A stretch of 64,000 nucleotides of DNA, from NCBI GenBank assembly GCA_029259355.1, contig JAPDIZ010000003.1, positions 147,710 through 211,709 on the forward strand. Reading direction: 5' to 3'. This DNA comes from Candidatus Bathyarchaeota archaeon (GTDB lineage: Archaea > Thermoproteota > Bathyarchaeia > JAPDIZ01). How positions within the stretch are numbered: the stretch's first letter is position 1; every line of letters begins with the position of its first letter. Under the pieces are notes generated by a model, which was not told where the DNA came from, ran no database searches, and was given only the letters and a program-made list of their open reading frames with translations. Made by a program: the position numbers and the translations under genes. Positions 1 to 64,000 of this stretch are shown piece after piece.

Positions 1-347
1 GTCAAAACCACACCCCTAACCTCAGGGTGCTCCTCGGCAAAGCGACACACGAAGTCAAGCCCAGCCACATTAACCTCATAAGCAAGCCTAGGCTCTTCAT
101 TTATACGAGGAATCTGAACAATAGCTGAGTATATCAAGAAAGAAGGCTCAAGCTCACGAAGCAACCCCTGGACATATGAATGATCCGTTACATCACAGAA
201 GACAAAATCGACGTTGTTCACCCGTTTCCTCGGAGGTTTGATGTCCAAAAGATAAACCGTATAGCCCCTTTCACCCAAATACCTACCAACCTCAGAACCA
301 ACAAACCCAGAGCCACCAACCACAGCGATCTTCGTCAAAACAACCAC
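1..347 (-). CDS. NAD-dependent epimerase/dehydratase (extended SDR), N-terminal part; the gene continues past the left edge
   Basis: Not in the ORF track because no stop lies in the window. Minus-strand translation from GTG 347..345 (or TTG 338..336) gives VVLTKIAVVGGSGFVGSEVGRYLGERGYTVYLLDIKPPRKRVNNVDFVFCDVTD... GGSGFVG is the GxxGxxG Rossmann motif typical of sugar-nucleotide epimerases/dehydratases. Confidence 0.75.
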   Translation of the reverse strand, partial: MVVLTKIAVVGGSGFVGSEVGRYLGERGYTVYLLDIKPPRKRVNNVDFVFCDVTDHSYVQGLLRELEPSFLIYSAIVQIPRINEEPRLAYEVNVAGLDFVCRFAEEHPEVRGVVL

Positions 348-1249
348 CTAGACACATAAGCCATTATTGGGAGACAGCTTAATCCACACTTCACGTTAAA
401 AATGTATTCCAAAACAAGGAAGAACAAGACATAAATTAAAGTTATTTTTGCATCGAAGAGCGTACACATAAAGCTTTATGTAGCTGAACGAGAGAATCAC
501 TCTAAAAAGTTTTTATGGTTGGTTATTGATGAATAGGGCAAAATTTTCGTCAGAAAAAGAAATCACCGAACTCCTCGATAGTATTGATGCCTTAATAAGG
601 AAAAGATACGGCATCACAACCAAAAACATCGTAGACAGAATAGAAACAACAAACCGCGAACTTATAGAAATTTCAAAAAATTGACACACTAGACAAGAAC
701 ATCAGCATACTCAATGAAAGAACCGTGATTATGCTACGTATACAGTATGCACTAATCGGCAGAACCATCAGAACACTAGTAGGCATCATCCTAATGCTAG
801 CGCAGCTCCTAGCACGTTAACAATTTTGAAGTCCATCTCATTCATTAAATAAGCACTTTCTACGCCGATTTTTCAACTAACTGCCAAAAATAGAAAACAT
901 ATACAACACCCATCAAACACAGGCTTAAAACCCAAAGCAGACCTATACATACTCCCAACAGACCAAACACCAGCCCCCTCGCAACAGTAGGAGCAAACAT
1001 AGTACTACGAAAAACACCAAAATGGAACACCTACAACACTCACAGAATGGATGGAATATTCCTATTCCACAACAATTCCCCGAAAAACGACAGATCACAG
1101 CTACTGCTCGCTAAAGACATAGCAAAAACAGTCTTTGACATTATTAGCGACTAATGGGCAGCATAGCTAATGATGGTAGTAAAGTGTTTTCCCAATCTTC
1201 ACATCGATTCACCGAGAAAACCTAGGAGAATTTCCAGAGAGAAAGAAAG

Positions 1250-1411
1250 GGTTTCGCCAAACAAACTGAATTTGATCGTGTTAAGTTCTTACCACATCAA
1301 TCCAGCATAGGAGGCTTAAGCGATAAACCGCATAACTCCCATCGCTCAAATACCTCCCAAATTCCCAAAACCAACAAACCCAGAACCACCAACCACAGCA
1401 ACCTCTGTCAA
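1250..1411 (-). pseudogene. Decayed relic of a second SDR epimerase 5' end
   Basis: DNA at 1340-1415 visibly parallels 270-345 (..caaatacct.c.aa..c..aaccaacaaacccaga.ccaccaaccacagc.a.ct..gtcaaaacaacc). Minus-strand translation from TTG 1411 gives LTEVAVVGGSGFVGFGNLGGI*. After a frame change it gives YLSDGSYAVYRL (compare YLGERGYTVYLL), then a stop, then IQFVWRN (compare VDFVFCD). Confidence 0.5.
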
Positions 1412-1603
1412 AACAACCCAACGACGCAATACGACTCAACCACGCTTATGAAAAGTATTTGCAGGAGGAGGACACGTCCTCACATTTTACATGGCACAAT
1501 CTACAATTTTTTAAATTAAAGCCGTAATAGAGTGATAGGCTAAGTAGAACAAAAGCAAACGAAACGACCGCGACCATTAAGTCGGAAACCACAGCCCAAG
1601 CGT

Positions 1604-2935
1604 GTGATTATGAAAAAGAAAAGAATTTCACCGTCCTCATTAGTAGTTGTGATAGCTCTTTTTTCCATAATCTTAGGCCTATATCGGCTAATTTTTCTTC
1701 AGAAGACAACATTACCTACGATTCGTCTACTTGAACTAGGCATATTTTCGTTAACTCTATACATATTGTATAAAATTAGAGATTTTTCAAAGATTTTCTA
1801 TAAGAAATTTATTATCTCCAAGAAATTTACTCTAATAGCTAGCATAATAATCGGTTATGTACATTGTGCGTATTGGGCGATAGTCTCGCCTCAGCCAACA
1901 AGCATCGACATACCAAGGTATTCACAATGGACACAAGAACTTGCAGCACACCTCTTTGATCCAATTTTTCTTAAGAGCTTCTTCACCAGCCACCTACTTG
2001 AACCGCTTCCACTCCTTCTCTTTGCAACACTATATAGGCTGGGGCTACCCTTTGAAGCCATCACAACAGTAGTCGTTCCATCTTTCATCGCCTCCTCCGT
2101 CTTTGTTTTTTACAAGCTATCTAAGGAGTTCGTTGATGAAAGAGAAGCTGTTATGGGAGCGCTGATTTTCGCTGTTTCCCCACTACACCTAAAGCTAGCT
2201 CTCGATGTACTCAGGCACACCATAGGATACTTTTTCGCGCTCATAACGCTGTACTTCGCTTGCACTGAGAAAAGAAGAATTCCTTGGAAAACAACCACCT
2301 TTTTGTTGTTGACCGCATTATCTCACGCTGTCCCAGCAGTAACGCTAATTCTAACAGCGATAACCTTTGCAATTATTACGTGGAAAAAGTGGGAGCCTCT
2401 AAAAAGAAGCGAGCAAGAAATTGTTCGCAACAATCTCCTAAAAACAATCGCAATATACTTCGTCTGCGCTCCAATAATAGCTCCCTACACCTATTGGCCT
2501 CTATGGATAGAGATGCGATATTACAAAAAGCTACATTCTTATCTAGAAAAACCCCTACTACTGATGCATCCAGAGGCATTTCATCTCCGTCTATTGACAA
2601 CGACTTGGCTATTTGAATGGTGCTTCTCCATAGCTGTCGTTGGTTTCTTAGGCTTCTACACCGCTTTGAAAAACAAAGAGCTAGAACCTCTACCAACTTC
2701 ACTACTGCTATCAGTGCTTACAACGATTTTATTTGCGCTGCTCTTCCCCTTCTTCCTGTGGAATCAGCCAGATAGATGGGGGCTTATGATAGACATTCCG
2801 CTAACATTCTTCACAATCTACTATATCTCTAATCGATTTAACGACTCAGCTATGAAAGCAGTTTTGATCGTCATGATTTGGACGCTGATAGATTCGATAT
2901 CATATGTTTTTGCTTATGTATTACCAAAGACATAA
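1604..2935 (+). CDS. Polytopic membrane protein, family D (paralog of 13441..14808); function unknown
   Basis: 443-aa ORF whose likely real start is ATG 1610 (MKKKRISP). It has many hydrophobic segments. It shares RLALDVLRHTIGYFFAL / RLVLDLYRQVIAYFFAL and QPDRWGLMIDIP / EPDRWGLTLDIP with the ORF at 13441. T-rich stretches follow the stop. Confidence 0.8.
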   Translation: MIMKKKRISPSSLVVVIALFSIILGLYRLIFLQKTTLPTIRLLELGIFSLTLYILYKIRDFSKIFYKKFIISKKFTLIASIIIGYVHCAYWAIVSPQPTSIDIPRYSQWTQELAAHLFDPIFLKSFFTSHLLEPLPLLLFATLYRLGLPFEAITTVVVPSFIASSVFVFYKLSKEFVDEREAVMGALIFAVSPLHLKLALDVLRHTIGYFFALITLYFACTEKRRIPWKTTTFLLLTALSHAVPAVTLILTAITFAIITWKKWEPLKRSEQEIVRNNLLKTIAIYFVCAPIIAPYTYWPLWIEMRYYKKLHSYLEKPLLLMHPEAFHLRLLTTTWLFEWCFSIAVVGFLGFYTALKNKELEPLPTSLLLSVLTTILFALLFPFFLWNQPDRWGLMIDIPLTFFTIYYISNRFNDSAMKAVLIVMIWTLIDSISYVFAYVLPKT

Positions 2936-3119
2936 GTTTTTGATCGTTTTTAATCGACGACACTACAATTTACAAAAACTTTTCTCCAAATAGGATCAGC
3001 AACTAAACCAGTTAAAGAGAGTTGCTAGCAAATTTGATAAAGCCCTCAACTTCCAAAACTACCATAGTTGAGGTGAAGCAGCCTCGAAAGCGAAAACAAC
3101 TGTAAGCATCATAGTTCCT

Positions 3120-3812
3120 ATGTACAATGAAGAGGAGAACGTAGATATTGTTGTAACTCAACTAATGAATGTTCTCAACTCTTGTGAATTGATTAGCGAA
3201 TGGGAGTTAATAGTTGTAGATGATGGAAGTGTTGACAACACACTTCAAGCTGTGAAAAAGTATGCAAAAGAAGAAGCTCGAATAAGAGTCTTCAGACATT
3301 TCACTAACCTTGGGCTGGGTAAAGCATTAGAAACAGGTTTTAAACAAGCTTCGAAGGAGATAGTAGTTACAATAGATGCGGATTTATCGTATGATCCCAA
3401 AGACATCCCAAAGCTGATTCTTCCTCTGATCCAAGAACCCTATGTAGACATCGTAGTTGGTTCGCCCTATCTAGGAAGAGGTTTGGTTAAAAACGTGCAA
3501 ACATACAGAATAATCCTCAGCAAATTCGTTAACTATTTATATAGGTGGATCACTAGATCATCGCTAACCTGCTATACAAGCATCTTCAGAGCTTATAGAG
3601 CGAACGTCGTTAAAGATTTGAGAATAAAGTCTCGAAGATTTGAGGCACAACCCGAAATTCTCCTTAAGCTAATCCAAAGGGGTTGTAAAGTTAAAGAAAT
3701 TCCTGTTGTCCTAAGGAGTAGGGAAAAAGGAAGGTCGAAAGTAGTATTACCACGTGAGGTAGCTCTACATATCAAGTTATTGGTAGCATTTATCACCAAA
3801 AAAATTAGATGA
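3120..3812 (+). CDS. GT2 glycosyltransferase, dolichyl/polyprenyl-phosphate sugar synthase-like (DPM1/GtrB-like); the 5' end is probably frameshifted
   Basis: Motifs seen: PMYNEEENV, VVDDGSVDNT, TIDADLSYDP. The reading frame stays open upstream to 3072 and encodes KTTVSIIVP, the normal first beta-strand of GT2, but has no ATG/GTG/TTG there. A GTG at 3073 in another frame reads MKQPRKRK. A 1-nt indel around the A-run 3093-3096 would join the two. Confidence 0.85.
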   Translation: MYNEEENVDIVVTQLMNVLNSCELISEWELIVVDDGSVDNTLQAVKKYAKEEARIRVFRHFTNLGLGKALETGFKQASKEIVVTIDADLSYDPKDIPKLILPLIQEPYVDIVVGSPYLGRGLVKNVQTYRIILSKFVNYLYRWITRSSLTCYTSIFRAYRANVVKDLRIKSRRFEAQPEILLKLIQRGCKVKEIPVVLRSREKGRSKVVLPREVALHIKLLVAFITKKIR

Positions 3813-3843
3813 AAAATTTTTTGAGAGAAACGTTGGTAGTAAC

Positions 3844-5184
3844 TTGGTCTCATCCATGAAGGTGTGTGTGGTAACTGGAACAAGACCAGAGATTATCAAA
3901 CTATCCTCGATAGTTTCTAAGCTATCCAAGCGTAATGACATCGATTTCGAATTCTTACACACTGGTCAACACTATGACTGGGAGATGTGGGAGGTTTTCA
4001 TCGACGAATTAAAGCTGCCTAAACCACATCAGTTCTTGGGGGTGAAGTCAGGTACACATGGCAAGCAGTTAGCCAAAGTTATTCAAAGAGTTGAAAGCGT
4101 CCTAAGAGCTTCAAAACCAGATATTGTCGTTGTTGAGGGAGATACGAATTCAGCTCTTGGAGCTGCACTAGCTGCGCAAAAGCTGGGGATTTCTGTAGCA
4201 CACGTTGAGGCAGGGTGTAGATCTCATGACTTTTCAATGCCAGAAGAAATCAACAGAAGATTGATTTCACAATGTGCTACGCTAAATTTTTGCCCTACCA
4301 AAAACACTGCGGTAAACCTTCTCGCAGAAGGTATTTTGCCAGATCAAATTTTCCTTACTGGACACCCCTTAGTTGACGTTTTATATAAAAGCTTAGATGC
4401 AGCTAGCAAAAGCGATGTTTTGGAAAGATTGAGCGTTTCTCCACGCGAATACCTCTGCTTAACGATTCATCGCGCAGAAAACGTAGAAAACTTTGAGAAA
4501 ATGCTGAACATCTTCAAGGCATTAAAAGAAATTGGTAAAGAAATCGTCTTTCCAATCCACCCAAGGACAAGAAAATCTCTTAAAAAATTCGGCTTATGGC
4601 CACCTCCCAAGAACGTTAAAGCAACACCACCTCTGAGCTACTTTGACATGATTAAGCTTGTGAAAAACGCTGAATACGTACTTACGGATTCTGGCGGAAT
4701 TCAGCAAGAGTCATTTCTTCTAGAAGTACCCTGCATAACGTTGAGGGAGAATACGGAATGGGTAGAAACTGTAATTCTTGGAGGAAATTTCTTAACAGGA
4801 ACATCCTATGATAGAATTCTACTAGCTGTGAAAAAAGTAGAGGAAAACCTCAGAGAAATCAGAGCTACTATAGGTAAGCATAAGAAAGTGTTTGGAGAAA
4901 AAGGCGTTACAGACAAAATTCTGCAAATTCTTTTGGACATCGACCTTATACAGAAGGTAAAAACCAAGGGTTTCAGAAGAAAACTCAGTAAAATGTCTGA
5001 ATTTGGACTGCCAGAGTTAGTTGCAAAAAAAGCAGAAGACATCACAAGCGAAAACAAGGACGCCATTATTCAGCTGGTGTTCGATCCCGATGGCCGTCCA
5101 CATCTTTTGAAGAAGAGATCTACAGTCAAGAAAGGATCGACTCTAATCCTATACAGATTTCGTCAACTAAGCTATAACCACTGA
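3844..5184 (+). CDS. wecB: UDP-N-acetylglucosamine (or derivative) 2-epimerase, WecB/WbpI-like, with an extra C-terminal tail of about 80 aa
   Basis: MKVCVVTGTRPEIIKLSSIV, HTGQHYD, PDIVVVEGDTNSALGAALAA, HVEAGCRS, PEEINRR and DSGGIQQE are the classic epimerase_2 motifs. The likely start is ATG 3856. Confidence 0.88.
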   Translation: MVSSMKVCVVTGTRPEIIKLSSIVSKLSKRNDIDFEFLHTGQHYDWEMWEVFIDELKLPKPHQFLGVKSGTHGKQLAKVIQRVESVLRASKPDIVVVEGDTNSALGAALAAQKLGISVAHVEAGCRSHDFSMPEEINRRLISQCATLNFCPTKNTAVNLLAEGILPDQIFLTGHPLVDVLYKSLDAASKSDVLERLSVSPREYLCLTIHRAENVENFEKMLNIFKALKEIGKEIVFPIHPRTRKSLKKFGLWPPPKNVKATPPLSYFDMIKLVKNAEYVLTDSGGIQQESFLLEVPCITLRENTEWVETVILGGNFLTGTSYDRILLAVKKVEENLREIRATIGKHKKVFGEKGVTDKILQILLDIDLIQKVKTKGFRRKLSKMSEFGLPELVAKKAEDITSENKDAIIQLVFDPDGRPHLLKKRSTVKKGSTLILYRFRQLSYNH

Positions 5185-5206
5185 GTCACAGCCGAGGGAG
5201 GCAGAA

Positions 5207-6196
5207 ATGGAAAAAATAAACGCTGCAGTCGTAGGCTTAGGCAGAATGGGTAAGAACCACGCAAGAGTACTCTCCACAATATCCTCCGTAAAACTCTTTG
5301 GAGTATGCGATGTTGATGAGTCAGTAGCAAAAAACGTAGCGAAGAAATATCGAACGAGTTATTACTTAGACTACAAAGAATTAGCGGAAGAAAGAGAGTT
5401 AGATGTGGTAATCATCGCCACACCAACTTCATTACACAAAACAGTAGCTTGTGAATTTATTAAGAACAACAAACATGTTTTAGTAGAAAAACCTATTGCA
5501 ACAAACGTAAGAGATGCGCAAGAGATTGTGAGATTAGCTGAGGTAAAAAATGTAAAGCTGATGGTTGGTCATGTAGAGCGGTTTAACCCAGCAGTAAATC
5601 GTCTAAAAGAAGTAATAGATCGAGGAGACATAGGAGATATAATTTCGATACAAGCAAAGAGAATAGGTCCACATCCTCCCCGCAATATAGACGTAGGCGT
5701 AACGATAGACCTAGCAATACATGACATCGACATCATTGCTAACTATATTTTGGAGAGGAGAAAAATTAGAAGAATTTACGCTGTAACAAGATCAGTTTTT
5801 TCAGAATATAGCGACATCGTACACGCTTTAATCAAATTCGAGGGAGATGTAATAGCCAGCCTTACCGCTAACTGGCTCACACCCACAAAAATTCGCAAGC
5901 TTGAAGCTATAGGTGATAAAGGTTTCATCAATCTAGATTACATATCGCAAAATATCCAGCTCCTTAGAAAATATGAAGAAGTCCACCAAGATGTTTATTT
6001 AGAGTCAGAGAACATCTTTGTAAAAAAAGAGGAGCCATTAAAAAGAGAATTAGTTCATTTCATAAACACCATCATCCACGATGAACAACCCCCACTTACT
6101 GGCCAAGATGCGGTTAATGCACTAAAAATTGCTGAAGAGATAGAGAAAATCTCAAAGAGTGAATTAGTTGGCGTACGTTATGAAGAGCTTGGCTAG
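5207..6196 (+). CDS. Gfo/Idh/MocA-family NAD-dependent sugar oxidoreductase (WbpB / UDP-GlcNAc 3-dehydrogenase-like)
   Basis: N-terminal Rossmann segment INAAVVGLGRMGKNHARVL and the VLVEKPIA (EKP) motif. It is a paralog of 39607..40602; both contain GVCDVDE. Its 3' end overlaps the convergent gene at 6164 by 33 nt. Confidence 0.85.
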   Translation: MEKINAAVVGLGRMGKNHARVLSTISSVKLFGVCDVDESVAKNVAKKYRTSYYLDYKELAEERELDVVIIATPTSLHKTVACEFIKNNKHVLVEKPIATNVRDAQEIVRLAEVKNVKLMVGHVERFNPAVNRLKEVIDRGDIGDIISIQAKRIGPHPPRNIDVGVTIDLAIHDIDIIANYILERRKIRRIYAVTRSVFSEYSDIVHALIKFEGDVIASLTANWLTPTKIRKLEAIGDKGFINLDYISQNIQLLRKYEEVHQDVYLESENIFVKKEEPLKRELVHFINTIIHDEQPPLTGQDAVNALKIAEEIEKISKSELVGVRYEELG

Positions 6197-7465
6197 TAAG
6201 GTTTCTGACCGCTTCTCTTCGACCATAAACACAAGTTTTGAAATAGCTCCAAATTTGTCCCAACACATTTTCTGATAAAGAGTTATGGGTATATAGAAAG
6301 CTTTTCTGCTAAAAGAGTAAAATAGTGGTGGACCATATAAGTTTGTGTTGACCAATATGAAAGCAATAAATAGCCCTGAAATTATTAAATACACCTGTTC
6401 TTTATTGCCTAGCCTATACCTTATAGCGTCTAAGATACGCCACAACCCGTAAGAAGCAGCGATTATGAGTAAAGGAGTATAGTGTATTGAATAATGATCA
6501 TATACTCGGAAGGGATAGATAAATACATAAATTGATAAGAGAAAGAAGAACCATAAAGGTATCAACAACTTTTTACATTTGATGAGGAGAAATAAGCCAA
6601 ATACGGCCAGAAGAGTGACAAAAAGGCCTAAGGCGAAAAGTATCCAGTAGATGTAGTAGGTGTGGAAGAACAAATACCGCTTATGCGCAGAACCTGTAGC
6701 ATAGAGATACTTATGAACTTTTAACAAAAAAGGTAGGATAGGATTGCCGAGTTTCAGAGCACATATCGCCATAAATGGAGTAGAAACAACGACAGTTGAA
6801 AAGATGATGCATAGAATATCCCTTAGAAGAGTTTTGTGAGGTATTTGTCTAAGACGTACTATGATGAAGTATACCAAAAATGGAAGGAGTATGTAGAGAG
6901 AAACTTCCTTTGTCCACAAAGCAAGTCCTGCTACTACACCAGAGAATACTAAATAACGAAGACGAGGCTCTCGAAGGTATAAGCTGAGCAACCCAGCTGC
7001 TACCAAAGCTAAACCTACAGCCATCACATCGTTGAGTAGTCTATGAGCATACCACCCAATGTGCCAATTCCACCCAACTATTAGCGTAGCTATATACGCA
7101 GTTCTTTTGTCAAGCACTTCCCTTGCTAACAAATACACCCCCAACATCAGAAAACCGATTTGAGCAACCCCCCATGTAAACAAGATATAGAGGAATGTTG
7201 GAAAACCAAAGAGCTTAAAGGAATAACCGATGAAAAGAGGCAAAAGCAGGGGTTTATCCTTTGCAACCAAAGTACCTACGAACTCTTCAGGAGAAACATT
7301 TTCAACTAAATATATCCCAAGTGAAATAACCCATTCCTCGTCGGGGCAGCTACCGAGTGGAAAACCACCAAAGAGAAAACCAAGTATTACGTGATAAAAC
7401 AAGGTAATGAAAAAAGCCAGTCTAAATAAAGTAATAGACTTCAGCCTTAGTCCCCTATACGTCAA
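6164..7465 (-). CDS. Polytopic membrane protein, family C copy 1; GT-C (ArnT/PMT_2-like) glycosyltransferase candidate
   Basis: 433 aa with a TTG start. An acidic motif, CPDEEW, lies in the first loop. Also present are LFGFPTFLY, VGWNWHIGWYAHRLLNDVM and LWTKE. All are shared with 24324..25616 and 53867..55138. Confidence 0.8.
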   Translation of the reverse strand: MTYRGLRLKSITLFRLAFFITLFYHVILGFLFGGFPLGSCPDEEWVISLGIYLVENVSPEEFVGTLVAKDKPLLLPLFIGYSFKLFGFPTFLYILFTWGVAQIGFLMLGVYLLAREVLDKRTAYIATLIVGWNWHIGWYAHRLLNDVMAVGLALVAAGLLSLYLREPRLRYLVFSGVVAGLALWTKEVSLYILLPFLVYFIIVRLRQIPHKTLLRDILCIIFSTVVVSTPFMAICALKLGNPILPFLLKVHKYLYATGSAHKRYLFFHTYYIYWILFALGLFVTLLAVFGLFLLIKCKKLLIPLWFFFLLSIYVFIYPFRVYDHYSIHYTPLLIIAASYGLWRILDAIRYRLGNKEQVYLIISGLFIAFILVNTNLYGPPLFYSFSRKAFYIPITLYQKMCWDKFGAISKLVFMVEEKRSETLLAKLFITYAN

Positions 7466-8052
7466 GGGGATTTAAGACCCTCCATATAGAGCCATACATT
7501 CCCAAAACAACCTCACTACAGAGCTAATTTCCAGAAGAAGGAGTTTATCCATAAAATCGTTGCGTCCTCACAAATCTCGTTCTTAAAAATCTAGAAGAAA
7601 AATTGCTGAGAGAAGAAAGAACAAAAAGCAGTCAAGAAAACTCAGCTAAACCGCTTATGACTTTAGTGTTAAGTAAACCTGCTTCTACCACCCACTACCT
7701 AAACAGTCGCTATTATTTCACACCCAAAGCAGTTTTTAAGACATAATCTTCTCACACAGAAAAAAATAGTTCGGCTATATTCTCCTTGTTTGTTAGCTCA
7801 CACATCAGATCTTTTAAATCGCTACGATATGCATCAATCGCCTTCTCAAACTTACACATAGGTTCTGAAACACACAAATCTAGATAGAGGAAAGCACAAC
7901 ATATCCTAGATCTAAAGCCATGTCGACTCCAAATCACTCCCATAGTAGATGTCTCCTTTAGTTGCTTTTTACACAATAAGTACTAGTTAGAGGAGCAATA
8001 TTTGGGAAAAAGACTCTAGTTTTATAAGACACAGCCATCAACTATTGCTACC

Positions 8053-9783
8053 CTAACCTAGGTTTTTAACAATCACTTCGAGGCCAAGCGGTGCCACTAC
8101 GTGTTCGATAGCAATTGCTGCAACACAGCTTCTTGCAGCTGCTTCAGACGCTGGGTTATAAAGAGAAAACAGCAGATGAGTGAAAATTATTGCAGAGATT
8201 AGGAGTAGCTTTAGGTTGTTTTCCTCTCTTACGAGAAAAGAGCCTACTATGGCTAGAGAAAAATTGATGACCCCTATAGGATACATAAACCAAGAAATCT
8301 GATGTATGAAATAGTGTGGAGCAAATCTTTTGAAGAAAAGTTGTGTATATCCCACATACGTAGTTGAATGGATAAACATAAAAACCAGAATAAATAGAAA
8401 TCCAATTAAGTAAGAAATTTTTCCGAAAATTTCTTTTGACCATACTCCATCAGCAATTGCTTTTACGGAAGGTAATGAGTAGATTAATATAGCCATAAAC
8501 AACGGGGTAATTGATGTTTCTTTGAAGAAAAAAGCCAACGTAAAGAACAAAGTCGATAAAAAGTAGTATCTATAAACTAAAAACAGTAAGCCTAGCAGCA
8601 GAGGCGCTACAGACCAATGCTCCATCATAAACCAGAAAAACCCCCTAGTGTAGAAGCTTAAGATATACAGTGCTGAGAGAACTCCCACGAAGGAATTGTT
8701 GCTAATTTTTCTAGCTATATAGAATGCGGCAATCACAGAACACGAGCTGATTAAAAAGTATTCTATCTTGATACAAAAAACTGTTTTGCAGAGAGCCCAC
8801 AGGTAAAATAGAATTGACCAATGTATCTGAGACTCCGCTACTGTTGGCCACACAATTTTCCATGCCTCATAAAGACCTATGCCTTCTTTCATACGAATCC
8901 AGATGCTGTAGTAAAGTCTGTCATCACACATGTAAAGATTAGGATCGTTAACAGGTTTCATTGTGAAGTTAAGAAAGAAAAGCCAAGAAATTACAAAAAA
9001 GACAGTTAAGTGATAGCATCGAAGTCTTAGCGTCTTACAGGAAACAAGGTGATTCTCGAGAAACTGATGAAATGACTGAGCAAGATTAGGCTTAATTATA
9101 AGCATTGGAAGAACAACATATGGAATCACGATAGTGGTGCATCTTAGATGATAAAACACTTTCAACATTGCAATAAGAAATATAGGCAATGTTCCTGAGA
9201 TTATTTTAATTAATGTAGATGAAATCAAACATATGGAAAGGACTATTAATGAGAATATAAATAAACGTCTGGCCACAACCCGCAAGTTGGTACTGCAAAA
9301 ATTTTTTACTTTATTTGCAACCAACAGCGTAATCCTTGCAATACCTACTTCCGGAAATACCACATAGACTAGTGTAGTTAGTAAAAAGAGATTAATAGTT
9401 GCAATGATCAAACCACGTAACTCAGTCTGAAAACAGCTGAGAAAATTAGTTGAGTATATATTGGGAAGAAAAAACAAAGTTACACCACTCGGATAACCAA
9501 AAGATGTTATAATTTTATTAATTTCGTCATAAAGATAGGTAGGTGTTGTTGCTATTGCTAGCAGAATCAAAACATAAACTAAAAAAATCGTTCTGAATGC
9601 AAGATACACTGGTGCTTTTTGTACAAGAAGTCGATAAAGCGTTAAGCTGAACAGCATCAGAATACTAACAGCCCAAAAGGGTGTAAATAGGAGGAAGTAA
9701 CTAACAAAAATGGCCGCTATCGTCATAATTTCTTTTCCTTTGTCTCCAATAATTGCGTTTTCGAAGATGACTTTATTTAGCAA
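8053..9783 (-). CDS. Polytopic membrane protein, family A copy 1; function unknown
   Basis: 576 aa, hydrophobic throughout. The conserved C-terminal half carries NDPNLYMCDDRLYY, EGIGLYEAW, CKTVFCIKIEYF, TRGFFWFMMEHW, FFFKETS, FAPHYFIHQISWFMYPIGVINFSLA and SEAAARS. These are shared with 28374, 52100, 59463 and 61269. Confidence 0.85.
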   Translation of the reverse strand: MLNKVIFENAIIGDKGKEIMTIAAIFVSYFLLFTPFWAVSILMLFSLTLYRLLVQKAPVYLAFRTIFLVYVLILLAIATTPTYLYDEINKIITSFGYPSGVTLFFLPNIYSTNFLSCFQTELRGLIIATINLFLLTTLVYVVFPEVGIARITLLVANKVKNFCSTNLRVVARRLFIFSLIVLSICLISSTLIKIISGTLPIFLIAMLKVFYHLRCTTIVIPYVVLPMLIIKPNLAQSFHQFLENHLVSCKTLRLRCYHLTVFFVISWLFFLNFTMKPVNDPNLYMCDDRLYYSIWIRMKEGIGLYEAWKIVWPTVAESQIHWSILFYLWALCKTVFCIKIEYFLISSCSVIAAFYIARKISNNSFVGVLSALYILSFYTRGFFWFMMEHWSVAPLLLGLLFLVYRYYFLSTLFFTLAFFFKETSITPLFMAILIYSLPSVKAIADGVWSKEIFGKISYLIGFLFILVFMFIHSTTYVGYTQLFFKRFAPHYFIHQISWFMYPIGVINFSLAIVGSFLVREENNLKLLLISAIIFTHLLFSLYNPASEAAARSCVAAIAIEHVVAPLGLEVIVKNLG

Positions 9784-10620
9784 AACCTCTCCCTATAGGT
9801 TTTCTATCTCTTCCTTTTTTAAACTTAATTTACCTCTTATTTTGTATTGTAAATATGGGAACGGAACTAATAGTTTAGCATAGGTGATGCTTATTTTTTC
9901 AAACTTTTTCTGTTTGCTCAAGACATTCCCACCAACTTTCCAACCCTTTACATCCCTAACCTAACTAATAATGACACTCAGTAATGTGATTTTTAATCAC
10001 CAATCCTTTCTCTATGAAATCTCACCACTTTATGATAATACATTCGATAGTACCTATTGCATAGGATTATTCGGCGGACTCCCGCCTAAAAGGCTTTGTC
10101 AAAATACTCAAGGAAATTTATAGATCACTCAAAAAGATGGAAGGCTTTATTTTAATGTCTGGAACAAATTTTCTTATAGCTACAAGTTTTTACTGTTTAA
10201 ACAACGCTTAACAAAAACACCAACATTACATCTTCCTCAACACATTTTAGAGCTTATGATACAAATGAAAATTAATTATGTTAAAGTCTCCGCACTTCGA
10301 TTCATATCCGCAACGAAAAAAATGAAAATTGTTATTGATGATAGATCAAGACTGATCAATAAGTTTTTCCTCTACATCGTTTTAGCCGAAAGTAACATAT
10401 TGTTAACTCAGGTAGCGATAACCGCAAGGAAATAATACGCCACATCAACGCAAAAAGGTCAGTTCGCAATAAAACTCCCGATCAACCAGCACATTTTACT
10501 TCAGTGAACTTGAAAAGTCTATTCATACCTAACCTAATAACCCTAACTCACTACATCTAGATGATGTACTAACACGGTCTAACTAATTAGATGCGCAAAG
10601 CCCCTATATTATAATCCTAG

Positions 10621-11832
10621 CTAATAAGCGGATGACAACGTATTGCCATTAGCCTCGATGACCTCATGGTAAATTCTTTCAAGTTTGCTTAAAACTACGC
10701 TCCAGCTATACTCCTTCTCCACTCTATCTCGAGCATATCGACCTAGCCTTAATCTAAGCCCCCTATCTGAAAGTAAAGCAATAAGTGCATTAGCTAACGC
10801 ATTTTCATCACGCGGCGGAACCAATACCCCAGCTTTGCCATATTCAAGAAACTCGGGAACACCACCACTCCATGTAGAAACAATAGGTTTCCCACAAGCC
10901 ATTGCCTCCAGAATGGATTTGGGGCTAGGGTCTCCTATGGAAGGTAGACAGTATACCGTACAATTCTGTAGCAGCCTTAGCTTAGTTTCACCAGAAACAA
11001 GGCCTAGAAACTTTACCGATTTTTGCAATCCAAGTCTTCTTACTAGCTTCATAAAGTCCCTGGTAGCGGATCCTACACCACAAACATACAGCCTTATATT
11101 GGGAAATTCTCTAACAACTACGGGCATAGCTTTTATCAGAAATTCGAGACCTTTTTTGCGTTCCAACCTTGCCATGAAAAGTATGTATTCATCTTCATTC
11201 CAAGTTGGTCTAAAATAGTGAGTATTTACTGCCCGAGGAACGACCTCAACATTACAATAATCTCTAGGGAGTAGTTTCTTAACAAAGTCAAATGTTACAA
11301 GGATTTTATTTGAATAATCAAGCGTCTTTTTAAATAGATAGCCTGACACTTGATAATAAATACGCCACATTAAGTACTTAATGAAGATGTTGTCTAGCAG
11401 TCTTGAACGTTCTGTCCAAGGGGGAGGAATTGGTCCGTATACGAAAGGGAGCCTGGCTTTTACAAAAGGTACAAAGCTAAATGAGTAATTAATCCATGCA
11501 GGAGCTACATGATGTATGACATCAAAACGCTTGGTTTTGAGGAGTTTGCGAACAAGTATAAAGCTTTCCACAGAAAACCTAAGCCAATTAGTAACATCAG
11601 TACCAAGTTCTGGTCGCCTTTCTAAACCACCAACTTCAATGATCTTTAGTTTCCCAGAAAAAGATTTAGAAATAAACGAACTCAACATCACTCTTGGTGC
11701 AAGCACAGTAATTAAGTGGCCACGTTTGACTAAATACCTACATAACTCCCAACACCACGCTGCCTCCGAGTCTAGCGTAATTGCGCAGCCATCATTAAAA
11801 ACCATACCAGTAGATGAAAAAAGAATTCTCAT
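10621..11832 (-). CDS. GT4 (GT-B fold, group 1) glycosyltransferase
   Basis: 403 aa. The C-terminal region reads LPSIGDPSPKSILEAMACGKPIVSTWSGGVPEFLEYGKAGVLVPP, the E-x7-E region typical of the Glycos_transf_1 family. Confidence 0.85.
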   Translation of the reverse strand: MRILFSSTGMVFNDGCAITLDSEAAWCWELCRYLVKRGHLITVLAPRVMLSSFISKSFSGKLKIIEVGGLERRPELGTDVTNWLRFSVESFILVRKLLKTKRFDVIHHVAPAWINYSFSFVPFVKARLPFVYGPIPPPWTERSRLLDNIFIKYLMWRIYYQVSGYLFKKTLDYSNKILVTFDFVKKLLPRDYCNVEVVPRAVNTHYFRPTWNEDEYILFMARLERKKGLEFLIKAMPVVVREFPNIRLYVCGVGSATRDFMKLVRRLGLQKSVKFLGLVSGETKLRLLQNCTVYCLPSIGDPSPKSILEAMACGKPIVSTWSGGVPEFLEYGKAGVLVPPRDENALANALIALLSDRGLRLRLGRYARDRVEKEYSWSVVLSKLERIYHEVIEANGNTLSSAY

Positions 11833-11868
11833 GGCGGAGACACCTTATGCGGTGGGGAATTAAAAAAG

Positions 11869-13455
11869 GTGACGTTCAGTATGCGCGTGCTTCTCATAGG
11901 AGTAGACGGGGCTGCTTGGCAAGTAATTGAGAAATTAATAGAAAGAGGAGAATTACCAACAATCAGCAGGTTATTGCAAGAGGGATGTAAAGGGATATTA
12001 AGATCCACTATTCCACCAAGCTCAGTCCCAGCATGGAACGCTATTACCACAGGGTTAAACCCCGGAAAGTTAGGTATATTGAACAAAATTCATAGAGGCA
12101 CCTACGAATATGTAAGTGCTTGGAACTCCATTTATGAACCACAAATACACATATGGGATTATTTAGGGAAAGCAGGCTACAAGGTGATAATAGCAAACCC
12201 ACCACACATTCCTTACGCATATAGAGTCAATGGAGTTATGCTCGCAGGTTTTACCTGCATAGATATGGAAAAACTCACGTACCCATCTTCGCTTAAGGAG
12301 GAATTGCAACAGGTAGTGGGAGATTATGAAGTAGATGTTTCAAATATTTTTGGAGTTGAAAGTAAGTTAAGAAGAATTTTGAAAAGTAAAAAGATGGTAA
12401 ATAAAGTACTGGAAGTTGAAAATAAACATCATCTAACATTCAGGCATTTGTTGAAAAAATATGCTTGGGATTTCGCGTTTATCGTTTACGTAAGTCCCGA
12501 TAGAATTCAACATATATCCAACAATTTAAAGGAAATTTATAAGATTTATATAGATTTAGACGAAAAGCTTGCAGACATACTTGAAATCATAGGTAATGAT
12601 ACTTATATCTTTTTGATATCTGATCATGGATTTACTTTTAATGCTAAAACTTTCTATATTAATAAGTGGTTAGAAGATAACAAATATTTAAGAAGTCGAA
12701 GAGGAATAAAAACAGCTGCTGGAGACAGATTAAGGAATGTTCTGAGCATCTACATTCCATGGATTACACCAAATGTCATCAGACTTCTACCTAATAAATT
12801 TTTGAGAAAGTTTGAAAGAAAGCTTTCAGTAGTAGAACTCGGGAAAGAAACAATAGATTGGGATAATACGTTAGCATTTAGTTATGGTATCTTTGGAGAA
12901 ATTTGGATCAACTTAAAAAGTGAAAGACCGCGTGGAATAGTAGCTCGGGAGGAATATGATTTATTAGTAAAGAAGCTACACAACGATTTAAAAAAGTTCT
13001 TTGATAGCGAAGGGATAAATGTAGATATTGCGAAAAAAGATGAGGTATGGAAAGGAAGATTTGTACATGGATGCGCTGATCTTGTAATAGTGATAAATAG
13101 CAAATCAGGAATAAAAATAGACCCATCTTTTAGAAGGAAGAGTTGTTTCTCGAGCCGTGTAGAAGGTGGAACTCATAGCATTGATGGCATCTTTATAGCT
13201 GTGGGCCCAGAGATTATGAAAAGTAAACACGTTGGGATAATATCCGCTTACGATTTACTCCCCACCATATTGCACATTTTTCAAGTAGCAATCCCCAGAA
13301 ATTGTGATGGTCGTATTATAAAGGAGCTTTTTGTTAAGGAAAGCAAATACTACCGTAGAGAGCCCATCTATAAGGACTACGATAATAGTCTGTTGAGTTT
13401 AGAATCCAAGTTGAGGAGTATAAGATTTAAATATAGAAAACTAATGAGGAGATAA
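11869..13455 (+). CDS. Alkaline-phosphatase-superfamily enzyme, type I phosphodiesterase / nucleotide pyrophosphatase-like
   Basis: LLIGVDGAAWQVI, TIPPSSVPAWNAITTGLNPGKLGI and FLISDHGF match the metal-ligand and nucleophile layout of the family. The likely start is ATG 11881 (MRVLLIGVDG). No obvious TM segment. Confidence 0.75.
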   Translation: MTFSMRVLLIGVDGAAWQVIEKLIERGELPTISRLLQEGCKGILRSTIPPSSVPAWNAITTGLNPGKLGILNKIHRGTYEYVSAWNSIYEPQIHIWDYLGKAGYKVIIANPPHIPYAYRVNGVMLAGFTCIDMEKLTYPSSLKEELQQVVGDYEVDVSNIFGVESKLRRILKSKKMVNKVLEVENKHHLTFRHLLKKYAWDFAFIVYVSPDRIQHISNNLKEIYKIYIDLDEKLADILEIIGNDTYIFLISDHGFTFNAKTFYINKWLEDNKYLRSRRGIKTAAGDRLRNVLSIYIPWITPNVIRLLPNKFLRKFERKLSVVELGKETIDWDNTLAFSYGIFGEIWINLKSERPRGIVAREEYDLLVKKLHNDLKKFFDSEGINVDIAKKDEVWKGRFVHGCADLVIVINSKSGIKIDPSFRRKSCFSSRVEGGTHSIDGIFIAVGPEIMKSKHVGIISAYDLLPTILHIFQVAIPRNCDGRIIKELFVKESKYYRREPIYKDYDNSLLSLESKLRSIRFKYRKLMRR

Positions 13456-14808
13456 ATAAACAAATGAAAAGGTTAATGAGTCTATTATGATCAGCAATAT
13501 AAGGATACAACATAATAAGGATAAGGATTTTTTGACGTACTTCTCCATTAAAGCTGCTGCAAATACGCAACATGGAATATCTAGCGTCAAACCCCAGCGA
13601 TCTGGCTCTGGCCAAATAATAGGCCAAAGTGCTTGTACTACTAAGAATAAAGTTGTTAAGAATAAGACTAAAAAGAAAATATAATTTTTAAGTTCTTTGC
13701 TTCTTAAAATGAATATTATTGAAAGTACTGTTAACCAAAATACCCATTCAAAAAGTTCGAATGTTAGGTGCAGTTTGTTGTAGAAATATTCTTGCATTGT
13801 AGGACTTAAAAACATTGGATTGGAGATTTGTTCAATAAATATTGATAAGCGATTTGGTTTGAGCCAATTTGCTACACGAATATAAAACATAAGAGAAGTA
13901 CCTGTTAGTAAACATGCAATAATCACCTTTACCAGTTTTGTCAAAAGAGATCTGTCTTTAGTTAACCATATGTATACTATAGTAGATAAGAAGAAGAACG
14001 TTGCTATCGCCTGATGAGAAAGCCACATAGCTGAAATTGCTAAATAAGTTTTAATTGGAAACTTGGGCCTATCTGTAATAATGAAATAAAATGCCAGTAA
14101 TGCAAAAAAATATGCAATAACTTGCCTGTAGAGGTCTAGAACCAAACGCATATGAAGTGTAGAAAATGAAAACAAAATCGTCGCCAGTCTAGTTTGAAAA
14201 CCATCACCATAAAAATGTCTAGAGATCATATAAAAAGGAATTATAGAAAGAGCTGAAAACATTGGAATCAGAACAGTATATATAAATCTGAATGAAAACA
14301 ATTCGAAGAAGAGCCAGAGGATTATCATAGGTAGTATATCATAACCACCCTTAACCGAAAGAATACAAAGTGGATCATCGTGCATCATTTCCAATAATTT
14401 CATGTATTTATAAGTGTCAGAGCCCATAGGTACGGAAGAGAAAACAAACCAGATGCAACGATACAAAAAAGCAAAAATAATCGTAGATAAAAGAAAGAAT
14501 TTACTATCTATTTGTAAAATAATTTCCCCCAATAATCGAAACCTAATTTCGAGGAGATTCTTAACTTTATCCCAAACATGGGGTACGCTGATAAGCGATG
14601 CCCCACCAAAAGTTAAGGCCATTCCAACTTCTAAAATTCTGTAGGAAGGGAGAGTCGGCTTGTATAACCATCTCATAGTTCCGACTATGATGAAAAAAAG
14701 CCCTAAGAGAAAAGCGACATAGGGCGATCTGTTACGTCGCACAGCTATGTTAAAGTTAACTTTGATCACCCCCATTTTATCATAGATCCCATTCATGATT
14801 TTTTGCAA
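13441..14808 (-). CDS. Polytopic membrane protein, family D copy 2; function unknown
   Basis: 455 aa and a paralog of 1604..2935 (motifs listed there). It overlaps the upstream gene at 14793 by 16 nt on the same strand, which suggests co-transcription. Confidence 0.8.
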   Translation of the reverse strand: MQKIMNGIYDKMGVIKVNFNIAVRRNRSPYVAFLLGLFFIIVGTMRWLYKPTLPSYRILEVGMALTFGGASLISVPHVWDKVKNLLEIRFRLLGEIILQIDSKFFLLSTIIFAFLYRCIWFVFSSVPMGSDTYKYMKLLEMMHDDPLCILSVKGGYDILPMIILWLFFELFSFRFIYTVLIPMFSALSIIPFYMISRHFYGDGFQTRLATILFSFSTLHMRLVLDLYRQVIAYFFALLAFYFIITDRPKFPIKTYLAISAMWLSHQAIATFFFLSTIVYIWLTKDRSLLTKLVKVIIACLLTGTSLMFYIRVANWLKPNRLSIFIEQISNPMFLSPTMQEYFYNKLHLTFELFEWVFWLTVLSIIFILRSKELKNYIFFLVLFLTTLFLVVQALWPIIWPEPDRWGLTLDIPCCVFAAALMEKYVKKSLSLLCCILILLIIIDSLTFSFVYLSPH

Positions 14809-16352
14809 GATATTTCCTCATATATTATATTTGCCGGGATTTCGTATACAAAGAAGCATTTTCTATCAGCAACTTCGATAGTTGTTATGTACTTAGCATT
14901 GCTAGAAATCTCACGCTCAAATTCGTCGACTTTTGGATCATCTGGACCAATTCTCGTTCTGGGCACGTTATTACTTTTCAATATAACGACAACCTTTGAA
15001 TAAGTAGCGGATATTTCTGGCCAATCTGTCACATATGGAGGATATGGCTTACCTTTTAGGTAGATGTGTAAGGGTTTATTGCTTAATAGTGTATTAACTA
15101 GTTCATCCATAAATATGAAATTGAAACCACGAAGATACCACCACCATTGAAACGTGTGAATATCATCATCAACAATTAGTAAATAGGATTCCTGACCACT
15201 TCCATAAGTTTTTACTAAAAAATTACGCAGAGAGCGAAAACCGTAATCTCTGTACCAAGCCGGGTGGTTTATTGTATCATATTTGCGGAAAAAGACAAAA
15301 TCAGGTTCCTTAAAAAGAAAATTATTCAGAATATAGGACATCCCAAGTAATGGTAGAGAAATTGTTATTAGAAGTATAACAACTTTAACGCATGTATTCT
15401 GTTTCTCCCTATATAAATTTGCAAGAAAGGACCCACATAAAAGCATCATTGGCGGAATAAGCATTACATATATTTGAGGGTGATAGCCACCAACTCCCTC
15501 TGTGATAATGAAATATATATCAAACAACTTATTGCCAAGATACTTTGGGCCGGGACCTATCATGCACAATATAAGGAGAAACGTTAAAAACCAAATGTCT
15601 ACAAAGTCCATCATAAAAAGAAATTTTCTCAAGTTAAGTCTACTCCTAACAATTTTCACGAAGAAATATGCTAATATTATAAAAAAGTAGATTAAAGAAA
15701 CTTGTCCAGAGAGTTCGTTTAAGAAGAAAAAGAAAGTAGATAATCCTCCTCCTATATAAAAGGGATTAAACATTCGTGGACCCCTAAGTAGAACAAAGGA
15801 CTTAATTTCTGATCCTAGGGAACCTTTGTAAAGCCATACAAGAAGGTTGAAGGGAATAGTTATTGAGCCTATTATGAAGAGTAATAAGACAATTGGCTTA
15901 AGTAAGTGCTGAGAGAAAAATCCCTTACCATATCTGTTACTTAGATAGAAATACCATACAGGTACCATAAAAATTGCTGTCATTTTAAAGAAAAATGCGA
16001 TAGATAATGCAATCACTGCAAGTAATAGGAGCCTACTCCGTATTTGACGTTCACCCTTAATGCCGTATAAAAAACATAATGAGGAAAGCAAAAGGAAAAA
16101 ACAAGATGATACATCAGCCCACGCAACCCTACTAAAGTAGACATGATAACCATCTACAGCTAATAATGTAGCTACGAGATATGCGATTTTCTTATCACCG
16201 TTATAGAGCTCCTTTGTTAAAAAATATAACAAGGGGATAGAGAGAGCCCCCATTAAGGCTGAAGGAAATCTAACAGCAAAGTCGTTATCTCCGAATATCA
16301 AAAATGTCAACATAACAGCGAAGCAGTAGAATTCGACTCTAAAGTTCCCCAT
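14793..16352 (-). CDS. GT-C glycosyltransferase, ArnT/PMT_2-like; the 5' end is probably frameshifted
   Basis: FGDNDFAVRFPSALMGALSIPLLYFLTKELY...AFFFKMTAI is the usual PMT_2 core. The frame stays open upstream to 16595. There it encodes a first TM segment plus LFNIEKPSLISDENIYAVAGYY (the expected DE loop), but with no in-frame start. A TTG at 16599..16597 lies one frame off, across a C6 run at 16581-16586. Confidence 0.85.
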   Translation of the reverse strand: MGNFRVEFYCFAVMLTFLIFGDNDFAVRFPSALMGALSIPLLYFLTKELYNGDKKIAYLVATLLAVDGYHVYFSRVAWADVSSCFFLLLSSLCFLYGIKGERQIRSRLLLLAVIALSIAFFFKMTAIFMVPVWYFYLSNRYGKGFFSQHLLKPIVLLLFIIGSITIPFNLLVWLYKGSLGSEIKSFVLLRGPRMFNPFYIGGGLSTFFFFLNELSGQVSLIYFFIILAYFFVKIVRSRLNLRKFLFMMDFVDIWFLTFLLILCMIGPGPKYLGNKLFDIYFIITEGVGGYHPQIYVMLIPPMMLLCGSFLANLYREKQNTCVKVVILLITISLPLLGMSYILNNFLFKEPDFVFFRKYDTINHPAWYRDYGFRSLRNFLVKTYGSGQESYLLIVDDDIHTFQWWWYLRGFNFIFMDELVNTLLSNKPLHIYLKGKPYPPYVTDWPEISATYSKVVVILKSNNVPRTRIGPDDPKVDEFEREISSNAKYITTIEVADRKCFFVYEIPANIIYEEISCKKS

Positions 16353-16726
16353 GCTCCATGATAAAGCAATATTCCAAGGAAGCTCTGGGAGGGATCCTCT
16401 GAAGATATTATAATAGTATCCCGCTACTGCGTAAATATTTTCATCAGATATTAGAGATGGTTTTTCAATATTGAATAATCTTAGGAAAAAAGCAAATAAA
16501 GTTATACTTAAAACTAGAAAAGCCTCCCTCAGATTAAATCTTTTTAAGTACTCTACTGCCTTTGGGGCTATAGTGCAAGACCCCCCTACCGAAGATCAAT
16601 TTTATTTAAACAAATAAAAAGTTTTAGACTCGATTTTCTTGTAAATTCTTCCATCAAGAAGATTAATAACTGACTTACATCATCTCTTTTTCGCGTATCC
16701 TGCAACAGCGTACACACCATCCTCCA

Positions 16727-18181
16727 TCAGAAAACGATAGCCTTGCTAATAATTTTATTTTCAATTTGCTCCCTAACTCTTCTCTTAAATAGAGCAGCTC
16801 TCCACTTTCGCAAAAGATATTTTAACTGATTGCCCGATTCATTTATACCTCTCGTAATAAGATTATAACTTTCCCAAGGATCTTCCTTTAGATTATACAA
16901 TTCTCTTACCCCGCCATGTATGCAACCGCAATATCTGCAAAAAGCTGACCTTTTTGTTGGAGCTTCTATATACTTCCAATTGAGAGTTCTAATGGCGTAT
17001 TTATCTTGCGTGAAATGTTCCTCCATATACGCGAAGTTTCTAAAATTATCCTTCAAATCTTTATATATGAGGGGAAGCAAACTTTTTCCTTCACACTTAA
17101 GACTCTTTTTCCAATGCTCATTTACTTGACTATTCTCGGAAATTAAATCTAAGATTGTAGGCGCTATATCGACATGTTGAACAATATCTCTTATAACTAA
17201 GCATTTTGGTAAAAATGAACCAGCAATTATCAGAGGTACATGAATAGTAGTATCGTATAATCCATGGTGGTGGAAAAAAATTCCATGCTCTCCAAGACTT
17301 TCGCCATGATCAGAGGTTACTACTATGAGTGTATCTTCAAAAAGGTCCTCAAGTTTGTGCAAGAGTCTTCCTATATGAAAATCAACTGACACCACTGCTG
17401 CATCGTAATTAACTAATATTTTTTCCAGGTTTTGTCTAACACGTAAAAAGTTAATTAATCCTTGAGTTTCAAAACATATTTTCGACCTTTTTTTGAACGA
17501 AAGACCTGTAAATGCTCCCATTTTGTTATATATTGTGGCATAGCGCTTATATAGACATTCATAAAATTCCCGAGGTGCTTTGTAGGGAGCGTGAACATCC
17601 CAATAATGAACTACTATAAAAAATGGTATATTTTCTCTTTTGAACTTCTCAATATAGCTAATCGCGATATCTGTAATTAGATTAGCAGGGGGTTTTTTGA
17701 AAAATGTCAACCAAAAACCTCTAATCAAAGACATAAGTTTAGTATGTTGATGGGGAATTATTTTCAGGAATTTGCGCGATATTTTAATCTGATTTTCCAT
17801 ACGCGAAACCCACGGATCGTGATATATTCCAAACTTTTTTTTGAACCACCTACCTAGGATATTGATCATTATTGTCTTATACCCGATTTTTTCGAGAAGT
17901 TCTGACACAAATGGTATAGACAAAACTCCGCGCATACTCTGAGGCTTAACTCTAGGTCCCTGATTCAGTATTCCATGTGTTGGGAGGTATCGGCCTGTTA
18001 AAATTGAGGTTAAAGAAGGATCTGTAACGTTTGTTGTTGAAAATGCGTTTAAAAATAGCACGCCTCTTGACGCTAATTTATCTAGATTGGGGCTTGTATT
18101 TACTTCATAACCATAACATCCTAAATTACTAGCTCTTAAGGAGTCTATCACTATCAATATAATATTGGGAAGTTTTGACAT
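16727..18181 (-). CDS. Sulfatase-fold (alkaline-phosphatase-superfamily) enzyme lacking the formylglycine motif
   Basis: NIILIVIDSLRASNLGCYGY, NAFSTTNVTDPSLTSILTGRY and VVTSDHGESLGEHG are present. The canonical C/S-x-P-x-R site reads T-D-P-S-L, so Thr sits at the nucleophile position and the Arg is absent. No TM domain. Confidence 0.75.
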   Translation of the reverse strand: MSKLPNIILIVIDSLRASNLGCYGYEVNTSPNLDKLASRGVLFLNAFSTTNVTDPSLTSILTGRYLPTHGILNQGPRVKPQSMRGVLSIPFVSELLEKIGYKTIMINILGRWFKKKFGIYHDPWVSRMENQIKISRKFLKIIPHQHTKLMSLIRGFWLTFFKKPPANLITDIAISYIEKFKRENIPFFIVVHYWDVHAPYKAPREFYECLYKRYATIYNKMGAFTGLSFKKRSKICFETQGLINFLRVRQNLEKILVNYDAAVVSVDFHIGRLLHKLEDLFEDTLIVVTSDHGESLGEHGIFFHHHGLYDTTIHVPLIIAGSFLPKCLVIRDIVQHVDIAPTILDLISENSQVNEHWKKSLKCEGKSLLPLIYKDLKDNFRNFAYMEEHFTQDKYAIRTLNWKYIEAPTKRSAFCRYCGCIHGGVRELYNLKEDPWESYNLITRGINESGNQLKYLLRKWRAALFKRRVREQIENKIISKAIVF

Positions 18182-18275
18182 GGTTGTGTCCCTCTTAAAT
18201 CAAGCAGAACTGGTAAGTTGATTTTAGAGCAGAATAAATTTTTCTAAACCTAAGAGTGACTATGGTTGAGATACG

Positions 18276-19028
18276 ATGATTATCAACGGACCTCTACGAA
18301 AAGCTAGGGAAAAGATATCCATCGTAATTCCAGCATATAATGAAGCTATGAATCTAAAAGAACTGATACCCAGCCTTGCTGATGTGCTGAGAGATTTGTC
18401 GATAATAGGGGAGATTATCGTTGTTAATGATGGCAGCAAGGATGAAACAGACGATGTTTGTGAAGAGATTATTAATAAATGGCATGCCTGGGGATATGAT
18501 GACTGTGGTATTAAGTTTAGAGTATTGAGACATGAAAAAAATTTGGGAAAAACACAAGCACTATCAACGGGTTTTTATAGCGCTGAGGGCGATTATTTGT
18601 TCCTTTTTGAAGCCGATATGCAATATAATCCAAGAGACCTCATCAGATTTCTTCCTCTACTCAACATAGGTTATGACATTGTCTGCGGATGGCGCCGCCA
18701 TAGAGCAGATCCCCCGCATAAAATAATATTGTCTAAGGTTCAAAACATTATTCAGCGAATTGTTTTTGGAACAAACATTAATGATCATAATGTAGGATTT
18801 ATAGGATATAGGCGAGAAGTTGCACGTATCCTATTCCATCCTAATTTCATAAAAGAGCTAGGCCTGGGAAGAGCTCATCATAGAACAGTTCTAGCATTAG
18901 CGAGATACTTGGGATTCACGATTGATGAAGTACCAGTAAGGCACTATTCACGTAAATGGGGGAAATCAAAGGTCGAAGGATGTAAGACGATTATAGAAAC
19001 GATTAAAGTATTCATAAATTATATGTAA
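18276..19028 (+). CDS. GT2 glycosyltransferase, polyprenyl-phosphate sugar synthase-like
   Basis: ISIVIPAYNEAMNL, VVNDGSKDET and FEADMQYNP are present. It is a close paralog of 22876..23652, with long identical runs such as GWRRHRADPPH and GFIGYRR. Confidence 0.88.
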   Translation: MIINGPLRKAREKISIVIPAYNEAMNLKELIPSLADVLRDLSIIGEIIVVNDGSKDETDDVCEEIINKWHAWGYDDCGIKFRVLRHEKNLGKTQALSTGFYSAEGDYLFLFEADMQYNPRDLIRFLPLLNIGYDIVCGWRRHRADPPHKIILSKVQNIIQRIVFGTNINDHNVGFIGYRREVARILFHPNFIKELGLGRAHHRTVLALARYLGFTIDEVPVRHYSRKWGKSKVEGCKTIIETIKVFINYM

Positions 19029-19094
19029 CGCTTACGTTTAAACGAGAAAAGGTTTTATCGATATACTCTAAGGTCGTAAAAGAAATTAGAGGGT

Positions 19095-19807
19095 ATGACT
19101 ATAGCCTTAACACGTCTTGACCTAAAGTTTCGAATACATAATGAAAGAGTGTTTAGTATATTTCCTCCGATTAAACTATTTTTCAATAGAAACCCTTTAA
19201 TCAAGTATTTAGAGAGAAAAAGGGCCGCCACTGTTGCTAAGTTATCCAACATTCGTCAAAATTCGCTCAAGCTCGATTTAGGCTGTGGAGACGGATTTAT
19301 TACCAAAGACTTAAGTGGATGTGTAGTAGGCTTAGACCTTTCTAGAAAGGCTCTCCAACTTGCAAAAAGCCTATTTTGTAAAGGATCTAGATTTGATTTC
19401 ATTCTCGGAGAAGCTTCGTCACTTCCGTTTAGGGATGAAGTTTTTGGTGCAGTAGTTTGTAGTGAAGTCTTAGAACATGTCCCCTATCCAGCGAGAACTT
19501 TTGATGAAAAAGTAAGGGTTATGGATAATCAGTCATACCTTATCATCACACTCCCTAAGGAAAGGAACATAAAAATGTGAAACGAATTCTTAAATTACTA
19601 AGGCTATCCAAGATTTTCTTGAGAGAGTTACCAGATGAAGAGATTACAGATAGTTGGCACATAAGTCATATAGAGATTCGGTGGCTAGTCAAAAAACTCA
19701 TAAGAAGCGGGTTAAGACTAAAAGTTCAAGGACGCATCCTATGGTTTTACCCAATTCGATCAATCCTTGTTTTTTACGAAGGCCGAAGATCAAAAGTAAA
19801 GGGCTAG
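19095..19807 (+). pseudogene. Class I SAM methyltransferase split by one frameshift (track ORFs 19095..19580 and 19577..19807)
   Basis: ORF 1 carries LDLGCGDGF, GLDLS, PFRDEVFGAVVCSEVLEHVP and LIITLPKERNIKM*. ORF 2 continues with KRILKLLRL...WHISHIEIRWLVKKLIRSGLRLKV, the expected C-terminal strands. The junction is at the A5 run 19571-19575 (ataaaaatgtga). Confidence 0.7.
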
Positions 19808-21757
19808 TTTGCGGAAATTCTCTCTTACTACAAATATTCTATACCAAAGACACAAAGTCAGTAGTGACCAGAGTTGTCGTGCATAAAAAAGCTGAGAATT
19901 ACTGTAGTTTTTTGAGATTTTTCCTATCATACTTTGTATATTTAGCATATTGGCTAAGTTCTCATCAGCTAAATTATAGAATAGATGTAGATAATCTTTA
20001 GATAGCCACTCTCCGATGGGAACTACAAAGCGATGCTTTCTACGTTTTACCATCTCTGGAGGCAAACAATTTTTTGCAGCCATTCTCAAAAGATATTTAT
20101 CTCTTATCAAGGAGATGTCTTGATAGATTTTATACTTTAGCGGCAATTGGAAAACATACTCCACCAACATGTGGTCTAGATAGGGGACTCTAGCTTCTAA
20201 AGAGTTAGCCATAGTCATCTTATCAACCTTCATCAATAAATTATCTGGTAAGTGAAACCTCGTTTCTACGCTTATCGCGAATTTTATAGTCTCTGATAGG
20301 CAATACGGTTTTGAAGAAACTCTTTCTATTAAGGGATTACCTCCGTGGTGTCTATAAGAGGGAATTAATTCAGAAAGTTCTCTCCCCCCAAATACTGAGA
20401 TAAGTTCTGTATATGCTTCTGAATATTTTTTAGATGCAACTAGTGATAAGTAGTCGATTAAGCGATCTACCCCACTCACTCCAAGCGAGGAGGCGTAAGG
20501 GACTAACGAATCCAGTAGTGAGCTAGGCATCTTTACAAAAAGCTTTTTCGCAAGTCGTCGAGCTAGATGTCGAACTTTATTTGCTCTGAACGTAAGCCTT
20601 ACGGCGGGTTCTAGTCTCTGTGTTGCAGCCAAGATCTTATACTGTTCGTATCCGCCAAATAACTCGTCTCCTCCTTCACCAGTAAGCACTACGGTTACGT
20701 GTTTTCTTGTTTCCTTAGCCAAGATGTAGGTAGGTATTGCTGCGGGATCTGCCACAGGCTCATCGAAATACCAAACTACCTCTGGCAAAAGCTTAAGTGA
20801 GTCTTTTGTTATAACGTACTCGTGGTGATCGGTCTCTAGGTATTCTGCTACAGCTCTGGCATAGGGTAGCTCACTATATCGCTCGTCTTCAAAACCTACT
20901 GAAAAAGTTTTGACACGCTCAGACATGAGTGAAGCGGCGAGGGCGGTAACATAGCTTGAGTCGATGCCTCCTGACAAGAAAACACCTAATGGTACATCGG
21001 CAATTAGCCTCATTTTCACAGATTCTCGCATCAGCTCCTTAAACCTATGCAGAGCTTCATCAAATGCTAGTGTATGTTCATCATTGACCGTGGGAAGCCT
21101 CCAATACTTAGTTAGTGTGTGAGACAGCTTATCTCCTACTGTTACCTCCAAAATCGATCCAGGTTCAAGTTTGAATATGTGTTTAAACATGGTTGCGGGA
21201 GCAAATACACACCTAAAGCGAAGATACTCCTCCAAAACGCTAAGGTTTATTTCGCGAGGAACTTCCTCGAACTCGAGAATCGATTTTATTTCTGAGGCAA
21301 AAACCAGCGCTCCATTTATCCATGTGTAGTATAGGGGCTTTATTCCCAGCCTGTCGCGAACCAAAAACAGCTTTTTTTCGTTGGAATCCCAGAGCGCAAA
21401 CGCAAACATTCCCCGAAGCTTGTTGACGAAATTAACGCCATATTCTTCGTAAGCGTGAACGATAACTTCGGTATCTGAGTTTGTCTTAAACTTATGCCCT
21501 CGCTTTTCTAACTCATCTCGTAACATTAGAAAATTGTATACCTCTCCATTATAAACTATCCAGATAGTCTCGTCTTCGTTTGAGAGGGGTTGGTGGCCCC
21601 CCGCTAGATCTATTACGGCAAGCCTCCTGTTACCCAAACAAACATTTTTGTCCGCATAAAAGCCAACATCATCTGGCCCTCGGTGAGCGATTATATCACA
21701 CATTTTTTTGATTAGGTTTCGATCCTCGAATCCCGCAAAACCACATATGCCGCACAT
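19790..21757 (-). CDS. Asparagine synthetase B-type glutamine amidotransferase (probable glycan/uronate amidotransferase in this context)
   Basis: 655 aa. MCGICGF supplies the N-terminal Cys nucleophile and FLSGGIDSS is the PP-loop. Its start codon directly abuts the stop of the upstream methyltransferase gene (21758). Confidence 0.88.
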   Translation of the reverse strand: MCGICGFAGFEDRNLIKKMCDIIAHRGPDDVGFYADKNVCLGNRRLAVIDLAGGHQPLSNEDETIWIVYNGEVYNFLMLRDELEKRGHKFKTNSDTEVIVHAYEEYGVNFVNKLRGMFAFALWDSNEKKLFLVRDRLGIKPLYYTWINGALVFASEIKSILEFEEVPREINLSVLEEYLRFRCVFAPATMFKHIFKLEPGSILEVTVGDKLSHTLTKYWRLPTVNDEHTLAFDEALHRFKELMRESVKMRLIADVPLGVFLSGGIDSSYVTALAASLMSERVKTFSVGFEDERYSELPYARAVAEYLETDHHEYVITKDSLKLLPEVVWYFDEPVADPAAIPTYILAKETRKHVTVVLTGEGGDELFGGYEQYKILAATQRLEPAVRLTFRANKVRHLARRLAKKLFVKMPSSLLDSLVPYASSLGVSGVDRLIDYLSLVASKKYSEAYTELISVFGGRELSELIPSYRHHGGNPLIERVSSKPYCLSETIKFAISVETRFHLPDNLLMKVDKMTMANSLEARVPYLDHMLVEYVFQLPLKYKIYQDISLIRDKYLLRMAAKNCLPPEMVKRRKHRFVVPIGEWLSKDYLHLFYNLADENLANMLNIQSMIGKISKNYSNSQLFYARQLWSLLTLCLWYRIFVVRENFRKLALYF

Positions 21758-22879
21758 TTAACCACGCTTCCTAGAAAGCACCCTCCAGCTATTTTTGTTT
21801 CTCCAGCTAACTGAAACTATCTCCAAACCAGCGTTCTTGACCAAACTACACGCTTCATCTTTGGTAAAGTATTGCGCTAATGGGGCGTATAGCAGATCAA
21901 AAACTATGTGTTGCTTATGTCGTAGAGTAAAAGCAGCTATCGATCTGAGGTATTCGCTATTCGGAAGCAGTGCTTTGAAGAAGTCAATGTGAGAAAAACG
22001 TGCGATAATGTCAAGAAACGAAGCTAGGAAAAGCGATAACCAAAGCAATTCTCTAGGAGCTAACCTAGTTGTAATTTTTTTAATATATGGCTCGATGATC
22101 TTTGTCATTAGGACATTGTTTTCAAAACCATATACCCACATGTGGAATAGGCCACCATTTTTCAGAGCACGAACAATTTCCTTGATCGCTTTAGATGGAG
22201 TGGGGATATGATGAATAACCCCTATTGAATATATTAGGTCAAAGACATTCCTAGTTAAAGGAAGAGTGCATAGATCTGCTTGAATTAAGTGTACATTATC
22301 TCTTTCTCCACAAATTTCTTTGGCTACATCGATCGACTGGCTGATATCTACGCCCACAACTTCATCCGCGTAGTGAGCCACTATACACAGGTGTCTGCCC
22401 ATGCCACAACCAGCGTCCATTACTACATTGTCTCTGAAGTCGCTAAGGGTCAGGGGATAAATCCAACTCAAAAACTCTTGAAGATACTCAGGGTGGTATT
22501 CACGGAATTCCATCCACTCGATTCCGAAGTGTTTAATGAGTTTGGCAAGCACATCTTCTTCTACTTTCTCATTGGATATTGAAGGATCGCGCTTAGGAAG
22601 CAACCTAGGTATTCCATTTGTGATGGGGTATACACGACCGCATCCCATGCATTGAAGTAGCCCCTTAGTGACTTCAATTGCCATACACTCTTTGCAATCT
22701 CTTCCCTTTATGGGATTTAGTTGAGCATAGCTACAGATATCCAGATGACGACAAAGCTCTGGCAAGCCCTTCTTGGCATACGAAGAACTTGCATAGATAA
22801 CGGAAGAATTCGTTAAATCGAGATTAAACTTCGAGCCGCATACGGGACATTGAAGAATGTTTAAAAGCCTAAGCTTCAC
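21758..22879 (-). CDS. SAM methyltransferase with an N-terminal Trm112-like zinc-ribbon
   Basis: CPVCGSKF...CMGCGRVYPITNGIPRLL provides four Cys. These are followed by VMDAGCGMGRH, IYSIGVIHHIP and LKNGGLF. The GTG start overlaps the stop of the upstream GT2 gene (GTGA). Confidence 0.82.
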   Translation of the reverse strand: MKLRLLNILQCPVCGSKFNLDLTNSSVIYASSSYAKKGLPELCRHLDICSYAQLNPIKGRDCKECMAIEVTKGLLQCMGCGRVYPITNGIPRLLPKRDPSISNEKVEEDVLAKLIKHFGIEWMEFREYHPEYLQEFLSWIYPLTLSDFRDNVVMDAGCGMGRHLCIVAHYADEVVGVDISQSIDVAKEICGERDNVHLIQADLCTLPLTRNVFDLIYSIGVIHHIPTPSKAIKEIVRALKNGGLFHMWVYGFENNVLMTKIIEPYIKKITTRLAPRELLWLSLFLASFLDIIARFSHIDFFKALLPNSEYLRSIAAFTLRHKQHIVFDLLYAPLAQYFTKDEACSLVKNAGLEIVSVSWRNKNSWRVLSRKRG

Positions 22880-23652
22880 GTTTCATCCTTCCTTAACAAC
22901 CTTGACTTTGACCTATGATAAGATGCCAGAAGTTTTTCCCATTTAAACGTAAACAAGAAATATAGCTTGACAAGAGCTTTAGCAGTTTCTAAGGTAGTTT
23001 TCCATCCACTTATGTATGATTTACCGCTTACGCGAGGATAGTGCCTAACAGAGACTTCATCGATTGTAAAGCCCAAACGTCTAGCAATAGATAGAACCAT
23101 ACGGTGATAACTACGACCCAAACCAATTTCTTCAATAAATTCGGGGTCGAATAGAATTAGCGCAACATCACGTCTGTAACCAATAAATCCAGAGTTATGG
23201 TCGGATAGGTTTGTACCAAACAAGAGTCGCTGAAGCAAGTTTTGCGCCTTTGAGAGGAGTATTCTATGCGGAGGATCTGCACGATGACGTCTCCATCCAC
23301 TAACTATATCATAGCCTATATCCAATAATGGCAGAAACCTGACTATGTCTCGGGGGTCGTATTGAAGGTCTGCTTCGAATAGAAAGCAGTAATCCCCAGA
23401 CGAGGCGTAAATTCCCGAGGAAAATGCCATAGTTTTGCCAAGGTTTCTCTCATGATTAACTACCTTAATGATGTCTTCCCAATTTTTAGCGAAACTTTCA
23501 CAAATCTCTTTGGTGTTATCTGTGCTTCCATCATTTACTAAGATTATCTCGCCATTGATTGAATATCTGTTAAATACTTCAAGAATGTTAGGGACAAGTC
23601 TCTTTAAATTATCAGCTTCGTTGTAGGCAGGAACTATCACTGAAACGCGCAA
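22876..23652 (-). CDS. GT2 glycosyltransferase, polyprenyl-phosphate sugar synthase-like
   Basis: VSVIVPAYNEADNL, LVNDGSTDNT and FEADLQYDP are present. It is a paralog of 18276..19028 in inverted orientation and is the first gene of a GT2 - MTase - AsnB run on the minus strand. Confidence 0.88.
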   Translation of the reverse strand: MRVSVIVPAYNEADNLKRLVPNILEVFNRYSINGEIILVNDGSTDNTKEICESFAKNWEDIIKVVNHERNLGKTMAFSSGIYASSGDYCFLFEADLQYDPRDIVRFLPLLDIGYDIVSGWRRHRADPPHRILLSKAQNLLQRLLFGTNLSDHNSGFIGYRRDVALILFDPEFIEEIGLGRSYHRMVLSIARRLGFTIDEVSVRHYPRVSGKSYISGWKTTLETAKALVKLYFLFTFKWEKLLASYHRSKSRLLRKDET

Positions 23653-23764
23653 CGTTAGAGACCCAGCCTATAGCTAAATAACCTTAAACCAGTGGTGACA
23701 AGTACCGTTATAAGTGATTTTTGCTTCCTTTAAAAAATCAAGTAGTTTGCATTAAAGATACTAA

Positions 23765-24022
23765 TTTCAGCTGAAGGCAGAGTTTTTACCGACAAAAGGA
23801 GAGATAACAACCGAAGGACAGTGGTTTTTTGAGCTATATACTAAGCTTTTGGAAAAAGAGGCCGTGAAAGTAGCTTCAAAGGCTTTGTTCTTCGATAGTT
23901 TTAACCAGCTACAGGTCATCGATTTAGGCTGTAGGTTAGAGAAAAAGATAATAGTATTGCCTACAATTGATGGAAATTTTTCAATAAGAAGAAAGGCACT
24001 ATTCATTAAGAAGCTTATATGA
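23765..24022 (+). pseudogene. Possible relic of a SAM methyltransferase N-terminal region
   Basis: An open frame with no start codon reads ...EGQWFFELYTKLLEKEAVKVASKALFFDSFNQLQVIDLGCRLEKKIIVLP...*. VIDLGC resembles motif I, but the GxG continuation is lost. The track ORF 23767..24039 on the opposite strand is probably its shadow. Confidence 0.3.
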
Positions 24023-24323
24023 AAAGAGAAGTTTGACATAACTCATCATATCTACTGGGGATTAGCTTTGAATGTAGAATGCATACAACAATGGATTTGC
24101 TTCAGCATGGCATCAATCATCCACTGACCCACTCTTTTAAAAAATACTTTACTAATAGCCGTTTTAGAATATTATATACCTCAAAGTAGAAACAAGAATA
24201 GTTGGAGAATTTTGTTAAGAAAACCAAACCCTTAGGAAAAAGTAACTCTTTACCTGTAAATGATGAGTGCTCGCTTACTTGAGCAGATTAAAGAAACACT
24301 TCTGTAAACCTCTTTTTGAATTT

Positions 24324-25616
24324 TTAATTTTCATATAGACAAGACAACCATTCGTAACCCTTTAAATCTTTTGCACATCGACAAAGGTTCCAAATCTTAT
24401 CGAATTTCTCAAAAGCGATTCTTTGGTGAAGAGGTGTCGGAATTACAAATTCCCCCCTTTTGAATGAGTAAATAAGGGGGGAGCCGTAGAGATTTGTCGA
24501 AAAGATTGCAAGAAGTATAAGTGCTGCATATAGAAGAGTTGAGAAACCTTTCTTATTTTGAAAAATTTTAGTAATTCTCTTTAGTCCATAGGCAGTTGCT
24601 GTAAGGAAGAAAGGCGTAAATTGCACCATATATTGATCAAAGTGTGTGGGAATGAAAAATATATAAAAGAGGTAGCAGTAAATAGCCCAGATAAAAAGGA
24701 AATATCTTCTTTCGACAAATAAGTGTATCATGCCGTATAGCATCAATACAAAACATATCAGACCAACGCCTAGAGATAGGGGAAGCCATAGAAGTATGTC
24801 GCTGTGAAAAAATGGAGGAAAAACATGACTTTTAGAAATGTGTCCCCTATACCAGTAAATTCTGTTAACGATTGGATAAATGGGGTGGCCGTAACGTATC
24901 AGACAAATGAAGGCAAACGGTAGAGAAGTTACTAAGAAAGAGAATAGTAAAGCAAATTTTTCCTGAAAACTAAGCCTTCTGATGTTTATAATGATCCAGA
25001 GTAATAATGGGAGTGTTAAGTAGGGAGCGCTTTCTTTAGCCCACATAGTTAATGCAAAAGACATTCCTACTAGAGATGTAAGCACGTACTTTCGTTTTTC
25101 GTCACTAGTGTAGCTTACGAATAGGATCGATGCAAGCCCAAAAGTTAGTATTGTAAAAGCAGCTAGCATAACATCGTTTATTAGTCTATGAGCATACCAC
25201 CCTATGTGCCAGTTCCACCCAACCAACAGAGCTGCTAAATACCCAATTTCTTCGTCCCCAAGGTAATGTTTGCCCACAAGATAAGCTCCTAGCATCAATA
25301 TAATCATAGAAAATAGACCCCAGCTACAGAGCACGTAGAGAAAGCTCGGAAAACCGAATAGCTTGTATAAAACGCCAATGTAAAGAGGCAACATTATCAT
25401 TTTGTCATCAACGATGGGGTATTGAAAAGCATTCCTCGATATATTCTCCACTAGATAAACACCAGTCGATATTATCCAATATTCGTCAGGGTAGCCTCCT
25501 CTCGGAAACCCTCCATAAAACCAAGCTAGAATGAAATGATAGACAATCGTTGCAAGGAGCAAGACCTTATACAAGACGCTCTTTGCATTACCTAAACTTA
25601 ATGCGCCGTGAAACAT
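24324..25616 (-). CDS. Polytopic membrane protein, family C copy 2; GT-C-like
   Basis: 430 aa with YPDEYW, LFGFPSFLY, VGWNWHIGWYAHRLINDVM and MWAKE. It is a paralog of 6164 and 53867. Confidence 0.8.
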   Translation of the reverse strand: MFHGALSLGNAKSVLYKVLLLATIVYHFILAWFYGGFPRGGYPDEYWIISTGVYLVENISRNAFQYPIVDDKMIMLPLYIGVLYKLFGFPSFLYVLCSWGLFSMIILMLGAYLVGKHYLGDEEIGYLAALLVGWNWHIGWYAHRLINDVMLAAFTILTFGLASILFVSYTSDEKRKYVLTSLVGMSFALTMWAKESAPYLTLPLLLWIIINIRRLSFQEKFALLFSFLVTSLPFAFICLIRYGHPIYPIVNRIYWYRGHISKSHVFPPFFHSDILLWLPLSLGVGLICFVLMLYGMIHLFVERRYFLFIWAIYCYLFYIFFIPTHFDQYMVQFTPFFLTATAYGLKRITKIFQNKKGFSTLLYAALILLAIFSTNLYGSPLIYSFKRGEFVIPTPLHQRIAFEKFDKIWNLCRCAKDLKGYEWLSCLYEN

Positions 25617-25829
25617 TTTTCATATAAGTCTGTCATGTTCCTCGCTTTTAAGGCTAAGCCTCCATCATTTTATCCAACAAATAGGAGCCACCACAAAACC
25701 ATACAAAAAATTATCACATGTATGTAATTGGTATTGAGCGCTTCATATCTACTCAAAACCAATCTCTTCACAAACTCGATATATTTGATGCTACACAATA
25801 TGTCACTCAAATATAACTTGAATCTTTAT

Positions 25830-27254
25830 TTATGGCTGTTTACGCTGTTGAAAACCTTCGCCCATTTGTTTATGCGCTAAGAAGGAACTTTTTTCTGCAG
25901 GAAAAATTAGATATAAAAGCGATGTGAAAGAAGAAATTATTAGCACATAATGAAGATAAAGCATTACGTTAAAAAGTAGAGGCCTACTGATTTTATCAAT
26001 TCCCTCTAAGTAAGAGATTATTTCACAAATCCTCCACGGGTTACTCCACGACAATATTTTTGGGTATGCAAAGCCCAATAAGACAGTTCTTATGTCGTAG
26101 AAGTTGATTTTAAGGTCTTCAAAATATATAAAAATGAGGGGATGAATTTGATTAATTGATACTACACATAGAAGGAGAACTAATAAACAAATATATCGAG
26201 AAATATATGGAGAGAGATTCGAAGCCCGTAAGTACGCGAACATCTCACGAAGGCCTAGAGCTTCCATTAATAGAAGAGAAGGCATGAAAATAGGGGGATA
26301 CCAGTCACAATAATATGCTACCACAGTAGAAGTCCCGCAAAACATAACGATGAAAAAGAGTAGTGCATAAAGATAGTTTTGTTCTCTTTTCTTTAGGAAA
26401 TACATAATTGAGATGCATACTCCATAGATAAAAATGACAAAATTAGGAAAGGGCAAGAAAAAATGTATGCGCTTGATATAAGAAAGATACATCCAATAAC
26501 CCTCCCTATAAAATGTTGTACTACGAATCTGCCATCCTCCTCCCATTAAATTTAACATAGGTCCAAAGGGAGAACCTGTGTGTACTGTATTGAGGTAAAG
26601 CCACGGAAGTAGCGTAAATATAATTGCAATAACGCCTAAGCTAAATTTTTCTATTTTCTCCATACTAAGATTTTTTCTTGTAAGAACCAAAAACAATATA
26701 TAAAAAATGAAGAGGAAAGAGGCAAAATATTCTGCCTCAAAAGCTAGAGCAGAAAAAATTCCTAATAGAGGGAACCAGTACCATTTGGAATTCTCTTGCA
26801 AGCACTTCCAAAATATATACGTAGAAATCAACATAAGTGTTGAACAAATAGTCGTTATGCGAGTTTGATTACTAAAATACCAATAGATATAGGATAAGCC
26901 AAGAAGTACGCTAAAGTAAAACCCTACTTCTTCATCAAACAGATCCGAACCTAAAACATATGCAAAAATAATAGCTAGCAAATTTATTAACGGAAAAGTA
27001 TAGAGAGAAAGTTGCACTGAATATTCGACAGGACAACAAAATGCATCGCATATACGAACAATTAAAGAAATAACGGATTGAATGAAAAGTTCTCCCCTAG
27101 TATCTAGCTGCGTTAAGGTTACGTCTATGTTATAGCCAGCTAAATAATAGCCAGCCAGTATTCTTTCTGGCCCCTCTCCACCTATATGCACATAAGGCAA
27201 TAAAGCTATGTGAGCAACAACTATGAGTAGCAACAAAAACTTACGCCACCACAT
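25830..27254 (-). CDS. Polytopic membrane protein, family E copy 1; GT-C (PMT_2-like) candidate
   Basis: 474 aa with AGYYLAGYNIDV, INLLAIIFAYVLGSDLFDEEVGFYFSVLL and GIFSALAFEAEY. It is a paralog of 55252..56640 (GMYLAGYDIPYD, MLFDRRVGLVAAAL, ALAFLTRY). Confidence 0.78.
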   Translation of the reverse strand: MWWRKFLLLLIVVAHIALLPYVHIGGEGPERILAGYYLAGYNIDVTLTQLDTRGELFIQSVISLIVRICDAFCCPVEYSVQLSLYTFPLINLLAIIFAYVLGSDLFDEEVGFYFSVLLGLSYIYWYFSNQTRITTICSTLMLISTYIFWKCLQENSKWYWFPLLGIFSALAFEAEYFASFLFIFYILFLVLTRKNLSMEKIEKFSLGVIAIIFTLLPWLYLNTVHTGSPFGPMLNLMGGGWQIRSTTFYREGYWMYLSYIKRIHFFLPFPNFVIFIYGVCISIMYFLKKREQNYLYALLFFIVMFCGTSTVVAYYCDWYPPIFMPSLLLMEALGLREMFAYLRASNLSPYISRYICLLVLLLCVVSINQIHPLIFIYFEDLKINFYDIRTVLLGFAYPKILSWSNPWRICEIISYLEGIDKISRPLLFNVMLYLHYVLIISSFTSLLYLIFPAEKSSFLAHKQMGEGFQQRKQP

Positions 27255-27342
27255 AGTAGTATGATTTTAACACCTAAATAAAATATTAAGGATTCGTTGT
27301 TTTGATTAAGACTTACCTAGGCTTTAGGAGCAAAAAGCCACA

Positions 27343-28031
27343 TGATGGAGCTTACAATCTATGAAGCTAAACTATAATGGGTACTCTACCAGAGATAACC
27401 AAGTTTGCCTCACTTATTCCTTTATTAATAGCTACTTTGACAACATTAGATAGTGTATATAGAGCAACATTTTGACCAATATATGAAAGATAATTTTCAA
27501 AGGAGTAGCCTTAGGCAACCAGATTTCTTAGTTAAAACAGGTTATTCCTCTATCATAGCCTAACAAATAGATGAGATGCCTTAGAACCTCACAAAACGAT
27601 CCAAGAACTTAAGCCAGATTTAGTAATCGTGTTAAGAGACACAAACCCCACACTAGCAAGCGTGTCGACAGCCTCAAAACTGCATATCTGAATCATCCAT
27701 ATAGAAGTAGGTCTAAGATGATTCGATAAATCGTTACCTAACCTAAAGAAATAAACAGGATCTTAGTTGATCATATGTCTACCCTCTTCTTCACCTCTTC
27801 AAAATAGCCGAAGAAAATTTAAGAAAAGAGAGACTTTGTAGAATTAAGAGGCTTGTGGCTCGTTATCCCGAGCTATCCGTTATCCCATACGTGTTTTTAT
27901 TATACGTGTCCATCCCCATACGTGTTATACACCAGAAGTAAATACCAGATCAAGGATGTGAGAAGTATTCTTTTCACTCTCACAGTAAACTTAGAGAAAT
28001 TTATATTTCTTGCTCACCCAAGACTTTCGTA
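27343..28031 (+). pseudogene. Heavily decayed UDP-GlcNAc 2-epimerase (wecB-like) pseudogene
   Basis: Fragments in shifting frames, with stops between them, follow the order of the intact copy at 3844. GTLPEITKFASLIPLL matches GTRPEIIKLSSIV. QELKPDLVIVLRDTNPTLASVSTASKL matches KPDIVVVEGDTNSALGAALAA. IIHIEVGLR matches AHVEAGCRS. PKEINRILVDHMSTLFF matches PEEINRRLISQCATLNF. FIFLAHPRLS matches IVFPIHPRTR. Confidence 0.7.
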
Positions 28032-28373
28032 GCTACCTGGTAATTATAAATTTTAAGTGTAGAGTAGAAAAAGAGAAGATGTCCATATCTTTAGGTTACA
28101 TAATAGCATGAATGGTAATGACGCTAAAAAAGGAGTTGAGAACGAGCTTTAGTGTGATTATACGAGTTTAACAAGATATGTGGGTAGTTTAAGATCTTAC
28201 AGCGATCATTATCTATTAAGGGAGATAAGAAATATGCAAAAATTCTGTTATAAAGTAAGGACTAACTTTAATTTTATACTATAAAAATTACGATACTCGA
28301 CGCTCGTACAAGATGTTAAATCAAAAAATTTAAAACAACAAAGAAGCAGTTTACCTACAACTCGTGATTAGGG

Positions 28374-30155
28374 TTGTCGAATCAAATTTTTTCAAGACAC
28401 ATAGATACCAGAAGCATTAGGAGAAGTACTGCTATCCTTTCTGTAGTAATGATTGCTTTTGGCTACATCCTTCTATTTACGCCCTTCTATACATTTGGTC
28501 TCCTCATACTATTTGGCTTAATATTGTACCATTATTTCTTGCAAAAAATGACGGTATATTCTCTTTTCAGGAAATTTTTTCTAATTTATGTTCTGATTCT
28601 ACTATCTATCGCTACGATTCTCAACAACTTCTATAATGAAATCAATAATGCCATAGTATCTCTTGGTTACACTTCAGATATCACTTATCTTTTCCTCCCC
28701 AACCTATCCTCTACCGGTTTTCTCAGGCTTTTTCCAAAAGAATTACGCATCCTCATCATTTTTTTCATAAATTTGTTTTTATTTTCCGCCATTATTTTTG
28801 TATTCTATCCAAATAGGTTTATCTCCATTAGAAAGGTGAAGTGGACTATAGATGCGGTTAAAATAAGTATTAAGAGAGAATTTATGCAAATCTTAACCAC
28901 ATACCTATTAGTTTTTTCTTCTATATGCTTAGTAGCTCTTACAATTATTAAATTGACTTCGGGCTTAGTGTTGCCTTCATACATCACCTTCCTCTTAAAA
29001 GTAGTTTATTACCTGCGGAATACGACGGTTATTATACCTTATATAGTCCTTCCACTACTCGTGTTAAAACCAAACATCTTCCGAATGTTTCACCAATTTC
29101 TTGATGAAACTATATTATCTTGGAAATCTACAAAGCTAAAGCTTTATCACTTCGTAATTATTCTCATAATTTCTTGGTTCTTTTATCTTAATTTTGCAGT
29201 AACACCTGTTGATAACCCCAATCTCTGTATGTTTGATGATAGATTGTATCATCATATCTGGGTATATATGAGGGAAGGAGTTAATTTTTATGAGGCATGG
29301 AAAGTATTCTTTCCATCGAATACAGAAGCCTATATGCACTGGTCTCTTCTTTTCTATCTATGGGCAGTTTGTAAAACAGTACCTTGCGTCAAAGTAGAGT
29401 ATTTTCTTCTCAGTACAGTAGCTGTGGTTAGTTCGTTTTACTTAACAAAAAAGCTTACTGAGAATTCGTTTATAGGAGTGCTTTCGATGCTATACATTAT
29501 GTGCTTTTACTCGAGAGGGTTTTTCTGGTTTATGTTGGATCAGTGGGCTGCTGTTCCTCTATTGATAGGCTTGATGTTTTTAGCTTATGGAAAACACTCG
29601 CTATCGGCTACATTTTTTGTTTTGGCGTTTTTCTTTAAAGAAACTACTGTTATTCCACTGTTTGTAGCGACGCTGCTTTACTCCATACCTTCTGTGAAGA
29701 GGATAGCTTTAGGAGATAGATCTAGGGAAAGCCTTGAGAGAACATCGTATTTAATTGGATTTTTATTGATTCTGGTATTTATGATGATACATTCAGCAAC
29801 TTACACCGGGTCAGAGTATGCGCAAAAATTCCTCAAAATATTTGCTCCACACTATTTTGTGCACCAACTTTCTTGGTTTATGTATCCAGTAGGAATCATC
29901 AACTTCTCTCTAGCCATCACTGGTGTTTTCCTCATTAAAGACGATAATAGGAAGAAACTCTTTCTAATATTGGCAATAATCTCTACTCATTTATTATTCT
30001 TTGCATACAATAAACCATCTGAGGGCTCCGCAAGAAACTGTGTAGCAGCCATTGTAATTGAATACATACTGGCGCCCATAGGGCTGAAAATAACAGAGGA
30101 AAGAGTGGCTGAGCTAGTCCTAGGCAATTCTCAGATAAAAGTAGCAAAGAGATGA
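28374..30155 (+). CDS. Polytopic membrane protein, family A copy 2; function unknown
   Basis: 593 aa with a TTG start. Motifs: DNPNLCMFDDRLYHHIW, EGVNFYEAW, CKTVPCVKVEYF, SRGFFWFMLDQW, FFFKETT, FAPHYFVHQLSWFMYPVGIINFSLA, SEGSARN. Confidence 0.85.
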   Translation: MSNQIFSRHIDTRSIRRSTAILSVVMIAFGYILLFTPFYTFGLLILFGLILYHYFLQKMTVYSLFRKFFLIYVLILLSIATILNNFYNEINNAIVSLGYTSDITYLFLPNLSSTGFLRLFPKELRILIIFFINLFLFSAIIFVFYPNRFISIRKVKWTIDAVKISIKREFMQILTTYLLVFSSICLVALTIIKLTSGLVLPSYITFLLKVVYYLRNTTVIIPYIVLPLLVLKPNIFRMFHQFLDETILSWKSTKLKLYHFVIILIISWFFYLNFAVTPVDNPNLCMFDDRLYHHIWVYMREGVNFYEAWKVFFPSNTEAYMHWSLLFYLWAVCKTVPCVKVEYFLLSTVAVVSSFYLTKKLTENSFIGVLSMLYIMCFYSRGFFWFMLDQWAAVPLLIGLMFLAYGKHSLSATFFVLAFFFKETTVIPLFVATLLYSIPSVKRIALGDRSRESLERTSYLIGFLLILVFMMIHSATYTGSEYAQKFLKIFAPHYFVHQLSWFMYPVGIINFSLAITGVFLIKDDNRKKLFLILAIISTHLLFFAYNKPSEGSARNCVAAIVIEYILAPIGLKITEERVAELVLGNSQIKVAKR

Positions 30156-30211
30156 ATTCGGAAAAATATGTACCAAAAAGGGTTTAAATTACGCTAAACA
30201 GAGGATAAGGC

Positions 30212-31912
30212 GTGAGAATACTAGCCTTTATTTTTCAAAGATTTTTCCTATTTCCTATTGATTTGTACAGTATTTTTAGGATGGTGGCTATCGCTTTCAT
30301 CTTAACTACCTCATCTATGCTAAGTTTGGCATTTATTGCCGGAAGCGACGTTAGGTATAAGGTATTTGTTGTTGCGGAAGGAGAAGATGAGTTCCAAGAA
30401 GTTAAGCAGGTTTTGGAAAAATCCCTTGAAAACGTAGTGGTTTACGATATCCGCTATGAAAACAACGAACTCGCTACGCTTACGGAGCTTAACTGCGTGA
30501 GAACGATTGTTTTAGTATACGATGGCGACATTCAATTCCTGCTCCAAAGAAATGTCCTTATTAGCTTGGAGAGGGTAGATGAATGCGTGCTTTTTTCCAG
30601 AGGTGAGCTACCTCCCGAGGAGGTTCTGCAAATCCTTGACAGTCTACTGAGATCTAGGCTTAAGGTTGCGAAGAGCTACTCTGAATTAATCAGCAAGCTC
30701 CCCGTGTATAGGCGCAGAAGCTTCTTCAGCATAAACTGGGATACCGAGACATACTTCCTTCTCGTTAGAGCTGTCGGCGTCGCTTCTCTGCTCACCATCT
30801 TCTTTGGCGCTGCTCTCTTGAGTATAACGTGTTTTTTGCTGAGAGCCCTTGTCAGAGATGAGCTAGCTTTCTTTTCGGCATCGCTTACCTCGGCATTCTT
30901 GATCTTTACCACCATACAGATGGCTTACGTCGTATGTAGCTCCGTTTTGGAAATCCCCTTAGGACTGCACTGCACAAAAATAGGATCTAGCCCGTGGAAT
31001 TCGCTTACCATCATAGGTATGTTAGGGCCTTTTGGCGGAGGAACTTTTCCAAGACTTTTCGCTGGGTTAACTGGCTTTTCGCTAAGCACAATCGCTATCA
31101 CGTTAAGAAGAGAAGCTGATGAAGCTGTATGCTATCTACCCTCTCTAAGGACTAGACTTTTCATAGCTTCCTTGGTTCTGGTGGGAGCATACTTTGCGTA
31201 TACCATTTCATCGCTTAATGAACTCATTAACCAGCCCATTGTTGGGGAAGTACTTTGCCGCAAAATGATAAACTCATTCGCCATCTACCAAGATTTGCTA
31301 GTTGGTAAGGCCGTTCCGTCGAGGGGGATAATCCTATACTACATCGGCGTCTCTCTGTTTTGCGCCCTACTCTTAGCGAGGTCTAAGGCGTTCTCAGCAG
31401 CTTCGCCTATAGCGGCTGTTTTGATTGCTTGGGGGTTGATGAGGGTGGGTAATCTCAACCTTGAGCAAGCTATGTGCAGCTCGATTATCGGAGTGATGCT
31501 TGGCTTTGCAACGTTTCTGCTATGCGCAGCGTACCTCAGCCTCCTAAATAATTTTCACAGACTTTCGAGCACGGATGCTAAGAAGCTTCTACACAGCTCT
31601 GAGTTTAGACGAGAAAGCATCGTCTTAACGTGTATAGCGCTTCTCTACTGTACGGCTTGGAGTAAGCTTAGCGGTACTTTACTCCCACTTTTCGCGCTAT
31701 GTACAACATACTTTCTCTTGCGCACCAACTTGAGGAAAAAGCCCTACATAGCAGCGATGTGGATGATTCCAGCAGCTGCTTCTATGCTGCTACTAATGCT
31801 GTGTATACCTACTGAGGTCTTGTTTCCTGCTATTCTCAGCGCATGCGCTGCTAGATGCTTTGACACATATCATAAACCATTCAAAAGACTAAGCTCTGTA
31901 CTGTGCAGTTAG
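30212..31912 (+). CDS. Membrane protein, family B copy 1: N-terminal anchor, a soluble domain of about 150 aa, then a polytopic domain; function unknown
   Basis: 566 aa with a GTG start. Motifs: KVFVVAEGEDEF...LNCVRTIVLVYDG, LEIPLGLHCTK, LGPFGGGTFPRLFAGL, AWGLMRVGNLNLEQ. All are shared with 50251..52011. It lies 56 nt downstream of family A copy 2. Confidence 0.85.
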   Translation: MRILAFIFQRFFLFPIDLYSIFRMVAIAFILTTSSMLSLAFIAGSDVRYKVFVVAEGEDEFQEVKQVLEKSLENVVVYDIRYENNELATLTELNCVRTIVLVYDGDIQFLLQRNVLISLERVDECVLFSRGELPPEEVLQILDSLLRSRLKVAKSYSELISKLPVYRRRSFFSINWDTETYFLLVRAVGVASLLTIFFGAALLSITCFLLRALVRDELAFFSASLTSAFLIFTTIQMAYVVCSSVLEIPLGLHCTKIGSSPWNSLTIIGMLGPFGGGTFPRLFAGLTGFSLSTIAITLRREADEAVCYLPSLRTRLFIASLVLVGAYFAYTISSLNELINQPIVGEVLCRKMINSFAIYQDLLVGKAVPSRGIILYYIGVSLFCALLLARSKAFSAASPIAAVLIAWGLMRVGNLNLEQAMCSSIIGVMLGFATFLLCAAYLSLLNNFHRLSSTDAKKLLHSSEFRRESIVLTCIALLYCTAWSKLSGTLLPLFALCTTYFLLRTNLRKKPYIAAMWMIPAAASMLLLMLCIPTEVLFPAILSACAARCFDTYHKPFKRLSSVLCS

Positions 31913-32162
31913 GTTACCTTAACATATTTATGAAGAAAATTTTTTAATTGTTTTTATGGGTTTTGCGAGGGAAATATTTCCCAGGCTTATCATTTCGCTA
32001 CCTAGATTGTTCGTTGGTTTATTGCAGCTTATTCTAGACAAATCTGAGAGGAAGTGTCCTGCTAATTTATCACTAATTGGGAAAACGGAACTATCTCGAG
32101 GAGTGATATTGCTTTTTTAGGCGCATTAGCGCTATCAACTACTTTATACGTAGAGGAGCATC

Positions 32163-32502
32163 ATGGCGAAGGCATCAGCAAAAAAGGGATTAGGGCTTTT
32201 CGGAGCCCCGATTATATCCATTTCGTTGACTTTCTTATACCTCCTTGTTTTTCATGATTAGTTGGGGTTGACTGAGGTAGGCAATATTGTCTTTCGTTCG
32301 GTCTTTAGTTAGCATATTCCTTGCTATGATTATCTCATTTGAAGTGATAATCGCATTTTTCGGCTTGGATAACCTATTGGCGACTTTATCCTTCAGAGAC
32401 GCAACCAAATTTCAAAACCATACTTCGGAAATGTTTGGGCTATTTATCGTATTATGCAATTTTCAAGGGAAATTTGCACGATTTCTAACAATAATTTTGT
32501 AA
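32163..32502 (+). pseudogene. Possible relic of a second Wzx-type flippase 5' region
   Basis: MAKASAKKGLGLFGAPIISISLTFLYLLVFHD is followed by an in-frame TAG and then LGLTEVGNIVF. After a frame change it reads SLVSIFLAMIISFEVIIAFFGLD.. (track ORF 32287..32502). The pattern resembles the ..G..........RLLGPQDYG....... opening of the intact flippase at 32890. Confidence 0.3.
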
Positions 32503-32889
32503 TCCTTAGTTCACTTTTGATAACCCGTAAACTGCTTAAAATTAGAGAAGCATGGTAATCTGTAATTGCCTCCTTTTCGATATTTGTCGTTATCACGCCG
32601 ATAATGCTTTACCTACTTGTTCAGCACATTCCTTTACAATTCTTCTTAACATCCATCCTTCTTCTAATTAGCTATTAGTGCGACATAGCCGATGTACTAA
32701 GACAGTACAGCTCTTCTAACAGACCCCAGTTCTGATTGATTGCAGAAAAATTAAGGGGTAAAGCACAATAAGAGGTCTACGCGGCTACTCTACTCGCTCT
32801 ATGAACAACGGGGGAAATCAGCTATTAGGCAACAAATTGACTCTCAGGAATGGTCGTCAGGTAAAGCGCTCGCAACTGGTTCCTTTGCT

Positions 32890-34380
32890 ATGTTGCTTGG
32901 ATCGACCATAGCAAGACTATTTCAAATTATTTACGTAATCTTTGTTGTACGCCTTCTTGGTCCACAAGACTACGGTCTTCTCGCGCTTGTACTCGCCGTA
33001 ACTGGAGTTATTACTTCAGTAATAGATCCTCACGTAGGTCTCGCTACCGTTAAGCTTTACACAGAGAAGCAAGACCAACACTTTCTATACATCGCCCTCA
33101 TTTTCTATATTTGTGTAGGAGTAGCTTCAGCAGTTGTAATCCTTCTCTTTGGTGATATTGTAATTGCTAACCTAGCTGGGTCGCAAGCTAGCGAACGTCG
33201 TTTTGACCTTGTATTGATCTTTATTAGTCTTTTGATAATATTGATAACTACTAATAGTTTGTATTCAACACTCTTCGAATCCTTCTTTTTATTCAGCTAT
33301 GAGGCGCTTATGATAGCTACTAGACGCATACTCATCTGTATACTTGCAGTAGTAGCTCTGTTTTGGGGATACGGGCTCTTAGGGGTATTTGCCGCAATAA
33401 TCGCCGGGTACTTGATTCCCCTTATAATCCTTATGCCAATAGCTTACGAAATACTAAAAGCGCAAATTAAGACAAGGATTCGTGTAGGCATTCTGTGGAG
33501 CAAATTTGTCGAAGTTCTACAGTTTGGCATTCTTGCCTATATCGCTACCGTCATGTATCAATTTTACACATCATCCGACGTTATCTTAGTTGGATACTTT
33601 AGATCGCTCTGGGATGTTGGACAATATAGCGCAGCACTTCGCTTAGTTAATGTTGTTTTGCTTATCCCATCAGCGTTTATCTCGGTATTAATGCCAGTTG
33701 TGTCGAGGATTTCTGGAGAAAAAACTCTAAGTGAGCGCGAGATATCATCCATAGTAGGACTTACGCTTAAGTATACAATGATCCTAGCAGTACCCTTTTG
33801 CATGGTTTTATCTGCCAATTCTTTCCTAGTGATAACAAGCCTTTTTGGGATTAGTTATCAATATTCGACGGAAGTGCTTCCCCTATTATCAATTTTTGCA
33901 ATATTATTAGCATCTTACATCGTTTTCGACTCTACTTTGGTGGGGTTGGGTAAGCTCATCGAGAGGATATTAGTTTCGCTGACCATGTTAATATGTGGAC
34001 TGATTCTGCACATAGTTCTAATACCTACGATAGGCATATACGGGGCAGCGCTATCTATGCTTCTCTCAGCTGGAATTGGTACTCTCTCTGCTATGTTCGC
34101 TCTTCGCTTAACACCCTCAAATCTCCTGGCTGCTAACGTTGCCAAATTCGCGATAGCCTTAACTCCCTTAGCCCTTTCATCGCTAATAGCAACTACTCTC
34201 ATGAACAGCTTAGCAGGTATTTGTTTGTTAACGATCTCTTTAGCAGGCTATGCTTTGCTGCTTTTGCTTCTAGGAGTAATCGATGAAAAAGATCTCGATA
34301 ACTTCTCAAAAGTATCCATGCTTTCCCCAATTGCTAAATTTGGGAAGAGCGTTCGGAAGAAAGTTTTGAAAAGAGGCTGA
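32890..34380 (+). CDS. wzx: Wzx-like polysaccharide/oligosaccharide flippase (MOP superfamily); the 5' end is probably frameshifted
   Basis: About 12-14 TM segments, with FVVRLLGPQDYGLLALVLAV near the N-terminus. The frame is open upstream (..SGKALATGSFAMLLGST..) with no start codon. An ATG at 32801 lies one frame off, across a G5 run at 32810-32814. Adding one G gives MNNGGKSAIRQQIDSQEWSSGKALATGSFAMLLG. Confidence 0.82.
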   Translation: MLLGSTIARLFQIIYVIFVVRLLGPQDYGLLALVLAVTGVITSVIDPHVGLATVKLYTEKQDQHFLYIALIFYICVGVASAVVILLFGDIVIANLAGSQASERRFDLVLIFISLLIILITTNSLYSTLFESFFLFSYEALMIATRRILICILAVVALFWGYGLLGVFAAIIAGYLIPLIILMPIAYEILKAQIKTRIRVGILWSKFVEVLQFGILAYIATVMYQFYTSSDVILVGYFRSLWDVGQYSAALRLVNVVLLIPSAFISVLMPVVSRISGEKTLSEREISSIVGLTLKYTMILAVPFCMVLSANSFLVITSLFGISYQYSTEVLPLLSIFAILLASYIVFDSTLVGLGKLIERILVSLTMLICGLILHIVLIPTIGIYGAALSMLLSAGIGTLSAMFALRLTPSNLLAANVAKFAIALTPLALSSLIATTLMNSLAGICLLTISLAGYALLLLLLGVIDEKDLDNFSKVSMLSPIAKFGKSVRKKVLKRG

Positions 34381-34387
34381 TCCCAGA

Positions 34388-36346
34388 ATGCGATTCGTAT
34401 TAACCATTAGCAACTTATGCGCAGTTAGCGATGCTGAAAAATTTTGCTACGGTTCAAGAGAGATTCTCAGACGCATTGGCATTTCTTGGATTGAAGCCCT
34501 AGTTAATGATACGAATGACTTTATAAGCAAAATACACTCCCTAAATGATACAATTCTTGGATTCTTCTTGCTCGAAAGAGATCCACTTTTACCTGATTTA
34601 ATAAGAGCTATTGAAGAATGTAGGAAAACCTCCCTCATATACCTATTCCAAGAAACGCCCAGAATTTTCGTAAGCTCTCCGAAAATACTGAGATGGAAAC
34701 TTTTTAATAAAATGAAAGAATTTCCAATAATCTTTCAAGCAAAAACCTGTAATATCTCAAGTTATTGCAAGAATTCCGAATTCTTTTTGGAAGTTGCAGA
34801 ATTATTAGATTTAGAGCGAAAAAAATTGGGAACTTGCGTTGCTAGCGCACGTAAGCTAAATCCTCCCTACGTATTTTATTGCCTATTTGGCTTTGAGCTA
34901 CCCCTAGTAGTAGCTGATTTTTTGAGCGGCTCTGCTCAGCTAACGCTCGCTAAGCGAACGCATAACTCAAGATTACTATGCCAAGGAAGTTTGCTAATGA
35001 AGTACAAGCTTAACGTCCAACCTCTCGTCGATGAGCTGTCTAGGATTGTTCACGCGTCATTAGTAACACAGCTTGGTCACTTGAAGATCCCTCTTTTAAC
35101 AAAAGCCATATGGCCACCTAACAAGATAGCTTGCGTGTGTCTAACACACGATGTAGATAAGCTAACTCCTCACTGGTCTCAACTGTTGAAAAGAACAAAG
35201 CTTTACACAGCAAAGAGAAGACTTGCTGAAATAATCCCCTCGATTTTATCATCACTCCTCATAGGCCTTTCTAGAGCTCAGCACAGAATAAGGTCTAGGG
35301 CAAAAAATGGATTTGATGCTCTGAAGTTTTTCCCCTATAGCTTACTTAGGAAATTCCAAGATATTTTATACGTTGGAGGATTTGAAAAATACATGGATGT
35401 TGAGAAAAAAAATGGCGCAAGCTCTACATTTTTCATTCTGATAAACAAGAGCGATATGGACAGCAACTATGACATAAACTCTCCAGCACTTGCGCTGATT
35501 TTGCGGGACATTATACAGAGAGGCTGGGAAGTATCCTTACATGCAAGTTATTTCTCCCTTGATTTGGAGCAAATTCTTCAAGAAGAGAAAAAATTGCTTG
35601 AAGCAGTTATTAAGGAAAGAGTTGCGGGTGTCAGACAACACTACTTTAGGTTTAATCCTCCGAATACGTGGATAGCACAAAGTAATGCAGGCTTTACTTA
35701 CGATACAACACCCTACTTCCCTGACGAAGTAGGTTTCTACTTCAGCACATGCTTACCTTTCTTCGCTTACGATTATGTAAACAACAGAGAGCTAGACTTA
35801 GTTGAAATTCCATTATCTATTAACGATACCACACTCTTTCACTATATGAAGCTGAACATCGAAGAAGCTTTTCACCGTTGTAAGGAACTTATTGATACAA
35901 TTTATGATCATATGGGGGTTTTAGTAATTAACTGGCATATGCGCGCCTCTCATAACGACGATTTTCCAAGGTGGTTTTACCTTTACGAAAAGATCTTAGA
36001 ATATGCTTGTCGATCCAATGTATGGGTGCCTACATGCAGAGAGGTTGCGCAGTGGTGGAAGATACGAGATAAAACCAAAGTGCGAGAATTCATCTTTGGT
36101 GATGGAGTACTGAAAGCGACGATCGATTTGCCAGATATGTGCGAAGAAATCGCCTTTGAGCTAGTTATACCGAGTGGTATGAAAGTACGAAGAGCCTACT
36201 TGTTGCACAGAGATCTAGTCAAGGAGATTAGTGTTAGCAAAGTTGGGGAGATTCATGCAGAATTCGGTGTTTTTCAGAAGTATTCCCTTTCGCTCCATAG
36301 ACCGCAGGTAGGTGTTAGCGAATTGGTGGTTAAAATTGAAAGATGA
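34388..36346 (+). CDS. Two-domain protein: an uncharacterised N-terminal region of about 240 aa plus a polysaccharide deacetylase (CE4-like) domain
   Basis: 652 aa. CVCLTHDVDKL, SSTFFIL, GWEVSLHASY and AGVRQHYFRF fit the D-D / H-H metal-site layout of CE4 deacetylases. I recognise no motif in the N-terminal region. Confidence 0.7.
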   Translation: MRFVLTISNLCAVSDAEKFCYGSREILRRIGISWIEALVNDTNDFISKIHSLNDTILGFFLLERDPLLPDLIRAIEECRKTSLIYLFQETPRIFVSSPKILRWKLFNKMKEFPIIFQAKTCNISSYCKNSEFFLEVAELLDLERKKLGTCVASARKLNPPYVFYCLFGFELPLVVADFLSGSAQLTLAKRTHNSRLLCQGSLLMKYKLNVQPLVDELSRIVHASLVTQLGHLKIPLLTKAIWPPNKIACVCLTHDVDKLTPHWSQLLKRTKLYTAKRRLAEIIPSILSSLLIGLSRAQHRIRSRAKNGFDALKFFPYSLLRKFQDILYVGGFEKYMDVEKKNGASSTFFILINKSDMDSNYDINSPALALILRDIIQRGWEVSLHASYFSLDLEQILQEEKKLLEAVIKERVAGVRQHYFRFNPPNTWIAQSNAGFTYDTTPYFPDEVGFYFSTCLPFFAYDYVNNRELDLVEIPLSINDTTLFHYMKLNIEEAFHRCKELIDTIYDHMGVLVINWHMRASHNDDFPRWFYLYEKILEYACRSNVWVPTCREVAQWWKIRDKTKVREFIFGDGVLKATIDLPDMCEEIAFELVIPSGMKVRRAYLLHRDLVKEISVSKVGEIHAEFGVFQKYSLSLHRPQVGVSELVVKIER

Positions 36347-37103
36347 AGATAGATCGTTAAAAAGAGAGGTAGCGAAGTTTTTCGATAAAGATCATGTTAT
36401 CAAGAAGCGGAAACATCCCCCGTGGATGGACAAGGTATACTACCCGCTCTTTAAAGGGCGCGTCCTAGAGATTGGATTTGGTATGCTACTTCCACCACAG
36501 CATTTGAGAAAAAACTACGTGGGTGTAGAGCTTTCAAAACATGCCTTGATGTATGCAAAAGCAAATAATGTAGATTGTGTGTGCGCAGATGGAGAAAAAC
36601 TTCCCTTTAAAAACAAAAGCTTCGAAACAGTCGTCTGTCACGACGTTCTTCCATATTTTCCTAATCCGCAGAATTTTTTGGCTGAAGCCAAAAGAGTCTC
36701 AAACAACAGAATTATAATAATTGATGCGAACTACATCTTAGATAAACGAAGGCTTTCCGAGATGAGCTTGAGAGATGTTGTCAAACTTCTGAGAGAGTTT
36801 ATCACTAAACCTAAATGCTATAGAAGAGCCGGGGATATTTGGAGACACGTCAAGAATGGTGGAGCGATTACGGGAGTTAATTTACGCTTTGTAGAATATT
36901 GGATGAAAAGGGTGGGATGTGAAATAATCTTATCTACTAGCTTTATGTATAATTTCATATCTTATTACATTTTGCTCCAAAAATCTTTAAAAAACTTCAT
37001 CAAACTTACGGTGAGCAGACTACCTTTATTCAGATTTTTAGGTCCGATGATGTTCATAATAGCAAAAGTAGAGTCAATAACGAAACAAAACACTTATGCT
37101 TAG
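36312..37103 (+). CDS. Class I SAM methyltransferase (Methyltransf_11-like), apparently intact
   Basis: VLEIGFG is a degenerate motif I. ADGEKLPFKNKSFETVVCHDVLPYFPNP is also present. It overlaps the 3' end of the upstream gene by 35 nt, and the exact start is uncertain. Confidence 0.7.
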   Translation: MLANWWLKLKDEDRSLKREVAKFFDKDHVIKKRKHPPWMDKVYYPLFKGRVLEIGFGMLLPPQHLRKNYVGVELSKHALMYAKANNVDCVCADGEKLPFKNKSFETVVCHDVLPYFPNPQNFLAEAKRVSNNRIIIIDANYILDKRRLSEMSLRDVVKLLREFITKPKCYRRAGDIWRHVKNGGAITGVNLRFVEYWMKRVGCEIILSTSFMYNFISYYILLQKSLKNFIKLTVSRLPLFRFLGPMMFIIAKVESITKQNTYA

Positions 37104-37817
37104 AATTGCTTTTTAGCGACTATGAGGTATCCTGCTGAAAAAGCAGAAGGTGGTTCTAAGGGTTTTAACACAAATTTCGCAACAACATATACAAAGATAG
37201 CAAAAGGCAACCCAACTAGACGAAGGAAATAGGACGTTGAACGTCGGAGCATTTCATGAAGGGTAAAGAGTATAAAGAACAGTTGACCTTCAACCGACGA
37301 TATAAAAAACAAATTAAGGTCATGTGCTGAGAGAAAATGTCTCAAACCACTTGGTGTAAATCTCCAAAAATCATGCGCGACAAGCACAGAATCCTTACGC
37401 GAAAACCATCCAAAAGCATCGTGAACAGGATAAAAAAAGGAACAAACAGTACCAACTTACCATTGTTTTTAAAACTCTACTTATTTCTTCTATCACAGAG
37501 CGGTAATCTTGTATATGCTCAAGCAAACTTATGCAGAAAACCGCATCCACAGCCTCCTCTTTTATGGGCAGAGCCGAAGCTTCGCCAACGAGTGTAACCC
37601 CATCCTTCTTTACAATATCGATGTTCGCGTAGTTCGTAGTAGAGCATAAATAGCTTTTAACCCAACCAGTTCCTCCACCGATATCAACAACAAAATCGCC
37701 GTGAACAAACTCTGGCAATATTTTTCGTAGTGCTCTTTGAAGAAGTACTCTTACAACGCTCTTGCTATAATATTTATGAAAGGTTTTCCTCCACAATAGC
37801 TTTATAAACGACATCAC
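37100..37817 (-). pseudogene. Class I SAM methyltransferase broken by two frameshifts (track ORFs 37395..37817 and 37100..37387)
   Basis: Reading across three frames restores VVDIGGGTGW...ASALPIKEEAVDAVFCISLLEHIQDYRSVIEEISRVLK / NNGKLVLFVPFF / YPVHDAFGWFSRKDSVLVAHDFWRFTPSGLRHFL. The frame switches fall at the minus-strand A5 run (plus-strand T5, 37466-37470) and the minus-strand T7 run (plus-strand A7, 37432-37438). Confidence 0.75.
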
Positions 37818-38941
37818 AAATCCCTGAAAAATTCAGCAATACAATTCGTGATATATTCTGTTTCTTCATCTCGTAGCTCCGGGAATATGGGGAGAGATAT
37901 TATTTCGCGAACAAGGCTTTCTGTGATGGTTAAGGAATGGGGAACAGTCTTGATGGTATATTTATTGCAAGCAGGTTGCATATGGCAAGGTACTGGATAG
38001 TGTATTCCCGTCTCCACACCTTTTTGTGAAAGCCATTCACGTAGCCTATCTCGCAGATCTGATCGAACTCTTACAACGAATAAATGATATACGTGAAAAG
38101 CCCATTCAGCTTCGGTAGGTGTTTTAAGCGGGAGCTCATCAAGAAGCTTTGCGTAAAGCCTAGCTATTTTACGCCTTCGTTCCGTATAGCCGTTAAGCTT
38201 CTTTAGCTGAGCAAGGCCTATAGCTGCTTGAATCTCGTTGAAGCGCATGTTATACCCAAGGATTTCGTGCACATACTTCTCCCTTCGACCATGATCTCTT
38301 AGCATTCTAACCTTCTCAGCAACTTCCTCGTCATTAGTTACCACCATCCCCCCATCTCCGCAGACCGTTAGGTTTTTTGAGGGATAGAAGCTGAAGCATG
38401 CAACGTGTCCGATGCTTCCTACAGGCCTTCCCTTGTATTTAGCTCCGTGAGCTTGGCACGCGTCTTCGAGGAGAAAAAGCCCCTTCTCCTCAGCTAACTC
38501 TAAGATGGGGTCTAGATTTGCGGGGTGCCCGTACAAATGGACAGCAATTATTCCTCGGATTCCCTCAACCTCTGAGACCGCCTTCCTTATGCAGTCTGGG
38601 TTTGCGGTGTAGGTTTCGGGATCTACGTCTACGAAGACTGGTATAGCTCCGACGTGCAGAATAGGGGACACTGTAGGAAAAGCCGTATGCGATGGAACAA
38701 CTATCTTATCGCCTGGTTTAACTCCTAATGCGAGAAGCGAGAGCATTATAGCTGATGTCCCTGAACTTGTCCCCACGCCAAATTTAACTCCGATGAATCT
38801 AGAAAACTCTTCTTCAAATTTTCGAGTATATTCGCCCAGGATGTACCTCCCACTTTCTAAAGCATCAATGGCTGCGCGCCTTACTTCATCGTCTATGGGA
38901 ACCTTTGAAAGTGGGATATTACTCCTAGCTTTTTTTACCAA
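37814..38941 (-). CDS. DegT/DnrJ/EryC1/StrS-family PLP-dependent sugar aminotransferase (WbpE-like)
   Basis: 375 aa with GTSSGTSAI, LEDACQAHGA, and FSFYPSKNLTVCGDGGMVVT containing the PLP lysine. Confidence 0.9.
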   Translation of the reverse strand: MVKKARSNIPLSKVPIDDEVRRAAIDALESGRYILGEYTRKFEEEFSRFIGVKFGVGTSSGTSAIMLSLLALGVKPGDKIVVPSHTAFPTVSPILHVGAIPVFVDVDPETYTANPDCIRKAVSEVEGIRGIIAVHLYGHPANLDPILELAEEKGLFLLEDACQAHGAKYKGRPVGSIGHVACFSFYPSKNLTVCGDGGMVVTNDEEVAEKVRMLRDHGRREKYVHEILGYNMRFNEIQAAIGLAQLKKLNGYTERRRKIARLYAKLLDELPLKTPTEAEWAFHVYHLFVVRVRSDLRDRLREWLSQKGVETGIHYPVPCHMQPACNKYTIKTVPHSLTITESLVREIISLPIFPELRDEETEYITNCIAEFFRDL

Positions 38942-39603
38942 GAATACACCTCCTTGAATAGATTTACCTTACATCTCAGCTCTTTAATTCCTTTAACAAC
39001 CCTTGCTGGAGTTCCGAATGCCACAGAATTGGAGGGGATGTCTTTTGTAACCATCGAGCCTGCTCCAATAAGAGCGTTTTCTCCGATTTCAACTCCTGGA
39101 AAAATAATGGAGCCAGCGCCTATTTTCGCGTTTTCCCCTATAATCGGTCCCTTTACACACTTATACCGTCTTTCACGAGCTGCGGGGCATCTCGGGTGCA
39201 GAGTATTTATTGTTATTACGTTTGGTCCAATCCACGCATTTTTTCTAATAACGGTGTTTTCTCCTATAAAGCAGTTTGAATGTATCCGCACAAAGTCTTC
39301 AACGACACAATCAGTCTCGATCACCGAATGCGTTCCGATAACAACATTGCTCCCTATTTTGTTAAACTCCCTTATTCGAGCAGCATCTCCTGTTTGGAAA
39401 TTATTCCCTATTTCGTTACCTGCGTAAATTATGGAATGCGATCTAATGTGGGCTTTTTCGCCAATAACTAATTTGGGAGTCGCGCCATCAGCTAAGGGTT
39501 TTCCCAAAACCGCATAATCCTCTACGATAGAGTCGTTTCCTATGACAACATTTTCATAAACTATTGCTTTGTCAGATATTATGGTCTTCTTCAACAAAAT
39601 CAT
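38935..39603 (-). CDS. Left-handed beta-helix (hexapeptide-repeat) sugar N-acetyltransferase (WbpD-like)
   Basis: 222 aa with repeated [LIV]-G-x4 hexapeptides, for example IGENAKIGAGSIIFPGVEIGENALIGAGSMV. It overlaps the downstream aminotransferase gene by 7 nt. Confidence 0.85.
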   Translation of the reverse strand: MILLKKTIISDKAIVYENVVIGNDSIVEDYAVLGKPLADGATPKLVIGEKAHIRSHSIIYAGNEIGNNFQTGDAARIREFNKIGSNVVIGTHSVIETDCVVEDFVRIHSNCFIGENTVIRKNAWIGPNVITINTLHPRCPAARERRYKCVKGPIIGENAKIGAGSIIFPGVEIGENALIGAGSMVTKDIPSNSVAFGTPARVVKGIKELRCKVNLFKEVYSW

Positions 39604-39606
39604 CCC

Positions 39607-40602
39607 TTAATACCGTATTACCAAAGGCTTACCTGCTCGAGCAGATTCTAATGCGGTTTCTGCTATTCTGACAGCGTAGTAGCCGACCCATCCATCTGTA
39701 GGAGGTTTCCTTCTCTTTCTAATGCAGTTAACAAACTCCACTAGCTCTATTTTTAAAGGCTCTTTGTATTCAATTGGCACATCACTAGTTATGAGCTCTT
39801 TCACGAGCCTTCTATCGACGTATTTGTCTCTTGCTTCATGTAGTCTTACGGTTTGAGCCAGTAAGTCGCTAGTTATACTCTTTTGCGTACCGACTATAAC
39901 CAAGTCCCTCAATTTAGCAGGAGATAAGCAACTTGTTTCGACATAAGCTATTGATCCACCATAGTCTAAGAACACAACCGAGGTATCGTCAAGAGGACCT
40001 CCTAAGTAACTTTTCACGATTCCCCAAGCCCTATTGGGCAACCTATCCATCAAGTAGTTGAACACTTCTATATGATGTACCGCGTCTCCCAAAGTTACTC
40101 CGCAATCGTTTCGCCTAGGCTTAACCCCCATGAAGTGTCCGTACATAAACAGAATATCTCCAACAACTCCTTCCTGTATAAGACCCTTAACTCTTTGGGT
40201 AGCAGGATTGTAGTGAAATATGTGCCCAACCATTAACACCAGTTTTTGTTCATCAGCTAATTCCGCCAGCTCCTTTGCTTGTGAAGCAACATCGGTTATG
40301 GGTTTTTCGACAAAGACATCCTTACCTGCTTCCAAAGCCTTTTTACAGATCTCGTAGTGTGTATCTATGGGAGTTACGATATCTACAGCCAATACTTCAT
40401 CATTTTTTATCTCTGCTTCGTAATCGGTTGTACACTTTATTTCATATTTCTTTTTAACTTTATTCAAAACTTCCTCATCAACATCACAAACACCATATAA
40501 TTTGCATAGGCCTTCAACCTCTAACTGCTTGAGAACTCGCAAATGATTCATACCCCAGCGACCTACACCTACTAACAAGATGTTAGGTTTTTTGCGGGAC
40601 AT
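39607..40602 (-). CDS. Gfo/Idh/MocA-family sugar oxidoreductase (WbpB / UDP-GlcNAc 3-dehydrogenase-like)
   Basis: 331 aa with ILLVGVGRWGMNHLRVL (Rossmann) and VFVEKPIT. It is a paralog of 5207..6196 and the first gene of an oxidoreductase - acetyltransferase - aminotransferase run. Confidence 0.85.
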   Translation of the reverse strand: MSRKKPNILLVGVGRWGMNHLRVLKQLEVEGLCKLYGVCDVDEEVLNKVKKKYEIKCTTDYEAEIKNDEVLAVDIVTPIDTHYEICKKALEAGKDVFVEKPITDVASQAKELAELADEQKLVLMVGHIFHYNPATQRVKGLIQEGVVGDILFMYGHFMGVKPRRNDCGVTLGDAVHHIEVFNYLMDRLPNRAWGIVKSYLGGPLDDTSVVFLDYGGSIAYVETSCLSPAKLRDLVIVGTQKSITSDLLAQTVRLHEARDKYVDRRLVKELITSDVPIEYKEPLKIELVEFVNCIRKRRKPPTDGWVGYYAVRIAETALESARAGKPLVIRY

Positions 40603-40701
40603 TAGCCTCCTCCAACAAGGCTATTGGAACCATTGAGGATGAATTTGGCTTCCTGATAAAAAGATTAAAGTCTTGTCTTTTCACTACCATAGTAGAACAC
40701 C

Positions 40702-41985
40702 ATGAAGATTATGATGCTTACAAGAAGTAGATTCCCCAGCGAAAGAGCGGAGTCAATGACTACTATCTATACAGCTGAAGCCTTAGCTAAAGAGGGGTGT
40801 CAAGTGGAAGTATTGTTTAGGTCAGAACGCACATTTCTTGAACCCATAACAGCGAGTTATTTAAACAACCCCATCGATTTTTATGGAATAGACTCTAGCA
40901 TCATAGACAACGGGCTGTTAAGAATTACAAAGATACCTGCACCATGGTTTTTATTAGAGCTAATCTATCGGCTAAGTGAGAGTTTTCAGAGAAAACTTTT
41001 AGAGAAGATTTATTTTTTAGCATATAATTCTGTTCTCTTGTTATATGTCTTCATAAAATCGATTTTTAATAAACCTGATGTAATTTATCTCCGAACCACA
41101 TCCATAGCATTCTTCTTACTACTTTTAAAGCCTATTATTAAGGCAAAAATCGTATATGAAGCACATAATCTTTCAAACATACCCCCCACACATAAGGAAA
41201 GAGTCGTCATAAACAGAGTTGATGGAATAGTTGCTCTCACAAAACCACTAGAGGAAATACTGATATCATTAGGTGTAAAGAAAGACAAAATATGTTACGC
41301 AATATCTGGTGTAAAAGCGGATTTTCTTCAAAAGATAAAATATGACAAAAGCATTATTCGCAAGAAAATCAACTTGCCTCTAGATGGAATAATTGTTATC
41401 TATACTGGCAGCTTATATCCGAGAAAAGGTGTTGAAGATACACTTTACGCCTTGAAAATAATTAAAGAAAAAAATAATCATCTCTATAAGAAATTATACT
41501 TCTTAATAGTAGGAGGAAACCTTAAAGAGCGAGAATTCTGGACAATATCCGCGCTATCAGATCAGCTTAGTATAAGGAAACACGTAATACTTCGCAGATT
41601 CATTCCTCCTTCAAAGCTATTTGATTATATCATTGCCTCAGATATCGCAATTTATACCCCGAGGCGAACTTTCTATCAAGATTTCTTTGGAGGAGGTGGA
41701 TTAAAACTTTGGCAATACATGTTAGCAGGAAAACCCACGATTTTATCCAGACTAAAATCTACTGAAGATATTGTAGTTGATGGCGTAAATTGCTTGTTGG
41801 TGGAACCGCAGAATCCTCAAGCAATTGCAGATTCCATAATGAGGTTAATAATCAATCCAGATCTTGCTCAAAGAATCGGGAAAAATGCGCAGGAAATAGC
41901 TTTGAAAGAATATACATGGGAAAAACGCGCACGTAAGATAATAATCTTCCTAAAGAATCAGGTTTTAGCACATAAAATTAACTAA
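40702..41985 (+). CDS. GT4 glycosyltransferase
   Basis: 427 aa with VIYTGSLYPRKGVEDTL and GGGGLKLWQYMLAGKPTILSRLKSTEDIVVDGVNCLLVEP. Confidence 0.8.
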   Translation: MKIMMLTRSRFPSERAESMTTIYTAEALAKEGCQVEVLFRSERTFLEPITASYLNNPIDFYGIDSSIIDNGLLRITKIPAPWFLLELIYRLSESFQRKLLEKIYFLAYNSVLLLYVFIKSIFNKPDVIYLRTTSIAFFLLLLKPIIKAKIVYEAHNLSNIPPTHKERVVINRVDGIVALTKPLEEILISLGVKKDKICYAISGVKADFLQKIKYDKSIIRKKINLPLDGIIVIYTGSLYPRKGVEDTLYALKIIKEKNNHLYKKLYFLIVGGNLKEREFWTISALSDQLSIRKHVILRRFIPPSKLFDYIIASDIAIYTPRRTFYQDFFGGGGLKLWQYMLAGKPTILSRLKSTEDIVVDGVNCLLVEPQNPQAIADSIMRLIINPDLAQRIGKNAQEIALKEYTWEKRARKIIIFLKNQVLAHKIN

Positions 41986-42326
41986 TATTATTTTTACTTC
42001 TAAAAGATTAACCAGAGAATATTTCATAAAATTGTTGGTCTAAAGCTTGAGATTTCTATAAGTTTCTTAAAATATTAGAAAAGAAGTTTTTAGTATTGGA
42101 AAGCCGCATCTCCATACGAAAGGATCCTGTACTTTCGTGTTACTTGTGATGTCCCCCAAAATTTTGGTTCACATAGCTAGCTAATTACATCCCTTCCATA
42201 CGGAAGATTGTATGCAAAAGAATCACTATTTTATCACTAGGTTTTCCCAGTAACCCTAAACTCAAATTCAAATTTAGCTTAAAAACTTGAAACTATAGAG
42301 ATTTTGTTAAAGAAATTCTCTATATT

Positions 42327-44174
42327 TTATTTGATTTTGAAGATGATTACTTCTTCATTCTCGTACACTGGTCTAAAAGCTTTGTAATATTCGAGAAGTT
42401 TAGTTTTGTTAACCTCATTCTTTGGTATCCAAAGATACTTAACGTCATATTTTTCGAGAACCTTTTTGACATCACTTATTGACCAATTAGAGCTTATTTC
42501 GCTAGAGTAGATGGTTTTGTTAAAACTTCGTCTAATATCTCTTTCGGAGGCGCTGATTAAGCTAAACGTGGATATAACTCCAGAAGTAGTTTTGTTTCCA
42601 GAAAGAGCTGGAATAAGCCAAGAAATTTCTGTAGGAGCCCATACAATGTCCTCAGGATTGGAGTTGCTCTCTAACCATTTAAAAGCGCGGAATTGATAAA
42701 TAGAGATGAAACAAGGATGTTTAGGAACCCATCGAAGAGTGAAAAGCATTAAACCAAAAAATGTTGATGCAATTAAGGAAATAGTCAATATAGTTAACAT
42801 AATATACGCAAAGAGTTTATGGATAACATTACTAACCTTGGCGATCTTATCAATAAAAACGATTACCACAACAGCACTTATTGGAACTAAACTTATTCTA
42901 AACAAACCCATTGAATAATCCTGCATAGGAAAAGTTGTGGGTATATTGAGATAATCTTTTGGTAAGAAAGGAGCGACTGAGAATACGGTCCCACTTACAA
43001 GGATGAGGACTAATATGGCGTTTAAATCCTTGATAAATTTCCTTAAGTCTAGTATTCTGATAATCTTCCAGCAAATAATGCCGAGAACAGTAAGTATAAA
43101 CATTAATCCAAAAGCCTCAGGATATTCCCATAAATACGGCATTTTTGGTCGGCCGTAAGGTGTGTATGCGTATCTAAGAGAATCAATTAATTGCCATGTA
43201 ACACTTACTATTTGAGGATTACTAAGATACAGCATTACTAGGGGGGATGTTATAGCCATATATATTAATACAACTATAACCAGTTTAATGAGAAATACCT
43301 TTATACCCTGTTTTATATCATGCTGTAATTCTACCATAAGTAGACATATGAGAGTAACAATTATCCAAACAGAGCTAATGGGGGCATGAGTTAATGTGGC
43401 AAATCCTAGCAACAATCCTACTAGAGCAGAATTTTTTGAGAAAATAGAAACTCGATCTACTTCTTTTGAAAAAATAACCAGCGATAAAGCCAGCACACCA
43501 AACGCAGTTGATAGTTTTCTGTAAGGAGGCATAAGAAAACAAACTCCACCTAGTCTTAAACGCATTCCCCAGAAATTATATAGAATATATGTAATCTTCA
43601 TTTTTATCTCGGCAGGAATAGAAAGAGTAGGTGATCCGGACAATATACCATGTACAAAGTTAGAGAGAAGGTAGTTATGTCTTACAGCAATATGTAGAAG
43701 CCTCAACCAAGATAGCGAATTACCATACATTACAAGCAACATCGCATGAAAAATGAACATACTCTTTTTCTGATTATAAAATATTTTCGAAAAAAATAGG
43801 TAGAAAGCAAAAAATAATCCTAAGTCTGCAAGCAACGAAATGAGAAAGTATGAAACAAAAACTGGAAGGCCAGTAACAATAGAGAGAAGAGCGCATAATG
43901 AGAAGAAGAAGGGGGGTTGTGGAATTGGGGGACTATGAGGATCAAAGGGGCTTCTGATAGGAAAAATTTTTCCTTCTAAAACCTCTCGGGCAGCTCCGAC
44001 ATATCCGGGTAGATCACCAAGTAAGCCTATGTATACTCCCTTTCTAACTCTCATTAAATAGCAACCATAAATAACGGGAAGAGCTTCTCCAAAGAAACAT
44101 AAGACAAGGAGGAGGGTAATCAAGATAGTTTGATTTTTCCATATCTTTACTCTTCTATACATTATAACACCCAT
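42327..44174 (-). CDS. Large polytopic membrane protein with a C-terminal soluble domain; GT-C-like candidate (singleton)
   Basis: 615 aa and hydrophobic for about 480 aa. A non-membrane tail follows (FKWLESNSNPEDIVWAPTEISWLIPALSGNKTT...YDVKYLWIPKNE...). I recognise no diagnostic motif. Confidence 0.7.
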   Translation of the reverse strand: MGVIMYRRVKIWKNQTILITLLLVLCFFGEALPVIYGCYLMRVRKGVYIGLLGDLPGYVGAAREVLEGKIFPIRSPFDPHSPPIPQPPFFFSLCALLSIVTGLPVFVSYFLISLLADLGLFFAFYLFFSKIFYNQKKSMFIFHAMLLVMYGNSLSWLRLLHIAVRHNYLLSNFVHGILSGSPTLSIPAEIKMKITYILYNFWGMRLRLGGVCFLMPPYRKLSTAFGVLALSLVIFSKEVDRVSIFSKNSALVGLLLGFATLTHAPISSVWIIVTLICLLMVELQHDIKQGIKVFLIKLVIVVLIYMAITSPLVMLYLSNPQIVSVTWQLIDSLRYAYTPYGRPKMPYLWEYPEAFGLMFILTVLGIICWKIIRILDLRKFIKDLNAILVLILVSGTVFSVAPFLPKDYLNIPTTFPMQDYSMGLFRISLVPISAVVVIVFIDKIAKVSNVIHKLFAYIMLTILTISLIASTFFGLMLFTLRWVPKHPCFISIYQFRAFKWLESNSNPEDIVWAPTEISWLIPALSGNKTTSGVISTFSLISASERDIRRSFNKTIYSSEISSNWSISDVKKVLEKYDVKYLWIPKNEVNKTKLLEYYKAFRPVYENEEVIIFKIK

Positions 44175-44454
44175 CTTATCGATTTGTTTATCCTAACTTT
44201 GCTCTTATAACTTTTGCAAAAAATATCTCAGAATTTTATTAGCGGTATATATACTGCCATGCAGTACAGCATATGTAAACTTCCAGAAAAGATTATACTA
44301 AGAAAAGCCGCAAATCGTTGAAGATACCACGGCTAGTATACTCGATACTATATCAGGAAACTACGATGGCTCTGAAGAGGTATATACCAAAATGCGATTT
44401 ATTACAAAAAATTTCAACAATAAGTAAATCGCTTTGAAAATAACCAATAACCTA

Positions 44455-45393
44455 CTAACTGAGATAACTAGAAGCTAAATCGCCAAAAGTTAAAAATTCG
44501 ATATCTTCTTTCTCCTTTAAAAGTTTTATTAGTTTATTCAGCCGATTTAAATTCTTTAAATTAATTCCGTTTCCCAAGAGAATTCCATGATATTCATTTT
44601 CAATATGCGCATGGACAGATACGACACCGCCCAAAGATGCTATCTTTAGAGCGCGGGAAAAATCACTTCGAGCGATGTCGAAGTTCCTCGGAATTAGTAC
44701 TAACTTTCTTGCTTCCTTCTCTAAGATCGTAGGTTTATAGATTGAAATACCCCTTAACCCGCTCCCTTGACACGTCGCATTACGAGAGATTGGTGTTTGG
44801 ATGTCGATCGAGGAAGCGCAGTAGAGATAATCTCTTTTTAAGAGAGCGTGACAAAGACCACAACTTATCCCCCATCCGGGCGGTGAAAAACCTTTAACGT
44901 AAACTAATCCAGCGCTATCCATAATTTTTTCAGCATCTACTAGCTTTTTAATACAACTTTCTTTGTCAAGATCATAAAATTCAGCTGAATGTCTGATAAA
45001 AAGATTTAGATGTGTACATCCATGTATACCGATTTCAAAGTTGCCAGTTTTCACCATATCATTTAAAAAAGCACACCAATTTCTGTAAACATCTGCATCT
45101 AATCTAAAGTAATTGTTTGGCCATTTCTTAACAAAAAACTTACCAACGAGGATGGCCATATTCTTCCCCCCAATTCTGTTTATAAGAATCTGCGTACGCG
45201 CTAGTCCCCTCATTTGGGGAAGGAATAGCCAATTCGGCGTAACGAAAAGCGTGATCTTAACTTCGGGATTGCTATCGATAAACTTTAGGAGAAGCCCTAG
45301 GACCCCTTTCTCTAAATCTCCTCCGCAATCATCGCCAATCACTGAACTCTCAGGGTGCACGTCATCTACTCCTATCACCAAGGACACAGTCAT
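44455..45393 (-). CDS. Polysaccharide deacetylase-like protein (DUF2334/CE4-related)
   Basis: 312 aa with VSLVIGVDDVHPE and FEIGIHGCTHL, a D-D...H-x-x-x-H layout. The functional call is tentative. Confidence 0.55.
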   Translation of the reverse strand: MTVSLVIGVDDVHPESSVIGDDCGGDLEKGVLGLLLKFIDSNPEVKITLFVTPNWLFLPQMRGLARTQILINRIGGKNMAILVGKFFVKKWPNNYFRLDADVYRNWCAFLNDMVKTGNFEIGIHGCTHLNLFIRHSAEFYDLDKESCIKKLVDAEKIMDSAGLVYVKGFSPPGWGISCGLCHALLKRDYLYCASSIDIQTPISRNATCQGSGLRGISIYKPTILEKEARKLVLIPRNFDIARSDFSRALKIASLGGVVSVHAHIENEYHGILLGNGINLKNLNRLNKLIKLLKEKEDIEFLTFGDLASSYLS

Positions 45394-45525
45394 ATTCTTG
45401 CACGTCCGAGTCCAATCAATGGGTCAAATCGTATTCTTTAGCTTGACATCTTCGACATAAGTAATTCTTAACGAGATTGATTGTCATAATCTTTAGAAGA
45501 CTAAAGTATTAGGCCTATAGATGAG

Positions 45526-46284
45526 TTGAGAGGACCCCTAAACTACGCCTCGGAGAGCATTTGCATGTCCTTAGAGGAGAATGGTTGGAGATATGCTTTG
45601 AAAGCTCATGGAATTCAGAGAATTATCCCTGATAATGCCAAGAGGGGAATCGTTCTTGATTTGGGATGCGGAGATGGCAATCTTGCTGCAACCGTCTTTG
45701 GTAAGGAGTCGGTAGAAAGAGTTGTAGGAGTAGATATTTCACCTAACGCTTTAAAAAAGCCAAAAGAAGAATCGGTTCCTTAGTTTTAGGAGATGCTGCA
45801 CACCTACCTTTTCGCGACTTAGCATTTGATGGAGTAATCTGCAGCGCTGTGATTGCGCACTTAACTAGAGACAAAGCTATAGCTACACTACTAGAGGTTC
45901 ATAGAGTGCTTGCTGATGAGGGATTTCTCGTACTTCTTACGGTTAATCGAGAACCACTAAAAGAGAAGATTATGAGGAGAACTAAGAAAATACATTGTTA
46001 AGGAACACATATACGAGTACTCTTATAAGGAGCTAAAGGGTTTGGTAGAAAGCTTCTTCTATATCACAAAAAAATTAGGAGTGCATCTCAATGTTTTATA
46101 TAGTCTTCAAAAACATCTAATTAAATACAAACTTTTTTCCTCTCTTATTAAACGTATGATACGTTTTGCTCCCATCTCTTTGAGTACATGGATGATTCTC
46201 CTTTGCAGAAAAACAGAAGATTCAAAAATCTCAGAGAAAAAGTTGCGTACACAGGGAGTTGCTCAAGGTTTTATAAAACACTAA
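45526..46284 (+). pseudogene. Class I SAM methyltransferase broken by two frameshifts
   Basis: Frame 1: VLDLGCGDGNLAA...VVGVDISPNALKK then PKEESVP*. Frame 2, from the A6 run 45753-45758: AKRRIGSLVLGDAAHLPFRDLAFDGVICSAVIAHL...LADEGFLVLLTVNREPL...KKIHC*. Frame 3, from around the A4 run 45987-45990: IVKEHIYEYSYKELKGLVESFFYITKKLGV... (track ORF 46042..46284). Confidence 0.75.
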
Positions 46285-46325
46285 CCGTGGAGGTAAATTA
46301 GTGGGTGAGCTGGTGAGTCGCGTCT

Positions 46326-47519
46326 ATGAGAATATGTAGAGTGGTTAATGAGTTCCCATCTTCTCAAGATAGGTGGGGGAGTTTAGGGCCAAATTATTAC
46401 TACTTCTCAAAGTTAAGCCTTAAACGCGGAATTGAAGTACATATAGTTGCAGGTAGAAATCCTGGAGAGAATGTTGAAGAGGTTGTCGATGGAATTCACG
46501 TTCATAGGATAGCTCCCGTAAAGAAGATAACTGATGGTTTCAAAGGGCGATTTGCTGTAGAATTGCGGAGAAAGATAAAGGAACTCTCTCCTGATATCGT
46601 ACATGGTCATAACAGCATACACATTTCGCTATTGTTAGAGAGAGATAAATTGGATATTCCAATTATTACACATTTACACACGTCAATAGACCATTATAAA
46701 TTCACAGAAAAACTTCCAATAACATACGACTTTGTAAGAGGCTTGAAAGATCGCTTAAGTGAAAGATGGTTAGCATGGTTGAAGAAGGAAGCTGCTGAAA
46801 AAGCAAACTTAGTGATTACTGGGTCTAAGTATATAGCAGAGTCTGTATTAAGGTGCACTAGCAATCGGAGGCTATCTGTCGTTTACAATGGAGTTGATAT
46901 CAATATCTTCAAACCAATTAAAAGTAATTTGAAAAATGAAATGGAAGCTGATTTCTTAATTCTATACGTAGGAAGACCAAATCCTTGGAAAGGAGTTCAT
47001 TATTTGTTAGGAGCTTTAGCTAAATTAAAAAAAGAATATAGAAAAATAAAATGCATCTTAATTGGTGTAAAAAAAATGGATTCATTTCACAAACCGTACT
47101 ATGAATGGCTCGTCACACTAGCAAAGAGTTTAGGATTAGATATTGAAAAGGAGGTAATTACATTTTCTCATATTCCCTATCATGAACTGCCGAAGTACTA
47201 CTCTGGTGTAGATTGTTTCATCACTCCCGCATATCCCGAACCCTGTCCATCAAAAACCATACTCGAAGCGCAGGCATGTTGCTGTCCAGTTATAGCAGCA
47301 AATGGTGGTGGAGTATGTGAAATTTTTAGTGAAGAATCTGGATTACTTTTTAGGCCTAGAAATCTTCAGGACTTGGTAGAGAAAACTAAAATTGTCCTTA
47401 AAAATCCAGATAAGTTTAGAGGTGGAAGAAAGATTATAGAAGAAAAAGCTACTTGGGAAAAAAGCGTCGATGGTATAATCAAGTGTTACGAGGAGCTTTT
47501 ACATGAGAGATCACTATAG
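46326..47519 (+). CDS. GT4 glycosyltransferase
   Basis: 397 aa with LYVGRPNPWKGVHYLL and TPAYPEPCPSKTILEAQACCCPVIAANGGGVCEIFSEESGLLFRP. Confidence 0.85.
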   Translation: MRICRVVNEFPSSQDRWGSLGPNYYYFSKLSLKRGIEVHIVAGRNPGENVEEVVDGIHVHRIAPVKKITDGFKGRFAVELRRKIKELSPDIVHGHNSIHISLLLERDKLDIPIITHLHTSIDHYKFTEKLPITYDFVRGLKDRLSERWLAWLKKEAAEKANLVITGSKYIAESVLRCTSNRRLSVVYNGVDINIFKPIKSNLKNEMEADFLILYVGRPNPWKGVHYLLGALAKLKKEYRKIKCILIGVKKMDSFHKPYYEWLVTLAKSLGLDIEKEVITFSHIPYHELPKYYSGVDCFITPAYPEPCPSKTILEAQACCCPVIAANGGGVCEIFSEESGLLFRPRNLQDLVEKTKIVLKNPDKFRGGRKIIEEKATWEKSVDGIIKCYEELLHERSL

Positions 47520-48408
47520 ACGAAATAATTACAATCCTCTAGTTTCGGTTTTGCTTCCTACGTATAATGGGGCTTCAACGATAGGGGGATGTATAGAGTC
47601 TTTGCTCAATCAAAGCTATCAAAACGTAGAAATTATTGTAATCGATGACGGATCTGCCGATGAAACATACGCAGTTGTTTCAAAGTACCCAGTAAAATAC
47701 TATCGCATACCTCATGGAGGAAGAGCCCAAGCTGTAAACTTTGGATTAAGGAGGGCTAGGGGAGAGATTGTGGCGGTTGTAGAAGACGATGCAGTCTATC
47801 TGCCGAATTATCTACGGGAAGTAGTTAAGCATTTTGAAGATCCCCTAGTAGGGGTGGTAATGGGGCCTCACTACGTTTTAGATCCGAAAAGTTTTGTGGA
47901 GAAATGCAAAGATCTCGAGCGAAGAGTTCACTTTACAGATTATGTACCATATACTGGTTGGGTGTTTAGGAAAAATCTGCTTGAAAAAGTTGGTGGATTT
48001 GACGAATCCGTTGCTTCAGGGGACGAGGTTATTACCTCGCGTAGGATCGCTAGCCTCGGATATAAGATCGTTTTTGAACCCAAGGCGGTTTGGTTGCATA
48101 GAGAACCCGATAACATTGCGGGTTTGCTGAGAGATCGCTTTCGTGGAGGAATCAATCGAGCAATATATGGGATTAGACATGGAACAAAACCTCTATCTTC
48201 GTCTCTAAGCCATAAAGATCTTAATTTTGTCAGAGAGCTACGCAAGATAAGAATCGCGGCTCAAATTTCGCACAGTCTTCTGCTCACCTTAGGCTATATC
48301 ATGATTCTCTACTTAGGAAGGGTGGTAGCACTTCTAGGACTTGTTTATGGGAAAATGTTTCGCAAAAAGTCTCTCAAAATCTTAGGAGAATGGAGACCTC
48401 AAAAATAA
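47503..48408 (+). CDS. GT2 glycosyltransferase with a C-terminal membrane segment
   Basis: 301 aa with VSVLLPTYNGAST, VIDDGSADET, VVEDDAVY and a C-terminal hydrophobic stretch SLLLTLGYIMILYLGRVVALLGLVYG. It overlaps the upstream GT4 gene by 17 nt. Confidence 0.85.
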   Translation: MRDHYRRNNYNPLVSVLLPTYNGASTIGGCIESLLNQSYQNVEIIVIDDGSADETYAVVSKYPVKYYRIPHGGRAQAVNFGLRRARGEIVAVVEDDAVYLPNYLREVVKHFEDPLVGVVMGPHYVLDPKSFVEKCKDLERRVHFTDYVPYTGWVFRKNLLEKVGGFDESVASGDEVITSRRIASLGYKIVFEPKAVWLHREPDNIAGLLRDRFRGGINRAIYGIRHGTKPLSSSLSHKDLNFVRELRKIRIAAQISHSLLLTLGYIMILYLGRVVALLGLVYGKMFRKKSLKILGEWRPQK

Positions 48409-48839
48409 TCAAAAATCTTCATCACACAAATTATGAAACCATACCAAAGCACTTGAATGGAAATTTTTCACATAGTCTCCCTTCATGAAAGTAAATGAAT
48501 GCCGTCTCAGAGAGGAAAGTCCAGATGTGTAGATTACAGATGAACGCTATAATCCTCTAACAAGTCAGCCTATGGATTTTTACTTCATGCCTGACTTTTG
48601 AGGAGCTTAGCTAAGGAATCTTTTTCTCTATAGCTTCTACGATGACTACTGAGCGGCCCCATCGCGTCGAATGTGCTTTTTTTATACAAACCGTAGGCTG
48701 CTACTTCTCCCCTTTATCCGTATTTTTGTTGATAGCTTCTCTAACTACCCCATTTTCTTCCTCCTAAGCTATGTAACGAGAAACTAGTGGAGTAAAAAAC
48801 ACTTGCTTCGCATCTAAGACATCGTAATCGCTCTCTGCC

Positions 48840-50009
48840 TTAATGGCGACAAGCGGCTTGCAACACCTTCTCCAACACATCTGCGTAGCTTGGTGGCTGC
48901 TGTGGTAGGGGCTGCTCTTTACCAGCTAAGGTCCCTAAGATCGATTCAGCAAGCTTTTGGCTATCTATCTCCTCAAGAACGGAGACGCCGCGTTTGCCTT
49001 TTAGATGCGGTTGTTGCGCGGTTACCACGGGTTTTCCCACGCAAAGGGCTTCGTATATCTTGAAGGGTGTGTAATACATCCCTTTTCTCCTCGTTAGAGG
49101 ATGTTTTTCGGGGTTTAGAGGTGCTACCACCACATCTGCTGCGTTTAGGTAGTTGGGTACTTCATCGTGAGGAACTGGTCCTGTAAACACGAATGCCTCG
49201 CTTAGCCTAAGCTTGTGAACGAGTTGTTGGTGCTTTTGGTAGTGAGGGCCTATCATCAGAAACTTGGTTCTGGGCTCTTTTTTAAGCACTTTTTTAGCTG
49301 CCTTTATTAAGTCGTCTACTCCGTGCCATGGGGCGAAGCTTCCCACATAGGCTACTACTGGTCGATCTTCTTCGATTCCGAGCTTTTTTCTAACCGCTTT
49401 TCCCGCCTCGATATTTGGTCTGAACTTTTCGATATCTACGGGAACTGGTACTTCAGCTACTTTGTTTCGCATCAGCCTATGCCTCTTCAGAAGCGGAAAG
49501 AGCCCCGGATATGCCATAATCTTCTTTGCCCTTAGCGTGGAGAGGATGCTTATTTCGGGAGAGTTTGCAGCAACGACCATTGGCTTTCTAGTCAATATGC
49601 TGGCTATTGCTCCAGCTCCGTAGGAGCTCTCCCTCTCGATAACCACGTCAACTCTGTATCTCTTTATGATGAGCGCTGTGTAAAGTCCTACGTAAATGGG
49701 GTGTATGAGCTTTAGGTATATCTTATAGACTGGGGTTAGGAGCTTCTTCAACAGCTCGGCGAAGAAGCTCGGGGTTTTTTCCTCGAGCTTTGGCTGTGTA
49801 AGTGGCGGCTCCGCAACGATTCCTCTGTGTATTCTGTGAAGGAGATATCCATCAAGCTTTTGATGAGCTGGTTGACCAGATAGACGCCTACAGACTATGT
49901 GAACTATATGACCTCGCTTCACTAGCCCTTTTCCTAAGTGCTCGGCATGTATAGATGAACCTCTTTGATAAGGAATTATGACATCCGATGCCACATAGCA
50001 TATTCTCAA
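48840..50009 (-). CDS. GT4 glycosyltransferase (G+C-richer than its neighbours)
   Basis: 389 aa with a TTG start. Motifs: MRICYVASDVIIPYQRGSSIHAEHLGKGLVKRGH, YVGSFAPWHGVDDL, FKIYEALCVGKPVVTA. Confidence 0.8.
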   Translation of the reverse strand: MRICYVASDVIIPYQRGSSIHAEHLGKGLVKRGHIVHIVCRRLSGQPAHQKLDGYLLHRIHRGIVAEPPLTQPKLEEKTPSFFAELLKKLLTPVYKIYLKLIHPIYVGLYTALIIKRYRVDVVIERESSYGAGAIASILTRKPMVVAANSPEISILSTLRAKKIMAYPGLFPLLKRHRLMRNKVAEVPVPVDIEKFRPNIEAGKAVRKKLGIEEDRPVVAYVGSFAPWHGVDDLIKAAKKVLKKEPRTKFLMIGPHYQKHQQLVHKLRLSEAFVFTGPVPHDEVPNYLNAADVVVAPLNPEKHPLTRRKGMYYTPFKIYEALCVGKPVVTAQQPHLKGKRGVSVLEEIDSQKLAESILGTLAGKEQPLPQQPPSYADVLEKVLQAACRH

Positions 50010-50211
50010 CGCATAGACTCACCGCTTCCAATAAGTAAACGCCGATTTCATCCCTCTTTGTGTTTTAATATAAAATCAAATTTTTGCGTAACTCTGGTAT
50101 TGGATTACTATTCAGGTCGTAAATTTTTTGAGTGGCATCCCGTAGACTCATCGTCTGTTTTGCATTACTTAGAGAAATCTCTATAATTTAGAAACAGTCG
50201 CTTATGTGGAC

Positions 50212-50227
50212 AAAGTTAAATATTTTA
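50212..50227 (+). promoter_or_regulatory. Candidate archaeal TATA box (aaagTTAAATAtttta) for the family B / family A gene pair
   Basis: An A/T-rich TTAAATA element centred about 32 nt upstream of ATG 50251. This spacing would give a very short or absent leader. Based on sequence pattern only. Confidence 0.3.
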
Positions 50228-50250
50228 CTCACAATCAAACCTAATGCTTT

Positions 50251-52011
50251 ATGCGAGGAATTAGAGTTTTGAGCAACATATCTCTGCAAAAGCTTAGTAT
50301 GAAAAAACTCTTGAAACAAATCTTTACTGCAGCAAAGACTTATGACGATGACGCTATTATCAAAAATACTATTCTAGCTTTTTCTTTGTCTCTTCTACTG
50401 CTATTCAATTTGTGCTTAGTAGCGGGCAAAGACCCTAGGCTGAAGGTATTTGTAATTGCCGAAGATCAGAAGACGTTTTTCCATATGAAGGAGGAGATAG
50501 AGCAGATTTCGCCAAACATAGTTGTGTATGGTCTTGAAGATGAGAAAAATGAGTTGCCACTTCTCGCGAAGCTTAACTGTATAGGAGTCCTCGTCTTGGT
50601 TTATGAAAATAACCCACAGTTTTTTCTAAAAGAAGAGATTGTTCATACTATGGTGTGTGTAGATCGCTGCATAATTTTGCTTAAAAACTATTCACTAAGT
50701 GAAAAGGAAAAAATAGTATCCACGTTACGAAGTAGATTACCGCCCAATACAGGGATTATTGATAATGAACAACAATTGCTTGGTTACATCAAGGAATATA
50801 GCAGCAGGCGTCATTCTATTAATCTTCTTGGAGTTGAGTGGAATCTTCAACAATATATTTTCTTCGTAAGAGTGATATCGATTGTCTCATTGATTGTTTT
50901 ATTTATAGGTCAATTCCTAATTACATCGATGTGTATTGTAATGAATAACAAGTCGTATGAATTTCCGATAGAGTCTTTCCTCAGCGCTCTCCTCATTTCT
51001 GGAGCGATTTTCTTAATAATGCAGCTGTCTTATAGATCTTGTAGCGCATTACTTGAAATACCTCTTTCGCTGCACTGTACCAAAGCTTTTGAAAACCCTT
51101 TTCGTGCGCTTACTGCGATCAACTTTTTGGGGCCTTTTGGTGGAGGAACTATTCCTAGGCTTTTGGCGTCGCTTCTTGGCTCATTTACTGCTGTATGCTT
51201 CTTCGGTTGGACTCGAAGCAAAAGAGAATTGATTCCAAAAATTTTTCTTATAGGCTTATTTTTCTCAACTGCTCTTTTGATGTTTACGTTCGCTACTGTG
51301 AGCTATGGATCTGATTTGGTTGTAATTAAGTACTTTTTTGATAGGTCGGCGGATTTTGTGCAGTATTACCAGTATTGGTTTGTGGGTTTATCGGTAATTT
51401 CTAGAGGGATTATGTTGCTTTTTATTGGAGTGGCTATGATCTGTGCTTTTCGCAACGCATCGGACAAGATATACTCGTTTTTTGCTCCTTTCTCTGTTGT
51501 TTTGTTGGCTTGGGGTGGTATGCGAATTGGGAACATGAATTTTGAGCAAACCCTCAATAGCTTTATCGCAGGCTTGATCACTTCTTTAGGCATATACTTT
51601 ATCCTAACAACTTACTTGAGTTTTGAAAATAATGCGAGATATTTGTGGAGTAATAGAAAAATTGTTGTTAAAATGTCTTTAAGTAGGAAAAATGTTCTAC
51701 CTACCTATTGCTTAGCTATTGGCTTCGCATCTTTTGTAATCCTTTTGTTTAATGTAGCAGGGGTTTTGCATCAATTTTTGTTTTCACTATTGTTGATTGC
51801 TACCTCAATTCTTTTAATACCTAGTGTGAAAGTTTTATACGCAGATGACGTGAGGGTCAATTTCTTAAGGATTTTTCTTGTGCTTCCTGTAGCTGTGGCG
51901 CTATGGACTATTACGTGGATTTTGCCTGATGGGGTTTCACTTTTCTTCATCTTTGTAACAGGTTTTGTTGCATATATGAATATTGTCCTTCAGAAAATGA
52001 AAAAGTTCTAG
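50251..52011 (+). CDS. Membrane protein, family B copy 2; function unknown
   Basis: 586 aa with KVFVIAEDQKTF...LNCIGVLVLVYEN, LEIPLSLHCTK, LGPFGGGTIPRLLASL and AWGGMRIGNMNFEQ. It is a paralog of 30212..31912 and lies 88 nt upstream of family A copy 3. Confidence 0.85.
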   Translation: MRGIRVLSNISLQKLSMKKLLKQIFTAAKTYDDDAIIKNTILAFSLSLLLLFNLCLVAGKDPRLKVFVIAEDQKTFFHMKEEIEQISPNIVVYGLEDEKNELPLLAKLNCIGVLVLVYENNPQFFLKEEIVHTMVCVDRCIILLKNYSLSEKEKIVSTLRSRLPPNTGIIDNEQQLLGYIKEYSSRRHSINLLGVEWNLQQYIFFVRVISIVSLIVLFIGQFLITSMCIVMNNKSYEFPIESFLSALLISGAIFLIMQLSYRSCSALLEIPLSLHCTKAFENPFRALTAINFLGPFGGGTIPRLLASLLGSFTAVCFFGWTRSKRELIPKIFLIGLFFSTALLMFTFATVSYGSDLVVIKYFFDRSADFVQYYQYWFVGLSVISRGIMLLFIGVAMICAFRNASDKIYSFFAPFSVVLLAWGGMRIGNMNFEQTLNSFIAGLITSLGIYFILTTYLSFENNARYLWSNRKIVVKMSLSRKNVLPTYCLAIGFASFVILLFNVAGVLHQFLFSLLLIATSILLIPSVKVLYADDVRVNFLRIFLVLPVAVALWTITWILPDGVSLFFIFVTGFVAYMNIVLQKMKKF

Positions 52012-52099
52012 CTTAAAAAAGCTGTGATAGTATTGTTTTCCATGATGTCTTAGATGAGGGGTTCGTTTCATCCCCATAAAAAGTTTTTAAAGGTGCTAT

Positions 52100-53851
52100 A
52101 TGGTGATTGAGGTAAAATTTGGTGATTTGTTGCGGGATAAGCCGATTTGGCAGCGATCATTTGAACAAATGCATCAACAAATGCTTTTGTTCATAGTTGC
52201 GGCTATTGGGTATATTCTTTTGCTTACTACGTATTGGTTAATTGGATTTGCAATAATTTTTTGTTTAGCACTTTCTAGATTCGTTCATTTAAGACTATCA
52301 ACACCTATTATCATCAAAAGGGTTCTCGTGTTAGTTATCTTAATCCTACTTGCTGTTGCGTCGCTACCCTGTTCTTTCTATGGTGAGATTAGCGAATTTG
52401 TTGTAGAGAGTGGTTATACGGTGGGTGTGGCGTTTTTGCTTCTTCCAAATCTTTACTATATTTTTATGGGAATTTTTGGAGAGTTCTCCGATATCGTTGT
52501 CTATGCGATAAATCTTCTGCTCTTTTTTGCACTATTTTCTCTATTGCTTCATGAAGAGGAGAGATGTATCGGTGTTCGAAAGCTATTGAAAATTCACATT
52601 ATGAAGGTTCGTAGGGTAAAAGTTTCTAGAAATGCTTTGAGGTGGTTGTTTCTTCTTTTTTGTATGCTTCCCATTTTCTTAATGTTTCTTAAGCTTTTCT
52701 ATGGTACTCAAGGTTTTTGGCTGTTTTCTGTAGCAGATATGTTGCTACGTAAGCTACGAATCACGACAGTAGTAATACCCTACCTCGTCCTTCCACTTGT
52801 TATCATTTGGCCAAGAATTCTAGAAGTCTCTGACCAATTTCTCAAAAAAGAATTAGCATATATTGGGAAAAGGGTTGTAAAGTGTTACCACTTTATGATT
52901 TTGTTCATAATCCTTTGGTTTCTATTCTTAGATTTGACTCATGTATCGCTTAATGACCCCAACCTATGCATGACCGATGACAGACATTACTTTAGAATAT
53001 GGACTCATATGAGGAGTGGAGCAAGTTTTTACGAAGCGTGGGCGAGGGAAAATCCTGAAAATACTGAGGCTCATATTCACTGGTCAGCTCCCTTTTTCAT
53101 CTGGGCTCTCTGTAAAAACGTGTGGTGTATAAAGCTAGAGTACTTCATACTTGGTGCAGTTTCTCTCATATGCTCTTTCTTCTTCGCAAAAAAGATGACA
53201 GAAAATTATGTTATTGGGATTTTGTCGATGCTTTATTTGCTATGCTTTTACTCAAGAGGGTTCTTTTGGTTTATGTTGGATCACTGGGCTACTGTTCCAG
53301 AAATGCTTGGGCTCGTGTTTATGGTGTTTCAGCAACACGTTTTATCTGCAATCTTCTTGGGAATGTCGTTTTTCTTCAAAGAGAGCTTTATTACAGTAAT
53401 CGCATCCACAGCTGCTGTCTTCGCACTTTGGGCTATCTATCTTCACTTCGTAAAAAGAACAAAGATTTCGCTTGTAGAATACGGATCTTATAGCTTAGCT
53501 TTTCTCGCTGTGATTTCTTTTATAGCATACCACTCTGCAACTTATGCAGGTCCCGTATTCAGCAAGTTCTTTTTTGGAGAGATTCACCTAAACTTTTTGC
53601 TACACCACTTCTGCTACTACATGTATCCAATTGGTCTCGTAAACTTTTTGTTAGCTATTTTGGGAATCCTATCAATATCCGATAGAAAAATACAGGCTGT
53701 TTTGCTGGCAATCATTGTAGTCACTCATCTCTCTTTCTTGCTAATCATACATGGGTGCTCAGATGTTTTAGCAAGAAATGCGGCGCCAGCTGTTTTCGTC
53801 GAGTTCTTATTAGCTCCTCTTGGAATTGCAACGCTGTCATCCAAGTCTTGA
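52100..53851 (+). CDS. Polytopic membrane protein, family A copy 3; function unknown
   Basis: 583 aa with NDPNLCMTDDRHYFRIW, SGASFYEAW, CKNVWCIKLEYF, SRGFFWFMLDHW and FFFKESF. The start codon is uncertain. Confidence 0.83.
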   Translation: MVIEVKFGDLLRDKPIWQRSFEQMHQQMLLFIVAAIGYILLLTTYWLIGFAIIFCLALSRFVHLRLSTPIIIKRVLVLVILILLAVASLPCSFYGEISEFVVESGYTVGVAFLLLPNLYYIFMGIFGEFSDIVVYAINLLLFFALFSLLLHEEERCIGVRKLLKIHIMKVRRVKVSRNALRWLFLLFCMLPIFLMFLKLFYGTQGFWLFSVADMLLRKLRITTVVIPYLVLPLVIIWPRILEVSDQFLKKELAYIGKRVVKCYHFMILFIILWFLFLDLTHVSLNDPNLCMTDDRHYFRIWTHMRSGASFYEAWARENPENTEAHIHWSAPFFIWALCKNVWCIKLEYFILGAVSLICSFFFAKKMTENYVIGILSMLYLLCFYSRGFFWFMLDHWATVPEMLGLVFMVFQQHVLSAIFLGMSFFFKESFITVIASTAAVFALWAIYLHFVKRTKISLVEYGSYSLAFLAVISFIAYHSATYAGPVFSKFFFGEIHLNFLLHHFCYYMYPIGLVNFLLAILGILSISDRKIQAVLLAIIVVTHLSFLLIIHGCSDVLARNAAPAVFVEFLLAPLGIATLSSKS

Positions 53852-53866
53852 GGAAAGAGTGGTTTG

Positions 53867-55138
53867 TTAAAGGCTTTGTGTAGTGGGTGTGGGATGGTAG
53901 AAGCATTGCGCAGGTTTCATACTGTATAACCAGTCAGAATTTGATGCAGTTTGCACTAATTCTTGTATTTTTTCCAATTTGTTGTTTGCTATTTTAACGT
54001 GTAGTGGAATGATTTCCATCTTTGTTTTTCCGAGAAGAGATGAGGAGGGTATGTAGAGGTTTGTCGAAGCAATTATAAGCAGTATCAGTAGTGGAAGCAC
54101 TTGTCTCGGCAATGATTTTTCGCTAGAAATTTTCTCCAAGAATTCACTCAGTCCGTAGGAGGCTATTATTAGGAAGAGTGGGGTATAGTGCACCATGTGC
54201 TGATCGCTGTGGGGAAGTGTCGGCACTAGGAATATGTGGAATAGGTAGCAGTATATTGCCCAAGTAGGAAGAAAAAGCAACCTGTTTTTGTACAGATATA
54301 TGAAACCGAGTAAAGCAAAAAGAAGTGGAAGGAGTGTAGCTCCTAGAGCGAAGGGTAGCCAACAAGCTATGTTGGTGTTAAAGTAGAAGGGGATGTATTG
54401 CTTTTCGAAGATGCCATACCACTTGATTCTCATCAAGAGTGGGTATAGAGGATGCCCATAGCGGAATTGACATACCATCGCAAATAATGAGAATGTGAGC
54501 AGAAAAGAGATTGAAGAGATAGCTAGATGTTTTGCATCTAAACTATTTGTCAAAACCATTGCAAAAGCCCAAATTATTAGTGGTGGAATTAGGTAGAGAG
54601 CGCTTTCTTTTGCCCAGAGGCATAGCGCTAATGATACTCCGATTAGTGCAGCGACCTTTGCTTCTCTTTTCTCTAAATACGCTGCGATTAGCCCAAATGT
54701 AAGAACCATAAACGCGCCTAGGATTGCGTCGTTGAGCACTCTGTGCTCGTACCAGCTTAACTGCCAGTTCCATCCAACTAGTAGTGCGGAGAGATACCCT
54801 ATCTTCTCGCTTTTGAGGTAGTATCTTCCTACTAAGTAAGCTCCAAGCATTAGCAATAGCAGCGACAGGATGCCCCAGCTACAGAGACTATACAGAAACC
54901 AAGGAAAACCTAGTGCTTTGTACAAAGCGCCGATGTAGACGTGTAGCAGAATCATTTTGTCTGGTACTACTGGAGTTGAGGCTTCTCCAACTAAGTACAT
55001 CCCAGTGATGATGTTCCAGTACTCATCTGGGTAATGCTTTATTGGATATCCGCCGTAAAGCCAAGCAAGGATGCAGTGATAAACTACTGTGGCAAAAGCT
55101 CCCAATCGATATGATGCCTCGACTTTGCCATACGCCAC
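53867..55138 (-). CDS. Polytopic membrane protein, family C copy 3; GT-C-like
   Basis: 423 aa with a GTG start. Motifs: YPDEYW, LGFPWFLY, VGWNWQLSWYEHRVLNDAIL, LWAKE. It is convergent with family A copy 3, with 15 nt between the stops. Confidence 0.8.
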   Translation of the reverse strand: MAYGKVEASYRLGAFATVVYHCILAWLYGGYPIKHYPDEYWNIITGMYLVGEASTPVVPDKMILLHVYIGALYKALGFPWFLYSLCSWGILSLLLLMLGAYLVGRYYLKSEKIGYLSALLVGWNWQLSWYEHRVLNDAILGAFMVLTFGLIAAYLEKREAKVAALIGVSLALCLWAKESALYLIPPLIIWAFAMVLTNSLDAKHLAISSISFLLTFSLFAMVCQFRYGHPLYPLLMRIKWYGIFEKQYIPFYFNTNIACWLPFALGATLLPLLFALLGFIYLYKNRLLFLPTWAIYCYLFHIFLVPTLPHSDQHMVHYTPLFLIIASYGLSEFLEKISSEKSLPRQVLPLLILLIIASTNLYIPSSSLLGKTKMEIIPLHVKIANNKLEKIQELVQTASNSDWLYSMKPAQCFYHPTPTTQSL

Positions 55139-55251
55139 TGTCTCTAACCACCTAATGCTTCCAAGATTTGGGTATTTGAGAATGGGTTTCTAGCTACTCC
55201 ATTCTCTAAAACCTTTTTGGAGCTAGATTACTAAAAGAAACCACCACATTA

Positions 55252-56640
55252 TTAGCGTAGATTACTTGATGTAGATCTTTTCCCTAGGAGTTTGTGTGAT
55301 AAGTTCTGCGTAAGTATCGTGGCTAGCGGTATCACTATTGAGGAAGCGAGGAGTATGTCTAGATAAAGTGGCTTAGGATTTGTCAATGGATTCTCTAGTT
55401 GTTTAGCATACCAGTAGGCTAAGGGATACTTGTCTTGTGGAAGAGTTCTTCGCTTGATGACGTACTCATGAATAAACTCGTGTTTGTTTATGTCTAGAGA
55501 TAGGGCCTTTATCCAGTCCATGGGAGAAAGATTGTTTTGTAGCTTAATTGGCGGAGGAAACTTGCTATAGCTTAGCAAGATTGTAGCTATCAGCAGTAAA
55601 GAGCCCAGCCACTTGCCTTTGCGAAAAACTTCTTCAAATCCAATAGATGTTAAGACGATGAGCGGTATCAGCCACCACAGAAAGTACCTCTCGTCTTGGA
55701 AGCTGGATAGTAGAGCAATGATGAAAAAAGCCATTAACCACGTGATGAAAAGCCACGCTTCTTTGCCTTCTCTGAAGGCTTTTGCAAATCCTACTGCAAA
55801 TAGCACTAGTCCTATTGGTGAGATTACGTAATAGGCTTTTCCTACATAGTAAAGTAGCCTAAGCGCTATCGAGCGTAGAGGGCTTTCAACATGGGGTTCG
55901 ACGTTTCCGAGAACTGCTCTCCAGCTAAATACGAGGGGTTTGAATAGCTTTCCAAAGAAGAGGTAGCTATAGAGTTGCCAACAGATTATGGGGGCAGCTA
56001 AAAAAACTAATGAAAGTGCTAACGTTTTTCTGTCGATACGCATATGCTTTCTTTTGGTTAGTGTGTAATGAATCGCAAATACTGCAACTAGTAGGATGCG
56101 ATCGTATCTTGTTAAAAAGGCTAAAGCAGTAGCTGTTCCCACCAAAGGTAGGTATTTCTGGTTTTGTTTTATGCTGAGAACATATAGCCAAACAGCGAGC
56201 GTTGAAAAGAAAACGGCTAGCGCATCTGATGTTAGACAAAAGGAATACCACGTATAGAGGTAGTTAGCGGATGTTAGAGCAGCTGCGACCAACCCCACCC
56301 TTCTATCAAAAAGCATCTCACAGATAAGGTAGACCATGACTACGGTCAACGCGTTCAATACTGTGAAAAGTACTAGAACACATCTAAGGCTTAGCCCAGC
56401 CTTAAAGAATATCGACATTAACCACGCGAGCAAGAAGTGAGTCCCACCTTCTGGCCCTTGGACTAAGTCATAGGGTATATCGTATCCAGCTAGATACATC
56501 CCAAGGCCGAGAAAGTCTTCGACCCACCCGTTTAATCCCAGTGGGCAGACTACGAAAGTAGCGAGGTAGAGCTTAATCGCTGTCGTAACGATTATAGTTC
56601 CTAGACATATCGCAAGAATCGCTGTGTCTGAGGTGCGCAA
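55252..56640 (-). CDS. Polytopic membrane protein, family E copy 2; GT-C (PMT_2-like) candidate
   Basis: 462 aa with a TTG start. Motifs: GMYLAGYDIPYD, VMVYLICEMLFDRRVGLVAAALTSANYLY, GTATALAFLTRYD. Confidence 0.78.
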   Translation of the reverse strand: MRTSDTAILAICLGTIIVTTAIKLYLATFVVCPLGLNGWVEDFLGLGMYLAGYDIPYDLVQGPEGGTHFLLAWLMSIFFKAGLSLRCVLVLFTVLNALTVVMVYLICEMLFDRRVGLVAAALTSANYLYTWYSFCLTSDALAVFFSTLAVWLYVLSIKQNQKYLPLVGTATALAFLTRYDRILLVAVFAIHYTLTKRKHMRIDRKTLALSLVFLAAPIICWQLYSYLFFGKLFKPLVFSWRAVLGNVEPHVESPLRSIALRLLYYVGKAYYVISPIGLVLFAVGFAKAFREGKEAWLFITWLMAFFIIALLSSFQDERYFLWWLIPLIVLTSIGFEEVFRKGKWLGSLLLIATILLSYSKFPPPIKLQNNLSPMDWIKALSLDINKHEFIHEYVIKRRTLPQDKYPLAYWYAKQLENPLTNPKPLYLDILLASSIVIPLATILTQNLSHKLLGKRSTSSNLR

Positions 56641-57018
56641 GCCTAATCACCATGCCTAATTTGGGTTAAAGGAATCGGTTCTAAAAGCCTTATACAATTT
56701 TCTGAGCCTTAGAAGCGAGCCATTGCTTATGAGGTGAAAGAATCTGTTTTCTTAACTACTACCTTCCCTAAGTTTTTTCAGAAGAGTCTTTAGCAAAGAT
56801 TGAGAAAGTTTCATGGTCGTAGTCGACTGATGGCTTGGGAGAAGGCTAATCATGATTCTAATGTGAGGAGCTCTTTTGAAATCGTCTACGACTAATATGA
56901 GGTGATCGTTTTCCACGAAAAGGCCTTAGAGATTAGGGGACTAAAGTCGTTCTTGGTGTGGCGATGAGCTGTCTTGCGCTTTTTCTTCAAAGTTTTTGGC
57001 GCTGTATTCGGTGTTTTG

Positions 57019-57327
57019 CTAAGTTAGCTGTATGATGTGGTTGCTTGATTTCTTGAGGTAGTGTTTGGCTTCTGTTTTTGTTAGTAGGTGTATTTCGAAT
57101 GGGTGGTGTGGTGGGAGGTTTAGCTTTTCCTCGATTATTAGCTTGATTCGGCTTCTGTCTGCGGGTTTTTCCGGAACTCTATCCGATACCACCAATACGT
57201 CGACGTCGCTTGATGCTACGTAGTCTCCTCTTGCTACGCTTCCAACTACGTATACCTTGGCATCTGGCAAAAGCTCAGCTACTTCTTGAGCTATCTTCTC
57301 CACCCACTTCCTCCAGTTTTTGAGCAT
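57019..57327 (-). CDS. Minimal nucleotidyltransferase (MNT), antitoxin-type partner of the adjacent HEPN protein
   Basis: 102 aa. VYVVGSVARGDYVASSDVDVLVV carries the G-S...D-x-D polymerase-beta-type NTase motif. Confidence 0.85.
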   Translation of the reverse strand: MLKNWRKWVEKIAQEVAELLPDAKVYVVGSVARGDYVASSDVDVLVVSDRVPEKPADRSRIKLIIEEKLNLPPHHPFEIHLLTKTEAKHYLKKSSNHIIQLT

Positions 57328-57362
57328 GTTTGCTCTGGAGAGGAGTGTATCGATGTATGTGC

Positions 57363-57713
57363 TCAGAGCTCGTCACCCACGGCTTCTTTCACAACCTCTA
57401 TTGTTTTTTGGGCTATTTCAATAGCGTCTTCTGTGTCTTCTCGACTATATTCTTTTGCGAAGTACCTAGCCATTATGTACGCGTCTTCTAGGACGGATAA
57501 CTTAACTCTGTTTGTTTTGGCGAAGTCTTCTAGCTTCTTCGACTTCGTAGCCTTTGCTAGCTCGCTTAGTAGCTGTCTTATCCTGTGCGTTCGTGGGTAG
57601 TCGCCGACTGTTCGGAGGAGGGCGGATTTGAGGAATAGCTGGAGGGATTGTTCGGCTAAAAAACACGCTACATCATACGCACGTCTCCCAATGGCTTCTC
57701 GAGCGCTTTCCAA
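57363..57713 (-). CDS. HEPN-domain protein (toxin-type partner of the MNT)
   Basis: 116 aa, alpha-helical in character, with a TTG start immediately after an in-frame TAG. AYDVACFLAEQSLQLFLKSALL and YPRTHRIRQLLSEL fit the HEPN pattern. It lies 35 nt upstream of the MNT gene on the same strand. Confidence 0.75.
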   Translation of the reverse strand: MESAREAIGRRAYDVACFLAEQSLQLFLKSALLRTVGDYPRTHRIRQLLSELAKATKSKKLEDFAKTNRVKLSVLEDAYIMARYFAKEYSREDTEDAIEIAQKTIEVVKEAVGDEL

Positions 57714-57908
57714 AAAACTCTATTGCTCTTCTTTCTAGAACTTCGACTTCTCTCCTGTGTTCTGCATCCACCTAAGCGGCACACCCCAGATCTAGCCATA
57801 GGTTTGTGGACGCCCTTACTTAAGAGTGGTTTTGCGTGAGGGAAGTAGAACGCTTCACCACCAACCTATTTAGGGGGATTTTGCTGTTGGGTTTTTAGGT
57901 GCTGTTGA

Positions 57909-59069
57909 TTGCGAATAGCCTTTACAGTACCCTCCTTCTACCCCTTCGTCGGCGGTGTGGAGACATACGTGTTTTCGATTTCTAGGGAGCTCGTTAGCCT
58001 CGGGTGCGATATCGTAGTCTTTTCGCCGAACAGAGTCGCTGGTCAACGGGTTTCGCGCGACCTAGATACTGTTGGTGGCGTTGAGGTTAGGTATGTACAC
58101 GTGCCTATAGAGCTTAGCTATCGTGCGAGGGTTTGGCCTCGCTTAGCTAAGGAGTTGGCGAGAATTGGCTCTGGAGTTGACTTGATACACTGTATAGGCG
58201 ATGGCCACTTCCACTCCTTAGTCTCTCCCCACATCGCTAGCAAGTTGGGCAAGCCTTTGGTCGTTACCACTTACGGACCCCTATACCTCCAGACCGAGTA
58301 CTCAGTTCTTAAGAAGCCGTTTTTCGACTTCTACGACGCCTTTATCGATCCATACGTCTTTAGGAGGGCTTCAGCTGTCTGCATAAGGTTTCCAGAGCTT
58401 AGGGATTGGGCAATTGCTCATGGAGCGCGAAAGAACTCTATCTACTTAACGCCTTCGGGCTTGTCTAAGGAGTTTTTGGAGAAGGTGGATGGAAAGCTCT
58501 TCATGGATAGGTTTGGCCTCGATCCCCCCATTGTCCTCTACGTGGGTAGGCTTACTCCACAAAAAGGCGTCCACTACTTCGTAGCTTCAGCTAAGCAGGT
58601 GGCTTCTGAAATTCCCGACGCTAAGTTCGTGGTGGTCGGTCCCGATCAGGTTGGGTTTAGGCCCTATCTAGAGGCTTTGGCTCAGAAGCTCGGGGTCGAT
58701 AAGAACTTGGTGTTTCTTGACCCCATTAGGGATGCGCTTCTCGAGATGAGCGCCTACGCCGCATGCGATGTTTTTGCGATGTACAGCGCATTTGAGGGCT
58801 TTAGCCAAGCAGTTGTTAAGGCTATGGCTCAGGAGAAGCCTGTGGTGGTTTCTCAGGTAGGGGGGCTTCCCTACGAGGTAAGCTATGGTAGGTGTGGAGT
58901 GGTTGTTCCCTATGGAAGCGCCGAAAAGCTTGGGAAGGCGATTTTGGAGGTTTTGTCTAACCCAGCCTATTTCCGTGACATGGCTAGGAGGGCTCGCGAG
59001 AGAGCGAAGCTGTTTACGTTTGACAAGCTTGCTAGAGACCTCCTCAACGTTTACGAGAAGCTTGTCTAG
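57909..59069 (+). CDS. GT4 glycosyltransferase
   Basis: 386 aa with a TTG start. Motifs: MRIAFTVPSFYPFVGGVETYVF, LYVGRLTPQKGVHYF, YSAFEGFSQAVVKAMAQEKPVVVSQVGGLPYEVSYGRCGVVVP. Confidence 0.88.
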   Translation: MRIAFTVPSFYPFVGGVETYVFSISRELVSLGCDIVVFSPNRVAGQRVSRDLDTVGGVEVRYVHVPIELSYRARVWPRLAKELARIGSGVDLIHCIGDGHFHSLVSPHIASKLGKPLVVTTYGPLYLQTEYSVLKKPFFDFYDAFIDPYVFRRASAVCIRFPELRDWAIAHGARKNSIYLTPSGLSKEFLEKVDGKLFMDRFGLDPPIVLYVGRLTPQKGVHYFVASAKQVASEIPDAKFVVVGPDQVGFRPYLEALAQKLGVDKNLVFLDPIRDALLEMSAYAACDVFAMYSAFEGFSQAVVKAMAQEKPVVVSQVGGLPYEVSYGRCGVVVPYGSAEKLGKAILEVLSNPAYFRDMARRARERAKLFTFDKLARDLLNVYEKLV

Positions 59070-59072
59070 GAG

Positions 59073-59082
59073 CTTTTTTTTT
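59073..59082 (+). terminator. Oligo-T tract (T10) directly after the GT4 stop codon
   Basis: The sequence tag-gagc-tttttttttt lies 4 nt after the stop at 59069. Oligo-T runs are the usual archaeal intrinsic termination signal. Confidence 0.5.
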
Positions 59083-59230
59083 TCAGAGGCAGCGGGATAT
59101 GCCCGCCACTCGAGAGAGGGCTATATCTCAACTTCAACAATAAAGACTTCTGCTTCTGGAGGTTTTTGGACGGGTGTCCCGAGTATTTCCTTGTCTAATT
59201 CACCTTTGCTATTTCTAGTCCTATTCATTA

Positions 59231-59363
59231 GGTGGGGGAGAAGAAGCAAGAGCGTATGCGAGGAGAAGCTTTGCAAAGGGTGAAAAGGTTTACCTTTGAT
59301 AAGCTAGCAGCTGATCTGTTGTGGATTTATAGACGTATTCTACAAGATAGTGTTGCTCTTTGA
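59231..59363 (+). pseudogene. Relic of the 3' end of another GT4 gene
   Basis: GGGEEARAYARRSFAKGEKVYL* is followed, after a 1-nt frame change, by KRFTFDKLAADLLWIYRRILQDSVAL*. This parallels the end of the intact gene just upstream (..ARRARERAKLFTFDKLARDLLNVYEKLV*). Confidence 0.55.
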
Positions 59364-59462
59364 GGTCGTAGCTGTTTTCTCTAAGACTTGTAGGGAAGTA
59401 GGCGATATATAGGTGAGGCTGGTATGGTGTTGGTCTGCTAACGAGTATCATGGTGGTTTAGG

Positions 59463-61199
59463 GTGTTTGTTCAACGTTTCGAAAGCTTAAGAAGAGAGTC
59501 AGCTTTGTCTGCTGCTGCGCTAAGTAAGTCTCGGAGATTCCACATTTTTTCAGTTGTCTTTGTAGCTTTGGCGTATCTGCTTCTCCTAACGCCATACTGG
59601 ATTTTTGGTCTACTATCTCTCTGCTTTTTTGCAGCGATTTTTGCTGTGAATCGGGTTGTTTTTTGCTGGAGGCTCTTCGCAGTGGTTGTGATATCGCTTC
59701 TCGCTGCATCAACTATGTGGTGTCCGTTGTATGAGGGCATTAGCTTCTTGGTGACTTCATACGGCTACTCGCTTGGTGTGGCCTACTACCTCCTACCAAA
59801 TCTGGGGCTTTTACCCAAGATGCTTGATGAGTTGCTTGATCAGCGCTCATCGACCTTTCTTTACTGGGTCTTAGTTGTTTTCGCAAACTCGATACTGCTC
59901 GTAAGCATGGAGTTGGTATTTTTCTCAGGATATAGAGGTGGATTTAAGAGATTCTTGCAAAAATTTTCTGCTCGTACACATGTTTCGAAGATATTGGGTT
60001 TAGGCTTTATCGTTTTTTCTATAGCTTCAATGGGTTTTGTGTGTGCGATATTGCTTGGTGAAGCCTATGAGGTACTGCGCCCAATACTCTTCTTGTACTA
60101 CCCTCTGAGGATATCGTCCGTCCTAGCCCCCTTTGTCTGCATCCCGCTTTTCTTGGCTTATCCCGATCTCTTGAAGTGGCTTCACGAAGTATTGAACAAA
60201 CCCTTTTTCAGCGTTGGTGGGGGAGGAATTAGGTGCTACCACCTATTCATCTTGTTCTTGGTCTCAAGCTTTTTGGTTCTGGATTTTTCGATCACGGCTC
60301 CCGATGATGTGGAGTTTTGTAGCGTAGATGATAGGCTCTACTATCAGGTTTGGAGAGGTGTAAGAGAGGGCATCGGTTTTTACGCAGTTTGGAAAAGCGC
60401 TTTCCCAGAAAATACCGAGGCTTGTATGCACCACTCTTTGACTTACTCGATGTGGTTTTTATGTGACGAAGTCCGTTGCATCAAGATGGAGTACTTCTTG
60501 GTTTGTTCCCTCGGCTTGTTAGGCGCTTTCTTCTTCGCAAAGCGGATTTCGCAAAACGCGTTTTTGGCTGCATTAGCTGCACTGTATATGCTTAGCTTCT
60601 TTACGACTCGAGTGTTTTGGTTTATGCTCGACTACTGGTCTGCAGCTCCCATGGTTTTGGCTATGGCTTTTCTAGCTCACGATATGCACGTCGTATCCTC
60701 AGCGCTTCTCGTGATCGCTTTCTTTATGAAGGAAACTACTGCTCCTGTTCTCGCAGCTGCTGCGCTGCTGTATTCATTAATTCCTTTGGCGAAGTCGAGG
60801 AGGGGTGTTTTTGACGAAAGATACGCAGCTTATGCGTTGGGGTTGATCGTTGTTCTCTCTTTTGCGGCAATAACCTATGCGTTTTGGATGAGGGTCCAAG
60901 GGATGTTTCTACACGTTTTTCGACCACATCACTTCATTAGGCAAATTGCTTGGTTTATGTACCCAATTGGGTTGGTCAACTTTTTGCTGGCTTTTCCAGG
61001 GATGCTTTCGGTTAGAGATAGGAGGCTTAAGATGCTGCTGTTTTTAGTCGTTGTCGCTACGCACTTGCTCTTTCTTACCTACAACCAGCCTTCTGAAGGA
61101 GCTGCTAGAAACGCGATGGCAGCGATCGCTGTTGAGTACCTAATGGCTCCTCTTGGCATAGGTGCTCTTGCTGAAACAAGAAAAGCTGGTAGACTTTAA
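59463..61199 (+). CDS. Polytopic membrane protein, family A copy 4; function unknown
   Basis: 578 aa with a GTG start. Motifs: PDDVEFCSVDDRLYYQVW, EGIGFYAVW, CDEVRCIKMEYF, TRVFWFMLDYW, FFMKETT, FRPHHFIRQIAWFMYPIGLVNFLLA, SEGAARN. It is G+C-richer than copies 1-3. Confidence 0.85.
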   Translation: MFVQRFESLRRESALSAAALSKSRRFHIFSVVFVALAYLLLLTPYWIFGLLSLCFFAAIFAVNRVVFCWRLFAVVVISLLAASTMWCPLYEGISFLVTSYGYSLGVAYYLLPNLGLLPKMLDELLDQRSSTFLYWVLVVFANSILLVSMELVFFSGYRGGFKRFLQKFSARTHVSKILGLGFIVFSIASMGFVCAILLGEAYEVLRPILFLYYPLRISSVLAPFVCIPLFLAYPDLLKWLHEVLNKPFFSVGGGGIRCYHLFILFLVSSFLVLDFSITAPDDVEFCSVDDRLYYQVWRGVREGIGFYAVWKSAFPENTEACMHHSLTYSMWFLCDEVRCIKMEYFLVCSLGLLGAFFFAKRISQNAFLAALAALYMLSFFTTRVFWFMLDYWSAAPMVLAMAFLAHDMHVVSSALLVIAFFMKETTAPVLAAAALLYSLIPLAKSRRGVFDERYAAYALGLIVVLSFAAITYAFWMRVQGMFLHVFRPHHFIRQIAWFMYPIGLVNFLLAFPGMLSVRDRRLKMLLFLVVVATHLLFLTYNQPSEGAARNAMAAIAVEYLMAPLGIGALAETRKAGRL

Positions 61200-61268
61200 A
61201 TAAGCTCTTTGTTGAGAAAAAGTAGCTAGCGCCTCTCACCGAGGACTGAAGCAGCCAAGAACTCACAA

Positions 61269-63011
61269 GTGGGAGCTATGATATGTGTTTATAAATGCTG
61301 GGAGAAAAGAGGCGCTTTAACAAAACTTTTACTAACTACCTTGGGCTTTCTTTTGATATTGACCAATCTTTGGTTTGTTGGAGTAATCATTCTTTTTGTA
61401 CTCGCAGCCCTCACCTCAAGTTCGCGTAAAGCAAAAGTGGAGGCAGTTGCTTCGATAACAAAAAAATCCGTTCAGCTATTGGTCATCATATTGTTAGCTG
61501 CATCTACCTTGTGGTGTCCGTTGTATCAAAGTATTGTAGATGCTGTTGAGTGCTTGGGATATCAGTCAAAAATTGCGTTCTTTATGCTTCCAAACCTTTC
61601 GCTACTACCTCGATACTCACTGCTCTCTTGGATATACTCGTTCTACCAGTTGTTGGTCATAGTCATAAATGGCGCTATGCTTTTGGTTGCGCTATCGATA
61701 ATCGATGATGAGTTTAGGTCTAGTATTAGAAAGTTTGGACAAAGGCTTTCTCTTAACCTAAATCGTAGAGCAGCCATACGAATCGCATGTATTTTATTGT
61801 TCATTCTCTCAGCGATTTTCTACTTGTTAACGCTGAGGGTTTTGCTTGAAGGAACCTACGAGGGGTTCGAGCCCTTTATCTACATCGCTCACTTAATCAG
61901 ATATTCTTCAGTTGGTATTCCATACGTCATTATTCCGCTCATCGTAGTTAAGCCAGATTTGGTCAAGAAGCTTTCGCTTGCCTTGGAGACGGAGGTTGTT
62001 GAGCAAAATGATTTCAGGATCAAGTGCTACCACTTCCTCATAGTCTTTGTGATTACGAGCTTCTTGCTTGTGAGCTACACAGTTGTTGAGCCGAGAGACC
62101 CAAACATCGTAATGTTTGATGACAAGACATACCACGGTGTTTGGATGTACATCAAAGAAGGTGTTGACTTCTACAAGGCTTGGGAGAAATCCTTTTTTCC
62201 AGATCCCATACCTCACGTACACTATTCTTTAGCCTTTGTCATCTGGATGGTTTGCAAACGTGTAGAGTGTGTCAAGTTCGAGCTTTTTCTTCTCTGCTCA
62301 CTAGCTTTTATCAGCACGTTTTACGCTATACGGCGAATAACTGGAAGCGCTTTTTTGGGGGCACTATCCATGTTCTACGTCTTTAGCTTTTTCTCGATCA
62401 AGATTTTCTGGTTTATGCTTGAGCCATGGGCTGCTCCTCCCGCTATTCTCGGAATCGCTTTCTTGTCCTATGGCCAGTACCTACTCTCTTCGATTATGCT
62501 GACTTTATCCTTCTTCTTTAAGGAGACGATGCTGCCTTTGCTCTTAGTTGCGTCTGTGTTCTATCCGTTTTTACGGATATATTGGGAGGAGAGGCTTCAG
62601 CTGTCTAAGAAGTTCTATAGCGAATACTGCTTTCCTCTCTGCTTGCTCTTAACAGCAGTATTTATCTTGATGCACTCAGCTACCTACTTTAGTGAGCAAA
62701 GAGCGGCGTATTTCTTCGACATGTTTGCACCACACTTGTTCATACATCAAATCTCTTGCTTCATGTTTCCTATTGGATTGGTGAATTTTCTGCTCGCGAT
62801 TCTCGGGCTTGTAACCGCCCTCAGAAGCGATGCGCATAGAGCAACAGTTGCCTTTCTGCTGCTGGCTGTGGTGTTTACTCATTTCTTGTTCATCGTTTGT
62901 ACTGGAGGATGCTCTCTTTCGAGTGCGAGGCATGCAGAAGCTGCTCCCTTAATAGAGTTTATGACAGCTCCGCTAGGGTTGCGGGTTTTTGCGGAAGATG
63001 ATGGAGGGTAA
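61269..63011 (+). CDS. Polytopic membrane protein, family A copy 5; function unknown
   Basis: 580 aa with RDPNIVMFDDKTYHGVW, EGVDFYKAW, CKRVECVKFELF, IKIFWFMLEPW, FFFKETM and FAPHLFIHQISCFMFPIGLVNFLLA. It is in tandem with copy 4, with a 69-nt gap. Confidence 0.85.
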   Translation: MGAMICVYKCWEKRGALTKLLLTTLGFLLILTNLWFVGVIILFVLAALTSSSRKAKVEAVASITKKSVQLLVIILLAASTLWCPLYQSIVDAVECLGYQSKIAFFMLPNLSLLPRYSLLSWIYSFYQLLVIVINGAMLLVALSIIDDEFRSSIRKFGQRLSLNLNRRAAIRIACILLFILSAIFYLLTLRVLLEGTYEGFEPFIYIAHLIRYSSVGIPYVIIPLIVVKPDLVKKLSLALETEVVEQNDFRIKCYHFLIVFVITSFLLVSYTVVEPRDPNIVMFDDKTYHGVWMYIKEGVDFYKAWEKSFFPDPIPHVHYSLAFVIWMVCKRVECVKFELFLLCSLAFISTFYAIRRITGSAFLGALSMFYVFSFFSIKIFWFMLEPWAAPPAILGIAFLSYGQYLLSSIMLTLSFFFKETMLPLLLVASVFYPFLRIYWEERLQLSKKFYSEYCFPLCLLLTAVFILMHSATYFSEQRAAYFFDMFAPHLFIHQISCFMFPIGLVNFLLAILGLVTALRSDAHRATVAFLLLAVVFTHFLFIVCTGGCSLSSARHAEAAPLIEFMTAPLGLRVFAEDDGG

Positions 63012-63016
63012 GCGTA

Positions 63017-63238
63017 ATGGACCCCGCCTACGCGTTATGGATTATTGCCTCAGCTTTGGTCTTCGCAGCTTTCTTCACCCTGCTTTTGAAGAACAATACT
63101 CAACGTGTTTTGGCCGTAATCGCTTACGTCATAATTGTCGCTCACGGGGTTTTCTGCGACAACCTCCCCGCGGTTGTTGCTTCGTCTGTGGTGGGTTCCG
63201 TAACTCCCGTCGTGTTTAGAGTCATGGATCAGCTTTGA
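63017..63238 (+). CDS. Small two-TM membrane protein (hypothetical)
   Basis: 73 aa. The ATG lies 5 nt after the stop of family A copy 5. Two hydrophobic stretches are present: YALWIIASALVFAAFFTLLL and VLAVIAYVIIVAHGVF. It has no recognisable family, and the alternative-frame ORF 62989..63219 is less protein-like. Confidence 0.45.
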   Translation: MDPAYALWIIASALVFAAFFTLLLKNNTQRVLAVIAYVIIVAHGVFCDNLPAVVASSVVGSVTPVVFRVMDQL

Positions 63239-64000
63239 AGTACACTGTCATAGACTTGCTGTTGTATATGAGGTGGGTTTTCTCGAATTCGCATTCATAC
63301 TCCCATGGGTTGATGTAGTAGTAGGGTTTTTCAACGTGTTTCTGAAGCTTTCCGTAGTAGTCTCCTGTCCAAGAATCCATCAGCGATGGGGCTTTGGAGT
63401 TGCAGGGATGAGGAGCTTTCTCCATTAGCCAGTTGGTAGCAACGAGCCCGCTTTCGCTGATGAATGGCAAAAGACCTCCTTGGTATACGTAGGCGTGAGC
63501 CATTAAGCCCGCTGCAGATGTCGCTGTCAGCAGAAAAATCATCGAAACACACTTCACAAGCTTCATCCTCTCTCCGTGGAAGAGGGGATGTGTTAAAGCG
63601 AAGATACCGTAAGCTGATGCGATGCCTAAGGGGATTCCAGCGATTGTAAATAGCCTAGCTACTTGCCCAATATTGGGTACGCCTATTCCAAGTCTTCCGC
63701 TGTAGAAAATTATGAGTGTGCCGATGACGAGGCTTGCGAAAAACACGTCTTCCCTTCTCTTACCTACGTAGATCACTGCCAAGATTGAGAGGGGGAGAAC
63801 TACCTCGTTGTAGACGGCTATGTCGTGTAGAACGGGTGCCCAACCAGTTGTCTCTGGCTTCCATGGAGCGCTTATGTCGAAGGGGTACCAGCCACTTGCA
63901 GCGTGAGCGAAGACCCAGTTTATGATGGGGTAGGACGCGAAAAGTGTCAATAGTATAACAGAGATTAAGACCGCTCGCTTCGCACCAAGCGTAACACCTT
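63222..64000 (-). CDS. Polytopic membrane protein, C-terminal part; the gene starts beyond the right edge
   Basis: The track ORF 63222..63950 begins at an internal TTG. The frame stays open to nt 64000 (..GVTLGAKRAVLISVILLTLFASYP..). Several TM segments are followed by a soluble tail of about 60 aa. Confidence 0.7.
   Translation of the reverse strand, partial: GVTLGAKRAVLISVILLTLFASYPIINWVFAHAASGWYPFDISAPWKPETTGWAPVLHDIAVYNEVVLPLSILAVIYVGKRREDVFFASLVIGTLIIFYSGRLGIGVPNIGQVARLFTIAGIPLGIASAYGIFALTHPLFHGERMKLVKCVSMIFLLTATSAAGLMAHAYVYQGGLLPFISESGLVATNWLMEKAPHPCNSKAPSLMDSWTGDYYGKLQKHVEKPYYYINPWEYECEFEKTHLIYNSKSMTVYFKADP

Follow-up and report, generated by a model that had tools for sequence, protein, structure and literature searches.

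Family A, a set of five paralogous polytopic membrane proteins encoded in the window (the whole 64-kb stretch of DNA analyzed here), probably consists of outer-face glycosyltransferases of the GT-C(A) type that use polyprenyl-phosphate sugar donors and decorate surface glycans; the donor, the acceptor and catalysis itself are what we infer. A preliminary description of this DNA had listed five homologous open reading frames, two of them in tandem, and pairwise BLASTP and tblastn comparisons recovered them as follows.

59463..61199, forward strand: Family A copy 1, 578 aa; the start given by the gene caller agrees (P0001)
61269..63011, forward strand: Family A copy 2, 580 aa if the longest open reading frame is taken; the public gene call has 550 aa, with a start at about 61359
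52100..53851, forward strand: Family A copy 3, 583 aa; its neighbors are a Family B gene and two PMT_2 genes
28374..30155, forward strand: Family A copy 4, 593 aa; before it lie two PMT_2 genes in divergent orientation, and after it a Family B gene
8053..9783, reverse strand: Family A copy 5, 576 aa if the longest open reading frame is taken; the public gene call has 557 aa, with a start at about 9726

The five proteins are thus 576 to 593 aa long, and any two of them can be aligned almost from end to end, with 34 to 52% identity (BLASTP E values of 1e-81 to 0). With the copy at 59463 as the query, tblastn returned exactly five loci in the window and no sixth copy. Copies 1 and 2 lie in tandem, 69 nt apart, with only 34% identity, while copy 5, which adjoins a PMT_2 gene (6164 to 7465), is 52% identical to copy 4. 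The paralogs are old duplicates (32 to 52% identical). Orthologs of copy 1 (P0002, 56% identity) and of copy 2 (13418 to 15160, 51% identity) were found in locus L001 on another contig, and because the copy 2 ortholog is present there, the tandem duplication predates the split of these genomes.

Family A is, on sequence comparison, a previously uncurated and extremely rare family. Only 21 matches emerged when HMMER was run exhaustively against 1.84 billion representative proteins. No Pfam match was obtained for the five paralogs at an E value of 10 or below, nor at 1 or below among 20 members of the superfamily, and none of the five matched an NCBIfam model or a PDB sequence, so that the full-length match to a characterized family that was looked for did not appear in these three collections. 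The gathering scores of PMT_2 (PF13231) and PMT (PF02366) were reached by neither the five paralogs nor the 20 superfamily members. NF046093 (AZOBR_p60025 family cell surface glycopolymer formation protein) matched no protein of the window and only 2 of the 20 members, both distant (best E value, 5.7e-5; 22 bits against a cutoff of 150). Pfam likewise gave no match of Family A to Wzy, O-antigen ligase (Wzy_C) or Wzx (MOP). The preliminary description could not match the motif set to AglB/STT3, ArnT/PMT_2, Wzy or Wzx, but profile-profile comparison and predicted fold place ArnT/PMT_2 as the nearest branch.

The C-terminal part is the better conserved, with 36 to 41% identity among the paralogs from residue 246 to the end (closest pair, 58%) versus 23 to 30% over residues 1 to 245 (closest pair, 44%). 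The divergence of the N terminus noted earlier is a matter of degree: Y90, I93, G101-Y102, L111-P112-N113, R216, P223 and P228 are invariant, and residues ~1 to 245 form a homologous, separate 6-TM domain rather than merely divergent membrane sequence. An external loop of this domain carries the conserved pattern Y..I.......GY........LPN. No relative of the domain was detected, and hhalign against the C-terminal module or PMT_2 gave a probability below 1%. Among the motifs first described, DD(R/K).Y, WFM(L/M)(D/E).W, F(F/M)KE(S/T), C....C.K.E and H.S are common to all five copies; the copy at 59463 lacks the PN..M portion of the first motif, and the copy at 52100 departs most from the others at F.PH.F..Q and SE..AR.

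Structure and topology were predicted from a shallow alignment of 20 sequences. In copy 1, the N-terminal 6-TM domain corresponds to approximately 59463 to 60197 and the GT-C-like module to 60198 to 61196. Confident AF2 models were obtained for the full-length protein (pLDDT, 86.8; pTM, 0.89) and for the C-terminal module of ~330 aa (pLDDT, 87.0; pTM, 0.88). In a Foldseek search of the PDB with the module, all matches listed with a probability of at least 0.96 were GT-C-fold proteins, with query-normalized TM scores (TMq) of 0.59 for ArnT 5f15 (E value, 2.4e-3), 0.59 for PglB, 0.57 for EmbB, 0.52 for AglB, 0.52 for PIGU (8imx_U), 0.49 for DPY19 and 0.47 for GPI-MT-I; PimE (9dm5) matched with a TMq of 0.49, a TMt of 0.44 and a probability of 0.77. 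These E values are weak, that of ArnT being the best, and TM scores of 0.5 to 0.6 denote similarity at the fold level only. The full-length model retrieved the same GT-C set. Profile-profile alignment with hhalign linked the superfamily profile or the C-terminal module to the PMT_2 paralogs of the window (probability, 84 to 90%; E values, 8e-6 to 1.5e-6), compared with at most 6% for the controls, four further polytopic proteins encoded at these loci. The link spans helices 2 to 6 and aligns the K-E turn of Family A with "TKE" of the PMT_2 proteins; the DD loop was not aligned to their "PDE" loop. Assignment of the predicted module to the GT-C fold is solid.

GT-C(A) enzymes are described as pairing a conserved module of seven helices with a variable helical module behind it, with two helices in external loop 1, the first of which bears the catalytic acid (PMC13503287). 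By its match to ArnT, PglB and EmbB, the predicted structure agrees with this polytopic core, and after the TM helix at residues 258 to 276 its external loop 1 contains helices 288 to 301 and 306 to 313, the first of them beginning with D289-D290. In GT-C(A) proteins the conserved module is at the N terminus, but in Family A it begins at about residue 258, behind the 6-TM domain of ~245 aa. By its position in the loop, D289 is the proposed counterpart of D55 in ArnT and D56 in PglB.

Sixteen TM helices were predicted, six N-terminal and ten in the module. In all nine full-length members the density of K plus R is 0.16 to 0.26 in "in" loops versus 0.05 to 0.08 in "out" loops, a positive-inside bias of three- to fourfold, from which the loops of the putative active site, including DD(R/K).Y, are predicted to lie outside the cytoplasm, as in GT-C(A) enzymes. 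Of the 73 invariant residues, "out" loops contain 30, and "in" loops contain 2. So many helices, an N-terminal domain that has no detected relative and an island whose need for flippases is only partly covered could also fit transporters or flippases, of lipid-linked sugars or other substrates, rather than transferases. We regard this as very improbable, because the module is assigned to the GT-C fold, conservation lies on one face of the membrane instead of along a translocation path, Pfam gives no transporter signal, and transporter structures, for which the Foldseek results were inspected, scored like all other non-GT-C matches listed (TM at most 0.2), with probabilities below 0.4.

Within the module, the following codons of copy 1 mark the residues of most interest.

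60327..60332, forward strand: D289-D290, unchanged in all five paralogs, where the first helix of external loop 1 begins
60618..60638, forward strand: W386-W392 (WFMLDYW), where the module's fourth helix ends on the outer side; D/E390 and W392 occur universally
60723..60737, forward strand: F421-T425 (FMKET), with K/R423-E424 at the outer turn between helices

Charged residues that are near-universal among the 20 members, even at ~17% identity, are D289, K341, D/E390, K/R423, E424 and R549; D289, D/E390, K/R423-E424 and R549 map to the predicted outer face. D289 is kept in 16 of the 17 members that cover its column, K or R occupies position 423 in all 20, and E424 is kept in 18. On the model, D289-D290 is a candidate for the catalytic acid/base and K/R423-E424 a candidate phosphate-binding pair. 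The retention of D289, D/E390 and K/R423-E424, all facing outward, is what an active site would show and speaks against a noncatalytic role, be it as a scaffold, as a subunit that binds lipid or glycan or as a chaperone of the neighboring PMT_2 enzymes, comparable to PIGU in GPI transamidase. Such a role, which the match to PIGU (a noncatalytic GT-C-fold protein), the co-occurrence with PMT_2 genes in the window, L001, L003 and L006, and an extra N-terminal domain that could serve interaction would suit, seems unlikely, also because distant module-only relatives have a GtrB gene without PMT_2 partners.

The proposed setting in a glycosylation island was confirmed: besides the five Family A genes, the 64-kb island contains at least seven, and probably eight, PMT_2-type GT-C genes and three small GT2 genes. 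The genes that may supply Family A with its substrate, and a small neighbor, are as follows.

3120..3812, forward strand: small GT2 with Pfam Glycos_transf_2; the best solved relatives are Dol-P-Man synthase 5mlz (E value, 1e-20) and ArnC
18276..19028, forward strand: small GT2; the best solved relatives are ArnC, GtrB and DPMS (E values, 1e-17 to 6e-15)
22876..23652, reverse strand: small GT2; the best solved relatives are GtrB, ArnC and DPMS (E values, 5e-20 to 8e-15)
32890..34380, forward strand: Wzx/AglR-like MOP-family protein with Pfam Polysacc_synt_3 (E value, 1e-21) and Polysacc_synt
63017..63238, forward strand: conserved 73-aa membrane protein, starting 6 nt past the stop codon of copy 2

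By sequence similarity, the three small GT2 proteins are candidate polyprenyl-phosphate sugar synthases for donor supply, and the MOP-family protein is a candidate flippase for lipid-linked sugars. No DPMS-like GT2 directly adjoins a Family A gene within the window, and no GtrA-like gene was seen. Homologs of the 73-aa protein, a possible accessory subunit, adjoin a Family A gene or a gene for a 656-aa protein in L003/L004 (9751 to 9972, 44% aa identity) and in L001 (17580 to 17798). The end coordinate given earlier for the tandem pair, 63238, includes this separate reading frame.

All full-length relatives on sufficiently long contigs are in glycan clusters with GT4, GT2 or PMT_2 genes. A PMT_2 subfamily of ~430 aa co-occurs with Family A in the window, L003 and L006, and other PMT_2 genes do so in L001. 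A Dol-P-Man-synthase-like GT2 directly follows or overlaps the genes of the full-length relative P0007 (L002) and its ortholog in L006 (5mlz; E values, 2e-40 and 2e-42), and a GtrB ortholog lies 30 nt after P0022, a distant, module-only relative (5ekp; E value, 7e-85). From these neighbors and the three small GT2 genes of the window, we infer that Family A uses polyprenyl-phosphate donors.

The preliminary description had proposed a new, repeatedly duplicated GT-C-like transferase or polymerase family. The first part is supported by the lack of a curated match, the exclusively GT-C matches of the models and the external DD loop. The second part, a polymerase, found no support: for each of the two models, the 50 matches that Foldseek listed include no WaaL, Wzy or RodA-type structure. 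They include no MOP structure either. Wzx-like flippases typically handle lipid-linked oligosaccharides. With such a flippase in the island and PglB, AglB and STT3 among the best structural matches, Family A could instead transfer oligosaccharides en bloc from polyprenyl-(di)phosphate to protein, lipid or polymer, as an oligosaccharyltransferase, ligase or polymerase. There is only a slim chance of this, since the modeled protein ends directly after its last TM helix without a C-terminal soluble domain, none of the five copies contains WWD or the WWDxG motif, the best match, ArnT, is a monosaccharide transferase, DPMS and GtrB, whose genes adjoin the relatives, make monosaccharide donors, and for just one ligation or polymerization step, five paralogs plus many PMT_2 genes are less fitting than for the decoration of side chains. 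Both the polymerase and the transporter readings are disfavored.

In the outer-face glycosyltransferase reading, small GT2 enzymes in the cytoplasm, similar to DPMS, GtrB or ArnC, would load a sugar onto polyprenyl (dolichyl) phosphate, and the lipid-linked sugar would be flipped to the outer leaflet, possibly by the Wzx-like protein of the island. The Family A module would bind it at the outer face, where D289, in the first helix of external loop 1, may activate an acceptor hydroxyl with the aid of D/E390, and the leaving phosphate may be kept in place by K/R423, K341 and R549. The sugar would end up on a surface glycan, a glycoprotein or a glycolipid. The five paralogs may differ in donor, acceptor or linkage and, together with the PMT_2 proteins, would provide combinatorial decoration. 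A precedent is the Haloferax pathway of AglD (synthase), AglR (flippase) and AglS (outer-face transferase) (PMC3871713).

Like the GtrA/GtrB/GtrX, GT136 (PMC11127046) and AglD/AglR/AglS (PMC3871713) systems, the island would combine a GT2 synthase, a flippase and a GT-C transferase in one glycan locus for decoration after export; it differs in its lack of a visible GtrA-like gene, in a transferase of a different, uncurated family and in its very many outer-face GT-C genes. ArnT (GT83) is the best structural match of Family A (5f15/5ezm; TMq, 0.57 to 0.59), and PMT_2 is tied to it by the profile-profile link; with this branch Family A shares an acidic residue in external loop 1 some 30 to 34 residues ahead of helix 2 and the association with ArnC-, GtrB- or DPMS-type synthases. 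In contrast, its loop-1 motif is DD(R/K).Y rather than the "PDE" of the neighboring PMT_2 proteins, it has no PMT_2 HMM match, and its shorter module (~330 aa, no periplasmic domain) follows a 6-TM domain. PglB, AglB and STT3 (GT66) resemble it in the transmembrane core (TMq, 0.52 to 0.59), the catalytic aspartate expected in external loop 1 and another acidic residue one external loop further on, but Family A is far smaller. PimE and GT87 (DUF2029), small GT-C mannosyltransferases, are similarly compact, with little soluble domain and a loop-1 aspartate followed by an aromatic-rich amphipathic helix; however, Family A has no Pfam GT87 match, a different motif set and a weaker structural match to them than to ArnT or PglB. 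On its predicted fold, Family A adds a new branch to an enzyme class that is already familiar and opens no new mechanistic class.

Compared with related contigs, the flanking genes have ~92% nucleotide identity, whereas the Family A genes have at most 70% or are replaced outright. This sequence comparison suggests that Family A occupies a hypervariable slot between close relatives, with serotype-like diversification of the surface glycan; diversification of S-layer glycans has been discussed for Haloferax (PMC5867893). A bolder idea, which we consider doubtful, is that the N-terminal domain is more than a passive anchor and, with the 73-aa protein and the 656-aa polytopic neighbor, fills a role left to separate proteins in other GT-C systems, such as flipping or handing over the lipid-linked sugar or selecting the acceptor. 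Family A would then combine carrier handling and transfer in one fused enzyme, and its locus would be an outer-face machine for editing glycans, of a sort not seen before, that close relatives exchange as a serotype-like cassette.

Single characterized members continue to give rise to new GT-C families, such as GT136 (PMC11127046). As to the lineage, the nearest AsnB matches are archaeal, with identities of no more than 47%. If the glycosyltransferase reading is correct, Family A would be a new sequence family within the GT-C glycosyltransferases, with an annotation handle for otherwise "hypothetical" proteins and a short list of candidate residues, and an uncultured, probably archaeal lineage would be investing heavily in outer-face glycosylation.

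Five homologous ORFs of 576 to 593 aa, alignable end to end, lie where the preliminary description had placed the paralogs of Family A, and a tblastn search with the copy at 59463 found these five loci in the window and no further copy.

Family A copies in the window
8053-9783 (-), Family A copy
28374-30155 (+), Family A copy
52100-53851 (+), Family A copy
59463-61199 (+), Family A first copy, in the tandem pair; residue numbers in the text refer to it
61269-63011 (+), Family A copy, in the tandem pair

All pairs were recovered by BLASTP with E values from 1e-81 to 0; identity to the first copy is 32 to 36%, and the closest pair shares 52%. The tandem copies are just 34% identical to each other and have separate orthologs (56% and 51% identical) on the related metagenomic contig L001; because each has its own ortholog there, the tandem duplication is old. 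The N terminus, described earlier as divergent, is indeed less conserved, with ~245 residues that are 23 to 30% identical versus 36 to 41% in the rest, but it is clearly homologous and contains invariant residues. The motif list that had been drawn up contains some inaccuracies: DD(R/K).Y, WFM(L/M)(D/E).W, F(F/M)KE(S/T), C....C.K.E, and H.S are present in all five copies, but the PN..M part is absent from copy 59463, and copy 52100 deviates at F.PH...Q and SE..AR.

The full-length AlphaFold2 model of copy 59463, computed from a 20-sequence alignment, has a pLDDT of 86.8 and a pTM of 0.89, and the C-terminal module (residues 246 to 578) modeled alone was equally confident (pLDDT, 87.0; pTM, 0.88). 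Among the matches listed, all Foldseek PDB matches of the module-only model with a probability of ≥0.96 were proteins of the GT-C fold, a membrane glycosyltransferase class, and the full-length model yielded the same set.

Foldseek matches of the module-only model
ArnT 5f15, TMq 0.59, E 2.4e-3
ArnT 5ezm, TMq 0.57
PglB, TMq 0.53-0.59
EmbB, TMq 0.57
AglB, TMq 0.52
PIGU, TMq 0.52
DPY19, TMq 0.49
GPI-MT-I, TMq 0.47
PimE, TMq 0.49, probability just 0.77

GPCRs, transporters, and other helical proteins had TM scores of ≤0.2 among the matches listed. The readings of Family A as a polymerase or ligase and as a transporter are both contradicted by these fold matches and are less likely, as is a scaffold role. 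Profile comparison by hhalign connected the GT-C-like module to the window's own genes of PMT_2, a Pfam GT-C family: the profile of the superfamily (a 20-member alignment including distant relatives) matched the window PMT_2 alignment with a probability of 84% (E, 8e-6) and the C-terminal module matched it with 90% (E, 1.5e-6), placing FFMKE of Family A opposite WTKE of PMT_2. Since four other polytopic proteins from the same loci, serving as controls (Family B and the 615-aa, 652-aa, and 658-aa proteins described below) reached a probability of ≤6%, this link is not an artifact of transmembrane (TM) composition.

In the model, the N-terminal domain has six TM helices within residues ~24 to 232, followed by a short cytoplasmic helix and a hairpin. 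An internal duplication relating it to the C-terminal module and a relationship of this domain to PMT_2 were each ruled out (hhalign probability, <1%). The module opens with a TM helix (258 to 276) and a 60-residue loop that holds helices 288 to 301 and 306 to 313, with D289-D290 at the N-terminal start of the first, and continues with nine more TM helices. Loops were assigned to a side by combining the model with the positive-inside rule; the density of K plus R is 0.16 to 0.26 in "in" loops versus 0.05 to 0.08 in "out" loops in all nine full-length members. The five paralogs share 73 invariant residues, 30 of them in outer loops and 2 in inner loops. Within the superfamily alignment, D289 is kept in 16 of 17 members, D/E390, W392, and K/R423 in 20 of 20, and E424 in 18 of 20, and Y307, W331, K341, M388, and R549 also persist across the 20 members; all of these residues lie at the predicted outer face. 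An acid in the first loop, another in the following outer turn, and several basic residues would together match what a GT-C active site binding a lipid-phosphate sugar is expected to contain.

Family A is outside every curated family. The profile of the five copies had no match in Pfam, NCBIfam, or PDB sequences, profile searches of PDB sequences with two of our alignments (A1 and A4) returned nothing real, and a Pfam and NCBIfam search over all superfamily members found no family, with matches below threshold to NF046093 (NCBIfam) on two distant members and zinc-ribbon matches at the N termini of a distant subgroup. A word-indexed homolog search with alignments A1 and A2 returned solely the query itself, the relative P0002, and one weak match; as such a search is ineffective for low-complexity TM proteins, it was replaced by an exhaustive HMMER scan of 1.84 billion cluster representatives, which returned 21 proteins at an E value of ≤1e-3. 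Among them are the Family A copies of the window, three additional full-length relatives (P0002, P0006, and P0007), two fragments (P0008, 98 aa, and P0016, 340 aa), and P0009, a 369-aa protein consisting of the C-terminal module alone. About a dozen distant matches of 285 to 480 aa aligned to profile positions ~260 to 570 only. A subgroup of distant module-only proteins of ~410 to 450 aa (P0011, P0020, and P0021) carries an N-terminal cytoplasmic zinc ribbon before the first TM helix, so that what precedes the GT-C module varies across the superfamily. The scan returned no protein in which the N-terminal domain stands alone. All ten clusters looked up have at most five members, a pattern search and tblastn found no Family A relative in GTDB species-representative genomes, and a scan of JGI metagenomes found one locus only, on contig L006.

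All relatives on long enough contigs lie within glycan clusters. P0007 (contig L002) and the L006 ortholog are immediately followed by a GT2 gene, overlapping in L006, whose best solved relative is the Pyrococcus Dol-P-Man synthase (E, 2e-40 and 2e-42), and the distant module-only protein P0022 has a clear GtrB ortholog 30 nt downstream (E, 7e-85). GT-C genes paired with genes for polyprenyl-phosphate sugar synthases are the classic mark of outer-face glycosylation, as in the Gtr and Arn systems. Further examples are the GT136 system (PMC11127046) and archaeal AglD/AglR/AglS (PMC3871713). The proposal that the family is GT-C-like is supported by the predicted fold and topology, by the pattern of conservation, and by gene context. 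Family A is best described as a putative new, very rare GT-C(A) branch that is closest to ArnT/PMT_2 and has an atypical 6-TM domain at its N terminus.

The entire window is a glycan-biosynthesis island. Seven ORFs match PMT_2, two of them below the Pfam cutoff, and an eighth without a Pfam match is grouped with them solely by its resemblance to 1604-2935.

Polytopic PMT_2-type ORFs
1604-2935, below the Pfam cutoff
6164-7465
13441-14808, without Pfam match
14793-16352
24324-25616
25830-27254
53867-55138, below the Pfam cutoff
55252-56640

The eight include paralog groups of three (~430 aa), two (~470 aa), and two (~450 aa); the group of ~430 aa, which has a YGG(F/Y)P...PDE.W loop, accompanies Family A in L006 too. 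With Family A included, up to 13 GT-C-type genes lie in 64 kb, an extraordinary density of putative outer-face transferases within one island. Three small GT2 genes (3120, 18276, and 22876) have DPMS (Dol-P-Man synthase), ArnC, and GtrB as best solved relatives, and a fourth GT2 gene (47503) is of the ordinary type; no GtrA-like small flippase was evident among the small intergenic ORFs of the window, which were inspected by eye. The island also encodes GT4, GT2, UDP-GlcNAc 2-epimerase, DegT aminotransferase, acetyltransferase, methyltransferases, sulfatase, phosphodiesterase, a Wzx-like MOP protein, and an AsnB-type amidotransferase whose closest matches are from DPANN and other archaea (≤47% identity over full length). 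The window has no tRNAs.

Family A copies adjoin PMT_2 genes and, at two places, also Family B, a second unassigned family, both genes of which directly adjoin a Family A copy.

Other proteins of the window and related contigs
30212-31912 (+), Family B, 566 aa
50251-52011 (+), Family B, 586 aa; 32% identical to the other (E, 2e-74)
34388-36346 (+), 652-aa protein without Pfam match
42327-44174 (-), 615-aa polytopic protein without Pfam match
63017-63238 (+), conserved 73-aa membrane protein; also L003/L004 9751-9972 and L001 17580-17798
L001 15337-17313 and L003 11730-13700, 656-658-aa polytopic protein without Pfam match, a conserved Family A neighbor in related contigs

Family B combines a ~150-aa soluble N-terminal region with a polytopic C-terminal part (motif LEIPL.LHCTK...LGPFGGGT.PRL) and has no Pfam match. 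By profile comparison, Family B and the 652-aa and 615-aa proteins have no similarity to PMT_2 or Family A and, with the 658-aa protein, were ruled out as relatives (probability, ≤6%). The 73-aa ORF (...VIIVAHG(V/L)FCDNLPAV...) begins 6 nt past the stop of copy 61269. In each of the three related contigs, its counterpart adjoins a Family A gene or the gene for the 656-aa polytopic protein; these counterparts share 41 to 44% identity with the window copy, and those of L003 and L001 share 78% with each other. The 73-aa protein may be an accessory subunit. Window ORF 63222-63950 (-) matches the C-terminal third of the 656-658-aa protein at 63% identity and seems shortened by an in-frame stop <50 nt from the window end; possible explanations are a frameshift, a pseudogene, and an edge effect.

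Related contigs were compared with the window by blastn.

Nucleotide identity to related contigs
56993-59068, HEPN/MNT pair and GT4, versus L003: 92%
56978-57854, HEPN/MNT pair, versus L001: 91%
PMT_2 genes versus L003: 69-73%
Family A genes versus L001 and L003: 66-71%, or undetectable

The HEPN/MNT toxin-antitoxin pair lies at 57019-57713 (-) and the GT4 gene at 57909-59069. Divergence is mosaic, with conserved genes beside diverged or replaced ones (window 56978-59068 versus L001 8973-9842 and L003 7560-9632). L003 lacks an ortholog of copy 59463; between GT4 and the 656-aa gene, both conserved, it carries a 73-aa ORF and P0006, a different member of Family A. Family A thus occupies a hypervariable slot. 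Such a slot fits diversification of a surface glycan, and the island resembles a variable locus of the serotype type. For specialists, Family A would extend an already known enzyme class in a useful yet unsurprising way.
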